Assembly (NCBI GenBank): GCA_024137785.1
Contig: JAHRHZ010000111.1
Span: 7,244,409-7,308,408, forward strand
Direction: 5' to 3'
From: Ginglymostoma cirratum
Taxonomy: Eukaryota
Length of the DNA: 64,000 nt
Shown here: positions 1-64,000 of the stretch, in pieces
How the letters are laid out: every line of letters begins with the position of its first letter
Numbering within the stretch: the stretch's first letter is position 1
The notes under the pieces: generated by a model
Databases searched by the model: none
The model's input: the letters and a program-made list of their open reading frames with translations, nothing else
What the model was told of the DNA's origin: nothing
Program-made: the position numbers and the translations under genes

Positions 1-608
1 TCCAGGTCTCTAATGGACCCCTTGCATGGACATATGGGACAAAGACAGATATATGGAGTTAGGCTACAAAGCAAATAAGATCACAATGAATGGTGGCAGG
101 TTTAAAGGGTTAAATGGCCCACTCCGGCAACTTGGTCAAAATGTTTAGCCTTCAAATCACAACCAAAACAGATTAGTCACTCATCATTACATTTTGTTTA
201 TTGGGGCCTTGCTGCCCTTAAATTGGTCACTGCATTTCCGATATTATATTTCAAGAGAACTTCCTTGGTTGTAAAGCACGTTGGGATGTCCCAAGAGCGT
301 GAAAGCCGCTACTGAAATACAAGTTCCTGACTTTAACTGCCATCATTCTGCCCACAACCATAGTTATGCCCAAACACATTCTGGGATTTCTAAGCTGCCT
401 CTTGTATTCCAGTACCCCTTAAAATTTGTCCTCACTTACAGCTCTTTGCAACTTGGCATTTTCATATCAGAACCCAATTTATCATGGCCCGAACTAAAAA
501 GAAAACAAGACTTGGCTTTCTCTCACCTCTCAACATGAACAATTATCTCTATCTATGGATTTGCAGAAAATGACAAGTTTTTTTTAAAAAAAAGCAAAGA
601 ACACAAAC

Positions 609-739
609 ATGCATGCAGATGGCAAAATCAGCAGCATCCTTCCTAGTGCTGCATCGTGGATGAAGGAAGAAACATCCAGTGTTGACGAGAAAATTGTAGA
701 CAGGACAGTTTTCTGGTGGTTTCCAATTAGTCTTTCCAC
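609..739 (-). CDS. ZNF451: ZNF451 exon 12, PIN-like domain; gene continues beyond the window
   Basis: tacatag|gt...cat|gtttgt, 131 bp. Translates GKTNWKPPENCPVYNFLVNTGCFFLHPRCSTRKDAADFAICMH. Confidence 0.93.
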
Positions 740-1329
740 CTATGTAAAAATGAATTAGAAAGAGAATTTGAATAGTAAGAAAAGGTGAGCACTTTTTAAG
801 AAAAACACATAGTTCACTGCTAAGGAAAGGATGTTGAGACTTACCACTCACATAACATAACAATCTCAATGAAAGCACACAGCTGCTTTTGCACACCTCG
901 GAAACTCTCACTCAGTAACTAAATGGATATTACTTACTCACAACATCGCATGAAAATTTAATGTCAATCAAATTAAAATTTTCTCCCTGTTCCCATCCTA
1001 AACCTGGTCGATCTTATGGTAAAGTAATAACTTAAGTTTACTTTAAGGATATAACATTAGTAGAGATGACCGCAAATAAGGACTTGTGCCTTCTAAAATG
1101 TTAACAAAAGTTGATTAGTTTTCAGATGGTTGCAAGTGGGCAAAGATTTCCCAAAAGGATTAATATTGCCACTTCATAGGGATACAGAGATACCATGTGG
1201 GGGTGATGTGCAGACTAGCATAGAAGAACACCAAGTCAGCCTTAAAGGCAATGCGAATATAGCCAAGTTAATGCTCACGGGAGCATGGCAAGGAGTCTTT
1301 ATTTTGAATTGGTACAAGTAGTCTTGTGA

Positions 1330-2960
1330 GCAAGGTATTGATTAACACATGGGGATGTGATATGATTGCCATCATAGAGACATTGCTGAGAAAAGGACAG
1401 ACAGACAGGATGGAGTATATATTGTTTAGGCAAGACAGGGTGTAGTGTAAAAGAGGTGGGGTCACAATATTGATCAAGGAGTCAATTACTGCAATAAGAA
1501 GGGATCATATCTTGGTTCCCAAAATGAGGCTGCCTGGGCAGAACTTTAAAATAAAGAGGGGGCACTTTGCAAAAGGCCTAGTATAGAACTGTAAACAATC
1601 AGGGAGAAATAGAAAATGGAGGCATAGGCAAATCTTAGATATGTGTAAAAAATAGGTAATAATAGTAGGAGATTTCAACTTCCCCAATATTACCTAGGAC
1701 AGACAAAGTTTGAAAGGTTTAGAGGGAGCAGAATTCTTAAAATGCATCCAGGAGAGCTTTTTAAGCCAGCAAGTTTAAAGTCCTACAAGAAAGGAAGGGA
1801 CACTGAACCTAATTTCAGGGAACAAAGCCAGGCAAGTGGTGGACGTGGCAGACGTGGCATTTTGGTGGCAGTGAACGTAATTCAATAAGATTTAAGTTGC
1901 TTATGTACAAGAACAAAGACAGACCAGAAATAAAGACGCTGAACTGGGGAAAGGCTTATTTTAATACAGGTCAAGATCTGGTCCAAGCGGACTTGGAGCA
2001 GCTATTTGCAGGAAAATCCACATCAAAGTCATGGGAATCATTCAAAAGGGTAATTTTGAATGTGCAGGGTCAACATAATTCCATAAAGGAGAAGGTGGGA
2101 TCAACAAGTCCAGAGAAGCCTGAGTGTCAAGGGATGTACAGCATTGGATAATCAAGAAAAGCAAGTATATGGCAAATACCAAGGGCTCAAACTATACATT
2201 TCTAGAGGAATATAGAAAATGCAGGGGTCTCTTAAAAAATAAATTAGGAGCGCGAAGAGGAGATTGATAGGTAACATTAATGAAAATCCAAAGGTGTTTT
2301 ATTAGTATTTTAGAGGCAAGAGAATGACCAGGAAAAGAGTAAGGGCCATTAGAAACCCCATTGGCATTGCTCTCCTGGATGCATTTTAAGAATTCTGCTC
2401 CCTCTAAACCTTTCAAACTTTGTCTGTCCTAGGTAATATTTGCCTATGCCTCCATTTTCTATTTCTCCCTGATTGTTTACGGTTCTATACTAGGCCTTTT
2501 GCAAAGTGCCCCCTCTTTATTGTTAAGGTTTTAAGTGAGTACTTTGAATCTGAATCTGTATTCACTAAAAAGAATGAAGCTGTAGGTATCCAAATCAGGG
2601 AAGAGGGAAGACTATAATATACTTAAATTAGCAATGAGACGAAGTTGTTTGTGGTTTTAGCAGGCATGACAGTGTGCAAGTACCCTGGCCCAGGTAGGAG
2701 CCAAGGGCGGAGATTCAAGTTAATGAACAGAAGGCATAGAGAGGATGCAAGGAATTTTTTTTCACCCAGGTGATGGTGGGTATCTGGAACCTACTGCCTA
2801 AAAAGGATAGTAGAGACAGGAATCTGAGACATTTAAAAGTATTTAGATGAGCACCTAAAACACCACAGGAGAAAGATGACAGGTCAAGTGTGAAAAACAG
2901 AATTAAAATAGATGGATGCTTGATGGCTGTTGCAGACACAATGGACCAAAGGTCCTTTTT
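1330..2960 (+). mobile_element. Decayed CR1 LINE ORF2 (endonuclease region) plus 3' end
   Basis: Broken frames with APE motifs (IAIIETLL, GGVTILIK, IIVGDFNFPNI, GAEFLKCIQESFL) and a CR1 3' end at ~2715-2960. Confidence 0.75.
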
Positions 2961-3279
2961 CCATCTTGTAAAAACTCTAAGACTTTGCTGAACAAAAGGT
3001 GAAATGCTTTTGTAGTTTAAAAAAAAGGAGCAATATTAGTCTGCCTAGTAGTAGGTTTAGTGCTATGGAACAGGAGACATTTTCACATTCATGAGTTTAA
3101 TGCTAGCCTTGGCTCTGTAGACAACGCTGTAGCTTCCTAGTCACAAGGTGTAGGTTCAACTTCCACACAAGGATCAGAGTATCACAATATGGACTGATAC
3201 TCCAATAAAATACTAAGGGTGTGCCACACTGTCAGAGATGGAATCAGTAACCCAGTACAATTGTAGTAACAATTGCATT

Positions 3280-4000
3280 CCAATCCCTTTGCAATAAAGA
3301 CCAACAAACTGTTTCCTAATTGTTTACTGTGCTTACATGCTAACTTATGAACCCAAGTGTCTCTGAACATCAACACTGAGCAGTTTCACACTTTAAAATA
3401 TCGGTTTTTCCATGTTTGCAACCAAAGGGTAAAACCTCATACTTCCCAACATTATATTCGACCTTCCAGCTTGTTGTCCATTCACGTAAACTGTCAAGAC
3501 CTCCAAGTCTCTTCACAGCTTGCACTCCCACCCAGCTTTGTATCATCAGCAAATCTAGATATATTACTCTGTCTCTTTGTCTAAGTCATTAATATAAATT
3601 GTAAATAGCTGAAACACCAGCAGTGATCCACATGGCACTCCACCACTCACAGTATATTAACTTGAAAATGCCCTGTTTCTCCATATCCTTTAACCAATGC
3701 TCTATCCATACTCATATCACACCCCCCGAACTTCTTCAACCCTTGTCTTCCACACTAACCATTTGTGTTGCCTCATGTAATAAATTATGAAAATTCAAAT
3801 ATAATTCAATACATCTATTGCTGCCCCTTTACCTGCCCTACTAGTTACATGCTCAAAAATCCCTCAATAAATCTGTCAAACAAGATTTCCATTTGGTCAA
3901 ACTATATCAACTTGCTCTAATCATACTATGCTTTCCAAGTGCATTAAGACATCCTTAATAATAAATTCCAGCAATTTCCCAATGACAGATGTCAAGTTCC
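3280..4000 (-). mobile_element. Decayed CR1 RT fragment
   Basis: Minus strand shows ISRFADDTKLGG and VEYNVGKYEV motifs. Confidence 0.7.
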
Positions 4001-5454
4001 CCATTTTCTAGCTCCAACCTTCCCTAACTAATAGGGTCTCCAATCCTTCCAAAATGGTTGGGCGTCTCCTGAAATCAGCACTGATCTCCTGCTGGCTATT
4101 GAAATCAACCCAGAAGATCTTAACATGTTAATTTAAGGGATTATATTACCATGCACCATAACTTGTTCACAGATGCTCAGCATTCATTGTAAACAGTGAA
4201 CTAACCATCGTATACAGTATGATACATCGGTATTGATATAGATAACATGTGTATACTGCACTCTAACGTTGTTGCCTGTTCTTTCATGTCAAGATAGCTT
4301 AAGGCTAAAATTGTTGTAGAGAATGGTATACATGAGTATGCTGCATATAGTAAAAATGCATGACGGATTGGTGACTGTTGTATCTCTGGGTGTGAGAATG
4401 CTTGGTAGAAGGCTCAGAGGGCTAATCATCCGCCCCGGGCCTGTGAGGCTAAACACAGTCTGAGCAGGTAGGCAAACTTCTGCGGGAAGCAAGCAGTGCG
4501 CCACAGTCACCAGAAGGCAGCTCGCTCCACTCAGACTTGGGCTCTGTTTGCTGCAACACTGCAACCAGGAGCAGGGAACGTTACAATGCTGAGTCTGTTA
4601 CTAACATAGCCATCAGGAAACTGCAGGCCAGGGTCATCACTGGCCAGAGAATGGAAAGGCAAGACAGCCATGTGTCAGAGCATGCGTAAGGGGATGAAGA
4701 TTCAGCAGCAGCTGCTTTGAAAGAGTCACTGCCAAACTGCAGTTCCAACAGGTACCTGAATGCAGCCATATTTGAATAGGGCAATCCTAACCAAAGACAG
4801 TGACACAAAGTACTTTTGTTTATTTACATGCAAAGAAACCTATCTCCTCCCATTAGAGTCTGGGGCTTTGGACTTTGCCTCTTGCCTTGATGGATTCACC
4901 CACACTGCCAGGATTCAGTGACTGCCTTCTCTGCCAACACCTCCCAAGACCTGGTCAATGCGAAGTTGGTAACCCAACTGAATAACAGTGTTACTTTCAA
5001 TTTCTAATCTACTGGGACTGCTGCAGGATCCCTGAAATCTTGCAAAGTCAAAACCAGCATCCATGTCGTGCCTCATTTCTCCAGCTGCTACATGGCCCTT
5101 CGAAGTCTGTGTGCAGGAACAGCGGCTGCTGGAGAATGCAAAAGTGAACTTGTCAGCAGGGCAATCAGCATGCGTGCACCCTTGGAGCAAATGCACAGCC
5201 ATGCAGTTTCAAGGGAATGTTAGCCAGCACACCCACGATCTCTGCATCAATTGCATTTGGAAGTCCAGGGTATACACTATCAAGACTTAGGGAACTATCA
5301 GATTTCTGTTCTCCAACACGTTCACCTGGGTGCTACCAATCACCTTAGTTTCCTCATTCTGAAGCCTGGTAGCGTCTTGTAACTTTTTCAAGACAGTTTT
5401 CCCTTTCTAAAGCAACCCTCCCTTACCCCAAAAAAGTCAATATTTTGTACTAAC

Positions 5455-5616
5455 CTTGAAATCCCCAGAAAAAAGTGCCTTGATTAAGGTGTCCTGGTAA
5501 GTGGTTGAAAAAGCCCGTCCAGTTATCCAAATCGATGAAAACAAGATGTGTCATTGTGCGCAGTAGGTCCAAGTCAGGCAACTCTATGTCTTCTTCCTGG
5601 TTTATGGTTTCCTTTT
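5455..5616 (-). CDS. ZNF451: ZNF451 exon 11, start of C-terminal PIN-like domain
   Basis: ctaatag|aa...caag|gttagt, 162 bp, phase 1/1. Translates KETINQEEDIELPDLDLLRTMTHLVFIDLDNWTGFFNHLPGHLNQGTFFWGFQ(G). Confidence 0.93.
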
Positions 5617-7220
5617 CTATTAGTTAGGGATGGGGAAAAAGAAAAGACAGACTTTATTGTTGCAAAGAAATTGTTGCAAACTTGCAACCTCAGTAAGTCA
5701 TATGGATAAAGTATGAATATACTACATATCAAGAAGCACTTAGTTAAATTCAACAGGCCTTACTGGAACAATATTAGGCTGTTAACAACTCTATTATTGA
5801 TGGAAAAATTTTGTATTTTTATCTTCCTTCTCTTATCTGTCCATTTTCTCTCTCTCAGAATCCAACTTTCTGTTCCTCTTTTTATTCCTCTTTCTAGAAT
5901 TGATTTCAACTCTTCACTTTCATTCACATTTCTCAGTCCTAAAATGTCATTGGTTTAGGACACAGACCGATGGTCACATCTTTTTCTAAAGTCCATGATC
6001 AGCCTCCCTGCATCAATCACACTTCCACCAATCACAGAACGTTGAGTTAGTGAGAGTGGACAGTTGAACAGTGTAAAAGACTCCAGCAAAAACTGGAGTT
6101 TTTACCAGCTTTTACCAAGTGCAGGCAGAATGGGTTGTTTAAAGAAGATACTAAGGAATTTTAATCCAATCCACCCACTCAGTGAATTTAAAAAGTAGGT
6201 GACTGCCAAAGAGACATCTGACTCAACTATATACAGAAATGCAAAAGATAGGAGCAGGAGTACACCATTCTGCCTTTTGAGCCTGCTCTACCATTCAATA
6301 TGATCACTGCTGATCAGAACATTAAACTCAGAACTCAGTTCCTGCTTCTCCCCACACCCTTTGTTCACATTAGGGCTAGAACTACATTTAACTCCTCCTC
6401 AAAAAGAACCCGGGTCACTCCAGCCTCATTTTTTTGAATGGAGAGGTTAATGGTGGTTATATTAAAATTATTCGGTTTACAGGTATTGCACTATCAGATA
6501 AAATTAAATTATCCTGAACTTTATGGTAGCATTTTCCACACAATTAAAGTATCACCTCCTGCTTCAGACTGAACAATGAACAGAAATCAGCCAAACGTAC
6601 CATCCTCTTTCCACAGGCTACTTTGAAGAAACATTTTGATGTGGGCACACCTGCTGTGGATGCATTTTCAAGGCAGGTGGATAAACAAATTTAAGGAAGA
6701 GGGGTGGGAGGAGGTCAATGAGCAGCATACACACCAGCAATGACCAGATATGCCAAATGGCCTACTTTGTGCTGTACATTCTATGTAACCACCGTTAAGG
6801 AGGTGACAGTAAACTGTATTCCATCACTAGGACAGTCAAGTTCGGAATCTCAGCTCATGGTCAAATAGGATGTCAAGTTTGGAAAAAGTTTGGTTCCACC
6901 GGTGACAGTGGTAAGGGGGTGAAGACAGAATATAACAGCTATGGTCATACAGTTTCACAGCATGGAAAAAGGCCCTTCAACCCACTGCGTCTACACTGAT
7001 CATCAAGCACCTACCTATTTCAATCCCATTTCCAACACTTGGCCTGTAGCCTTTTATTCCATGGTTTTTCAAGTGATGATCTAAATATTTCTTCAATGTT
7101 GTGATGGTTCTCACCTTTACTGCCCTTACCGTGAAACATGAATGAGCCAGTTTAGTTAACCTGTGTAACAACAACAGGGGCCTATAAACTACCCTACTTC
7201 TTAAACCTTGTTAGACTAAA

Positions 7221-7370
7221 AGATAACAAGGCGTAGAGCTGGATGAACACAGCAGGCCAAGCAGCATCAGAGGAGCAGGAAGGCTGACGTTCCTGCTTGG
7301 CCTGCTGTGTTCATCCAGCTCTACACCTTGTTATCTCAGATTCTTCAGCATCTGCAGTTCCTACTATCTC
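7221..7370. mobile_element. Short foldback element (Penelope-like terminal repeat derivative) with 14-bp TSD
   Basis: Arms gataacaagg...caggccaagcag and ctgcttggcctg...ccttgttatc; TSD tagactaaaagata at 7212-7225 and 7371-7384. Confidence 0.75.
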
Positions 7371-7849
7371 TAGACTAAAAGATATACAACTGACAGAGTC
7401 TGAATTAGTCTGGAGCATTCAAAATACCTTCGGTGCATTTAACTTGCAACAGTTTGAAACCTAGACCAAACAAAAGATTTGGCTGCCACAGCGATCAGAC
7501 AAAAAGACTCATTACTAATGGATCTGCCAGCATGTGTGCAGGGATAAACAAACTTAATACTTCAGATCAGTAACCTTACATCAGTTCTAATGAAACATAA
7601 ACTCTTTTTTTTCTTTGTTCACAGATAATGTCTGACCTAAGTATTTCCAACATCTACAAGTGTTTTGTATTTGAATGTGGTCAGTATCAAGCCTATTTGG
7701 AGTAAATGTGTTCAGTCTTGGGGCCTTCACAGAAATGTATATCAGTAAGACTACCTTGGTCTGGGAAGGGATACAATGCAGATTAAGTAGACTACTACTA
7801 GAGTTATAAACGATTAAATTGAGAGGTTACATTACTTAGAAAACTAATA

Positions 7850-8060
7850 AATAGCTCAGTTGGCTGGACAGGTAGCTTGCAAAGCTGAGTGGCACTAACA
7901 GCATAGGTTCGGATGATGTTACCATGGAGAATTCTCCTTCTCAACCACTTCCCTTACCTGAGGCATGGTGACCCTCAGGTTAAACCACCAGCTGTCCCCT
8001 CTCTAATGTAGAGAGCAGTCCTACGGTCGAGTCGGACTATGACAACTTTACTTTAACCTT
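7850..8060 (+). mobile_element. tRNA-derived SINE of a further family
   Basis: tagctcagttgg A-box, ggttcg B-box-like motif, internal hairpin cctgaggcatggtgaccctcagg and actttactttaaccttt tail. Confidence 0.55.
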
Positions 8061-10371
8061 TACAATAGTAAATTGATTCAGCTATTGAATATGATTAAAG
8101 GATCCAGTACGTTATATATAGAGAAGCCACTTCCTTTGGTGGAAGGGCTCAGAATTAAGGGAGACAATCCTAAAATTACAGACAAGTCATTTGGGGTGAT
8201 GTCAGGAAGTTTTCTCCATAAAAAGATAGTGGAAATCTGGAGCTTGCTCTCCAAATGGATGAGGCTGGGGACGGGTCATGGTAGACCGATAGATTGTTTT
8301 CCCCCCGCAGTGCAAGAGTTTACATGTGTTACAGAAACAAAGTGTGTGAATTAACTTTACATATAGGCTTGATCAGCTGAATGGCCTCCTCCTGATCCTG
8401 TAGCTAGAAAAAGACATTGAGTTGTCAACCAGAAGAGGTAGACCCTGAACTGAAATGATAGTTAGCTTAAGTCATTTCTACAATGAAATCACCATGAGTG
8501 AAATTCAGATTACCTAAAACCCCAGATATGAATTTGCCAGCCATTCCTGGTGGTAAAATACAAGATCCCATAAAAAGGTGCTCATAATGAGCCAGATTTT
8601 TAGACTGGTGACTCCAGACTAGCCAAACTCACACACACCTGTCACGCAGCTATTCCCTGTAATTTTCTTTCCCCCATGCACAGGCTTCCAAGGTCCACGT
8701 GCAGCGGCAACTTCTGGAATTAGAAGTCAATGCCGCCATCAGGATGCCATGCACGGAACCCTGGAGCAGCTGTACCCACACAGCCATGCAGCTTAAAGGG
8801 AACATTCCTGTCAATCAAATGGAGCAGAGATAGGCTACGCTTGAGCTTACGGGCAAGCAGACCTGCAGCAATGGTGGTAGAATGGTCTTCTCACATCCTG
8901 AACAAGTACACCTCACCCTCATTATCTGCTGATTTGTTACTGATGGATCTGCACACTCACAAGGTCAGCACCAGATGCCACTTCTTTCTCCCCGACATTA
9001 ACTCATCCATTCTGAGCACACGGTCCTTTGCATTGTCTGCATTTTTGTTATCCATGGAGGGCTCATGCCCCTCTCCCTTGTGGTTGACGAGGATGAGGTG
9101 TGTTTACCAGGATTTCAAGCAAATTTTACCCGATTTCTCCCAATACAAATGGCATTAAATAGGCTGCAGAGATGTTCCAGGATTTTGTACTGCAGCACAG
9201 AAGTACATGAAACATGCTCAGCTGCACTGATGACGTGGCAGACTCATCTGAAGATGGCGTGCTGAGCAAAAAGCAAATTACTGAGCTTTTCCCCTAGCTA
9301 AATCCTAAGAATCTGAAACACCTTTTACTGTGCAAGGTCAAGTCATTGCAAGGTATGTACAAATCAAAATATAAATTCATTTTAACATAATTCACTCTGT
9401 CTCTTTTTTTTCAGGTTTCTTTGACATCTAGTTCATTTGTAGGCACAGAGTATTATAAAGTGGGTTCGCTGGCTATATTGAAACCCCATTTAACAACAAT
9501 TTGTAGTTGGGCCCCCTCCAATTTGGCTTAGCATGATTTCACTGTATTTTCTACTTTATTGGCAGTGTTATTCCACCTTTGCAATTACCACATGTTATCT
9601 ACCAGCCCTTACAGTGAGTCTCAAGGTGCACAGTGGAAAATCTCAGTCTGTATTTCTTCAATAACTTATAAACCACTGTCAAATCTCCTTAAATGCATGT
9701 CCCATCTCCCCTACTTACTGTCACAAATAACTCGCAAGGTAAAAAATGTGACACTATAAAAATACAGACTGAAAAATTAGAAACTATAAAGCAGCCTTCA
9801 ATGCACTAAGTTCTTACCGATAAGTGACGCAACACATCACAAAGCTGCTACATTTGGAACTTAAAAGTGTGATCAATGAGTTTTTCCTTACAATTTGCTT
9901 TCTTTCAGACCCCAGACTGCTGTGAGGTGATGTACTCTGGTTAATTTGAGAAAGTAGTAGATTTTGAGAAAGAAATGACTTATGTAGAAAGGAGAACACT
10001 TTACCCAGCATGTACTGTGGCAGAAAAATCCTTCTCTCCAGCATCAAATGCTCACCCATTTGTCCTGGAGATAGAACAGTTTGTCTCAACATGGATGCTA
10101 GATTACTTTGTTCTATAATGGTGCTTTCAGTGCCTTTAGAGATGTTAATGCAATTACCGAGACTTTACAAATTTATGTTGTTGTGAAAATAATGACGCCC
10201 GCAAAGAAAAGACAAATGATCCCAGTATGTCCAAAGTGTATATAATTAACAGATTTTACTATAAATAGAGTGCAAGAGCCAGCGAGCCAGAGTGAGCCAA
10301 TTTTAAAATCTTTTGGTCAGCTGCAATACCGGGTATAGTATTAGCAGTTAATAATTTTATGATAAACATGC

Positions 10372-12122
10372 CCTCCCTCAGTTCAATCCATCGCCCACTA
10401 TCTTTTTGCTTTGGTCTCTTGACACAACCAGTGACCTCCCTGCCTTCCTGAGGAAGAGCTGCCACTGACCAGCTTGCTGGCATGGATTGGGCAAGTGTAA
10501 TATGAAGGCTACCTGTGGTTGTTGGAAGGACCTCATGACTGGACGAAGGCTCTGTATTTTCATCCTGAGGTGCTCCCTTGGCATTGCTGCATAACGTGGT
10601 CACATTAGGGAGAGTGGCTTCACCATCAACCGGTGAGAAAACAGCCGACTGCTGCTCCTCAGAAGAGCAGTGCTTACTGTGGTAATGCATTTGGGCACCT
10701 TCACAGTCATTGAAAGCCCTGCCGCAAATGCACTTGACTGTAACAGACCTGGTGTCTGCCTCACTCATCCCATGGCATTCCACCAGATGATTTTGGAGGT
10801 CTTCCTCAGATTGGGTTGTCGCTGAACATGAGCAGCGAAACCAGAGCTTCCCTTGTTCAAACAGGTGCTTCAAGCACTTGCCGCTGTCCTCCTTCCTTAA
10901 CTTTCTGGATTTATAGTGCAGCCGACACCCACAGGACATCAGTGAATATTCCTCTGGAGCTTCTTCCTCCATCTCTTTTGTGGTCACAGCATCGCCATGT
11001 TCCACAAAGACGTAATCAGTGCTGTGGAAAATTTTGTAATGCTCAAGAAATTCACCTTCGGAGTCAAACTCGATGTCATCACACAATCCACAGAAGTACT
11101 TGACATTTAGCTCATTGTTGTGCTGATCACGACTGTGACGGTACAAGGTTTCCACTCTGTGGAAGTGTTTCTTGCACAAGCCACAGCTGTATTTGTGAAA
11201 CTGATGGTTTGCCAGGCAGCGACAATGTTGAGCGACACTATCCTCTGAATCAAACATCTCTTCGCACAACCGACACTGCCAGGAGCCAATGGCCACAACA
11301 GCTTCTGGCTCGGGGCTACGTGGATCCAGCTGCAGCCAGTCACCATCTTTGCCTGTCAAATCCGCTGAGTTCCATGCTGATTTGGACGAAGAAGGCTCAA
11401 AAGAAACCAACTCCTCTTTATCCACCTGCTTCTCATAATAGTAAGCATGGCCACTGTGGCACTCCACAATGTGAGCCATCAGATCCTCTTTCCTTAGGAT
11501 CTCTGTATGGCAGCGTTCACACCAGAAACGGTAGTTGGTCAAATGGGCACCCCCATGACTACGGCTCATGTGCAAGCCGATAATTCCAGCGTCAAGCACC
11601 AATTTGCTGCACACCAAGCACTTGTGGAGGATGCCATTGGCTACCATGACATGTTTCTCCACTGCTTCTTCATTGTCAAACCATTGGTGGCATTCACAGT
11701 ACCACACCCTGGCTCCAAAGTGGCTATCACCTTCTACCTTTTCCTCCTTGACTTGCATGCTTTTGCTTTCTCTCTTGGTCCTCTTGCTGGAGTTGGGTGC
11801 GCCAGCCTCACTGGAACTTGTCTCAGCCAGAGGTCTTTTGAACGGAGAGTTCTTCTTGGCCTTGGACTGATCCAAAAGCATACGGAGATCAGAGGGAGTC
11901 TTGCTTTTCTCATTGAAGTGACAAAACTCCAAGATGGCCTTCTCCATGGTGCGAATCCACCGGATGTTGTGCATGGTTTGCTGAGTGTGCTGATTGATCT
12001 GACTGTCATCCACAAACAACTTTCGACAGTCCAGACAGCAGCCCCTCACTTTAAATATTGCAGCAACTTGGCTAATATCCTTTGTGGACACAGCAACAGG
12101 GCCAGCCCTTCTGCATCGCGTT
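10372..12122 (-). CDS. ZNF451: ZNF451 exon 10, large multi-C2H2 zinc-finger exon
   Basis: Lies within the 629-aa ORF; acceptor ttttgtag|a acg. About 9 C2H2-like motifs, e.g. CLVCSKLVLDAGIIGLHMSRSHGGAHL and CGLCKKHFHRVETLYRHSRDQH. The 3' boundary is inferred: phase-1 GC donor at 10371, alternative GT donor at 10512. Confidence 0.9.
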
Positions 12123-13184
12123 CTACAAAAAAAAGAAGAAAACCACATAGTTAAAGGTTTGAAACAACTTACACAGAAACAGTGAGGAGACCAATCAGGC
12201 CCCCAAATCTACTATTTGCAATTACATCTTAGTTGATGTGTACTGCAATTCCATTTAACCATGTTTTCTCTGCATCCTTTGATGCCCTTACCTCTTCATA
12301 CCTTTCACTCCTACTATCCCCGCCACCTACGGTCAGATAGGGAGATTTCCATTGCCCTTCATTTGAAAAAGTGGTTGCTCATCTCCTTCCTAAATTATCC
12401 ACTATTAACTTTATATTCCCTTCAATCCTGATTCCACCCACAAAAGGATGTTTTCTTTTAATTATTTGCCCTACCATATCCTTTTTTAACTCCAAAAACC
12501 TCAATCAGATCACCCTCCAATCGTCTACACTTGAACATTTTTGTCTTTATTTCACGATATCACTGGCTAGGCCAGCACTTATTGCCCATTCTGAGCTGTC
12601 CTTGAACTGACCGACTTTCCTAAGCCATTTCAGAGGGTAGTTAAAAGTCAGAGTAAAAATGACCAATTTCCTTCCCTGAAGGACATCAGAGAACCAAATG
12701 AACTTTTACAACAATTAATGATAATTACCAAGGTTACAATTAGTGAAACTAGCTTTGCATTCCAGATTTACTAATTGAATTTATCACTTGCGCCAACTGC
12801 CCAACAAGATTTGAACCAAGGCCTTAGGAATATTCACCTGGGTTCTGATTATGAGTCTAGAAACATAACCACTACACCACCAACTCCTCCTGAGTGACAA
12901 GGCATTTGCGGAAGGAGGCAAGGATGGTAAGATCAATTAAATTGGGAGTTTGAGAGCCAATGAAGATTGTTGCTGATAGATACTACCAGGAAACAGGGCT
13001 CCCTGCAAAATAGGATTGGGGTGATGATTTTTACAACTTGCAAAGAGCTTCCCGAGAATGGGAGATTTCAAGGCAAGGGGCACATTTTTAAGGTGAGAGG
13101 AGAGAGATTTAAAAAAGACATGAGGGGCAATTTTTTGTTTTACACAGAGCATGGTTCATGTGTGGAATGAACTTCCTTGAAGAC

Positions 13185-13523
13185 TTCATAGAATTCTGGA
13201 ATCAGGCCATTCGGCCCAACAAGTCCAAACCTATCCTCCAAACAGCATCCCACCCAGACCCATCCCCCGACCCCATCCCTGTAACCCTACATTTCCCATG
13301 GCTAACCTACACATTCCTGAATACGATGGGTAATTTAGCATGGCCAATCCCCCTAACTTGCTCATCTTTGGATGGTGGGGGGAAACTGGAGCACCCGGCA
13401 GAAATCCATGGAGACACAGGGAGAACATGCAAACTCTGTACAGACAGTCCCACAAGGGTGGGAACGAACCCGGGTGTCTGGCACTGTGAGGCTGCAGTGC
13501 TAACTACTGAGCCACCGTGCTGC
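13185..13523 (-). mobile_element. HE1-like V-SINE nested in a CR1 3' fragment
   Basis: Reverse complement of the family at 33229-33545. Confidence 0.8.
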
Positions 13524-13564
13524 TTACCTGAGGAAGTGGTGGATGTAGGCACAATTACAACATT

Positions 13565-14790
13565 TAAGAACATAAGAACATAAGAACTAGGAGCAGGAGT
13601 AGGCCGTCCGACCCTTCGAGCCTGCTCTGCCATTCAATAAGATCATAGCTGATCTTTTCGTGGACTCAGATCCACTTACCTGCACTCTCACCGTATCCCC
13701 TAATTCCTTTATTGGTCAAAAAAAAATCTAATTTAGCTTTAAAAACGTTTACTGAAGTAGCATCAACTATTTCACTGGGCAAGGAATTCCATAGATTAAC
13801 AACCCTCTGGGTGAAGAAGTTCCTTCTCAATTCAGTCCTAAATCTGCTCCCTCAAATCTTGAGGCTATGCTCTCTTGTCCTAAGTTCACCTGCCAGTGGA
13901 AACATCCTCTCTACATCTATCTTACCTATTCCCTGCATAATTTTATATGTTTCTATAAGATCCCCCCTCAATCTTCTGAATTCCAATGAATATAATCCCA
14001 ATCTACTCAGTCTCTCCTCATAAGCCAACCCCCTCAACTCCCGAATCAACCTAGTGAACCTCCTCTGCACCCCCTCCAGTGCCGGTACATCCTTTCTCAA
14101 GTAAGGAGACCAAAACTGCACACAGTACTCCAGGTGTGGCCTCACCAGCACCTTGTACAGCTGCAACATAACCTCTCTGTTTTTAAACTCAATCCCTTTA
14201 ACAATGAAGGACAAAATTCTATTTGCCTTCCTAATTACTGTTGTACCTGCAGACCAACCTTCTGTGATTCATGCACAAGGGCACCCAGGTCCCTCTGCAT
14301 AGCAGCATGCTGCAACTTTTTACCATTCAAGTAATAATCCCTTTTAACTATTACTCCTACCAAAATGTATGACTTCATATTTATTTACATTGTATTCCAT
14401 CTGCCAGACCTTTGCCCACTCACTCAATAGATCTATGTTCCTCTGCAAAGTTTCACAGTCCTCTGCACACTTTGCTCTGCCACTCATCTTAGTGTCATCT
14501 GCAAACTTTGACACCCTAACTCCAACTCCAAATCATCAAAATAAATCGTAAATAATTGCGGTCTCAACACCAATCCATGAGGCACACCACTAGTCACTGA
14601 TTGCCAGCCAGAATAGCACTCATTTATCCCCACTCTTTGCTTCCTGTTAGTCAACCAATCCTCTATCCATGCTAATCTTTACCCCTAACACCATGCATCC
14701 TTAACTTATGCAGCAGCCTCTTGTGCAGCACCTTTTCGAAGGCCTTTTGGAAATCCAGGTACACCACAACCACTGGATCCCCACTGTCCC
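13565..14790 (-). mobile_element. Young 5'-truncated CR1 LINE
   Basis: Intact C-terminal ORF2 segment (LYKVLVRPHLEYCVQFWSPYLRKD...RLRGDLIETYKIM), (aagaacat)n tail at ~13566-13587 and flanking catttaa duplication. Confidence 0.9.
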
Positions 14791-17446
14791 CATTTAAAAG
14801 ACATTTGGGCAAGTACATGAATGGGAAAGGTTTTAAGGGCCAGGAGTAGTCAGGTGGGAGTAGTTTAGTTTGGGATTACATGCAGCATGGACTGGTTGAA
14901 CTGAAGGGTCTGTTTGTGAGCTTTATGACTCTATAACTCAATTGACAAGGTGGTAAAGACAGCATTGAAGAAAGGAAGTGAAGATGAAGACTTGAAAAAA
15001 GATTTTGTCTGTGGTAGAATGACAACTGAGGTTAAAGTGGGTTTTATTGTGCAGGCAAAATCTAGAGTCTTGCGGTTGCTAGGACCTTGGTCATCCTATA
15101 ATCCAGCTAAACACAGGGCCAATCAGCACACTGAGACTGTAAAACACAATAAGTCAAGCATCAGAAACCAGTTGCCTTCACTCCTCTATTCAGCCCTTCA
15201 TGTCAACTCTACCATTCAGTTAGATCATGGCTGACTGCTTTTTACCTCCGACTATCTGCTTTGCTTGTAACCATTAATATCCTTGCCTAAGTGTACAACT
15301 CAAATTGCAACAAGCAAAAATCTTCAAAAACATATGTCCTCAAACTTAGTTCAACTGCAATTAAATCTGCTTGCTGCAATAACAAAAAACCAAAGAACAG
15401 ACGAAGCTATTAGAACTGTTATATCTGTATTGATCTCAGAGAGCAACTCAGTTAGCTCCACTGTTCCTTTACTTTCCACTTAGTCCTGCAAATTTTATAC
15501 ATCCTGACAATTACACAAGTCTCTTTTAAAAGTACCAATTCTATAAGCCTCCACCAGAATCTTAGACAGTGCTTTCCAGATACTAATCTCATTCTGTGTG
15601 GAAAAATATATCTTCAGACTGCCATTGCCTTTTTACTAGTCAGCTTAAACAAATATCACTGGTTTCTCAATCTTTTCCCCAGCATGGGAACAGTTTCTCT
15701 CTATCTACTCTGTCCAGACACTTTATAATTCTGAGTACCTGTCATGTCTCCTCTCAACCTTCTCTTCTAAGGACAACAACCAGAGATTATCTATCAATAA
15801 GTCCCTCATGTCTGGAACCTTTCTCATAAATCTTTTCTGCACCCTCTCTAATACGTTCACACCAAGCATTGTTGAGTCCAAACAACAATTTTATGACGGT
15901 TTATCACAATGTCCTTACTTCTGTACTCTCTGCCATTAATTTATAAAGCTAAAGATCTCAAGCCTTTCTATCCATTAAAAAATGTCCATAGGATGTGAAT
16001 GTCATTGGCTGAACCAGCTTTTGTTGTCCATCTCTATGCCCTTGAGAATATAGTGGTGATCTGCCTTCTTAACTGCTACAGTCCATCTGCTGCAGGTATC
16101 CCCACAATGCCCCTAGGGAGAAAGTTCCAAGATTTTCATCTATCAAGACCGAAGGAACAATTATATATTTCCAAGTCAGGATGATGAGCAGCTTGGAGAG
16201 GAACTTGCAGGTGATAGTGTTCCCATCTCTATCTGCTGCCCTTGTCCTTCTAGAGGGCAGCAGTTGTGAGTTGAGAGACTGAAAATCCTCCTACAAATGG
16301 ACCAAATAATTCATGGCTCTCAGATGCTCACAAGACTGATTTCTAAACCGCATGCTATAGCTCCCCCATGCTCTCACTAAGTGTCAGTTAAGTTTCAAAG
16401 AAATTAACCCTTTATCAATATCCCTATAAACTGACAGCTTTAGTAAAATTATACTCCTTTCACAAAGTTCATGATAAAACTTTTGGTTGCAGCCCCTATC
16501 TTCCAATTTTGAACTGTACCTCAACTAGAAAAGACAAGAATGCTCAATATCACTCAGCTACTGAAGTGAGGTACTGTACATAAAGTAAATCTTAGTTTAA
16601 CAATGTTGATCATGCATTTCAGCTCAGGGATCTCACATCAGGTCTCAACAGCCACAGGTTAGCAAGGGGAAAAATTAGCTTCTCTTCACACTGCTGATGG
16701 CTTCTTTGGCAGAAGTGCATGTCTAGGTATAAAGCGAAGACCAGCAATGGCCAAGCCATGAAACAATGCCACAGGGGGAGACTCCTATGCCTTCAGTAAA
16801 TAAGGGATCGACAATGTAACAAAACCAAGGACCGCAAATGCCGTAAATCTGAAAATCAGAAACTGTGGTGAAACTCAGGAGGTCTGGCTGCACCTGCGGA
16901 GAGAAAGCAGAGTTAACATTGAGTCCAGTGGCCTCTTTCAGAACTCAGCTTGACTCGAAATATTAACTCTGCTTTCTCTCCACAGATGCTGCCAGATCTA
17001 TGGAGTTTCTCCAGCAACTCCTGTTTCTGTTAAGGAATCAACAACCTCTCGGAGGTTGGGCAGAACAGCGGGCGGAACAGAAAATAATCCCAGTGATTTA
17101 ACAAAACATTGCCAGAACCAGCGACGCTTTCCAGTTAGTCAAAATGAAGGAAAAATAAATACTTCTATTACCAAATTGTTGAATAAACAACTTTCATTTG
17201 TTCAGGTCCTTTACACTTCTGTGACGTTTTACTGCATAAATCAGACAAAAATGGACTTAAGTCGTATAAAGAGCTATATGAACAGTTGAGCACATGATTA
17301 GACACATAGCAATTTTGTAAGGAGATTATTTAAATGAGAAATAAAAGGAAGATTTAGGGAGGAAATTTCAGTGCCTAGCAGCCAGGCAGCTGAAGGCACC
17401 AATGGGGGTTGAAGAAAACGGGAGACCAACACAGATATAAACCCAC

Positions 17447-17594
17447 CTGAAATGTGCTGTTAGTTCCACATGTGTGCGGAGCATTTGTTGACAAGCTGTA
17501 CATTTCACCTGGAAAGGAACCTCCTGGCACAAAGAAATCAACAACTTTTTTGCATAGTTAGGAAATGGAAGAGGGCAGCGTGTTCCCTGCTCAC
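17447..17594 (-). CDS. ZNF451: ZNF451 exon 9, C2H2 finger
   Basis: taatag|gt...cag|gtgggt, 148 bp. Translates EQGTRCPLPFPNYAKKLLISLCQEVPFQVKCTACQQMLRTHVELTAHF(R) (human FAKKLLISLCKDVPFQVKC). Confidence 0.95.
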
Positions 17595-17859
17595 CTATTA
17601 AAGATAAATAAGAGGAAACTGGGTTAGTTTCAGACGAAACCAACATTTCTGACAATGCACCAGAGTTTAACAAATAAAACTAACAGAGCTTTAAAAAAAG
17701 GTTAATGTTGAACTGTAGCTGATAACAAGTCTTTAGCTTCACAAAACAATCCTAGACAAGTCTTTCATCCTCCATTTTTGATGGCAGGTCATTGAACTGT
17801 AACTTTAACTCTCTTGCCACAGATGATAGCCGACCTGCAGAATCTTCCCCAGCATTTTC

Positions 17860-18660
17860 TACAGATGGAAAAATAGTAAATGGAATTCGATTTGGAAAAG
17901 CAAGGGTAAAGAAAAGTCAAAGAAAGCAAGGGAATACACAATAAACAATAAAATATTGACAGGGATACAGGAAATGAGAAATCTCAGAGTACTTGTCCAC
18001 AGGTCATTGAAAGTGACGAGGCAGGTAGATAAGATAGTAAAGAAAGCATATGGAAAACTTTCCTTCATTAGATGTGGTATAGTATACAAAAGCAGGGTTT
18101 AATCCTGTAATTGTTTAAAATGCTGGGTAGGCCACAACTTATGTTTGTATGTAGTTGTGGTCACTGCTTTGTAGGGACATAATTGCTCCTGACAGAGTAC
18201 GGAGGAAATATTCAGGAACGTTGCCAGGATTATTGGCTGGATAAGCCATGGCTTGTTTCCTTAACAAAAAGTTGTGATGACTTAATCATGTTGTACAAAC
18301 TTATGAGGGGCTTAGACAGGGTAGTCAGGAAAACTCAATTTCCCCAGTGGACAGGTTAATTACTAGGGGCACAGTTCAAAGGTAGAAGGATTGAAGTGGA
18401 AAAGAAGAAATAATTTTTCACCCAGAGGTTGTCAAGTGTCTGGTGTCTGGAATTTGCTGCCTAGTTTGATGGAGGAAACGTCAGCTCATTTAAAAAGGTA
18501 CCTGGATCTGCACCTCAGGTGCTGTAATGCTCAAGAGTATGGACCAGGCACTGGAAGATGAACATGGAACAGGTGGCCAGATTTTGTTTTGGTTTTCAAC
18601 CAATGTAGACGCAATGGGCTTAAATGACCTCTTTTGCTCCTGCAACTTTTCTATAGTTTC
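17860..18660 (+). mobile_element. Decayed CR1 3' fragment
   Basis: CR1 ORF2 C-terminal remnants (gtccacaggtcattgaaagtg, ttcacccagagg) and 3' UTR. Confidence 0.7.
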
Positions 18661-19294
18661 TGTGGATACCTCCATGAATACCTGCGGAACACACTATTTT
18701 TATGAAATGGAGATAGGAAGGTTTAATGTTCAACCCTCCTGTGCAGAATGAACCAATTTAAACCAGCCTGACATTTATTTAGGTGGTATGCAGGGAACAA
18801 TGCATGGGACTGAGAATTCCTTGGGTAAGGATTTACTCTGAAGGGATATCCAGCAATTGCTGTTTTATAAAACAAACTATTTTTGGAGATGTAGGTACGA
18901 CTTGAATGCCTTGAAATCACTGCCCAACCCTAACTGCCCTCAATAAGGCCGGATGAGCTGTTTTCTTAAAATACTACAGCTTTTGTGCATGCATAGCACA
19001 GATAGGGAGGGAGTTCCAGTTCTGACCCAGTGAACAGCAAAGGAATTATGGTATATTTTCAAGTCATGGTAGTGTGTGGCTTGATGGGCACTTGGAGGTG
19101 GTGGTAATCCCACAGACTTCCTGCCCTCCTTCTAAGTGGTTGAGGTTAAAAACTTGGAAGCTCGGATGCTTAGTTGGTGACTCTACGATCATGTTTAGCT
19201 CACCTCACCTCCCAGATACTTTTCAATTCACTACATACTGCATTGTTCTTGATATTAAACCTAGGGCTGTTGTCGTGTCTTGGATGTTTTGAGT

Positions 19295-19730
19295 CGGATG
19301 TTGCTCAGTCGTGGTATCCTTGCCTCAGAATCACAGTTATGGGTTCATGCCACACTCCATAAACCTGAGGACATAGCACATGCTGCCATGCCAGTTCGAA
19401 ATTAAGGGGACGCTGATGGAGTGCTGCCCAAGCAGAGGTGCTGCCTTCTTGGATAAATATCAAACCAAGACCCCATTTGCCCTTCAGAAGGCCAGTTTTA
19501 AAAAAAGACCGATTCCAAAGTAATGGGGGATTTATCGCTGGTATCCTGGCAGATATTCATCCATCAACCCAAGTTCATTAAAGCAGATTATATCGTTGCT
19601 ATCAGACTGCTGTTTGTGGCAACTTGCCATGTGTAATTTAACTGCCATGCACCTTACATTTCAGAACTACTTTGGCTAATAGCTTTGGAATATTCTAAGG
19701 AAATAAAAGGCATTATAGACATAAAAATCT
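19295..19730 (+). mobile_element. Deu-domain-like SINE (SacSINE1/AmnSINE1-related), decayed
   Basis: tRNA-like head, ggagtgctgc...gaggtgctgcc body and gctgtttgtgg...aaggcattataga tail. Fragments of the same family at ~150-330, ~3100-3250, ~22430-22600, ~38790-39010 (-) and ~60480-60900 (-). Confidence 0.55.
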
Positions 19731-21237
19731 GAGGGAAAAAGAAACATAGCTCTGCCAACAAAAGAAAGGTAAAGAGTCACAGAAATCAAGCTAAAATAGC
19801 AAGGCTTGTTCGTGGAGCTACATCTATCATTGGTCTGGCAGAGGCTCTTAATCTGGAACCAGTTTTCCTCTGTAGCTTGTTTCAGCATTGTCTGTGCTTT
19901 GGCAGATCACGCTTGTAAAAATGTTCTTGTGTATACTTTCTAATCAACCCTTCAGCGATGTTATTGCCCACCTCCAGAGCAGGTTGGATCTGAACTAGGC
20001 TTCCTGGCTCAGAAGTAGGGACACTACCAGTGTGCCACAAGAGCCCAGCAATGTTTTGTACACTTGGAGCAGGGTAGGTCAGGGGGAGACTGGCGAGAAG
20101 GAAGAAAGCACCAGGTAAGTTTGAAGATGGCAATAATCTCAATGGGACAGAGAGGAATGGAACTGATAGCTTTGGGTTCAGCAGTGTTGTGCAAACGTTG
20201 AAGACTATTTGAAGGGGGATAATATTCCCATTTGTTCAAATGTACAGGATATTAAGTTTCCAAGCATTACCTGTCAACTTCACGTTTCATATTATTTAAC
20301 TGAATCATTAACCACCAGACTTCACTGTCATTAAAAACCGTTCCACATCGAAAAATCCACAGAAGCGACATCTCCAGTGAATTTGGAATTTCTGAATCTG
20401 TTCCACTTAGATCTATTTATTTCATGGAGGTCATCAAAAATCCAAGCATTCCAGGGAAGTCCCGTTACAAATATTATAATCAATGAAAAATGCAGTAGAT
20501 TTAAATACACATGCAGAGAGTTTCAATGCTAATTTACTAAAGCAAATGATTCAGCTGCATAAAGAAAAGTACTAGTTTACCATAATGGGACAAGGAATGA
20601 GGGTCTTCAGTTAGTGAAGAGACTGGAAAGTTCTCTTTCGAGCAGAGGAAGTTAAGGGGCAATTTAACAGAGGTGTTAACACATTATAAGGATTTATTTT
20701 GTGGTGGACAGGGCAGAACTGTTTCCTCTGGTAGGGAAGTCAGTATCCAGAGGAGACAGTTTTAAGATAATGGGCACAGATCAGAGGAAGAGGTTAAAAT
20801 AATTCTTGTTTTACAAAGCAAATTGCAATCTAGAATGCACTGCCTGAAAGAGTGGGGGTACAGATAGAATAATAACTTGCAGAAGGAACTGGATACGCAT
20901 CAAGAAAACAATAATAAAGTGCTCAGCTATAGGAATAACAGCTGGTGTAGCAGAACTAATTGGATAACTAATAAAAAGAGCTCGCTTAGACAAGAGGGGC
21001 CTAATGCCTCTGTCTATAATTCAACACTTTACAAACACACCATCGCCACCACAATCATTTCTAGTCTCTACGTAACAGACTTCCACAAGGTTAATATGTC
21101 AATTTTGATGTACAATAACATCGATTAACTATTAAAATGCATTCCGTGCACCTAACCCCAACCCCCACCCCAACCCCAACCCCTAGCCCTACCCCTAGCC
21201 ACGCGCCCCCCTCCCCCCCCACCCCAACAAAACCTAC

Positions 21238-21397
21238 CACTCAATTTGTGTCTTTGAAGGAAGTGGTTTGTCTTGGCCATGTGCTGCAAGCATTCATCTC
21301 TTAAATTGAAAAGGAGATAGCAGCTTGGGCAAGCGAAGCACTGAGTAACCTGTGGTTCAAGGTCACGCCGATGACCTTCACGATCCGGTGAATCAAC
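21238..21397 (-). CDS. ZNF451: ZNF451 exon 8, C2H2 finger
   Basis: ttaaag|gtt...gtg|gtaggt, 160 bp. Translates VDSPDREGHRRDLEPQVTQCFACPSCYLLFNLRDECLQHMAKTNHFLQRHKLS(G). Confidence 0.93.
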
Positions 21398-22934
21398 CTT
21401 TAAAGAAAAGGACAATTTTTTAAATCTGTGCATTCTTCCATCATAACTACATATTCTGCATTAACTGGCAGACAACAGCAAGTCAGTACACAGGAGGCAA
21501 TTCAGACTACCACATTTGCATCAGGTCTTTGAATGAACTAATCAATTAGGACACCCCTTGCTCTTCCATCACAGCCCTGAAAAGTCTTTTGCTTCAAATA
21601 TTATATTCTATCCTATTCCTTTTTGGAAGTTATTGGTGAATCCGCTTCCGCCACCCTTTCAGGCCAGATAATAGCAACACAGCGCAGCTGAAAAAGTTTC
21701 TGTCGTCACCCCCTTGGTTCTTGAGCCGATTATTGTAAATTAAGTGTCCACTCATCATCGAACAACTCACCTGCAGAAACAGTTTGCTTCCCTCACAAAA
21801 ATAAAACTGGCCCAGGTTACTTACAAATTATTTGGACATCATCAACTCCAGATTCAAGAGGCTCTTCATGAGTAAATATCCAATGGCTAAATGCGGCTTG
21901 CAAATAGAGGTCGGGTGTCTGGCTAAAAGTCACAAACAACACTGGCCATTCATTTCTATTGGATCTCACTGTGCATGAAGTGGTTGACAGGCTTGCTTAG
22001 CTAAAACTCAATCACTAATTTTACACTTTGAAGAGGAGCTCTTTTGTTTGAGAACCATGATAAAAGGTACCATGTAACTCCAAGTGCTTCACTGGTCACC
22101 AATCCAGTCTTAGCACAGCTTAAAATTTAGGTACAAGATACAAGCAAGGTACTGAGTATGCTTAGTGGAATGTCTTTGATTGTGATTGGCATCACTATCT
22201 GATTCCAGGCAGTATTGACAACCTTTTATTTGCTTTCAATGAAGTTTAAGCTTTTTTAAGAAGTCCAAGGTACAACAAAATAAAAAAAACCCAAAGCTCC
22301 TCTTGCCTGTAATTATTTTAATTATATAACCATCCAATGCAAACCAATCCCATTGAGGTTAGTTTGAAGAAGTTATACCGACTCAAGCAACACTGCATTG
22401 GATATTTGACATTATTGGCCAAGATGCATCAGCTGTGGTTCAGTTGCCCTCAGCTCTGAAAAAGGTTGTGGATTCAAATTTTACGATAGGGATTTGAATG
22501 TATAATCCAAGTGACATCCCTGTGCAGGAATCAGGGAATGCTGCACTATCCTCTTTCAGATGAGCTATTAAACTGAGACCCCAACGGCCTTCTCAGATAA
22601 GCACAAATTTTCCAATTTTTTTTTTGTTGTGGGGCGGGATGGTGTTGGGTTTGAGAAAGAGGACCAGAATGGATGCTTGGGGAGGAGGTTGGTGGTAGAG
22701 GATAGGAGAGGATGAAGGAGACTAGAAAAGAGTTTGCAGTGGAGGGAAGAGAAACAAGGATCAACAAAACTAACAGATCGAAACTAGTCTGGAGAATTTA
22801 TGACATTAACTTAGGAACTTCTAGACTTAAACATAAGTAAAAATTGGAGAATACAGTTAAATTAAAAAGGAAAAAACAATTACACAAGTGTACTAAAAAT
22901 GAATTTTATTCATCATGCATTCAGTATAATGTAC

Positions 22935-23061
22935 CTTTAAAGCCAAATGCTCTTCATATTTCTGTAGGTTTATGAATCGTTGACAGCATGCAACACAAAT
23001 ATACCAAGTGGATGGAGACCCATGAAGTGTAATCGTGGGATCACATGGAGAATGGTCAAAC
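22935..23061 (-). CDS. ZNF451: ZNF451 exon 7
   Basis: aaaag|g ttt gac...aag|gtacat, 127 bp. Translates FDHSPCDPTITLHGSPSTWYICVACCQRFINLQKYEEHLALK; the first 14 residues match human FDHSPCDPTITLHG. Confidence 0.93.
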
Positions 23062-23684
23062 CTTTTTTTAAAAAGAAAGCATATTTTGAAAAGTTAGCAC
23101 AACTTATCAACTGAACTTCCTCTAAGCTGCCTGATAGCAAACAGTAGAGGAGCAGAGCACCCTACAAAATGAGTTGCAATGGAAGAGTCCAGGAATAATC
23201 ATACTCCGTCTGTCACCTTGTGCTCCTCAGTTGAAAAATAAAAATTTAAAAAGGTCTCTTGCTACAATACCAATGCTCTCTGACTAAATGTGGAATCCCC
23301 ACTTCACAAAGAGGCAGCCATTTGGCTCCAGGAACCTGCACCACCATTCAACCAGATCACAGCCATAACTCCACTCTCCTGCCTGCCTCCTAAAACTCCC
23401 GACTCCCTTGCTGATCAAGAATCTTACTGACTCTGCCACGATCAGATTTAATGTTAGCCTTTTACAGCAGTGACAATAGTCCATCTATACTACTCCATTA
23501 CGGAGTTTTCCTACAGTCCAGGGTCCACACATTCATAGGTTTGCCAGGTACCGGAGCGTACTGAGTGCAGCACTCGAGGTGACGCAATTAGGACCAGTCT
23601 TCTTTGGCATTTCACAGACTAAACTTTTCCAGCAATTGTTTACTGAAAAAAAATCATGGCACAGATATTGCTTGCTAGATCAGC

Positions 23685-24360
23685 ATTTATTCTCTAGTTC
23701 TAATAGCCCTCAAAAAGGTAGTGATGTGCTGCCTACTTGAACCATTGCAGTCCTTCAGATGTAGGGACAACCACAGCGCCTTAGGGAAAATTCTAGGATT
23801 TTGACCCAGTGACGTTGAAGGAACACTGATATCGTTCCAAGCCATGGAGTGAAACTTGCGATGGAGCTTGCAGGTGCTGGTATTCTCATGCAATGACAGC
23901 CCTTGACCTTCTGGGTGGTAGAAGTCACAGCTTGGGAGAAGCTTGTAAAAGGATCTTTGGCTGAATTGCTGCAGTGTATCTTATGAATGGTATACACTGC
24001 TGCCACCGTGTATCATTGTGAAGGGGACAGAGGTGGAAAGGAGTAGAGGCGGAAGGGGGTCAATGCTGAAGGTGGTGAATGGATTGCCAATCAAGTGGAT
24101 TGTTTTGACCTGGATGATCTCAAGGTTTTTCTGTGTTCTTGAAGCTGCATCCATCCAACCAAGTGGACAGCATTCCAACACACCCTTGACTTGCGCCTTT
24201 TAAATTAGGACAGGCTTTAGGGAATCAAGGGGTGAGTAACTCAGGGCAGAATTCCCAACATCTGATCTGGTGTTGTAGCCAATATTAATATGGCTGCTCC
24301 AGGACAGTTTCTGATCAATGGTAACCCTCAGAAAGTTGATACTGGGGAATTGAAATGTCA
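23685..24360 (-). mobile_element. Decayed CR1/L2-clade LINE 3' fragment
   Basis: Minus strand shows LRVTIDQKLSWSSHIN; its 3' end resembles the tail of the SINE at 52743. Confidence 0.65.
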
Positions 24361-24830
24361 TTAAACATGAAGGTATGTAGCCTTGTTGCACATTTGACTC
24401 AACAATTGTGAAAGAACAAGTGGCTGCACATGTGCTCTGGAAAAGGCCCAGGTTTCTCTTATCAAAACACAATAAGCAACCACAATAAGCACCAGTACTG
24501 ATCCCTAGGTTCATTTCTCATCAAATACTCATCCATTTTCTCAACTGGGAGCCAAAACGGAACGCTGTGTGTTATCCGTTACAAGCTCCTTGTGCTCCCT
24601 CTATAGGAACATGGGACCAAGTGTCATTGAACCAGCCAGTTACAATTCAGTAACCATTGCAGCCATTCAGTTCCATTAGGAAAAATTTATAGAAAAATTA
24701 GGTTGGCAAAGTATTAAATTTTCAGTATTTATTCAGTGGCTCATTCACAAATCTGTAGTTCCTGTTTCTTAAACAGTATTGTACAACCATATTACTTTTA
24801 CGGATACCATGTTTAAAAGAAAATGCCTAC

Positions 24831-24978
24831 CTTTTCAAATGCCCTAACAGCAGATGCCTATTGTCAAACTTCCTGTTGCAGTTCATAATTGGGCAGTCAA
24901 TGGGATCAGGAGTCACTGGTGCATTTGTGTGTCTTCTATCTCCTCTACGACCAAAACTGACAACCCCAGGCTTTGGCC
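24831..24978 (-). CDS. ZNF451: ZNF451 exon 6, first C2H2 finger
   Basis: aatag|gg...aag|gtaggc, 148 bp. Translates (G)PKPGVVSFGRRGDRRHTNAPVTPDPIDCPIMNCNRKFDNRHLLLGHLK(R). Not captured by the ORF track. Confidence 0.93.
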
Positions 24979-25444
24979 CTATTTGATACATACATTGGGA
25001 AGGGTGTAGAGGGTTGGATATTGGAAAGAAGAGGGGTTAGGGCCAGAGAGAAGAGAGTAAAATATAGCAAATTAGAAAGCTACAGCAAAAGATGATATAA
25101 ATCTAGTTAATTTGGACAGAACAGGCAGGATAAAATTAATTTGTAAATTTACCAAGTACCTTTTTACCAAGACCTCTTTCATTCTTGGAGCGTAATTTTG
25201 CACACAAGAATAAATTGCAGTTGCATACCAAATAATTACCGTTAGGGTTGTTGTTAGAAGGATGAATCCAAATACAGGATCAAATACGTTAGATTTTATT
25301 TTGTTTAGGACTTTTAAATTGGAATACATGTTTTTGAAACTTTCACTTTTTGAGATAGGCCATCACTGAAAAGGGGAAGATGACTCTTCCAGTTTCTAAT
25401 GCAACGGAGATTAGAAACTAAAATTTCTGATGATACCATCCAAT

Positions 25445-25720
25445 TGATGGCTCAGTGGTTAGCACTGCTGCCTCAGAGTGCCAGGAACTCAGATTCGATT
25501 TCAGCCTCAGAAGACAGTCAGCGTGGAGTTTGCACATTCTCCTCGTGTCTGCATGGGTTTCCTCACACAGTCCACGGATGTGTAGATTAGGTGGATTAGC
25601 CGTGGTAAATGCAGGGTTACAGGAATAAGGTAGTAGTGGTGGGATGCTCTTTGGATGGTCGGTGTGGACTTGATGGGCCAAATGGCCTGCTTCCACATTG
25701 TTGGAGTTCTATGATTCTAT
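25445..25720 (+). mobile_element. HE1-like V-SINE, internally deleted
   Basis: tggctcagtggttagcactgctgcctca head, gtggagtttgcacattctcc body, ctatgattctatga tail. Confidence 0.75.
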
Positions 25721-26779
25721 GACTAAAATGGTTGAAACCACATAAAAGAACACAGAGCCACTGGAGCTCATATGAAGATACCAGTAGTGAAGTAAGGCAG
25801 GTTGAAGAAGTTGAAGGCCAAATTCAAAAGCTGAGAATAGGTAAATATACAGTTACTTCAGCTTGATGACTATACTGGGGATTTACACCAGCAGAGTTGA
25901 AGGGTTTCCACAGACTTGTGCCATTTTCGATGAAGTGCATGCCAAAGGAAATAGGTTCGTTGTGCACTGCTGTTGGCTGAGGATCAGACTAAATCCTAAA
26001 CAATGAGGAGTTGAAATTCTTCATGAGGAACACAGAGTTTTAAAGGGCTTTGTGATTGAGACTAATTGAAACTTTGAACCACTTTGTAAGATCTATATTA
26101 ATTTTTAAATGCTTAAGGTGTTCTAATTTGCTGCCTAATTTTTTTTTCAATTATATTTTCACTTATGGTTTGTAATGTTTTGTAAACCTTCCCATCGGTT
26201 TCTTTGCTATTTTAAACTTTAGGAATAGGATAAACTGTCATCGCACATGGGCAACTCATTAAATAACAAGCTTCTCTGTTAAAAGAGTAAGAATAAATTC
26301 CTAGAGGCTAAAACATTTAGAAAAGGCAAAAGCAGTAGAACAACTCTTTTCTTTCCTTTGTTAACTCTCTTAATGCTGACACACACATCTCGGTCATATT
26401 CGCCTAATCAGCTAACTCTGGCACGCTATTCTAAGTTGTACTCGAGGACAAAGTCACACTAAGTTGGCTAGCTTTACATGCTAAGTTAAAAGGCCTAGTT
26501 GACCCACTTAATAAAATATTGTGTTCAATTGCTTCTTAACTAAGCCCACCTGTTCATCCACTGTAGGGCTTATTAAAAGCCTAGCTTAAAGCTGAAAACG
26601 ATAGAATTTTAACTGTAGATTTCAGTTAAGTGCTAACTATACACAAAATTAGCATTGTACAAAATAAAACTTCAGATTTTTTTTACCCAGTACTCAAACA
26701 CAAGTCAAAATACAAAAGGCCAACTGACCCACTTAATGAGGAACCGATTTCAGTTTTCTTTAGTCAAGTGTACTGTCTG

Positions 26780-28253
26780 ATTTCACTCTCTGGAGTTCAA
26801 ATTCTTCTTTTTTCAGTTTTCTTCCATTTTTTTCTTTCTTGCCAACTCGAATTCTCTTATTTTACATTTATCTTGTTCTTTCTTTCTTCTTTCATGTTTT
26901 TCCATTTATTTCTCTTTCAGTTGCAACTAAATATTAGCCAGATCTAATTATTTATTATTTTAAAATTGTTTTTCTTTTAATTCTAATCATCCTTACAACA
27001 CTTTGTTTTTAATGCTACCTTCAATTTATTCTCTAACTCACACAATTCAGACCTAGTCAAAGACTTCCAATAATCAACTGTTGCTAGGACTTGGAGACTA
27101 GAAAACAGTCAAAACCACCTTAAAATTCCAGATGTATAATTTACTTCAGAGTAATTCTGGCTCCATATGCAATGGCTTCGAGTACTTATCACATTGAAGG
27201 ATTCACAGATCCTTCAAAGTCAAATGTTTACTGATCCCAAACAAGCTCCCATTTTGTTATGACCCCACTGATGTTAATAACAGACAAGTCTGATCTCAGA
27301 GCGAAGCTGAGCTTTACAGATCCAAACTTTGCTTTTTCTCTGTACCATGGAGGTGAGTTACTGAATACTTTCACAAGTCTTTTAACACAAAGTACAAAAT
27401 ACTTATTAAAACAAGAAAAAAAATTAAGTATATGGACAAAAAGGTTGGAAAATAGTATTTACAAATACCAGAAAAAGATCCAACTTCACGATACTCCTTT
27501 TATCCCAACAATATCCTTACAAACACCAGTGAAGATTTCTACCTTCACAGTAAGATTTCACAAGCTGGAATAGCTACACCCAGTTTCATTCTGATGAATT
27601 TCTGTGCCTCCAGCGGAAGCTATTTTTCTTCAGCTGGTATCTTTCCCTGAGACACCCAAAACAGTCAACAAGCTAAACTATCATTTGAACTTCAGAGAAA
27701 ACATGAGCTCCCTAAACTCAGGTTCCAACAGTTTTGTAGAATTCTTACAAAAGAGTTTAACACTCCTGCTTCCCTTCTCTAACATACTATATACACTGAC
27801 TGACTCCCTTTGAGATTTTTCTGTGGCTGTATTTGCTATTCCTGAGTCACTGAGCAACAGCAGCATTTTTGAAATGCATTTTTGCTGCCTTTTTTGCCTT
27901 CAATATTCCAAACTACTAAGGTATTTTCACTTCAAGGTGAGTAAAACATCAATGAAAATAAATGTAAACAAATAATCCTTTGGAATCTATTGCACTGGCA
28001 GATACGGCTCAGCATAGTCGAATAGATTCTTCCCTGGGTACTGATGAAATCAGTCAGGATACTTGGATTATAGAGGCTTTTCTCTAAGAAAAATATTTCA
28101 GAGAGCAGCTTCTCAACCTCATTGGATTTACCACACAGAAAACACCACTAATTTCACAAACCTAGCTTCCAGGTAGTAATCTCTCCACACATGACACTAT
28201 GTACCAGAGCTCCCTGGTCAATGACCTGATGGGTACCCACCTTCAACATAACA
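26780..28253 (-). mobile_element. Decayed Gypsy element: LTR, tRNA-Pro-like PBS and gag N-terminus relic
   Basis: LTR 27255-28253 with TGTTATG...CATAACA termini. Adjacent PBS at 27234-27251 reads TGGGAGCTTGTTTGGGAT, 14/18 to the tRNA-Pro PBS TGGGGGCTCGTCCGGGAT. Downstream are broken K/E-rich gag-like frames (SLTRSELCELENKLK). Confidence 0.6.
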
Positions 28254-29777
28254 CAAGAAGCTATACAAGAGGAAGTTGCAAGCAACTCTAAAATCTAACA
28301 CTTAAAAGTTTAGCACCATGCAGCAAATCCACTCACCCCCAAAGACTTCATCCAGGTCCACAACCTTTTGGCAAAAGACAGATGTCGTTAAGTTGCTTCA
28401 CGCCCCAGGAGGTAAAACTCTTGGAGTTTCCTCCACCCAGCCTTTTTGTAGCATCATTCACAAGAAACAAAGAAAGTCTTGCTGCTGCGTGTTTAGGATC
28501 TTCAAATTATCTCAGTTGGGCACTCCCACCAATTAACAGAAATTTTTCTCCAGGCATGAATTGAGGCAAAGTATTGGTAGGTAGGTAATTTCAAGGAGGG
28601 TATGGGATAAAGATGATATCACATAGAACATTCCACCAAGGTCATTCAGCTCCTGCCCTTATTATAGTCTTCGCCCAAATCTGGACAAATAACCAAATGC
28701 CAGAGGAAAGACAAAAATCTACAGGTCACAGAAGCTATCAAAAAATTTCCGTCTGTTTTAAGTACAGTAAGTTAAGTTGGATTCATTTGATACATCATAA
28801 ATGTTCGAGATCTGAAATAAAAGCAAAACTGGAAATACATAGCAGGTCATTGTGCATCTTTGAAAAAATAGATAATTAATATTTCGGCCTAATTTTTCAA
28901 ACCCTATGATGAATATATATCAAGTAAATCATTATCTTCATTTGGTCACAATGTGGGCTGCCAAGTGAAAGGAAGAGAGAGGAAATCTCGCTGGTGGTGG
29001 ACAGGGGCATCTATTCATTTTATTACACAAAAGTAACAGGCAGGAAAAAGGCAAAATCAACTGGAATAAGCCAAGCCAAAAAAAAAAACCCTCAAACCTA
29101 AAGGGAAAAAGAAACAAGCCCAAAAATTCCTCTCTGCCTTTCCTTGAATTACCTTCGAGAAGATGGTGGGATGAGCCACCCAAAATCTTGAAATGCTACT
29201 CTTAATCACACACCATCTTGACCGTTTTACTTGTTGTGCCCAGATTAAAATCCTGGGGCTTCCTTCCTCAATTACTGTGGGTATACTTGCACAATGTGGA
29301 TGCCAGTAGTTCAAAAGGCAGCTGTGAAAGACGGTTAGGGCTGGGCAACAAACACTAACCCTGCCAGCAACATCCACATCTCAAACAAATAATAATTAAG
29401 TGTGTGTTGGGATAACACTTGGTGCCTATGTGATTTTTCTCCATTGGTTTCAACAACCAAGGGGAATGTATCGGACAGCAATCTTCAGAACTGTTTCTTT
29501 ATTCATATAGGTTTTATTCCTTTTGCACCCTCTTGTTGATTCCAAGGTTCTGGTTCAAACGGTGGGAAAAAAAAAGAATTCATCCATGATGGTCCAGATG
29601 GCCATTATTATTATTGCTTATTATTTTTGTGTGCAGCAGGTTCCTCTGCGCACCTCCTGCTTTGCACCCCACCCCTCAACAAACACCCAGGTTTCTTCTC
29701 CTCCCTTCAGCTCAGTATGCCATATAATGGCCCAACAAAAATTACAATTAGAAATAAAATGCCAGAAAAAAAGATAC

Positions 29778-29889
29778 CTGGTACTTTAAGCCACCCATCA
29801 ACACATCTTCTTGCTTCTTCAGTTGCAGGTTGTCCTTGAATGAATTCCAACTCTTGCATGCCGTGAGCATGCTGTGAATCCACCTTCTC
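29778..29889 (-). CDS. ZNF451: ZNF451 exon 5
   Basis: tttgcag|gag...cag|gtatct, 112 bp. Translates EKVDSQHAHGMQELEFIQGQPATEEARRCVDGWLKVP(G). Confidence 0.95.
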
Positions 29890-30699
29890 CTGCAAAAACA
29901 CACAATATTAGAACCTAAGAGACAAATTCATCAATAATAGCCAACAACCTGGATCAACAACGCAGGTGACAATGAAGCATATCCAATAAAATGACGGTTC
30001 TGAGGAATTCAGTGATCCAGAAATTCTCCTACTAAATAAATATTTAAATTGTATGCAATACTACTTAAATTTATGGAAAGTTGTAGTCTAGAGAGACTTC
30101 ATTTGATAACACATGATGGTAGGTGTTGAGGGAATGTTACCCCTCACTGGAGAATCTAGAAACAGGGAACTAGGGTTCAAAAACAGGGCCTCCTGAGATG
30201 GACATAAGGGGGGATTTATTCTCTCAGTGGGTCATTAATCTTCTCAATTCTCTTCCTCAGAGAGCACTGGAGGTGGGATCAATGAGTAGATTCAAGTCCA
30301 AGGTAAACAGATTTTTGAGCTACAAAGGGGTCAGACGTTACTGGGGAGGGGTGCATACAGGCAGCAAAACAGAATTAAGGCCACTATTAGATCAAGCATG
30401 ATCTGTGTTCCCACATTCACATTTACCTTCATTTTGAAGAAAGCAGACTCAGCAGTCTGTGCAGAATTATGATCTCCATTTTATGAACAGGAAAAACGGA
30501 AAAGTACAACAATTCACAAGATCTTTGCCACAACTGGAGGATATAATGGTGAAAAGAAGCCAAATATCCTGGGACCAGGACTAGAATTTATTGCCTCTAA
30601 AATATTAAGCTACTTGTCCACTATCTAGTGCTGAATAAACACAAACTTCCTCCACTGAAGTTTGGGAAGGTTGAAGTCATTTCCTTCAGTCCCTGACAC

Positions 30700-31090
30700 A
30701 GACTCTGCTCTCTCCCTGGCGACTGTCTGAAGCTGAATCAGACTGTCAGCAATCTAGGTGTCATGTTGGACCCTGCAATGAGTTGGTCACCACATTATCA
30801 AGGTTTCCACCCTCCACCTCAGGACTCTCACCCGACTCTGCCTTGCCTTAGCTCATGTGCTGCTAGATCCCATAATTCCTGTCTTTGTTGCCTCCAGACT
30901 TTGCTATTCAAATGCACCGCAGGCCGAGGTCCCATGTTCCGCTGTTCATAAACTTGAGCATGTGTGAAGGAATGCTGCCCGTGTCCTAACTCACACCAAG
31001 TCTAAGTCCCACTTGAGTTAAGTAACAGCTCAGTATTAAAATCCACGCACCCTGGTTTCCAAATCCTTTCGGAGCCTCGTCTCTGCCTGC
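30700..31090 (+). mobile_element. Decayed L2 LINE RT C-terminal fragment
   Basis: VSNLGVMLD, SRLCYSNA and NAARVLTHTK motifs, typical of L2. Confidence 0.65.
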
Positions 31091-32869
31091 AATTGTAATA
31101 TCAACCTCACCATCAAGAAAGATGTTAAAAATCAAGTGGTCCAGTCATAAACTACAAGTTGTTTTTCCAAACATAAACCAAGGAAGAAAAGCCAGATGCA
31201 TAATCGGCAGAAGGAAATATACATCTCCCTGTAATTACTCGTCCAATATTATACAGCATATTAACTAATGCGTTAATTTGACAGCCAGGAAAAACACGAA
31301 AGCACTACATAAATCCAGATACTATTCAACAAATAAAAGGGCTTGACAAGGAAATTGCACTGAACTGCAGTCAGGAGGGAGAAGGTCAGCTTCTCCTTAA
31401 CAGGTGGTTCACATTCTAACAGAATATTCGATCATGTCACCTCACTAAATAATCTTCAAAATTAGTACAAGATTAGACTCGTGAATTTTTCAATCACGTT
31501 CTCCTGTAAAATACAAGCAATTTGTCAAAAAAAAAACAAAGCCTACCCAAAGTTTTACACATTTCACGATGCAGCTAAAAGCTACCCAAATTAACCAAGC
31601 AACAGCTGGAGTCAAATCATTAAGTTAACAAGAGCCTACTTCTAACATGGTATGATCATCATTCAGGGTCAAATACAGGGGTTCCATGAGATTTTGTTGC
31701 TAGCCACATTACAAAAACTCAAGTCAACGAACATGTCAATTGCCACTAGTGGTTATGCGACCAAGAGCTGAGGGAGGATATTTCAACAGAATGCACAATT
31801 GGCTGAAGTTGTAAATGTTATGGCCTTCAGTCAAGTATGTCTTACCAGCAGAGGTTCTCAAAATATTTTCCGTTAGAGAGCCCATTTCAAAAGACTGATA
31901 TTTAACTATTTCCCATCAGAATTAAACTGCAAAGTACTTACAAGACAATGTGCTGCATGTAAACAGTGCTTTAACAATGCTTTCAAAGAAAACATTGTAA
32001 CTGTTACCCTTTCACAAACAGAGCTGGTTTTGGCACAAAGGAGGCAATTAGTCTATGCCATCCCTCTGTACAGCAAACCAATAAGTCTTATTCTGCTGCT
32101 TTATCCCCATAAGCCTGCAAGTTTACTTCAGTGAGACTGTCTCAAGCTATATAGACAACAAAGAGGCAACTGCAGATACGCTAACATCCCCTGATGCATC
32201 AAATGGATTGCTTTTAAACAGGGTTAAAGACTCGAAACAGTGCAGAGCTGGAGGAACACAGCAGGTCAGGCAGCATCAGAGAAGTAAGAAAGTTGAGGTT
32301 TCGGGCCTAGACCCTTGAAGACTGCTTGTTTTTTGACATGCAGTCATCATCAGTTGATAGATTTTATCCAATACAAGCTGCTATTGGCCAAATGACTAAA
32401 ACAGCAATTGTGTTGTATTAACAGGCTCAAATCAAAGTATTTCAATTTAAAAAAGTTACTGCTTAATAAAGAATATTTTTCTTCAATTCTATTCCAGAGT
32501 ATTCACGTGACACAAGAATATATGCCTGTTCAAACCCAGTCTGGGTCCTTAGCACAATTTAATAATTCAAGGAATTTAGACTGCTGCAACACTTAGGAGG
32601 ATTTAAGCAAGTCAAACTGACAGCATTTCAGTAATTTCAAGAATCAAATTAAGAGATTAATACAAACAGAAAATGCTGGAAATGCTCAGCAGGACTAGTA
32701 CAGCAGTTACTCACTGAATGCACCCAAAAATCACAGCAAAAGGTGGCCTCCAACCTCCCCTCCCTCCTGAACCAGGCCGCTCATAAGCACAAAATGTTCA
32801 AGAACATCAGTAGAGACCTTAATCAGCTACGAGCACAGAAATAACATTGACAAAGTGACAGCACTTGAC

Positions 32870-35800
32870 CATAACGAATAGGAAGAGAGTAGGCGATTCA
32901 GCCCCTCAAGCCTGCTTCTGCCACCTTTCAGTAGGATTATGGCTGATCTGATATTCCTTACATCCATTTTCCTGCCTTTTGCACCCGATTACTGCCTCAA
33001 TTCCCTCACTAACCAAAAATCAATCTATCTCAGCATTTAATATACACAAGGACCCTGCCCACAGCTCTCTGTGGCCAGAAGTTCCAACCCTCAGAAGAAA
33101 TTCCTCCTCGTCTCAGTCTTAAATTGACACCCCTGTATTCTGAAACTATGCCCTATCGCTCGAGACTCTCCCAAGTGGGGAAACATCCTCTCAGCATTTA
33201 CTCTGTCAAGTCTCTTAATAATACGCACGGGCGGCACGGTGGCACAGTGGTTAGCACTGCTGCCTCACAGCACCAGAGACCCGGGTTTGATTCCAGCCTC
33301 GGGCGACTGTCTGTGTGGAATTTGCACATTCTCCCCATGTTTGCGTGGGTTTCCTCCGGGCGCTCCGGTTTCCCCCACAGTCCAAACATGTGCAGGTTAG
33401 GTTGATTGGCCATGCTAAATTGCCCATAGTGTTCAGGGAGGTGTAGATTAGGTGGGTTGTAGGGGATATGTGTGGGTGGGATGCTCTGAGGTTCGGTGTG
33501 GACTTGTTGGGCTGAAGGGCCTGTTTCCACACTGTAGGGATTCTAAAAAGAATACCCTTTGTTTCACTGAGGTAACCTCTCAGTCTTCTAAACTCCAATG
33601 AGCAGAGTCTCAACCCGTTTAGCCCTTGTTCATAAGGCACTTGTTCCAAATCAGGAATCATCCTAGTGAGCTTTCTCTAAAATACTTCCAATGAAACAAT
33701 ATCTTTCTTTAAATACGGGGACCAAAACTGCTCATAATACTCCACATGTGGTCTCACCATTACCTTGTACAGTTGTAATAAATCCTCTCAACTATTTTTT
33801 TTAAATCTTTGTTTCTAATCAACCTGTTCGGAGATGTTGTTATGGACTTCTGGAGCAAGTGGGACTTGAACCTAGGCATTCTGGTCCAGGGATAGGGACC
33901 GGTCCCCAAAAGCCCTCAAAATTCTCTCTTTCCTCACCTTTTTTTGTCTACAGTGACACTGAAAATTAAGATACCTTTGTGAATAGAGTTTGTAAATTTT
34001 TTTCCTCCACCATCAGGAAAATACCCATGTGGCCAATTGAATATTTGCAAACAAAGCCTGTTAAGGGCATTGCTAACATCAAAAAGTTGGGGGGGGGGGG
34101 GGGGGGGTCGATAAAGACAGGAAGAGGGGATTTCTAACTCATACTCCAACCCCCTTGAAATAAGGGCCAACGTACCATTAGCCTTCCCGATTACCTGCTA
34201 CATGTGTGTGCTAGCTTTGTGTTACATGCACATGTACTCAGAGTCTTTGTGTTGCAGCTTTCTGTAGTTTTTCTCCGTTTAAATAATATTGTTCTTTTGT
34301 TTTCCCTTCCAAAATGAACCAGCTCACATTTTCCCACGTTATACCTCATTTGGCAATGTCTGTCCACTATCAATATCTCTCTATAAACTGTTTGTATCCC
34401 TCTCACAACCTGAGAGATATTGGTGTTACCTGCATATCTATCTACAGTACATTTGCTTCCTTCCTTGATTCATTAATACATATTGCAAAACTGTTGCTGT
34501 CCCAGCACTGATTCCTATGGAACCCCATTGGTTACAGGTTACAAATCTGAAAAAGGACGCTTTACCCGCATTGGCTGTTTCTGGCCCATTATCCAATTCT
34601 CTATCCAAACTCATATACTACCTCCAACACCATAGGTTCTTATCTGATGACTTAACCATTGTGAGGTACTTTGTTGAATGCTTTCTGGAAGTTCAAATAC
34701 AACACATCTACTGTTTCTCCTCTATCAAATCTAGTTGAGATTGCCTCAAAAAAACTCTCAAAATTAGTCAGACAATTTCCTTTTCATGAAGCTATGCTAA
34801 CTCTGCTTGATTAGATTATGATTTTCAAAATGTGCTGTTTGCTATTGTTTATTGGAATTGAAGTACTCAGCTAGTCAGCATAGATATCTGCTTTTTGCCT
34901 CCTTCCTTTTTTTGAATAGAGATGTCACATTGACCATTTTCCAATCCCCCATTACTTTTCTTGAAACATTACAACCAATGCATCCACAGTCTGTAGCTAC
35001 TTCTTTTGGGATCCTCGGATACAGGTCATCAGGGCCAGGGGACTTATCTGCATTTAGCCTCATTAGTTTGTATAATACTACTGCTCGCGTGACAGTGACA
35101 GTACTTAATCCCTCCCTCATATTCTTCAGTATTAATGGGGTGTTTGGAGTATCATTCACCATAAAGACTGATACAAAATACCTGTGCAACTCCTCTGCTA
35201 TTTCCTTGTTCCACACATCTATCTCCTGGGATTCATTTTCTAACAGGCCTATGTTCAATTTGACCTTTCTTTTCCTTTTTATATATTTAAAAAATAGTTT
35301 CATATTCTATTATCTTTTTAGTCCTCCTTTGCTGGATTCTGAATATATCCCAGTCTTTGGGATCCTTACAATCATTACTGTCCTCGGTTAGCCATGGTTG
35401 ATTTATCCCTGTGAAAATCTTCCCTCCTTACTGAGATGTATCTTTGTCGAGGGTTACAAATTATCTCCTTAAATGCCTGCCACTGCTTGCATACTGTCTT
35501 TCCTGCTCATCTGTTTGCCCAGTCCACTTCAGTTAACTCTATCCTCATTTCACTGTAATGCCCTTTAAGTTCAACACAGTTGTTTCAGACCCAAGTTTCT
35601 CACATTCAAACTCAATATTAAATTCAGTCATGTTATAATTACTACCACCTAGGGGATCTTTTAATTGGAGGTCATTTATTAATGCCTATTTACTCATTAC
35701 CTATTACCAGGGTAGCCTTTTCCCTGGCTGGTTCCATGAAATTCTGCTCTAGGAAACTAGTCCGAATGCACTCTATGAATTTATTTTTGTAGCTGCCCTC

Positions 35801-36960
35801 TCCAACTTAATTGGTCCAATCAATGTGAAGATTTAAGTCGCCCATAATTATTGCTCTATCCTTTTCACATGCTCCTATTATTTGTGGATTTATTCACTTT
35901 CCTACAATGTGGCTACAGTTGGGGTCTATAAGTCATTCCAACCAATGAATTCATTTCTTGGCTGGTATTTACTTCCACACATATGGACTCTGCATCATTC
36001 AAGTCTAGAACACTTCTCACAAGAATCCTCACTGCACCCCTTTTTAATAGCACTATTCCACCACCTTTTCCTTTCCTCCCGTCTTTTCAAAAGGTCAAAT
36101 ATCCCTGAATGTTAAGTACCCAGTTCCGATCTTCTTGTAACCATGTCTCCAAAATGGAGATGGGATCATGTCCATTTACTGCAATTTGAATCGTTCGTCC
36201 ATCTATGTTATTCAGAATGCTTTGTGCCAGTACACAAAGACTGCCTCTTGGCTGACCTTTTCACTATCTTTAATCATCCTAACCTCTATTTGTACTGTGA
36301 ACCCACATGCCTGTTGCCTTTGATTACCCTGTCGACTTTTCCTTTTTATTGCTATCCTTACTTCTCTTTCCCTAGTCACCCTGCTTAGGCTACCCCTATC
36401 GCCATTCTAGTTTATACCCGCCATAATCAGACTAGCAAATACATGCCCTGGAACATCAGTCCTGGTACTGCTCAGTTGTAACCTGTCCAGTTTGTACTGA
36501 TCCCACCTCTGCCAAAACCAATTCCAACATCCCTGGAATCTGAAACCCTCCCCCTTGTACCATCTTTCCCTCATGCATTCACGTGTCCTGCTATTTCTAC
36601 GCTGATTAGCACATGACTTTGGTAGCAATCCTAGCACTACAAACTCCTACTTTTCAACTTACCTCCTAACTCCCTATATTCTGCTTTTAGGACCTTGTCT
36701 CTTTTTTTAACCGATGTCTTTGGTACTGATGTGTACCACATCCACTGGCTGTTCACCCCAATAATGTCTCGTAACCGTTCAGAGACATCATCAACCCTAT
36801 CGCCATGCAGGCAACCCTGGAGTCTCATTTGTGGCCACAGAAATGCTAATTTATTCCCCTTACAATTGAATCCCCTGTAATTATTTCACTCCCACACTTT
36901 CTCCTCCTCTCCCATACAGCAGAGCCAACCACGGTGTAACAAATTTGGCTATTACTGGCT
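32870..36960 (-). mobile_element. Long decayed CR1 LINE (ORF1 esterase-like part, ORF2, 3' UTR) with nested SINEs
   Basis: ORF1 remnants (VDDVSERL, KRDKVLKAEYRELGGKLKSR, EGFRF) at 36400-36830 and ORF2 remnants (KSPGPDDLYPRIPKEVA, WKMVNVTSLFKK) at 34875-35303; 3' UTR near 32870. Confidence 0.8.
33229..33545 (+). mobile_element. HE1-like V-SINE, apparently full length
   Basis: tRNA-like head ggcggcacggtggcacagtggttagcactgctgcctcacag, V-domain gtgtggaatttgcacattctcccc...ccacagtccaaa, and CR1-like tail gggcctgtttccacactgta. Confidence 0.85.
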
Positions 36961-36988
36961 TGCTTTATTATTATCCCCACTTGTGTTC

Positions 36989-37014
36989 ACACAGACACAG
37001 ACACAGACACAGAC
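36989..37014. repeat. (ACACAG)n microsatellite
   Basis: About 4 tandem acacag units next to the 5' end of the long CR1. Confidence 0.7.
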
Positions 37015-39184
37015 AATAAGTTTCATTTTTGCAATTTGTTTACTGTGAGTGACCAGTGACTAAACTCACAAGAAGCTTCCAATGTACTTCTAACAAAAAG
37101 TTTATTACACACAAGGAGAGAAAGGTTTAACACAGTGCAAGAACTATTTGAAACAGTCTTATTACAAATAACAGAAATAAAAAGATTCAACCTTACTGAC
37201 CTCAACAACAACCCAAATACTCAAACCTCAGTGAAGGATCATCCTGTTTCCAGTTTAAAGGTTCTTAGTGCATGAGATAACTGCACTTTGTTTCTTTTCA
37301 GCAAACCTCTGCATTCAATTAGATTTTTCTAGTTAATGACTCTTCCTGAGACTCTCAAACAAATGACCAACACAGCTCATTTATTTCTTAACATGGCTTC
37401 TTAAAGCTCCTCTCCAACTGCCTTTTATTTCTGGAGCTTTTCTCCAAGTGACATTAACCCACTCAGGGCTTATTTTCGTCGACACCATATTTGAGACTGT
37501 TAAACCGCGCTGATGTTACAGATCTATTTCTCTCTGAATGTCTTGCTTGTTGCCCTGTCTCCCTGTGTCAGAAGCATCTTGTTGCTGGGATACAGCCCGA
37601 ATTTTTCCCTCTTACCCTTTTTCCGAGGTACTGGATTAGTCACCTCAAAAAGTTTTACAAGTATCATTTAAATGAAAGTCAACACATTTCCAGAAAATCC
37701 TTCACCACTCTCAGAAATTACTCTCCCCTTCTTAACACATATACACACAACACAGAAATGCAAACCAAACATAAAGCTATATACCATTCCGTCCACTTTA
37801 GAAACCAAGTTTCCTGAGAGTAATAATGGTATATCATGAGACAACACTGACTTCAGTCCAGTATGACCTGTCTATCCTACTATTGCAGAGCTGTTGTCCA
37901 GGTAACCTTCAAGAAATGCTTCACCCTTCTCTGCAGGCGAATTTTCAGCAAGAGAGAAAAAACAAATTTGCAAGTCCCAGTAAGGAGTGATGACCAAGGC
38001 ACAGAAGTTGGTAAGTTGGCATTGTTGTAATCTCCTCCAGCCCACAACTCTAAGATCTCTGCACTGATTCTGGCCTATAGAAATCCACAATGTTTTCCAG
38101 AAAAACAAAGCAGTTGCTGTTGGATTGATCAACTGAATTGCTGATGACTGAAATCAATAGATTGAGAGTCAGTTAGCAAGATGACTAAAACAGGTTTCAG
38201 ATTAACACCAATGACAGATTCGATTCCTCTTCTGGCCAGCACAGACATGTGACCTGACTCCTCAGCTGTGAGTGAAGAGCAATGTTAAACCATCACTGAC
38301 AAAACCGTTAATACAAATTATTCAAGATGAACTATCATTGGATAATGGGCCAAGTTTAGCAGTCTGACACAGTGCACATTGAACAATAATCTACTGGTGA
38401 TATGGTACCAAAGAACATGGATAAAAAGGTGGGGAGAACTGCAGTGAAGTACAGACCAGACAGGAACTGACTGAATAGCACAATTGGTTTAATTGGTCTA
38501 ATTTCTATGCAGAAAGAAACAATATTCTTAAAACGTTAAAGGTTTCTCTCACTTCAAATTTGCATCCTTCACTTGCAATCAGTAAATGTACTGAAGGCTG
38601 CTCGTAATATGGAAACATGCTCGATTCATTTTACCCAATTGCTTTCTGGAAATCAATCCAAAAGCAATCACACAGCCAGATCTTTTACCGAATGCACTAA
38701 TTGCATATTTCCAACAGTATAACTGCTGACTCACTGAGCTACTTAAACATACCTCTGCCAAGCAGTTAGCGAAATGTAAAAACAAATAAAGTTATGCATT
38801 TATGCAGCACCTTTCACAATTTCAGGATGTTCCAAAAAAAAATTTAAGCTGTTGTCAATCTTGTAAAGTAGGAAGCAGCCAATTTGAACACAGCAAACTC
38901 CCACAATCAGATAATCATCAGATACTCTGCATTTGATTTTCTTTTGAAGGTTAAGTAGGGGCCAGCACATTGCAGGTAACTCCCCTGCTCTTCTTCAAAA
39001 TCATGCAATGAGACCTTCCATGCTAGTGTTTGTTGTTAAATTTGATCTGGGGTGTCAGCAATTTTGACTAGAAGTGCATTTATTGGTCATCCTTAATCGC
39101 CCTGGAAATGGTGATGGTGAGTTGCCTTCTTCAGTGGCACAGTCCTTGGGCTAAAGGGATACTACTGTGCAGAGCAACTCTAAG

Positions 39185-41280
39185 ACTCAAGAGCAGAAGC
39201 AGGCCATTCAGTGTATTGAGTCCACTCTGCCACTCAATGAGATCATCACTGATCTAAAAATCCTCAACACTTTCCTGCCTTTTTCCCATAACCCTTGATT
39301 CCCTCACTGATCAAAGATCTGTTTATCCCAGCTTTTTATATACTTAAAGATCCAGCCTTGACAGCCCCCTACAATGAAGAATTCCATAGATTCACTAAGC
39401 TGAAGGAAGAAATTCCTCTTCTACATCTTAATTGGATGACCCTTTGTTCTGAGATTACGTCCTCTTGTCCTGGACTCTCCCACACAAAAAGAAACCCTTT
39501 CCAAAACTACACTGTTAAGTCACCTAAGAATCTCATATGTTTTAACAAGGTCCCCTCTTGTCCTCCTAAACTCCAATGAGTACAGGCTGAACCTCCTCAA
39601 GAAACTCCCTCCACACCTGGGATCAACTTTGTGAACTCCAATGCTAGTATATCTTTTCTTAGATTAAGGGACCGTAACTGTCCACAGCATTCCAGCTGCA
39701 GTTTCACTACTGCCTAGTTTGAGCAAGATCTCCCCATTTTTATACTCTATTTCCTTTGAAATACAGGCCAACATTCTCTTTATCTTCCCTATTACCTACC
39801 GAACTTGGATGCAACATTTTGTGATTCATTCACAAAGACTCTCAAATCCCTCTGTTCTGTAGTTTTTTTGCATTCCTTCTGTAAATAATATTCAGCTTTT
39901 CTATTCTTCCTGTCAAAGGATATAACCTCATATTTTCCCAAACTATTTTCCAAGTTTTTGCCCATTCACCAAATCTGTCTATATCCCTCTGCATACTCCG
40001 CATTGGCCTCATCACTTGACTATCTTTGTGTCCTCACTAACTTGGCTATCGTGCATTCACTTTCAAAGTTATTAACATATATTGCAAATAATTGCGACCC
40101 AGCACTGATCCCAGTGAAACTCTCTGGTTATAGGGTGCCATCCTGGAAATGCCCTTCTTATCCCAATACTTTGTCTTCTTTTAGTTAGCCGATCCATTAT
40201 TTATTCAAGTATCCTACCGCCAACAACATCTTATTATGTAGCTTAATATGTGGCATTCTATCAAATATTTTCAGAAAATCCAGATTTATCCCTTTCTCCT
40301 ATATCTACCCTGCTTGTTACTTCCTGAAGAAATTCTAGTAAATTCGTTAGACATTATTTCTACTTCATGACTCTGCATTTATAAATATGTGCTATTACAT
40401 CCTTTAAAACAGACCCCAAAATTTTCCCAATAACAGATGTTAAGCTAACCGGTCTTTAGTTTCACTTTTTTGTCTCTGTAGCTTTTCAAATAAAGATGTC
40501 ACATTGGCAGTTTTCCGATCCTCTGGAACTTTTCCAGAAACTAAAGATTCTCAAAAGATTATCATCAGTGCATTCACCATCTCTAGATACTTCTTTAAAT
40601 ACCCCAGGATGAACCTCATCGGGTCCAGAGGACTGACTGGTCTTTAGCCCCATTGGTTTCCCTAGCAATTTTTCTCTACTGTTAATTGTTGTATTTATTT
40701 CCTGTCCTCTTTTTGCTCCTTGGTTATTTCATATTTTTACGATGCTATCAGTGACTTCTACTGTGAAGGCTGACTCAAAGTATGTATTCAATCTCTTAGC
40801 CATTTCCTGCTCCCCCATTGTAATTTCCACAGCCTCGGTCTCCAAGGGGCCTACGTTAACCGTAGCCTCTCTCTCGCTTTCTTTTTTGGAAAGAAGCTCT
40901 TGCTGTCCATCTTGATACTACCGCTACTTTACCATCAATTGTATACTTATTCCTTTAGGTCCTATCTTGTTGGTTTTTAAATCTTTGCCAGTCCTCTGGC
41001 TTGCCCAATAACCTTCGCCACATTGTATGTTCTTTCCTTGAACTTGATGATATCCTTAACATTGCTGATTTAACCATTAGTTCATCATATTCCTAGAATC
41101 CTTCTGTCACTGAGATACAGTTTTGTTGTGACCCGTGAACAAATTCCTTAAACATCTGCCAATGTTCCTCAACTGTCTTTGCTAATAAACTCCTTTCCCA
41201 ATCCACTCCAGCTCGATCTGCCTCATTGCTGTGTAATTATCCCTTTTTAAGCTTAGCATCATTGTTTCTCTCTCAAGTCT
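39185..41280 (-). mobile_element. Decayed CR1 ORF2 and 3' UTR
   Basis: SSGPDEVHPGVFKEV motif; CR1 3' UTR near 39190. Confidence 0.75.
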
Positions 41281-42159
41281 CAACTGTCACTGCGGAAACT
41301 ATCAGAGAGTGATTATTGCATCCAAAGGTTCAGGTTGATGGGGCTGAAAGACATTCAACAATCCAGAGTTAGCAAAATCAATTGGCAGAGGACTGACTTC
41401 AATAGGGCAATAACAGAGCTGTGCAGGAATGCATGGAACAAGAGGTGGAAAACACTAACTGAACAATGGCTACCTTCATACAGCAGATGATTTCAGCACA
41501 GTTAAAAGCATAATCCTTCAAATGGGAAAGGTAGGATAAACAAATCCAGGGTTCCCTGGATCACAAAGGAGGTAGAAATTAATATTACAAAGAAAAATAT
41601 GCTTACGACATGTTGTAAGGCAGAAAAGAGAATAAAGAACCAAGAGCAATTCCGAAGTTTTAGAGAGGAAGGAAAAAGAAATTAGACAAACAAAGCAGTA
41701 GTATAAGAAATGACTACTAGTTTAGGAGAATCCTAAGTCTTCTACAGGCAAATAAATAGCAAAAAAATGGTTAAAGGATTTCTAGAACTGATTTAAGACC
41801 ACAAAGGGAACTTACACACAATGGCAGGAGGTATAGTTGTGGTGTTAAATGAATACTTTGCATCTGTTTTACTGAGAAAAAGGGGATGAACTCCAGGCCA
41901 TGTTGACAGAGGACAGAACTCTTGTTACTAAAAAGGTTCAAAATGAATACAAGAAAAGTCTTGGATAGACTATTAGCACTTAAAGTTGACAAGGCAGAGG
42001 GGCCCAATGAGAAACATCCAAGGATTTTAAAGAAAGCGAGAGTAGAAATTACAGGGATTCTGGTCATAATCTTTCAGTCTTCCCTGGAATCAAGACTGGA
42101 GAATTGTGAACATTACTGCATTGTTCAAGAAGGGCCTAAAGGATAGCAATTACAGACCA

Positions 42160-42291
42160 GAGATAGCAGGAACTGCAGATGCTGGAGAATCTGAGATAAC
42201 AAGGTGTAGAGCTGGATGAACACACCAGGCCAAGCAGCATCAGAGGAGCAGGAAGGCTGACGTTTTGGGCCTAGACCCTCTTTTCTGAAGA
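42160..42291. mobile_element. Same family, single arm, 16-bp TSD
   Basis: TSD agcaattacagaccag at 42145-42160 and 42292-42307. Confidence 0.75.
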
Positions 42292-42652
42292 AGCAATTAC
42301 AGACCAGTTTGTTTAACTTCAGTGGTGGGGAATCTTATTGAACAAATTATTTGAGATAAAATTAGTAGTCACATCGAGAAACATGGGTTGATTAGGAGGA
42401 GTTAGCATGGATTTCTAATGGTAAAATCATGCTTAACTCACTTGAGGCTTCACGAACAGATAAAGAATCAATGAGGGTAATGCTGTTGATGTGTTATACA
42501 TGGATTTCCTAAAGTCAATTGAAACAGTGACACACAACAGACTAGTGACGAATGTTATTGGTCATTGTACAAAAAGAACAATAGAAATGTGGATACGAAA
42601 TTGGCTGAGTGATCGGAAACAGAGAGTAACAGTCAACTGACATTTTTCCAGT

Positions 42653-43802
42653 CAAAGAACAAAGAAAATTACAGCACAGGAACAGGCCCTTTGGCCCTCC
42701 AAGCCTGTGCCGATCCAGATCCTCTATCTAAACCTATCACCTATTTTCCAAGGATCTGTATCCCTCTGCTCCCTACCCATTCACGTATCTGCCTAGATAC
42801 ATCTTAAATGACGCTATCGTGCTCGCCTCTACCACCTCCGCCGGCAACGCGTTAAAGGCACCCACCACCCTCTGCGTCTTTATGCAGGTTCCATGCATAA
42901 CTTTCCACGCATATCTCCCTTAAACTTTTCCCCTCTCACCTTGAAATCGTGACCCCTAATAACTGAGTCCCCCACTCTGGGAAAAAACTTCTTGCTATCC
43001 ACCTGGTCTATACCTCTCATGACTTTGTAGACCTCAGTCAGATCCCCCCTCAACCTCCATCTTTTTAATGTAAATAATCCTAATCTACTCAACCTGTCTT
43101 CATAGCTAGTACGCTCCATACCAAGCAACATCCTGGTGAACGTCCTTTGCACCCTCGCCAAAGCATCCACATCCTTTTGGTAAAGTGGCGACCAGAACTG
43201 TATGGAGTATTCCAAATGTGATCAAACCAAAGTCCTATACAACTGTAACATGACCTTCCAACTCTTGTACTCAATACCCTGTCCGATGAATGAAAGCAGG
43301 CTGTATGCCTTCTTGACCCCTCTATCGACCTGCGTTGCCACCTTCAGGGTACAATGGACCTGAACACCCAGATCTCTCTGTGCATCAATTTTCCCAGGGC
43401 TTTTCCATTTACCATATAATTCGCTCCTGAATTGGATCTTCCAAAATGCATCACCTTGCATTTGCCTGGATTGAACTCCATCTGTCATTTCTCTGCCCAA
43501 CTCTCCAATCTATCTATATTCTGCTGCATTCTCCGACAGTCCCCTTCACTATCTTCTACTCCACCAGTCTTAGTGTCATCTGCAAACTTGCTAATCAGAT
43601 CATTTGAACCTTCCTCCAGATCATTTATGTATATCACAAACAACTGTGGTCCCAACACGGATCCCTGTGGAACACCACTGGTCGCAGTTCTCCATTTTGA
43701 GAAACTCCCTTCCAGTACAACTCTCTGTATCTTGTTGCCCAGCCAATTCTCTATCCATCTAGCTAGTACACCCTGGACCCCGTGTGACTTCACTTTCTCC
43801 AT
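42653..43802 (-). mobile_element. Young 5'-truncated CR1 LINE
   Basis: SGVPQGSVLGPQLFVIYINDL, ISKFADDTKTGG, QFWSPLYQKD; tail aaagaacaaagaaaattacagc. Confidence 0.9.
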
Positions 43803-44194
43803 TGGAGGAAGATTTGTGGAGGTCCCGCGAGGTTGGTTTCAAGACCCTTCCAGTCCCCAATATTTATTAATAATCTAGATCTTCGTGTGTAGGAGACAAT
43901 TTCAACATTAGTAGATGACACAAAACTTGGAAAAACTGTAAACTGAAAGGAGGGTAGTGTGGAACTCCAAAAAGATACTGACAATTTCATGGAATGGGCA
44001 GAAACGTGGCAGATGGGTTTCAATGCAGAGAAGTGAGAGTAGATGTGCTTTAGTAGGAAGAACAGAGAAGGACAATATAAAATATAAGGTAAAATTCTAA
44101 ATAGGGTACAGGAGATGGACCTGGGTGTATTTGCATAGATTACTGAAGGTGGCAGTGCAGATGGAGACAGCAGTTAAAGCATAGTGTCCTCAGT

Positions 44195-44930
44195 CTCTGA
44201 CCTGCTCTTGAAGCCACAATATTTATATGGTGAATACACTTGAGTTTCTAGTCAATGGTAACCCCCAGGATGTTGACAGCTGAGGATTCAGTGATGGTAA
44301 CGCCACTGAATATCAAACAGCAGTGGTTAGATTGTCTCTTATGTGTGATGGTCATTGCCTGGCACTTGTTACTTATCACTTGGTAGGCCAGACCTGGATA
44401 TCGTCCAGACCTTGTTGCATTTGTTTGAACATGCACTGCTTCAGTATCAGAGGAATTGTAAATGGTGCTGAACATTGTGCAATCATCCCCAATTCTGACT
44501 TTATGATGGAGGGAAGGTCACTGATGAAGCAGCTGAAGATGGTTGGGCCTAAGACGCTACCCTGAAGAACTCCTGAAGAGATGTCCTGCAGCAGAGATGA
44601 CTGACCTCCAACAACCACAACCATCTTCTTTGGTGTTAGGTACGACTCCAACCAGTGGAGAGTTTGCCCCGATTCCCATCGATTCCAGTTTTGCTGGGGC
44701 TCCTTGATTCCACACTTGGTCAAATATGACCTTCATGTTAAGGACTGTTACTCCCACCTCACCTCTAGAAATCAGCTCTCTTGTCTATGTTTAAACCAAA
44801 ACTGTAATGAGATCAGGAGCTGAGTGGGCCTGGTGGAACGTCACTGGGCAGGTGCTGTTTGATAGTTCTATTAATGACATCTTCCATCACTTTACTGATG
44901 ATCAAGAGTAGACTGATGGGGTGGTCTTAA
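44195..44930 (-). mobile_element. CR1/L2-clade RT fragment
   Basis: SGVLQGSVLGPTIFSCFISDLP and NILGVTID motifs. Confidence 0.8.
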
Positions 44931-46479
44931 TGAAATGATGATTATGTTACAAAAGAGAAGACTGAGGGTTAACTGTAGATTTAAAATAACAAAATATTTG
45001 GGTAGACACTGTTAGAGTTGTTTAACTATTAAACTAAAGAATTGAACTATTTGATCCTTTCACCCTGCTCCACGATTCAACAAGTCTATGGCTGATCAGC
45101 TATTTCAACCTCACCATCAGGCACTATTCCCATATCCACAAAAGTGTTTGATTGTGAACTTTACTGACCTCTGTCTCAAATATACCCGACCAGCGAGTAT
45201 CCACAGTTCTCCGGGGTGGAGACTTTCAAGGTTCACAACCCTTTGAGTGGGGTATTTTCTCCCCTTGGAAGCTTCCCTCAATGGCCAACACTTTGGTGGT
45301 CTCACCAAAGTCCTACATAAATATATAGTCCTAAAGTTGTTGTAATTATCAGATGTTTGGAAGTAGAAGCATTGGAATTAGAGACAAAGATCAAGTCAGA
45401 GGGAAAATTGCATGGATGCTGGCTTTAGGCATATCAGAAGGGTACTAATTTCGGTCTGTTATGTTGTCACAGCTGTAAACAAGTCTCTGAATAACTTCTG
45501 AAAACTTGCATCCTCGCTATTTCTTAATTCTGCCCAGAATCCATCCAGAAGACTTTTAAATTTAGAAATAAAACAAACCAATCTTGTCCAATTGCAAATA
45601 GGGACCAAATCATTAGTTTCTCACAAGCTCTCTCCAACTATCCATTATAAATTCATGTGAGAGGATTATCATTCAAGTTAGAGCCACGTTCAGATTCCCT
45701 CAACATCAAGCACAAAACAAAGTTTGCTTGACCATCACCCATCTGATGTTTGTTTGGAAACACCTGACTTACCTGCATCTTCAGAGGGAGTTTGTGGAGA
45801 GGCAACCAACTCCAATTTCTGGCAAGCTCTGAAAGCTCCAACACATGCACAAACAGTACAAGCTGCAGATACTCAATCCAGCATTCTGGGTTCTTCAGTG
45901 GCTGTTACACAAAAAAAAATAGTGTGCCTGCGCAGAGTGGTGGTGTGAAACTCTGACTACTGCACAAGTGGCAGTCGGGATAAAGCAAGCCAGGGAACTG
46001 GATGTTAGTTAGAAGCTGGGAGAAGGGATTTCAGACAGTTCTGTGTTTAGCAGGTTTCAGGCAGTAAGGATGCTCAAGAAGTCTTGGGAGTGGCAAACGT
46101 GGCAGAAGGTGGTTGGCGACAAAGTGAGTGCTCAGAAGCAGCTCTGGGTGCCTTTGAAAATTCAGTGCACTTGAGACCAGGGTGAAAGAAACCCAAAAGC
46201 AATATTTGCTTGATGTAGCTGAGAAATATTGAAGTTGAGAAAACCCTCGCAGCAGTGCACAGCTTAATTGCAATAGCTCACTGTGGAACGGCTGGAATTA
46301 TGCCCATGAGAAGGTACTAGTGTGCAGCCTCAGAAACCCAATGGAATAGAGAAAAAGCAACTGTACATCCAGGACATTCAAAGAGTATGGCGGAGCAGCA
46401 TTTGATAAATTTCCAAAGCTTGATCTTTGAAAATGAAGAATTGGAATCCCTTCAAAAACAGACAAATAACCCCAAATAA

Positions 46480-46656
46480 GATAACAAGGTGCAGAGTTGG
46501 GTGAACACAGCAGGCCAAGCAGCATCAGAGGAGCAGGAAAGCTGACGTTTCGGGCCTAGACCCGAAACGTCAGCTTTCCTGCTCGGCCTGCTGTGTTCAC
46601 CCAACTCTACACCTTGTTATCTCAGATTCTATAGCATCTGCAGTTCCTACTATCTC
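46480..46656. mobile_element. Same family, foldback copy
   Basis: Central near-palindrome gctgacgtttcgggcctagacccgaaacgtcagc; flanks ccaaata(a/t)gat on both sides. Confidence 0.75.
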
Positions 46657-48359
46657 CAAATATGATGCTGTGGGAAATGAACTTATTCCAGAATTGTAGA
46701 GTAGTTTTCACCCATTGAGAGGTACCAAAGATATGATGTTTACTGCGTCGCAAATTCAAGTGTAAGTATTTGCACGACAGGCTGTACATGATTTTTTTGA
46801 CCTCAAAAATCCTTTTGACACTTACCAATTTCAAAGGCTTAAAGGAGGCATCTTTCTCAAATTTAGTTGCCTTCAGAAAGTTGTCATTACTCTCTTTCCA
46901 TGATGGCACTAACAGAACTATTACAAATCTTATCTAAGCGAAAACATTAAAGTAAGGAAAGACAAGAAAGCATTGTCATAATGCCAGCTCTTCAATGTTC
47001 TTGTTGTAAGATTACACCTCAGCTGTGGGGATTTTCTACAGGACAGGAACTGTTCAATTTATGCAGTCTTCAATTCCAAAACCAAATAACTCCATCTCCA
47101 TCGTAAAGCAGCATTCAGGTGAGGTTAGTGTGTACATTCACTCAAAAACTAAGTTAAAGTCATTGCCTACTCTTTCTCTGAAGCATATGAGCAGATGGAT
47201 TCTTGTCACCCAGAATTCTAAAGTCGTCTTCCAACCAGTTGCCACAGCAGAACAGCTCTCCCCATTCATTTAGGAGCAGTGGAGAGAAACTGGAAAACGT
47301 AGACCATTTTCCATATCTCTGAAGCTGACTGTAGGGGGCATATTTTTAAGATGAGGGGAAAAACATTCTAAAAAGACATGAGGGGTAAATGTTTTGACAC
47401 GGAGGGTGGTTCATGTGTGGAATGAATTTCCTGACAAAGTGGTGGACGCAGGCACAGTTACAACATTTAAAAGGCACTTAGATAAGTACAAGAATAGGAA
47501 ATGTTTGGAGGGATATGGGCCAGGAGCAGGCAGATGGGATTAGTTTAGTTTGGGATGGACTGGTTGGACCGAAAAGTCTGTTTCTGCGCTGCATGATTGC
47601 ATGACTCTAAGATTTGGTGATCCTTTGTGTCCCAAACACTGGGGTGGGAGGAATTTACTCTCAAATTCATGGGATCTGATTAAGCACATCTGCTAGTTGA
47701 TGTGTTCTGCAGGGTTTTCAACTGCAGTTCCTCTTTAAACCATATTCCAAATGTTAGCACAGGTTATACATATACACGGCAGATTGTGTTAGCTGTCCAA
47801 CTTTGTCTAATAAAGCTCATTTCGTTTACTCAAAACCATGGACTCTTATCACTTTATTCTCTTAAATATCTAGAATCACAACCTTCTGCTGTAAAACAGA
47901 AAAGCATTCCTTGTCCTGAAGCAGTTGATAACAACTCTGTAATCTTGTCGGGAATCATGACACTGTAGTCATTTCCTCAGAGTTAACCATCTACAAAATG
48001 AATTGCAGAAACTTACCAAGGATCCACTGACAGCGCTGTCCAAACCCACAAACTCTACCATTCAGCACAATAAAGGCAACAGGGCTACACCACCCCCTGC
48101 AAGTTCCTCTTCATGTCGTACGCCATCCTGATTTGGAACCGTAACACCATTCTTTCACTGTCACTGGGTCAAAATCCTGTAACAGCCTCCCTCACATCAG
48201 AAATGCCTATACTGTTCAGCAGGGGCTCACCACCTTCTTGAGGATAACTTGGGATGAACAAATGTTAGCTTTCCCAGAGATACACATCCTTAATACAAAT
48301 ACCAAAAACAACAGACACTAGTTCCAAAACCTTGATGGCTGCATCTGTTAATGACTTAC

Positions 48360-48485
48360 TTGGAAAGCTTTGCACTTCTCTTCCTTCAGCTGCTTTTCAA
48401 CTTCCACATGACGTGCCAGTCGATCCAATGTTGACAGAACTCTTTCCTTTTGCCAATCAATGTGATCTTTTGGTTTCTGTTGTTT
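48360..48485 (-). CDS. ZNF451: ZNF451 exon 4, coiled coil
   Basis: ttttcag|aaa...caa|gtaagt, 126 bp. Translates KQQKPKDHIDWQKERVLSTLDRLARHVEVEKQLKEEKCKAFQ (human KDHIDYQKDKVALTLARLARHVEVEKQQKEEK). Confidence 0.95.
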
Positions 48486-48954
48486 CTGAAAAAATATATA
48501 CACAAAATAGTAATTGTTAATAATGTTATTGCAAAAAAAATCAAAACAAACATTTGTCCTGAATTGTACGCATACACTATTTCTAAATTCATTCTCAGGA
48601 ACATAGATGCCAGACATTTAGATAAATCGACCTTTTTGGAGACGGTGTTACACTGCTCTGGTGCAGGTAGGACTTGAACCTACGTCTTCTGGCTCAGGGG
48701 TAGAGACACTATCAATTCCCTGGCAAGTGGGTGCCTTTCTTAATCCAGCGTTTTCATGGAATGACACTGAAGGAGACTATTTGCCCTACACTGTTCTGGT
48801 CATGCCTTTTTTCCATACAATATACTATGAAATTCAATGTACAAAAGGTAATTGGTACAATAGGAGGCATGAGCCTGGAGACAATTCATCCGTACTCAAT
48901 TTTTGAAAACACTTGGTCCATTCATCGACTTTTCTCTCCATTTCTTAAGAGTGA

Positions 48955-50420
48955 TCATAAGACGTAGGAGCAAAAGGCAGCAATTTGGGCCACTGAGTCT
49001 GCGCCACCATTCAATGAGATCATGACTGATCTGATTATACTCAACTCCACTTTCCTGCCTTTTCCCCATAACCCTAGACTGCCCTCATGTTAATAATCTC
49101 CATCTCAGCAATGATAGCCCTGTGGAAAGAATTCCACAATTTAATTAGGCTGAGACAAGAAATTCTTCCTCAACTTTATCCTAACTGGACAACCCCTTAG
49201 TCTGAGATAATGCACTCTGGTCTTAGTCTCTCTAACAGGGGAAAATGACATTTCCGCATCTACCCTGTCAAGTCACTAAAAATCTTACATGCTTCAGTAA
49301 GGTCTACTCTTATTCTTTTAAATTCTAAAGAGAATAAGCACAACTTACCCAGTCTCTCCTCAAATCCCCATTTTTATACTCCATTATCTTTGAAATAAAG
49401 CCCAATATTCCACTTGCCTTCCCTACAATCTGCAGTCTTCCTCCATTTAAATAGTATTCAGCTCTTCTATTCTTCCTGCCAAGGTGCACAATCTCTCATT
49501 TTGCCATATTATACCCCATTCGCCAAATTCTAGCCCAATCCCTTACCCTGGCTATGTCCCTTGCCGACTGTTATCCTCACCACTTGCCTTCCAACCTACT
49601 TTTGTATCATCCACAAACTTGGCCATTGTACATTAATTTTCCTTACCTAAGTCACTAATATGTTGTAAATAATGACCCAGCATTGATCCCTGCAGCACTC
49701 ACTTGCTGCAGATTGCCATCCTGAAAATGGTCCCCTTATTACAACTCTGCTCTTTTTTAGTTATCCAATCCTCTACCAATTCTAATATACTATCTCTAGC
49801 ACCATTGGCTCTTATCTTATTTAGAAGCATAACGTGTGTTACCATCTCAAACTCTTTCAGAAAATCCAAATAGATCACATCCCCCATTTTCCCCTTATCT
49901 ATCCTCCTTTTTACCTTCTTAAATAATTGCAATAAATTTTTCAGGCATGGCTTCCTCTTCATGAAAGTACACTGACTCTGCTTAGTAACATTTTGCATTT
50001 CTAAGTGCTCTGCTACTACATCCTTTATAACAGACTAATATTTTCCCAATAATTGACAGTTAGTCAACTGGCCTGTAGTTACTTGCTTTTTGTCTCCTTC
50101 CCTTCTTAAGTAAAAGTGTGACACTGGCAGCTTTGCAATCCTCTGGGACTGTTTCACAATGTAAGGATTCTTAAAAAGGTTATAACTAGTGCATCCACCA
50201 TCTCTGTAACCACTTCCTTTCAAATCCCAGAATGCATTCTATTGAGTCCAGAGGACTTATCGGATTTCAGCCCCATTACTTTCCCTAGCACTTTTTCTGG
50301 AGTGATAGTTATTGTATTTATTTGCTCTCCTCCTTTTGCCCCTTAAAAATTGAGTAATTTTGGGATGCTACTGATGTCTTTTGCTGTGAAGACTGATGAA
50401 GTAATTATTCAACTCATTCT
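48955..50420 (-). mobile_element. Decayed CR1 ORF2 and 3' UTR
   Basis: DVIYLDFLKEF...LLNKIRANG motif. Confidence 0.75.
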
Positions 50421-50834
50421 CAATTCACCAAATAGCTACAGTTCGGGGGCCTATAGACTACTGCCCTACTAATGTCGTCTTCTCTTTATGTATTACCTCT
50501 TCCTGGTGCAGTCATTCAGAGGTGAATAGCCTCCTTCTGCACCGTAACACTTCTGTGATATAGATTCTACATCTTCTGATCCAACATCATGTTTTGCTTT
50601 TGCACGTATTCCATCCCATACTAACTTGGTGTTGCTTGCTATCCTTCCCTTTCAATCTGTCCTTTGGACGTTCCTGTCCCATTCTAGGTAATACTATCCA
50701 AACAGCTACCCTATAAGGCTGCCATATCCTCTTGCTTGGTAAGCCTACATTCCCACTCTAATTAGTTAAAAGCCCTAGTAATTTGATTCACCAAGGCACT
50801 TGTCCTAGCAAATTCAACTGAAACCCATCCCATC

Positions 50835-51480
50835 TGTGACAATGCTGTGGCTTTGAGAGGTTATTTTGTCTTTTTTTTGAAAGAAAAGGTTGCAAGGCAG
50901 AGGCAACGAGCAGTCTACCAGGACCACTTGAGTAAACAGCTTGGGAGGCCTTGGGTGTTTTTTTTGTTTAAAAGCAGCCTGAATAGGTGTGCCCAGCTCT
51001 GTCAGATCAGGATTTCTGGTTTTTGGTTTTTCAACAGCATCAGAAGCTACTGGGGTCTCAACAGAGTTGGCAGCTTTAGTGAATGTCTCCTGGCTGCTAC
51101 TCTCTCTGAATATTCTCTTGATGATTTTTCTTCCCGGATTGGAGAACTGCACGTGAGAATCTGTGTCTGAATTTGCCTTTTGGCCAAGGGGTGTGTTTAT
51201 GGGATGTGACTATATTGGAACAGTTAATTAGTAACAGTCACTGCGTCTATTATTTGGTTAAATTTTCCAACAACGTTAAGTTGTTCTAAGTTCTTCTTTC
51301 TTCTGTTTGTATTTTATCAATAGTGTTTAAATAAATTGTTTTCGCTTAAATTTGAGTAGTTTGACCAGCCGCATTGCATCTGGTACATGGCACTCCACAT
51401 TTGCCTTTAAAATAAGAAAGGGTTAGGGTCTAGTCTACCGTCTTAAAATATTTTGAGGGGGTCCGGTCTGGTCCGTAACA
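50835..51480 (+). mobile_element. Solo LTR (Gypsy-type) inserted in a CR1 fragment
   Basis: TGTGAC...GTAACA termini, 4-bp target-site duplication CATC/CACC and an internal AATAAA near 51330. The flanks rejoin into CR1-like sequence (cccatc|ggaacagctc). Confidence 0.7.
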
Positions 51481-52448
51481 CACCGGAACAGCTCTCTTCT
51501 ACCACAGTACTGGTGCTGGTGGTGCATGACATGAAAATAAGTACCATTGCCAAGGGAGACATGTTCCAGATGAGGCCGGTGTACATTTAAACATAACTCC
51601 AGATATAACACAGAATGCCAGTCTTCTCAAAAAGGATAACATTTCCATATTTGTCATGGAAGTCAGGACCAGGTTTAGGCTGAACTTTTCTTGCTACAAC
51701 TTGGTGAATGCTCCAACCGGATAGAGAGCAGGCTGCTGGTCAAAGGCATTATCTTCACCATTAAAAGCCAACCACACCTGATATACACAGCCAGTCTCTC
51801 ATCTGAGTACACACCAGGCCCTAGTCTGCTTAGCTTCTAAAAGCAAACAAGATTGGACATTTTCAGACTCTTGCGGTTGGATCAAGGGCCACCTAACTAG
51901 CTCATTCCCATGTTCTTTCCCTGTAGCCCTGTAATTTTTTTCTCCAAATACACAGTGAATTACTTTTGAACATTGGTTCAGTCGTATGGAAAATTCTGGA
52001 AAAAGGAGGCAAGCGCTCAGCAAAGGTTATTAAAGCTTCCAGAACAAGTAATAGGACAAGAAATTTTGATCCAAGTGCCCAGATGTTAGGAGTACTTTGC
52101 AGGGTTAACTGAGCTTGGTGAAAAGTCAATTGTGAGGCATCTTTATGAAGGTGTCTGTTTAAATTAAATTCACCACAGCGGCTCTGGATCATTTAGATAG
52201 TACCCGTGCTTTAATCATTTTGGAAATTTCAACATGGATATATTTACATGGGCTTAGAGAAAGAACCCTGAAGGGGTTGAATTGGGTACCTATGCAAAGA
52301 GCTAGTAGAGACACAATGGTTCAAATGGTGTCATTCTATGATTAGTAGCACACAGATAAGAGGGGCCAAGGAGCAATTATTTGAAAGGAACGGATGCACT
52401 TTTATCACGGAGATCTCTAAAGCTGGTAGCAACAAACTGACCACACTC

Positions 52449-53770
52449 ACCTAAGTCCCAGCCCTAACCCTAAACCTAATCCTAGCCCCAACCACAACCC
52501 AAGCCCGCAATCTACCTCTAACCCTAGACCTAACCATAACCCGAGCCCAAATCAGCATCTGAACCCTAACCCTAGCCATACCCCTAAACTATCCCTAACC
52601 ATAGCCCCCGCCCTAAAGCAACCCTAGCCCAAGGCCTAATCTTAATCTGAAGCCTAATGCTAACGCTAACCATAGCCCAAGACTTAAACTTAACCCTAAC
52701 ACTACTGACCTTAACCACAACCATAACCTTTGCCTCAAACCTCAGGAAAGTAATGGCCTCGTGGTATTATCAGTGGACTGTTAATCAGATAACATTCTGG
52801 GAACCCAGGTTCAAATCCAGCCATGGCAAATGACTGAATTTGAATTCAATAACATATCTGGAATTAAGAATCTAATGATGACCATGAACCCATTATTCAT
52901 TGTTGGGAAAAACGCATCTGGTTCACGAATCCTCTTGAGGGAAGGAAGCTGCCATGCTTACCTGGTCTGGCTTACATGTGAGTCCAGACCCACAGCAATG
53001 TGTCTGACTCTGAACTGCCCTGCGGGCAATTAGGGATGGGCAATAAATGCTGCCTAGCCAGCAATGCCCTCATTGTTAATCAATTTTTAAAACAACTTAA
53101 TTCTGGCCCAAGACCACAACTTAACTCTAACCCTAAGCCTAGCCCTTACCCTAAACCTAACCATAGCCGTAACCCAAAGCCTAACCTTAATGCTAATCCT
53201 AAACCCAGCCCAAACCTTAACCTGAAGAGTGACCCCAATCCCAGCCCAAACCCTAACCTGAACAGTGAATCCATCCTCAACCCTAATCCTAACCTTAATT
53301 TTAACTCTTGCCCTAAACCTAACCTCAACCCTAGACCGAGCCCTAACAGTAAACATAACGGTCAACTAAGTCCTAGCCCTTACCCTAAAGTTCAAGCTTG
53401 AAAATTAACCCTAACCAATTCCCAACCCTGACCTAAGGTCCTCCCCAGACCAAGGCCTAAACTTAACACTAAGTCTAGCTCTAACCTAAACCCTAACATG
53501 AGCCCAGCCCAAATCCTAACGCTAACCTAAACCCTAACAATAACCCAAGGCGTCACTGTATCTGTAACCCTATGTATAAGCCTAAACCTATCCCCATCCC
53601 CAGCCCCAGCCCTAACCCAATCATAACCCTAGACTGAATCCCAGCTCTAACACTAACCCTAACCCTCACTGAAGACCTAATCCTACCATTACTTTAACTT
53701 TTTGTCCCTGGCCCCGGCCCAAGCCCTAGTCGTGACCCCAGGCCCGGCCCGGCCCTGGCCCTGGCCCAGG
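52449..53770. repeat. Degenerate telomere-like (CCCTAA)n tract interrupted by a SINE
   Basis: Hexamer periodicity (ccctaa, cctaac, cccagc variants) over 52449-52742 and ~53095-53770. Confidence 0.85.
52743..53090 (+). mobile_element. tRNA-derived SINE with LINE-like 3' tail
   Basis: A-box-like tggcctcgtgg and B-box ggttcaaatcc; 3' end gggcaattagggatgggcaataaatgctg. Related copies on the minus strand at ~12550-12890 and ~58035-58470. Confidence 0.75.
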
Positions 53771-54265
53771 AATTCCAACAAAATGGTTGCGATACTATAA
53801 CCTGCCAAGACTTCTTTTATTGCCTTCATATAGAAACAGGGACTAGGCTTAATTCTTTGCCTGCAACATACAATGTAAAAACTTTTTGGTACCACATTAC
53901 CACCTTACAAACAAAAGTAACCAGGTGTTTCAGTGAACACAAGAACGAAGATTAATTTATGTTAAATACACAGCATAGAGACAGACCCAATTCATCTTTA
54001 ATGGCATTTTCACTCCGCACAATTTTTCTCCCATCTGACTTCATCTCACGCTATCAACATTTCCTTCTGTTCCTTTTTCTCATATGTGCAAATCCAGAAC
54101 TGGTCTCAATCACTCCTTGTAGCGGATCCCACATTCTCTGGTTCAAAGAGGTTTCTCCTGAATTCCTTGTTGGATTCATTTTTAAGTAACATTCCCTAGT
54201 TTTATATGCTGTATTCCTGTCCCCCTCAAATATCTTTATAACTACTAGTACAACCAAGTACTCAC

Positions 54266-54346
54266 CCTGTTCTGTGCACTGTTTCCTTCACTGTCTTCAT
54301 CACTCAATAGATCGATACATTCCAACACTGGCCTTAATGGCTGCTC
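54266..54346 (-). CDS. ZNF451: ZNF451 exon 3, PLRP motif and SIM2
   Basis: aag|gag...agg|gtgagt, 81 bp, phase 0/0. Translates EQPLRPVLECIDLLSDEDSEGNSAQNR (human EGPLRPVLEYIDLVSSDDE). Confidence 0.95.
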
Positions 54347-56237
54347 CTTTAATCACAAAAGAAAGTAATTATCCCATACACTAATTTCAAAACAAATTTC
54401 TTGCACTGATCATCATGGTCTCTGCACGAAACTTGTTCCCAGGCATTGCACTATGAAACCAAACTTTCCATCAACCAAATTGCAAAACAAATGTGCACAG
54501 TGAGATAGTGAAAAATAAAACCCAGTTTTCTGCTGTCATGGAGATATTACTGATGTTTGTATATTCTTGATTGACAAGGTGGTTATAGGTAATAGGGGAA
54601 AGTGAGTAAAGTGGAGTGGAGGCCACAATCCTATTAGGAATTGGAGCAGGTCTACGGGGCTGAATGGCCTCCTGCGGCACCAGTTCTCATGTCTCAAGAC
54701 TCAGTGCTCCCTACTAGGCTATTTCAGTAATATCGGTGATGGAGAGCAGCTGGGGTCTTTATCCTCTATGCACCATCAACTCTCCCAAGTATAAAAGAGA
54801 CAAAATTTTAAATAGTTTCATTTGGAGTAAATTGGCTTATTAATGGTCTTCATTGTACACTAAGTATATCATGGGATCAGTAAACAGTTGATCATCAGTT
54901 GAGAAACTTATATTCCCTCAGCCAACAGTGGAGCACTGTTAACTCGAGGAACAGTATGGTCATGGCAACACAAAGACCAAGACTTCTTTTTAAAATTGAT
55001 AATGAAAGAAGATAGACATTGGTAATAAATGTGGTAGAGGAAACAGATGGGGGGCAAGGACACAGATACAAACATTACTACATGTATCAACACATATTAA
55101 TGCTGTTAAAAAAGTGCAAAGAACACTCAGGCTAATTTTGAGGGATAGAATTGGAAAATGGAGAAGTTATGTTGCACATGAAAAGCATTAAACAATTTTC
55201 ATTAACACAGTGTCTTTAACATTTTAAACAAGTCAAAGATGTTTCATAGTATTATCAGTCAAAATCTGACACCATGTCACATATTAGAACGGGGGCGTAT
55301 GTATTAAGGAGTGTCAAAAAGGAGGAAAACAAGGTAAATAGGATCCAGGATTTTTAATCAGCTGAAGGCACAGTCAAAGAAAACAAAATCTGTGGCCAGG
55401 GAGTAAGACAGCATTCAAACTCTGAAGCATCAGTGCATGAGACCAAGTAAGAATGGCTCCTTTGTTTGGCATTTCAGGGCAATCTCCCCAGATGACAGCA
55501 CTGTGCCATTTTTGACAGGTGGTAACCAAGCTCAACACTTTCCACTTTCCAACAAGGCTGTAAAGTGCAGGAGAAAATGGCATAAGCGAAGCAGACTGAT
55601 TAGGAAAGACTACCCAATGACATGATTTACCATATGTATGTTCAACCCTCATCCATGCCATATCCTCAAAGCAGGAAAGTGGGGCTAGATTAGAAGGAAG
55701 GTCGGACTGCTTTAGTTTGGGATTATGTTCAGCATGGACTGGTTGGATCAAAGCATCTGGTTCCGTGCTGTATGACTCTATAACGTTATTAATTTTCCCT
55801 TTGCGTTCCAGGCATCCAAAAGGCATGGCTTCAAGATGAAAGCTAGATTAAAACCATGGATGAACTTGTATCTTTCCGGTGACCTAACACTTCAAGTCAT
55901 TTTGAAATGGTTGAGTTGTAAGTTTAGTACACTGGTTATGCACTCCTGTCACTGGACATGATTCCAATCTTTTCAAAGGTAATATCTGCTGGCTTAACAA
56001 ATCAACACTCCACAGAATCCAAAGTGAAAATGCAGCCAACAGTTCTGACTTGCTGACGTACGTAGGTGAAGTCTATTCAACCTGCCTCATGTAAAACCAA
56101 AGCTTCTATAATCAATCTTCTGGAATCCCTCGACATACTCCAGGTTTTGAGGGCAACAGGAATTTCAAAAGAATATCCATCACCTAAGTGACTGGTGGTC
56201 AACAGGACAGGGAGAAGAAACAAAATCAAGTGTAACA

Positions 56238-56357
56238 GAGATAGTAGGAACTGCAGATGTTGGAGAATCTGAGATAACAAGGTGCAGAGCTTGATGAACA
56301 CAGCAGGTCTGATGCTGCTTGGTCTGCTGTGTTCATCCAGCTCTACACCTTGTTATC
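56238..56357. mobile_element. Same family, foldback copy with 13-bp TSD
   Basis: TSD atcaagtgtaaca at 56225-56237 and 56355-56367. Confidence 0.75.
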
Positions 56358-57120
56358 AAGTGTAACAACCCATTTAGAAAAATAATTAATACAATTAATA
56401 GAAATCAAAACAAAAAACAAGTGAATGGGACACTCACTAGATCAAGTAGCTTCTCTGCCGTGTGTTAACTCAAACTTTTTACAATTATGCAGCTCTTTTT
56501 TCAGGTGTTTCCCTGGCTGGTCGATGCTCTAACTGAGAAAAATTACTCTTTGTATTGAGAACCCCAATTTAACTAAGAAACTATCCAACAACATGCTCTG
56601 AAAACCCTGTTCAAACTTTGATATTCCACAATATTCTAAAATACATCAATAACATTCTATAAAAACTTTAATTCGTCTCATCACCCAATGCTAATGGATC
56701 TTCTTAAACAAAAATTCCAGGGTCTGCATCCACATCTTCACAGACATTGACTAATTATTCTTTTAACCATACCCTGTATGCCAAGTTTCACTGAAATCCA
56801 ACCATGATCTCTGAGACAAATTGTTTAATCAACAAACTGACAAGAAAAAATATTATGTCGCCATTCAATCACATAAATTACAAAAATGCAACAAATAAAT
56901 CAGCCATCTCTGCAGGAAGAGAGGGGTTTTATGCATTATTGCCAAAATGCCAAGGTATAGGCTGATCAAATTGGACATGAAGTGCTGTGTCCAATTCTGG
57001 TCACTCACACACACAGTGAGATGTTCTACTCCCAGAAGGTAGTTTAGAGAAAACAAGGAGAATGATATCTAGCTCCAGTAGAAGACAGAAAGGACTGCAG
57101 ATGGAAGTCAGTGTCCATAT

Positions 57121-57275
57121 AATGTGGAGCTGGAGGTCAGCAGGTCAGACAGCATCTGAGGAGCAGGAAGGTCAAAGATTTGGGTCTGGGCCTGACGAAG
57201 GGTCCAAACCCAAAACATCAACTTTCCTGCTCCTCAGATGCTGTCTGACCTGCTGTGCTCCTCCAGCTCCACATT
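57121..57275. mobile_element. Related foldback element with hammerhead-like core
   Basis: About 65-bp inverted arms around ctgacga-agggtccaaaccc-aaaac. Confidence 0.7.
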
Positions 57276-57719
57276 TTTTCAAATCTCTAACATCACAGTC
57301 ATTTCTGCCAGCCTAAGTGTCCTAGTGCCTCAATCTATGTAAATATAATTTTACACATGTCAGAGATTCCTTTGGTTTGTTTGGATACAGCCAAACTCAA
57401 ATGTTTGTTTGTTTACTTGATACGATATTGCACAGAACTGAAATGCATTTGTGACAATGTATATATACGAAGAGATTGTTTTATGAAAAGCATACTTTTG
57501 AAATAAAAAACAGTTGCACTGCACCATTCCAGCCCACCAGCTTGTGCCACTCCCCAAAGGGTATTGTATCATACAGGGGAAGAGCTGCATTAACTCCTTT
57601 GTATGAATTTGAGAGTTCTCCTTAAGCATGTCATGAGGTTAACAGACCAGAGGGAAAAAGTTACGACTTTGTGGAACAACATATAATTTTGAAGTAGAGT
57701 ACAATATCAGAATACATAC

Positions 57720-57788
57720 GCTCACAAATATCACTTCATCTTCACTTTCACGTTTTTCTGCTGGCAACAACCCATCACTAGACGACAT
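57720..57788 (-). CDS. ZNF451: ZNF451 first resolved coding exon (exon 2; acceptor at 57804), SIM1
   Basis: Minus strand reads tttcccatgcag|gtctc...ATG TCG...GTG AGC|gtatgt and translates MSSSDGLLPAEKRESEDEVIFVS, matching the ZNF451 acidic SIM1 (human EDDIQFVS). The 16 nt before the ATG have no in-frame stop, so an upstream start in exon 1 cannot be excluded. Confidence 0.85.
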
Positions 57789-59519
57789 GATAGAAAACAG
57801 AGACCTGCATGGGAAAAGACCACAAAAAAATTTGGCTAGTTGTTGTCAAACACTGAGAAACAAATCAAAGAGCTATCTTGCAGGTTTGTCAAAAATCCTG
57901 TCTTCTATTTCTGGGCCAGCATTTCTAAAGGAAGCTTAAAAAGAGATATTGCCACTTGAAAATTGCTTCTCAGAGATGGCAAATTTGAATATGTTTGCCA
58001 AACTGTTCCTTGAAGCAACCTTTTAAAAAACTTATTCCATTAGATGTGGGGGTCACTGGCAAGACCAGTATTTGCTGTACATTCCTAAATGAGACAATGA
58101 TGTTCAGCAGTCTAGCTGAACCATTGTAGTCCATTTGTTATGACTTTTCTGGATTGGTTGGTACAATGTACAGTTGGCAAGCCACTTCAGAGGGCAGTTA
58201 AGAGTCCAGTACATTGCTGTGCATCTGGAATTACTTGTGGATCAGGCCAGTTAAATATGTCAAATTCCCTTACCTGAAAAGCATTAGTGAACCAGATGAA
58301 TGATTACAACGACTGGTCATCAATATTGAGACTAGCTTTAAATTCCACTACTAATTAACTAAATTTCTTAATCAAAATTAGTATATCTGACTAGCTGCCA
58401 TGATGGGACTTGAACCAGTGTCCTGAAAGCATTAGCCAAAGCCTTTGACTAATCCATCACCATCCCTACTCCATGTTCATGCACTATTCTCGGGTGCTGT
58501 GAAAAATCATCTCACTTACTTCCCATGTGTTCCCTACATCCTTTAGCTTTTTCTCTCTCAAACAGACCACAGGTTTGATCCTTTGCCAGAACATTCATAG
58601 GAAAACAAGATTACTCAGCCTGCTTTACCATTCAATAAGACTATGCATGGCTGACCTGCATTTTAATGCCAATGTCTATTCACCTTGATTCTGCAACTCT
58701 AATACTTTAAACGATAAAGAAAACTACCTTGGTTTAGCAATCTTTCATTGACTACCCCTCACCTCACCTCACATCAATAGTTTTCTTTGGCATGGAACTC
58801 CAAATTTCCATCACCTCTGTGTGAACTCCTTCTCAGTAATATCTCTGAATGGCCCACTAAACTCCTTTAATCATTTTAAATATATTAGAATTGATGATAA
58901 AAATTGTTATAGTATTAGCCAAATTTCCAATTTTTCTTTGAACATTTATTTATCAGTCATTTTGTTTTCTACACTTAAAGAAATACAAGCCAATGCAATC
59001 AGTCCCCAATATTTAACACCCCAAGCCCCTTTACAAGGCCCTTGGGTCTGAACGGCTGAAGGTACAACCACCAGTGATGAATGTGATGAATGTGAGGGAT
59101 GCACAAAAGGTACTAGCAAAGCTTTTGGAAGACTTGGAACAAATTACAGAAACTCAATGAGTCATTACTTACAAATAAGTTGTCTGATAAAAGTGCCTTA
59201 TAATGGTAAGACTATCACCTGCATTTTTAAAAGTCAAAATACTGAATCTTCCCGTCCCCTGCACCCGGTCTGCTTGCAATCCAGCATTCCTTCCCCAGTT
59301 CAGCTTTAAACTTGCACCAACCTCCAGCACAACACCAACTTCCTCCTTCACCAGCCCCCACAGCTTGCAAACTTGTTGGCACACTCTGGGACTCAGTGCC
59401 TTGCTTCAGCTACTCGAATGTCCACTCTTCTCAGCATTGTATTTAGACCACAGTTTACACAGTGGTTAATGAATGAATGAGAGTGACCAATAGGCAGAAT
59501 GGGAGAAAAGGAGCTCAGA

Positions 59520-60140
59520 CGTGATCACAACTAGCCTGTGCTCGCCAGCCCACTCCTCACATTGACGTTAACGCGCCAGGCCGCTCGAAGTACCAGTTCC
59601 ACACTGCGCTTGCGCCGCTGTCTTCCTCGAACAGAACGTGGTCACTTCCCCTGCGCCGCCGTCCCTTCCACACTGAACATGATGACTACGCCTCCGCTGC
59701 TGTCTCCCCTGCACACAGTCACTGAGCCTGCACCGCCGAATCTCACACACTGAACATAGTCACTGCGCCTACTCTGCCGTCTCCAATGCACACAGTCACT
59801 GAGCCTGCGCCACTGTCTCCCCCTGAACTTGGTCACTGCGCCTGCGCTACCTTGTTCAACGGAATCTGGTCACTACGCATGCGCCGCCGTATCCTGCGCC
59901 TGCGGCTCCAGCGCCGTCGTGCACTGCGAAATTATTTAACTCCTTGCTCACTGCGGTCTACCATCTAACCCTGTTGTGTTTCCCCCTTCCCCCGGTCACT
60001 GCGCCTGCGCCACTCTCTCCCGTGCTGCCGCACAGCGTCAGCCCGCACTGCTTCCCCACCCCTGCTCACTGCGCCTGCGCTGTTATCTCCACTGCAAACA
60101 GAGGGGGCGCCTGACTCACAATGTTTACGTCAGGTGTGTC
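59520..60140 (-). promoter_or_regulatory. ZNF451: CpG-rich promoter and probable exon 1 of ZNF451
   Basis: The only clearly CpG-dense patch in the window, about 1.8 kb upstream of exon 2. Contains repeated GCGCCTGCGC/CGCATGCGC (NRF1-like) motifs and an ETS-like GGAAGTG (minus strand, ~59644-59650). Candidate donors are aat|gtgagg (59560) and ctg|gtactt (59593). Confidence 0.75.
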
Positions 60141-62944
60141 CGCATCAATGCTAACCAGGGGTGGTGCTATTAGATATTTCACATATAAAAAAATTAACTC
60201 CCTTGCTATTAGAAATTTATGAAAGGACGTGGGGGGAAAAAAGATCTTGCATGTCAGTCCAGTTTAATAAATGAATTAATTTACTGAGATATTTCAATTT
60301 ACTTTCACAAGGAGAAGAGTATAGTACCAAAAGTATTTATTGTAAATGTCAGCCAAGGTTCAGTGGGTTGCAAAAACAGAAGTTGCTGGAAAAGCTGAAC
60401 AGGTCTGGCAGCATCTGTGAAGGAAAAAATCAGAGTTAACGTTTTGGGTCTGGTGACCCTTCCTCAGAATTTCCTCAGGCTTGCAGCCTGGCCTCTGAAG
60501 GAGGTACCTTCAATCCCCATTTCAGAGACTTGACTATTATATTTTGCTTGATTCTCCTGGTACAGTTGTGAGGGCATGTCATACTGTCACAAGCACTGAC
60601 AGCATGATGATGGACCTTTTTGATCTTGTGGCATCTATGCATCGACTGAAATAAGACATTGGGACAACTCACCATACTTTTAAATACTGCTGTGGGATAT
60701 TTTATGACCTCTGAAAGGGCAGACAACATTTCTGACAAGGCAGCATAGTCTTTGTGTGAAATTTTGCTTTGCTTCCTTCTTTATATGGTTAGAAATGTTT
60801 AAAGATGTTCCTAACATACTTTGGGATTTCCCAAAGAATCAAAGGGCACCATTTAAATGCATGTTCTTTCTTTTGCAAACTGCTAAACACGAGCAAAGAC
60901 TGCAGAATGTAAACATGGGCAATGGCTTTGTGCATTTTTCAGGTGATTAATTTTCCCGGCCAGAGACACATTGATACAGACTCATTTAAGACAAACACTG
61001 TACCATAGAAACACAGAGGTGCAGAGTAGATTTGTCAGAACACTCCCAGTGATGAGGAACTTCAATTTTCTGGATAGGCTAGAGAATGAGCATTGAAGGA
61101 TAAATGATAAATAGGGGATACTCAATATTAAGGGAGGTTTGAAAGAGTTGATGAGGAGAAACTGCTTCTGCTAATAGAGTCAGGGGGCAGACAGTGAAGA
61201 TTCATGATAACTGGTAAAATAACGAGAATGAGAGATGAGAATTACTTTTATGTAGTGAATCAGGATGATCTGAAATACAGGGCATGGAAGTGTTGTAGAT
61301 TCAATAAATTTCTAAAAATGAAATGGCCATGATGTGGAAAAGTAAAACAGTGCTGTGTTTGTGTGAAAGAACAGGATTTGCAGGCGCAAGTAGCCATATG
61401 AAATTATAACATAGTGACAATAACAAAGATCTGACCTCCTTTGCTGGCTCCTTTGTAGGAGTGGGAGAAAAACTCATCTCCCTTAATTTTTGTGGAGCTT
61501 GGCCCCTTTGGCTGAATATAGTTCAGGGTATCTCTAAGAATATGTGAACCATAAGGGATCCTCAGCCTGAAGCTGGGGAAACAAAAAGTAACAGCCACCA
61601 GCTGCTGGAATTCTTTCATTAACAGGCTTTGGAAAACAAAAAGAAATCTGTGTCCTCATTTTCAATACTTAGTTGCTATTTAGAGAACTCTTGTTCCCTT
61701 TGGGAAAGATGCCATTATACATTCAAAACTGAAGAAAACACTTCTTGGAAAATATGTGTTTGGATCTAAAGTGGTTTAACTGTTCACACCCTTTAAATTT
61801 GAGAAAAAGAATCAGAATGTGGCTTTCCCTTAGAATACTGTTTTAAAGAAGATGCAGAAACAAGAGACCAATGGATATATAAGCACAAATCTTTGAAGAT
61901 GGCTAGCCACGTCACGAAGGCTATTTTAAAAATTCCATAGGAGATACTTGACTTCAGAAAATAGAGGCATAGAGTACAAGAGCAAGGAAGTTAGCTAAAT
62001 CTTCAGAAAATATTGGTTAGGCCTCATCTGCAGTATTGTTTCCAATTCTGACACCTAAACTTCAGAAAGAATGTTCAGAAAGTGCAGAAGTGATTTACTA
62101 GAATGGTCACCTTCTATTCTTCTAGCATCTGACGTCAATAGCTCATCTTCTGCCATTTCCACTATGTCCAGCATTACGGCGGCAACAACCTTGCTCTCCA
62201 CTTTCGGAATTCCCGGATTTGTTCCCGAGGTGAGACCCTTGTTTAATCCTTTGCAATCTTCACGTCTCCTCCCTTTCCTGCAGCACAGGAAAAATATTTT
62301 CTAATCAACCTGTTCAGAGATGTTATTAACACATCACTGGAGCAGGCGGGGCTTAAACCCAGGTCTCCTAGCTGAGAGGTAGGGACACTATCACTGCTCC
62401 ACAAGAACCTTTATCCTACAGCACAGTTTCACTCAAGTGCAGAGCATGTAACACCCATCCTCAGAACTCCTCCGTTATGAACAGGCAAAGCCCCAAACCC
62501 TGCCTTAGAAGGGAAACGGTCATTTACTTTCACTTCTTTCAATTTAGTTACTTGCATTCATTGCAAATCTGTAGATCTCTTCTAGTCTAATTTGCACACT
62601 GAGTGATCTCTTTGCAGGACACCTCTATTTAGCTCACAGACGTAGACTTTCAATCATGAATTTCAATTCTTCACCTTTCTCTCCATCTCACCTCATTTCT
62701 TGCTTGTTTGAACAGAGACTGTAATATGCTCCTGGCAGAATCCAAAAAGAGCATTGGTGAACAGGTTGTTGGTGAGTAAATGGCAACTGATGACACTGTT
62801 GAAGACACCTTCTTTTGCTCATGATTGAGAGTGGACTGGTGACAATAATTACCTGGGTTGCATTTGTTAGCCGTTTTTGCTCACAGCTAGGTAATTTTCC
62901 CCTTTGATAGTTGGATGGCTGTAGCTGCACTAGAAGAAGTTCAC

Positions 62945-64000
62945 AGAATCATAGCCACAGAAATATTACAGTGCAGAAGGAGGCCATTCGACCCATTGTA
63001 ATCTCTGTACATGTTAATTTAGTGCTTTTCTCATGCCTTATTCCCATAACCCTGCACGTTGCTTCTATTTTTTTAAAATCAAATGCCCTCTTGAATACTT
63101 CAATTGAACCTGCCTTCATCATGCCCGCAGGCTGTGCATTCCATACCCTAACTACTCGCTGTATGAAAATGTTTTTTCTCACCTCACATTCTTCCTTTGC
63201 AAAGCACTTTGAAACTGTGCCCACTGGTTCTTGATTCATTTATGAGTGAGAAAAGTTTCTGCCTACCTATCAGTGAAAACCCTTCATGATTTTGAAAACT
63301 TCCATCAAATCTCCACTTTGCCTTCTCCTCTCCAAGGAAAACAGTCCCAACTTCTCCAACCTATCCTCATAACCAAACTGAAAACCAAAAATGGTGGAGA
63401 TCACAGCAGGTGAGGCAGCATCCATGGAGAGAAGGCATAACTGAAGTGTCTCATCCTTGGAATCATTCCGGTAAACATTTTTTCACACACAGTCTAAAGT
63501 GACTCCCAGAACTATACACTAGTTTATTCCCAGTTAAGATCTAGCCAGTGTGTATATTTAAAGTTCATCATAACCTCCCTGCTTTTGTACTCTATGCCCC
63601 TATTTATGAAGCCTAGAATACTGCATTCTTTCTTAAAAGTCCTCCACAGCTGTCCTGCCACCTTTAATGATTTATATACATATGCAGGCGGGTCTCTCTG
63701 TTCCTGCACAACTTTTAGAATAGCACCGTTTATGTTACACTGTTTCTCCATGTTCTTTGGAGCAAAGTGCATCACTTCACATTTCTCTGTTGAAGTTGGT
63801 GAGGCCTCTTCTCGAGTACTGTGAGCAATTCTGGTTGCCCTATTTTAGGAAGGATATTATTAAACTGGAGAGGGTTCCATAAAGATTTACCAGGATGTTG
63901 CCGGGAATGGATGGTTTTGAGTTTTAAGAATAGACTAGAAATACTGGGACTTCTTTCACTGCAGTGTAGGAGTTTGAGGGGTGACCTTATTGGGGTTTAT
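62945..64000. mobile_element. CR1 3' fragments: (-) ~62945-63790 and (+) ~63800-64000
   Basis: ILGFINRGIEYKSREVMM and IQRVVRVWN on the minus strand; QFWLPYFRKDIIKLERV on the plus strand. Confidence 0.75.

What the first reader, a model, noticed from the sequence alone, without database searches (positions are those of the whole stretch)
7212..7384. Family of tiny foldback retroelements with a fixed GATAAC end and long TSDs
Seen: four 120-180 bp copies (7221-7370, 42160-42291, 46480-46656, 56238-56357) share one end, GAGATAGTAGGAACTGCAG. Three fold back and stop at the same point (…CCTTGTTATC) while their centres are deleted differently. Each has an 11-16 bp direct duplication, and in the three foldback copies it overlaps the element end by GAT/ATC. 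Known: long variable TSDs fit target-primed reverse transcription, and inverted terminal copies are typical of Penelope-like elements. Inference: a non-autonomous hairpin-RNA element mobilised by a PLE, with microhomology-guided attachment of one end.
Basis: partly seen in the sequence, partly recalled or inferred. Interest (0 to 1): 0.7.

Follow-up and report, generated by a model that had tools for sequence, protein, structure and literature searches.

The report
Tiny mirror-image Penelope retrotransposon insertions
These small DNA hairpins are very short insertions of a known kind of jumping gene (a Penelope-like retrotransposon) in the already described mirror-image-plus-tail shape, likely built afresh each time by copying the element's RNA from both sides of a DNA cut, so they are mostly ordinary but useful clues to how such elements insert.

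Summary
The four copies and their 11-16 bp duplications are real. They are not a separate hairpin element: the arm is the hammerhead-bearing end (pLTR) of an RT + GIY-YIG Penelope-like element of Neptune type, with 45,478 exact 28-mer hits in the genome. The same design runs from about 120 bp to 2.75 kb. The GATAAC end and the GAGATAG end are two sites 35 nt apart inside the element's RNA, i.e. the published PLE tail. Among two-ended insertions flanked by duplications, 49 of 52 pair one end of each kind. Central seams differ (47 of 49). Microhomology is weak (mean 1.5-1.9 nt against 0.7) and occurs at both ends, not one. The GATAAC end wanders a few bases. Likely mechanism: both strands of a ~14-nt staggered cut prime reverse transcription, one at each site, and many copies run off just before the ribozyme core. 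The architecture is in print. The scan has already found this on other DNA of this and other genomes, with the same reading.

The parts
7212..7225 (+). Copy 1, left target-site duplication (14 bp; last bases shared with the element end)
7222..7290 (-). Copy 1, arm ending at site A (GATAAC end), reaching element position about -70
7293..7370 (+). Copy 1, arm from about -42 through site A plus the 35-nt tail (7336-7370) to site B
7371..7384 (+). Copy 1, right duplication
42145..42160 (+). Copy 2, left duplication (16 bp)
42160..42281 (-). Copy 2, tail (42160-42194) plus arm reaching into the hammerhead motif
42282..42293 (+). Copy 2, 12-nt inverted stub that starts at the common 5' boundary (-95) and joins the target through AG
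   Evidence: read directly; boundary
42292..42307 (+). Copy 2, right duplication
46472..46482 (+). Copy 3, left duplication (11 bp, 1 mismatch)
46480..46563 (-). Copy 3, arm ending at site A, reaching about -84; seam through a shared CCC (46561-46563)
46561..46656 (+). Copy 3, arm from about -75 with a 14-nt internal deletion, plus tail (46622-46656)
46656..46666 (+). Copy 3, right duplication
56225..56237 (+). Copy 4, left duplication (13 bp)
56238..56307 (-). Copy 4, tail (56238-56272) plus short arm to about -35
56308..56357 (+). Copy 4, arm from about -50 ending at site A
56355..56367 (+). Copy 4, right duplication (first 3 nt shared with the element end)

Best explanation
These are miniature insertions of the hammerhead-bearing end of an RT + GIY-YIG Penelope-like element, and each was likely built at the moment of insertion by reverse transcription primed from both strands of a staggered cut, one strand at each of two internal start sites 35 nt apart. 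Shown: identity with the element's pLTR, two end sites inside the RNA, one-of-each pairing, duplications of about 14 bp, weak two-sided microhomology, differing seams. Inferred: the cut leaves two 3' overhangs; each anneals by 0-5 nt to the RNA, one at the GATAAC site and one at the tail end; the two antisense cDNAs are then joined head to head. Inferred with less certainty (about 0.55): many arms stop 3-4 nt before the ribozyme core because that is the 5' end of the element's mRNA, so the tiny copies are run-off copies of its leader.
For: L031 has the same plan at 2.75 kb and encodes RT (Pfam E 1e-6) and a weak GIY-YIG match (E 0.044); its homologues pass both Pfam cut-offs in P0059. L170 is a full partial-tandem copy: ribozyme core, site A 92 nt on, site B 35 nt further, ATG 39 nt further, ORF, second pLTR. 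A motif just past the tail has 196 exact hits against 45,478 for the arm, so both ends are internal sites. Pairing: 26 AB, 2 AA, 0 BB of 28 two-ended insertions in the arm-selected set (p about 1e-6); 20 AB, 1 BB of 21 in the tail-selected set; 3 AB in the window. Microhomology 1.52 (44 clean of 65 A ends) and 1.89 (45 clean of 66 B ends) against 0.71; 0 of 2000 for both random and swapped-target nulls. Neither arm is regularly longer: 21, 21, 7 equal of 49. The same A-rich bias lies outside the duplication on both sides (A at -7: 47 of 65 and 39 of 66). 65 of 208 arms start at -99..-93; a second family stops 1-5 nt before its core in 34 of 52 cases; both carry an initiator-like YYANWYY there (consensus recalled). 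In vitro a Poseidon element cuts and extends both strands and starts at two sites that bound the tail (PMC11167929).
Against: Copies are old (about 4.6% from the majority), so later deletion could have reshaped seams and arm lengths. PMC11167929 reports no difference of start site between strands and no homology between primer and template, so strict one-of-each pairing is not explained by it. 31 of 80 analysed insertions of the arm-selected set had no duplication above threshold, and 20 of the 48 kept showed one or no recognisable end. Only 14 of 49 seams show an overlap of 1 nt or more; 28 have filler or indels. The commonest 5' boundary is one base after the initiator-like A, without a clear cap-G signal (next base T 21, G 11, C 5 of 37). 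No raw RNA reads were available to show a start site. Long copies are common: 43 of the first 100 core matches continue upstream exactly.
Confidence: 0.62

Rival explanations
1. Same element, but the mirror arm arises by self-priming or copy-back: one cDNA (or an antisense RNA) folds back and is copied, and the endonuclease resolves the intermediate 35 nt short on one side.
For: Proposed for Adineta elements from palindromic junctions (PMC3846280, passages); Craig et al. ascribe the tail to endonuclease resolution (PMC8557442, passages). It predicts one tail per insertion, as seen, and matching arms: concordant at subfamily sites in 23 of 28 and 27 of 31 pairs.
Against: The site-A arm reaches further 5' than the tail arm in 21 of 49. 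A 14-nt deletion is confined to one arm, sometimes the A arm (L284, L290, L296) and sometimes the tail arm (L293, L295, L300, window copy 3), read by eye from 20 of 367 hits, about half without a readable partner arm. Microhomology at both ends fits priming at both. All three points can be blurred by later deletion.
Confidence: 0.2
2. The copies were inserted as long inverted structures and shrank later by deletion of the unstable palindrome centre.
For: Long versions exist (up to 1.3 kb in the sample, 2.75 kb in L031); many seams have indels.
Against: Random deletion would not pile 65 of 208 inner ends into 7 bases, nor at the same place in a second family. It probably contributes to the ends scattered between -92 and -31 (103 of 208).
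Confidence: 0.1
3. One reading: a non-autonomous hairpin RNA is transcribed and retrotransposed as a unit by the Penelope enzyme.
For: Abundance and narrow size range (insert 67-292 bp in 47 of 49); non-autonomous PLE derivatives exist (PMC8557442 passages; bioRxiv 10.64898/2026.07.22.740005 parts 1-3). An earlier AI note (e1-9334436) reports two copies with a shared seam; I did not see those copies.
Against: 47 distinct seams of 49; the seam of copy 3 recurs in only 19 hits, with the tail on either side and with different subfamily letters; size continuum into coding copies.
Confidence: 0.05
4. A MITE or other DNA transposon with terminal inverted repeats.
For: Short, inverted arms, high copy number.
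Against: Asymmetric 35-nt tail, variable 11-18 bp duplications, direct continuity with an RT + GIY-YIG ORF.
Confidence: 0.01

Closest known systems
Insertions of endonuclease-bearing Penelope-like elements with inverted pLTR, one-sided tail and TSD (Pen2a_Av and Pen2_Av of Adineta vaga, PMC3846280; general scheme in PMC8557442)
   Same: Inverted 5'-truncated copy, 30-40 bp tail at one end (here 35), duplication of the target, partial tandems, initiator-like motif in the pLTR.
   Different: Here both arms are usually under 130 nt with no ORF, duplications are longer (11-18, median 14, against 8-10 bp cited), and copy number is in the tens of thousands.
Poseidon of Anolis carolinensis, PAc (PMC11167929)
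   Same: Two internal RT start sites bounding the tail, downstream of a hammerhead; the tail end lies 119 nt from the start of stem II here and a start site 111-118 nt from it in PAc; preference for A/T-rich targets.
   Different: Here the sites lie upstream of the likely ATG rather than inside the ORF, the linker has the Neptune-type cysteine motif, short microhomology is detectable, and the two sites are used one per end.
Minimal hammerheads of metazoan PLEs (PMC4209133)
   Same: CUGANGA core, extra base before helix II, G-C closing pair, GAAAC-GUC without helix III; pairs on opposite strands 100-700 bp apart were already noted there as truncated PLEs.
   Different: Activity untested; arms do not pile up at the predicted cut (9 of 208).
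L1 twin priming
   Same: Both target strands prime on the RNA and give an inversion.
   Different: L1 segments do not overlap and the second primer anneals at variable sites; here the arms overlap almost fully and both start sites are set by the element.
Non-LTR retrozymes (bioRxiv 10.64898/2026.07.22.740005)
   Same: Non-coding, hammerhead-bearing, derived from pLTRs.
   Different: Retrozymes are head-to-tail tandem units; these are head-to-head pairs with individual seams.

Membership tests
EN+ Penelope-like element | Single ORF with RT followed by C-terminal GIY-YIG endonuclease | tested here: met
   L031 RT E 1e-6, GIY-YIG E 0.044 (below cut-offs in this decayed copy), L033 GIY-YIG E 0.0076; homologue P0059 passes both cut-offs; L170 holds the whole broken ORF
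EN+ Penelope-like element | Partial tandem forming pseudo-LTRs | tested here: met
   L170: 1588-1783 repeats 5153-5343 at 90% around the ORF
EN+ Penelope-like element | Inverted truncated copy with 30-40 bp tail at one end | tested here: met
   35 nt; 49 of 52 two-ended insertions have one tail
EN+ Penelope-like element | Minimal hammerhead motif in the pLTR | tested here: met
   Core, stem II with pairing-preserving variants, GAAAC-GUC; no Rfam hammerhead family hit; cleavage untested
EN+ Penelope-like element | Target-site duplication | tested here: met
   49 of 80 against about 2% of controls
Neptune clade | Zn-finger-like cysteine motif in the RT-EN linker | tested here: met
   C-x4-C-x2-C in L170, L172, L033 and homologues; feature named for Neptune and Nematis in PMC8557442
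Neptune clade | Placement in the RT tree with named Neptune elements | not tested
Non-autonomous element moving as a hairpin unit | Copies share one internal structure by descent | tested here: not met
   47 distinct seams of 49; recurring seam in both polarities
Non-LTR retrozyme | Head-to-tail tandem units each with a hammerhead | tested here: not met
   Window copies are head-to-head or single
MITE | Symmetric terminal inverted repeats and fixed-length TSD | tested here: not met
   One-sided tail; TSD 11-18 bp
Described Dfam or Repbase family | Match to a curated consensus | not testable with these tools

The most novel reading that the evidence does not exclude
A Penelope RT dimer primes both overhangs of one ~14-nt staggered cut on its own mRNA, one at each internal start site, and on the 5' leader both cDNAs run off the transcription start. 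The tail and the inverted pLTR of all such elements would then be one twin-priming signature, and these tens of thousands of hairpins an in vivo map of cut stagger, priming and RNA start.
Probability: 0.4. Interest if true: 0.55.

Novelty: new member of a known kind. Interest (0 to 1): 0.33.

Why it matters
As an object it is ordinary. Its use is as a large natural data set on an open question: how Penelope-like elements make inverted ends with a tail on one side. The one-of-each pairing, the two-sided microhomology and the common 5' boundary give direct predictions for the existing in vitro system. It also warns that such hairpins will be miscalled as MITEs or microRNA precursors (weak miRNA-model hits).

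Tried and rejected
Rfam: only sub-threshold miRNA-type hairpin matches over the copies and no hammerhead family. Folding the leader RNA gave no unusual stability (z 0.88). Ribozyme cleavage as the source of the 5' ends: rejected, 9 of 208 ends at -67..-61 against 65 at -99..-93. A fixed endonuclease motif as the source of the overlap: not favoured, since swapping real targets gives the random level. A cap-derived G at the boundary: not evident. RNA evidence: only contigs of guessed RNA runs were offered; they show loose ends at the same three boundaries but cannot show a start site, and no joint at the suspected intron. One false duplication (L079, element against itself) was removed. A domain scan of the DNA beside copy 2 gave no result, so its host repeat is not classified. 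Look-up of earlier findings by sequence was empty.

Full report
Observation. The four copies, their shared 19-mer and their duplications are present as described. Three are fold-backs. Copy 2 has one arm plus a 12-nt inverted stub. The window lies in a 4.36-Gb genome; the closest named protein relatives of the element come from carpet sharks and rays.

Parent element. Hits of copy 4 in the genome run on into coding DNA. L031 has the same plan at 2.75 kb: tail, a long antisense arm, and an inverted arm of about 790 nt ending at the GATAAC site. Its 556-residue stop-free frame matches RT (E 1e-6) and weakly GIY-YIG (E 0.044). L170 is a whole partial-tandem copy with a broken ORF between two pseudo-LTRs. 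On it the order is hammerhead core, site A (GATAAC end) 92 nt on, site B (GAGATAG end) 35 nt further, ATG 39 nt further. The N-terminus after that ATG resembles those of homologues (by eye). The RT-EN linker has a C-x4-C-x2-C motif, the feature given for Neptune and Nematis clades; no tree was built. Exact counts: arm 28-mer 45,478, arm-into-tail 34-mer 16,242, 29-mer just past the tail 196. Both ends are thus internal sites of the RNA.

Samples. Set U: the first 100 of 45,478 arm hits, all on one contig, gave 98 clusters; 6 at locus edges and 12 touching N were dropped; 49 of 80 had a duplication scoring 9 or more, against 2.2% of 600 swapped-flank controls. Set B: 61 of the 100 listed tail hits; 6 edge, 11 touching N, 15 without duplication, 29 kept. 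One false case (L079) was removed. Dropping N-touching insertions may bias the sample to older copies.

Ends. Two-ended insertions: U 26 AB, 2 AA, 0 BB (p about 1e-6 against independent choice); B 20 AB, 1 BB; window 3 AB. The rest had one or no recognisable end. Duplications in the 49 AB cases are 11-18 bp, median 14. Site A ends lie within -2..+2 in 35 of 44 clean cases and site B ends at +33..+41 in 42 of 45. Overlap with the target averages 1.52 nt at A and 1.89 at B against 0.71 for random DNA and 0.71-0.73 for swapped real targets, 0 of 2000 each; without the three window ends the A mean is 1.34 (hand arithmetic). Outside the duplication both sides are A-rich and T-poor, with A at -7 in 47 of 65 and 39 of 66 ends.

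Centres. 47 of 49 seams differ; the tail arm is longer in 21, the A arm in 21, equal in 7; 14 overlap by 1-7 nt, 7 are flush, 28 have filler or indels. Arms of one insertion usually share subfamily letters (23 of 28 and 27 of 31; p 0.003 and 0.002) but overall differ as much as arms of different insertions (7.4% against 7.7%), since the copies are old. The seam of copy 3 has 19 hits genome-wide and appears with the tail on either side (many of these loci are partly unreadable), which fits reuse of a CCC microhomology and not descent from one hairpin.

Common 5' boundary. Of 208 arms, 65 start at -99..-93, 38 run past -110, 103 start between -92 and -31, and 9 lie within 3 nt of the predicted ribozyme cut. 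A second family, represented in the window, stops 1-5 nt before its core in 34 of 52 cases, 13 continuing. Both have an initiator-like motif there (consensus recalled). Against a simple start-site reading: the modal first base is one after the A and there is no clear extra G. Genome-wide, long copies are frequent (32,714 exact hits across the boundary; 45,199 core hits; 43 of the first 100 core hits continue). Contigs of four guessed RNA runs show loose ends at sites A, B and this boundary, which confirms the boundaries in other data but not a transcription start.

Mechanism. Shown steps are the anatomy and statistics above. Inferred: a symmetric staggered cut leaves two 3' overhangs of about 14 nt; each primes on the RNA with 0-5 nt of pairing, one at A and one at B; the two cDNAs are joined head to head (0.62). 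On the leader of the mRNA the cDNAs would run off the 5' end (about 0.55; alternatives are RT stalling at the ribozyme fold or trimming by the endonuclease). Copy-back remains the main rival (0.2).

Literature. PMC11167929 (main text parts 1-2 of 4; supplements not read): two internal start sites bound the 30-40 bp tail; both strands are cut and extended; protein predicted to be a dimer. PMC3846280 (passages): inverted pLTR, 31-bp tail, 8-10 bp duplications, self-priming proposed. PMC8557442 (passages): general scheme. PMC4209133 (parts 1-2 of 4): minimal hammerheads, opposite-strand pairs already noted. PMC2377424 (abstract and passages): internal promoter with initiator in the Penelope pLTR. 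bioRxiv 10.64898/2026.07.22.740005 (parts 1-3 of 5): retrozymes from pLTRs. PMC8969392 and PMC9977147 (passages): 5'-truncated PLE insertions, median 128 bp in Chlamydomonas. A twin-priming account of PLE inversions did not show in the listings, and no description of this shark family; the library lacks most subscription papers, Dfam and Repbase. L1 twin priming is recalled.

Earlier scan notes. After my reading was fixed, searches showed many notes on the same phenomenon in this and other genomes with the same conclusions; they are not independent support. One suggested unit propagation and prompted.

Verdict. Interest 0.33.

Noticed in passing
window 16800-17045: Fold-back of a second, older PLE family with the same plan: tail on the left, arms 16866-16920 and 16959-17013, and an imperfect duplication of about 14 bp.
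   Followed up: partly
window 57085-57295: Fold-back of a third related end sequence with a canonical-type core at 57192 and 61-nt arms; no clear duplication.
   Followed up: partly
window 32240-32316: Single diverged arm of the same family without recognisable ends.
   Followed up: no
window near 60467, minus strand: Another hammerhead-bearing arm of the second family that starts 2 nt before the core.
   Followed up: no
L141 and L170, leader between ribozyme and ATG: A 27-codon upstream ORF ends in TGA exactly at the tail end and is in frame with the main ATG 13 codons on. A branch-point-like and acceptor-like sequence precedes the ATG, and one subfamily has a GTGAGT donor-like word right after the TGA. 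No splice joint was seen in contigs.
   Followed up: partly
L140-L169: Copies that read past the tail often jump back to the pLTR after 50-300 nt of ORF start, giving short tandem units, as if from repeated template jumps.
   Followed up: no
window 42652-43798: DNA downstream of copy 2 matches (71%) a stretch of L031 with an RT-like frame, so copy 2 probably sits in a LINE; not classified.
   Followed up: no
window 51766-51881, minus strand: 5S rRNA-like sequence just under the Rfam threshold (37.9 of 38 bits), possibly a pseudogene or SINE head.
   Followed up: no
G000: The subfamily with the canonical CUGAUGA core continues upstream more often (32 of 65) than the CUGAAGA one (11 of 35), so the yield of tiny copies may differ by subfamily.
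   Followed up: partly

What the first reader, a model, noticed from the sequence alone, without database searches (positions are those of the whole stretch)
57121..57275. Minimal hammerhead ribozyme-like core inside an intronic palindrome
Seen: CTGACGA (57192-57198), then stem-loop GGGT-ccaa-ACCC, then AAAAC. Sister copies at 46561 and ~32298 (-) keep CCCGAAAC, so the family consensus reconstructs to CUGANGA-stem II-GAAAC. Known: Penelope-like elements and retrozymes carry minimal type I hammerheads that can cleave as dimers. Inference: this copy lost core G12 by CpG decay, but intact members could self-cleave. It sits about 450 bp into ZNF451 intron 2, where the pre-mRNA would form a long hairpin.
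Basis: partly seen in the sequence, partly recalled or inferred. Interest (0 to 1): 0.7.

Follow-up and report, generated by a model that had tools for sequence, protein, structure and literature searches.

The report
Dead Penelope hammerhead in intron palindrome
This hairpin in a ZNF451 intron is two back-to-back end pieces of a Penelope-type jumping gene whose small hammerhead ribozyme motif is broken here and faces away from the gene, so it is most likely inert; its many sister copies likely mark where the element's RNA begins.

Summary
The motif is real but is not a working ribozyme here. It is the junction of two head-to-head 3′-end pieces (57083–57279) of an endonuclease-bearing Penelope-like retrotransposon. 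Genome-wide, 81,111 copies keep an intact minimal hammerhead core (reversed control 0), and two longer copies show repeat–RT/GIY-YIG ORF–repeat anatomy. This copy has G12→A, a broken dimer palindrome and no helix I. Its stem II is buried in the hairpin, and the core lies antisense to the ZNF451 pre-mRNA. The family gives one useful lead: 27 of 47 truncated copies start at the 5′ edge of helix I and only 2 at the cleavage site. That edge lies 31 nt after a TATA-like box, at an initiator-like A, and a G precedes it in 30 of 49 truncated copies. This suggests reverse transcription ran off uncleaved, capped RNA. No RNA test of this was obtained. The scan noted such palindromes (106 notes fit) and the start-site idea before, on other DNA.

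The parts
57083..57191 (-). Left arm: inverted 3'-end piece of the Penelope-like repeat, from stem II to the long-tail end (about +98 after the cleavage site)
   Evidence: nhmmer profile of 25 natural copies, model 100-216; 94 of 110 identical to L002 and 91 of 110 to L006
57192..57279 (+). Right arm: 3'-end piece from CUGACGA to the short end (about +60 after the cleavage site)
   Evidence: model 91-178; 82 of 88 identical to L002
57192..57198 (+). CUGACGA core half (C3-A9), intact
   Evidence: sequence
57200..57211 (+). Stem II GGGU/ACCC with 4-nt loop; not formed in the folded palindrome
   Evidence: pair probabilities 0.0; forcing stem II and an open core costs 17.4 kcal/mol
57212..57219 (+). 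Decayed GAAA-CG-UC half: G12->A (57212) and G16.2->A (57217), both at CpG sites; C17 at 57219
   Evidence: sequence against family columns; 3,301 genomic copies share this double change
57083..57120 (-). One-sided tail extension, present on the left arm only
   Evidence: matches the 30-40 bp PLE tail described in PMC8557442 (passages)
57720..57804 (-). ZNF451-like exon with an ATG-initiated frame; its donor opens the intron that holds the palindrome
   Evidence: translation; spliced contigs; boundaries
46477..46662 (.). Sister head-to-head insertion; both arms start in stem II, no CUGANGA
32237..32316 (-). Sister single arm; keeps CCCGAAAC, lacks CUGANGA
7211..7378 (.). Sister head-to-head insertion with a 10-nt direct repeat at its flanks
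56233..56360 (.). Sister head-to-head insertion without the core, direct repeat at its flanks
42155..42281 (-). Sister single arm with a 15-nt direct repeat at its flanks

Best explanation
The feature is a decayed head-to-head pair of 3'-end (pseudo-LTR) pieces of a Penelope-like retrotransposon with reverse transcriptase and GIY-YIG domains, likely laid down in one insertion, and its hammerhead is predicted to be inactive. Shown: repeat identity, ORF linkage in longer copies, arm geometry, CpG-type decay, antisense orientation to ZNF451. Inferred mechanism: the element's endonuclease makes a staggered cut. Each DNA end primes reverse transcription at one of two internal sites about 70 and about 105 nt past the cleavage site, which gives the one-sided tail. 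Each cDNA runs through the uncleaved ribozyme to the capped RNA 5' end at the first base of helix I. The two cDNA ends are then trimmed and joined, here at a single shared C. The palindrome is therefore a likely by-product of insertion, not a selected RNA structure.
For: Family core 81,111 against 0 control. Upstream of the core, natural frames match GIY-YIG (E 2.7e-4, 21.6 bits, just under the 22.6 cut-off) and RVT_1 (E 9e-8); 134 longer relatives, most of the 120 listed carrying PF00078. L061 and L062 each carry two direct ribozyme repeats about 2.9 and 3.3 kb apart around the ORF remains. In 523,256 readable bases of 78 regions: 122 hits, 79 strong, 23 of 79 in head-to-head pairs; 3' ends fall at +65 to +79 (31 of 79) and +95 to +109 (40 of 79). 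13 of 21 pairs have one long and one short arm, and 12 of 21 have a shared flanking word of 8 nt or more (my tally of its rows, no chance control). 5' ends: 27 of 47 at -8..0 from C3 (p 3e-19 against uniform), 2 of 47 at the cleavage site. TATTTAT starts 31 nt before the helix-I A in 7 of 9 long copies checked. G precedes that A in 53 of 100 and 54 of 100 listed matches of two subfamilies (hand counts) against 26% expected, and in 30 of 49 truncated loci, while the next base out is G in 8 of 49. In 5 of 5 G cases with a detectable duplication the G lies outside it. G12A slows hammerheads from over 500-fold to about 10^6-fold (PMC2553840, passages).
Against: No exact target-site duplication flanks this copy: no shared word of 5 nt or more, only a gapped 17-column resemblance, so a single event is inferred from sisters. 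Neither arm of this copy keeps the +1 A or the extra G. Three of 5 long copies of this copy's subfamily also have G at that position, so part of the G excess there may be templated; the other subfamily had 0 long copies among 30 and G in 14 of 24 truncated ones. Only 9 of the 60 loci gave any duplication of 8 nt or more (loci with N beside the junction were skipped). No RNA 5' ends were measured: raw reads gave no pile-up of starts or ends and no coverage of the exon. The two-ended priming step is inference.
Confidence: 0.88

Rival explanations
1. This copy is, or recently was, a functional intronic ribozyme or a selected hairpin that regulates ZNF451 pre-mRNA.
For: The pre-mRNA strand can form a long hairpin (-130.5 kcal/mol for 57083-57290) 444 nt from a splice donor; such duplexes could be edited by ADAR (recalled).
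Against: The core is antisense to the gene; G12A, G16.2A and loss of helix I; stem II is sequestered. Decay sits at CpG sites as in neutral copies. Similar hairpins are common: 4 in this window and 23 of 79 strong sampled hits.
Confidence: 0.03
2. The palindromes are a non-autonomous mini-element (MITE-, SINE- or retrozyme-like) that is copied as a unit.
For: High copy number, similar size, and flanking duplications around whole palindromes.
Against: Junctions differ among copies (arm starts from -26 to +74; four different junctions in this window). The same ends continue into ORF-bearing copies. No tandem ribozyme units, which define non-LTR retrozymes (bioRxiv 10.64898/2026.07.22.740005, part 1 and passages).
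Confidence: 0.05
3. Same element, but the shared 5' end arises because the enzyme stalls at the folded ribozyme or the endonuclease recuts the cDNA at ATT, not because the RNA starts there.
For: The anole enzyme prefers to cut at ATT (PMC11167929, part 2), and ATTT precedes CUGA in the largest subfamily; the edge coincides with helix I.
Against: Truncation at the same position occurs in the subfamily that has AGTC there (25 of 30 loci truncated in a search that excluded the templated C). Neither stalling nor recutting predicts one extra G or the -31 TATA-like box.
Confidence: 0.25
4. Same element, but the inverted arm forms by fold-back self-priming on an antisense template, as proposed for rotifer Penelope elements.
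For: Head-to-head palindromic junctions are interpreted that way in PMC3846280 (passages); some junctions here are A/T palindromes.
Against: Both arms often end near the same sense-strand start and have different tail lengths, and the extra G points to a capped sense template.
Confidence: 0.2

Closest known systems
Minimal type I hammerheads in pseudo-LTRs of metazoan Penelope-like elements (Cervera and De la Pena 2014, PMC4209133; parts 1-2 of 4 read)
   Same: CUGANGA, an extra base before stem II, G10.1-C11.1, palindromic 15.2-16.2, short helix I; thousands of dispersed single motifs; dual motifs on opposite strands
   Different: This copy is mutated at G12 and G16.2 and lacks helix I. Stem II is 4-5 bp rather than 7-8. 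Copy number is far higher (81,111 exact cores against about 4,000-9,000 in coelacanth and frog). The parts read do not mention cartilaginous fish.
EN+ PLE insertion unit with inverted 5'-truncated copy, 30-40 bp one-sided tail and TSD (PMC8557442, PMC3846280; passages)
   Same: Head-to-head arms, tail on one arm, flanking duplications in sisters, C-terminal GIY-YIG; a C-X4-C-X2-C linker as in Neptune/Nematis types
   Different: Here the unit is reduced to two ribozyme-sized arms with no ORF; this copy's own TSD is not recognisable; no tree was built for the clade
Poseidon element of green anole, PAc (PMC11167929; parts 1-2 of 4 read)
   Same: Two internal reverse-transcription starts about 110 nt past the ribozyme core that define the tail; uncleaved RNA as the main template
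   Different: The passages read report no fixed 5' stop at the ribozyme edge; different PLE clade by linker motif
Non-LTR retrozymes (bioRxiv 10.64898/2026.07.22.740005; part 1 of 5 and passages)
   Same: Type I hammerhead of PLE origin; reported from one chondrichthyan genome
   Different: Retrozymes are tandem arrays with an intact ribozyme in each unit; this is a single inverted, decayed pair
Full-length LINE-1 insertions with an extra G, and twin priming (PMC11702581; passages)
   Same: Extra G at the 5' junction attributed to the mRNA cap; second priming from the other DNA end gives inversions
   Different: In LINE-1 the G marks full-length copies. Here it marks the shortest copies, which would follow if reverse transcription starts near the RNA 5' end.

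Membership tests
EN+ Penelope-like element (family) | Single ORF with RT followed by C-terminal GIY-YIG endonuclease | tested here: met
   RVT_1 in L045 (E 9e-8); GIY-YIG at residues 288-365 of the 402-aa frame in L051 (E 2.7e-4, just under cut-off); L007 and L004 fragments gave no Pfam hit; 134 relatives
EN+ Penelope-like element (family) | Direct pseudo-LTR repeats with hammerhead flanking the ORF | tested here: met
   two direct repeats in both extended loci L061 and L062
EN+ Penelope-like element (family) | Inverted 5'-truncated copy and one-sided 30-40 bp tail | tested here: met
   13 of 21 pairs long plus short; bimodal 3' ends; this copy +98 and +60
EN+ Penelope-like element (this copy) | Target-site duplication | tested here: inconclusive
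   no exact shared word of 5 nt or more; weak gapped resemblance only
Neptune/Nematis clade | CX2-5CxxC linker between RT and EN; placement in RT tree | tested here: inconclusive
   linker motif present in L051, L039, L055; no tree against named references was built
Minimal type I hammerhead (family) | Conserved CUGANGA / GAAA-N-N-UH core with stem II | tested here: met
   81,111 against 0; relaxed descriptor 40 against 1 in reversed control over 523 kb; 25 of 58 sampled copies fully intact
Minimal type I hammerhead (family) | Helix I and stem II supported by covariation | tested here: inconclusive
   Helix I switches AUUU/AAGU to AGUC/GACU between subfamilies: 42 of 95 GTC-upstream cores have GAC downstream, against 102 GAC cores among 81,111. 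This may be a single event; about 21 of 100 GAC cores have TTT upstream (hand count), and a large subfamily has a U-C mismatch. Stem II varies mainly on one side; 2 of 40 descriptor hits have a different 7-bp stem. No Rfam hammerhead hit in the window at E up to 5.
Minimal type I hammerhead (this copy) | G12 general base, palindromic 15.2-16.2, helix I | tested here: not met
   A at 57212 and 57217; 57191 C faces 57220 A; 5' strand replaced by the inverted arm
Minimal type I hammerhead (family) | Self-cleavage as dimer or with protein help | not testable with these tools
   needs in vitro assay; only 2 of 47 genomic 5' ends fall at the cleavage site
Non-LTR retrozyme | Tandem units each with an intact hammerhead; circular RNA | tested here: not met
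   inverted pair with one broken core and no tandem units; circular RNA not tested

The most novel reading that the evidence does not exclude
In this Penelope family the transcript starts at the first base of the hammerhead's helix I (TATA-like box at -31, initiator-like A). Most short copies and palindromes are strong-stop-like run-off products of capped, uncleaved sense RNA and carry a cap-derived G. The ribozyme would then act as a decapping switch that removes the first 32 nt, and palindromes would form by priming from both cut ends rather than by antisense self-priming.
Probability: 0.55. Interest if true: 0.58.

Novelty: new member of a known kind. Interest (0 to 1): 0.3.

Why it matters
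The copy itself matters little: it is one of some hundreds of thousands of similar remnants (233 profile hits per Mb in the sample). The family matters because the role of hammerheads in Penelope-like elements and the origin of their inverted ends are stated as open in PMC8557442 and PMC11167929. Tens of thousands of junctions here give a direct genomic test of where the RNA starts, whether templates are cleaved, and how the second arm is primed. The extra-G and TATA/initiator spacing were not found in six answered literature searches. Those searches cover open-access papers only, exclude Repbase and Dfam entries, and none was built around both Penelope and the cap G.

Tried and rejected
Rfam scan of the window: no hammerhead family at E up to 5, only microRNA-like hairpin hits below gathering score; uninformative, since minimal motifs are not expected to score. 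Relaxed descriptor in the window: 0 hits. Enrichment of genomic 5' ends at the cleavage site, which would have shown in vivo cleavage: 2 of 47, rejected. The CUGAGGA..GAAA string on the pre-mRNA strand (57237-57223) has only 4 nt between the halves and cannot form stem II. RNA reads on 56700-58000: run X23 laid 90 reads, 89 only partly fitting, in both orientations and none on the exon, so they likely come from other copies; X24 laid none; no start or end pile-ups. Runs X1 and X19 are contigs of unrecorded library type and were used only for the exon joins. RNA 5' ends and cleavage products of young copies remain untested. Exact TSD search at this copy failed. Dropped rows: 23 of 78 sampled regions were fully N; 43 of 122 hits under 60 bits and 15 of 79 strong hits next to N or a region edge were left out of the 5'-end count; 17 of 64 reached the model start; 6 N-adjacent and 5 long copies of 60 were left out of the G count. 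PMC5680766 and PMC11371274 (passages) added nothing. No supplements were read; the alignments and motif lists in the supplements of PMC4209133 and of the bioRxiv preprint could already include a shark motif.

Full report
Observation. The letters are as reported: CTGACGA at 57192-57198, an extra A, GGGT-ccaa-ACCC at 57200-57211, and AAAAC-ATC at 57212-57219 on the + strand. They sit at the centre of an inverted repeat with 61-nt arms, 85% complementary, that folds at -124.9 kcal/mol, z -16.1. Rfam gives no hammerhead hit at E up to 5. The window lies in a 4.36-Gb genome. The label 'shark' comes from earlier scan notes and my recall of such repeats, not from a test of mine.

Host gene. Minus-strand frames match ZNF451 zinc-finger and PIN_11 models. 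Contigs of two public runs join exon 57804-57720 to exons at 59322 and about 54349, so the palindrome starts 444 nt into that intron. The pre-mRNA is the minus strand, so the hammerhead-like core is antisense to it. The minus strand can form the hairpin (-130.5 kcal/mol) but holds no usable core.

The family. A search with the right arm returned 44 matches from 40 scored of 894 candidates. A tight pattern for the intact core has 40,379 + 40,732 matches and 0 reversed. Several loci continue upstream into a frame with a GIY-YIG-like end. Natural frames match RVT_1 (E 9e-8) and GIY-YIG (E 2.7e-4, just under cut-off); two older fragments gave no Pfam hit. The 402-aa frame has 134 longer relatives. 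Both extended loci, L061 and L062, carry two direct ribozyme repeats about 3 kb apart around the ORF remains. This is the pLTR-ORF-pLTR anatomy with minimal hammerheads described in PMC4209133 (parts 1-2 read) and PMC8557442 (passages). A C-X4-C-X2-C linker points to the Neptune/Nematis type; no tree was built.

Is the motif a hammerhead? At family level, yes by sequence. A relaxed descriptor finds 40 motifs in 523,256 readable bases of 78 regions that I picked at round coordinates, against 1 in the reversed control. 25 of 58 copies covering the core are fully intact. Covariation support is modest. Helix I changes from AUUU/AAGU to AGUC/GACU between subfamilies: 42 of 95 cores with GTC upstream have GAC downstream, against 102 GAC cores in 81,111. 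This may be one event, about 21 of 100 GAC cores have TTT upstream (hand count), and one large subfamily has a mismatch in helix I.

This copy. It most resembles the AGUC/GACU subfamily (82 of 88 identical to L002). It has G12->A and G16.2->A, both at CpG sites. In the sample the four CpG positions changed in 8-12 of 58 copies and other core positions except N7 in 0-3; 3,301 copies share this double change. G12A slows hammerheads from over 500-fold to about 10^6-fold (PMC2553840, passages). The 5' strand of helix I is replaced by the inverted arm. Even on the + strand, stem II has pairing probability 0.0 and forcing it costs 17.4 kcal/mol.

How the palindrome likely arose. The element spans 57083-57279: a left arm reaching +98 past the cleavage site and a right arm reaching +60. 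In the sample, 3' ends are bimodal: 31 of 79 at +65 to +79 and 40 of 79 at +95 to +109. 13 of 21 head-to-head pairs combine a long and a short arm (3 of the 13 have N between the arms), and 12 of 21 have a shared flanking word of 8 nt or more (my tally, no chance control). This matches the known inverted copy with a one-sided tail (PMC8557442; PMC3846280, passages) and the two internal priming sites shown for the anole element (PMC11167929, parts 1-2). This copy's own duplication is not recognisable. Priming from both ends of a staggered cut is my inference.

A lead from the family. Of 64 strong hits not next to N, 47 are truncated within the modelled range. 27 of the 47 start at -8..0 from C3 (p 3e-19 against uniform) and 2 at the cleavage site; 3 of 11 single copies have a 10-15 nt duplication abutting that edge. 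In 7 of 9 long copies TATTTAT begins 31 nt before the A that starts helix I, inside an initiator-like YYANWYY (the consensus is recalled). Where the templated C before that A is absent, the base is G in 53 of 100 and 54 of 100 listed matches of the two subfamilies (hand counts; 26% expected). It is G in 30 of 49 truncated loci, while the next base out is G in 8 of 49. In 5 of 5 G cases with a detectable duplication the G is outside it. An extra G is attributed to the cap in full-length LINE-1 insertions (PMC11702581, passages). Against this reading: 3 of 5 long copies of the AGUC subfamily also have that G; only 9 of 60 loci showed a duplication; this copy keeps neither the +1 A nor the G; Drosophila Penelope starts upstream of an intron with a TATA-less internal promoter (PMC2377424, passages); and no RNA ends were measured (one search gave none).

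Earlier notes. 106 notes in this genome fit 'hammerhead Penelope palindrome' and the 8 shown reach the same reading. Two of them, and one from another genome, already mention the stop at the ribozyme edge or a transcription start. They are unchecked AI notes and not independent support; the counts above are my own.

Verdict. New member of a known kind: a dead ribozyme remnant in an ordinary Penelope fold-back insertion. Interest 0.3. The run-off-from-capped-RNA reading has probability about 0.55 and would merit about 0.58.

Noticed in passing
window 16866-17013 and 60375-60470 (-): A second, related hammerhead-bearing repeat family with a longer stem II loop and a GAAAC-GUUA end; also 6 of 40 descriptor hits in the sample
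   Followed up: partly
L068 and L114 (descriptor hits): A third motif with the same core and a different 7-bp stem II; the L114 copy has a 5-bp helix I
   Followed up: no
L073 near 5274, L190 and L225 near 1500: Between the target duplication and the element start lies a short extra copy of the element's first bases, as if the enzyme re-primed after running off
   Followed up: partly
L122, L126, L129; also L176/L177: Head-to-head pairs of young arms are separated by about 400 N; near-perfect palindromes may break the assembly, so young palindromes may be under-counted
   Followed up: no
window 57192-57313 and family: In copies with CUGAUGA an ATG inside the core opens a frame that runs through the tail; in the anole element the ORF starts at stem II. 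Whether it is the true start here was not tested
   Followed up: no
window 51766-51881 (-): 5S rRNA-like match, 37.9 bits against a gathering score of 38; probably a pseudogene or SINE head
   Followed up: no
window 59550-60110: CpG-rich stretch with repeated CACTGCGCCTGCGC-like words upstream of the exon ending at 59322; likely the ZNF451 promoter
   Followed up: no
window 52982-53398: Low-complexity repeat of about 6-nt units giving a Pro-Asn-rich frame
   Followed up: no
window 13855-14268, 42883-43838, 34878-35306, 49702-50034 (all -): Fragments that look like CR1/L2-type LINE reverse transcriptase (family label recalled)
   Followed up: no
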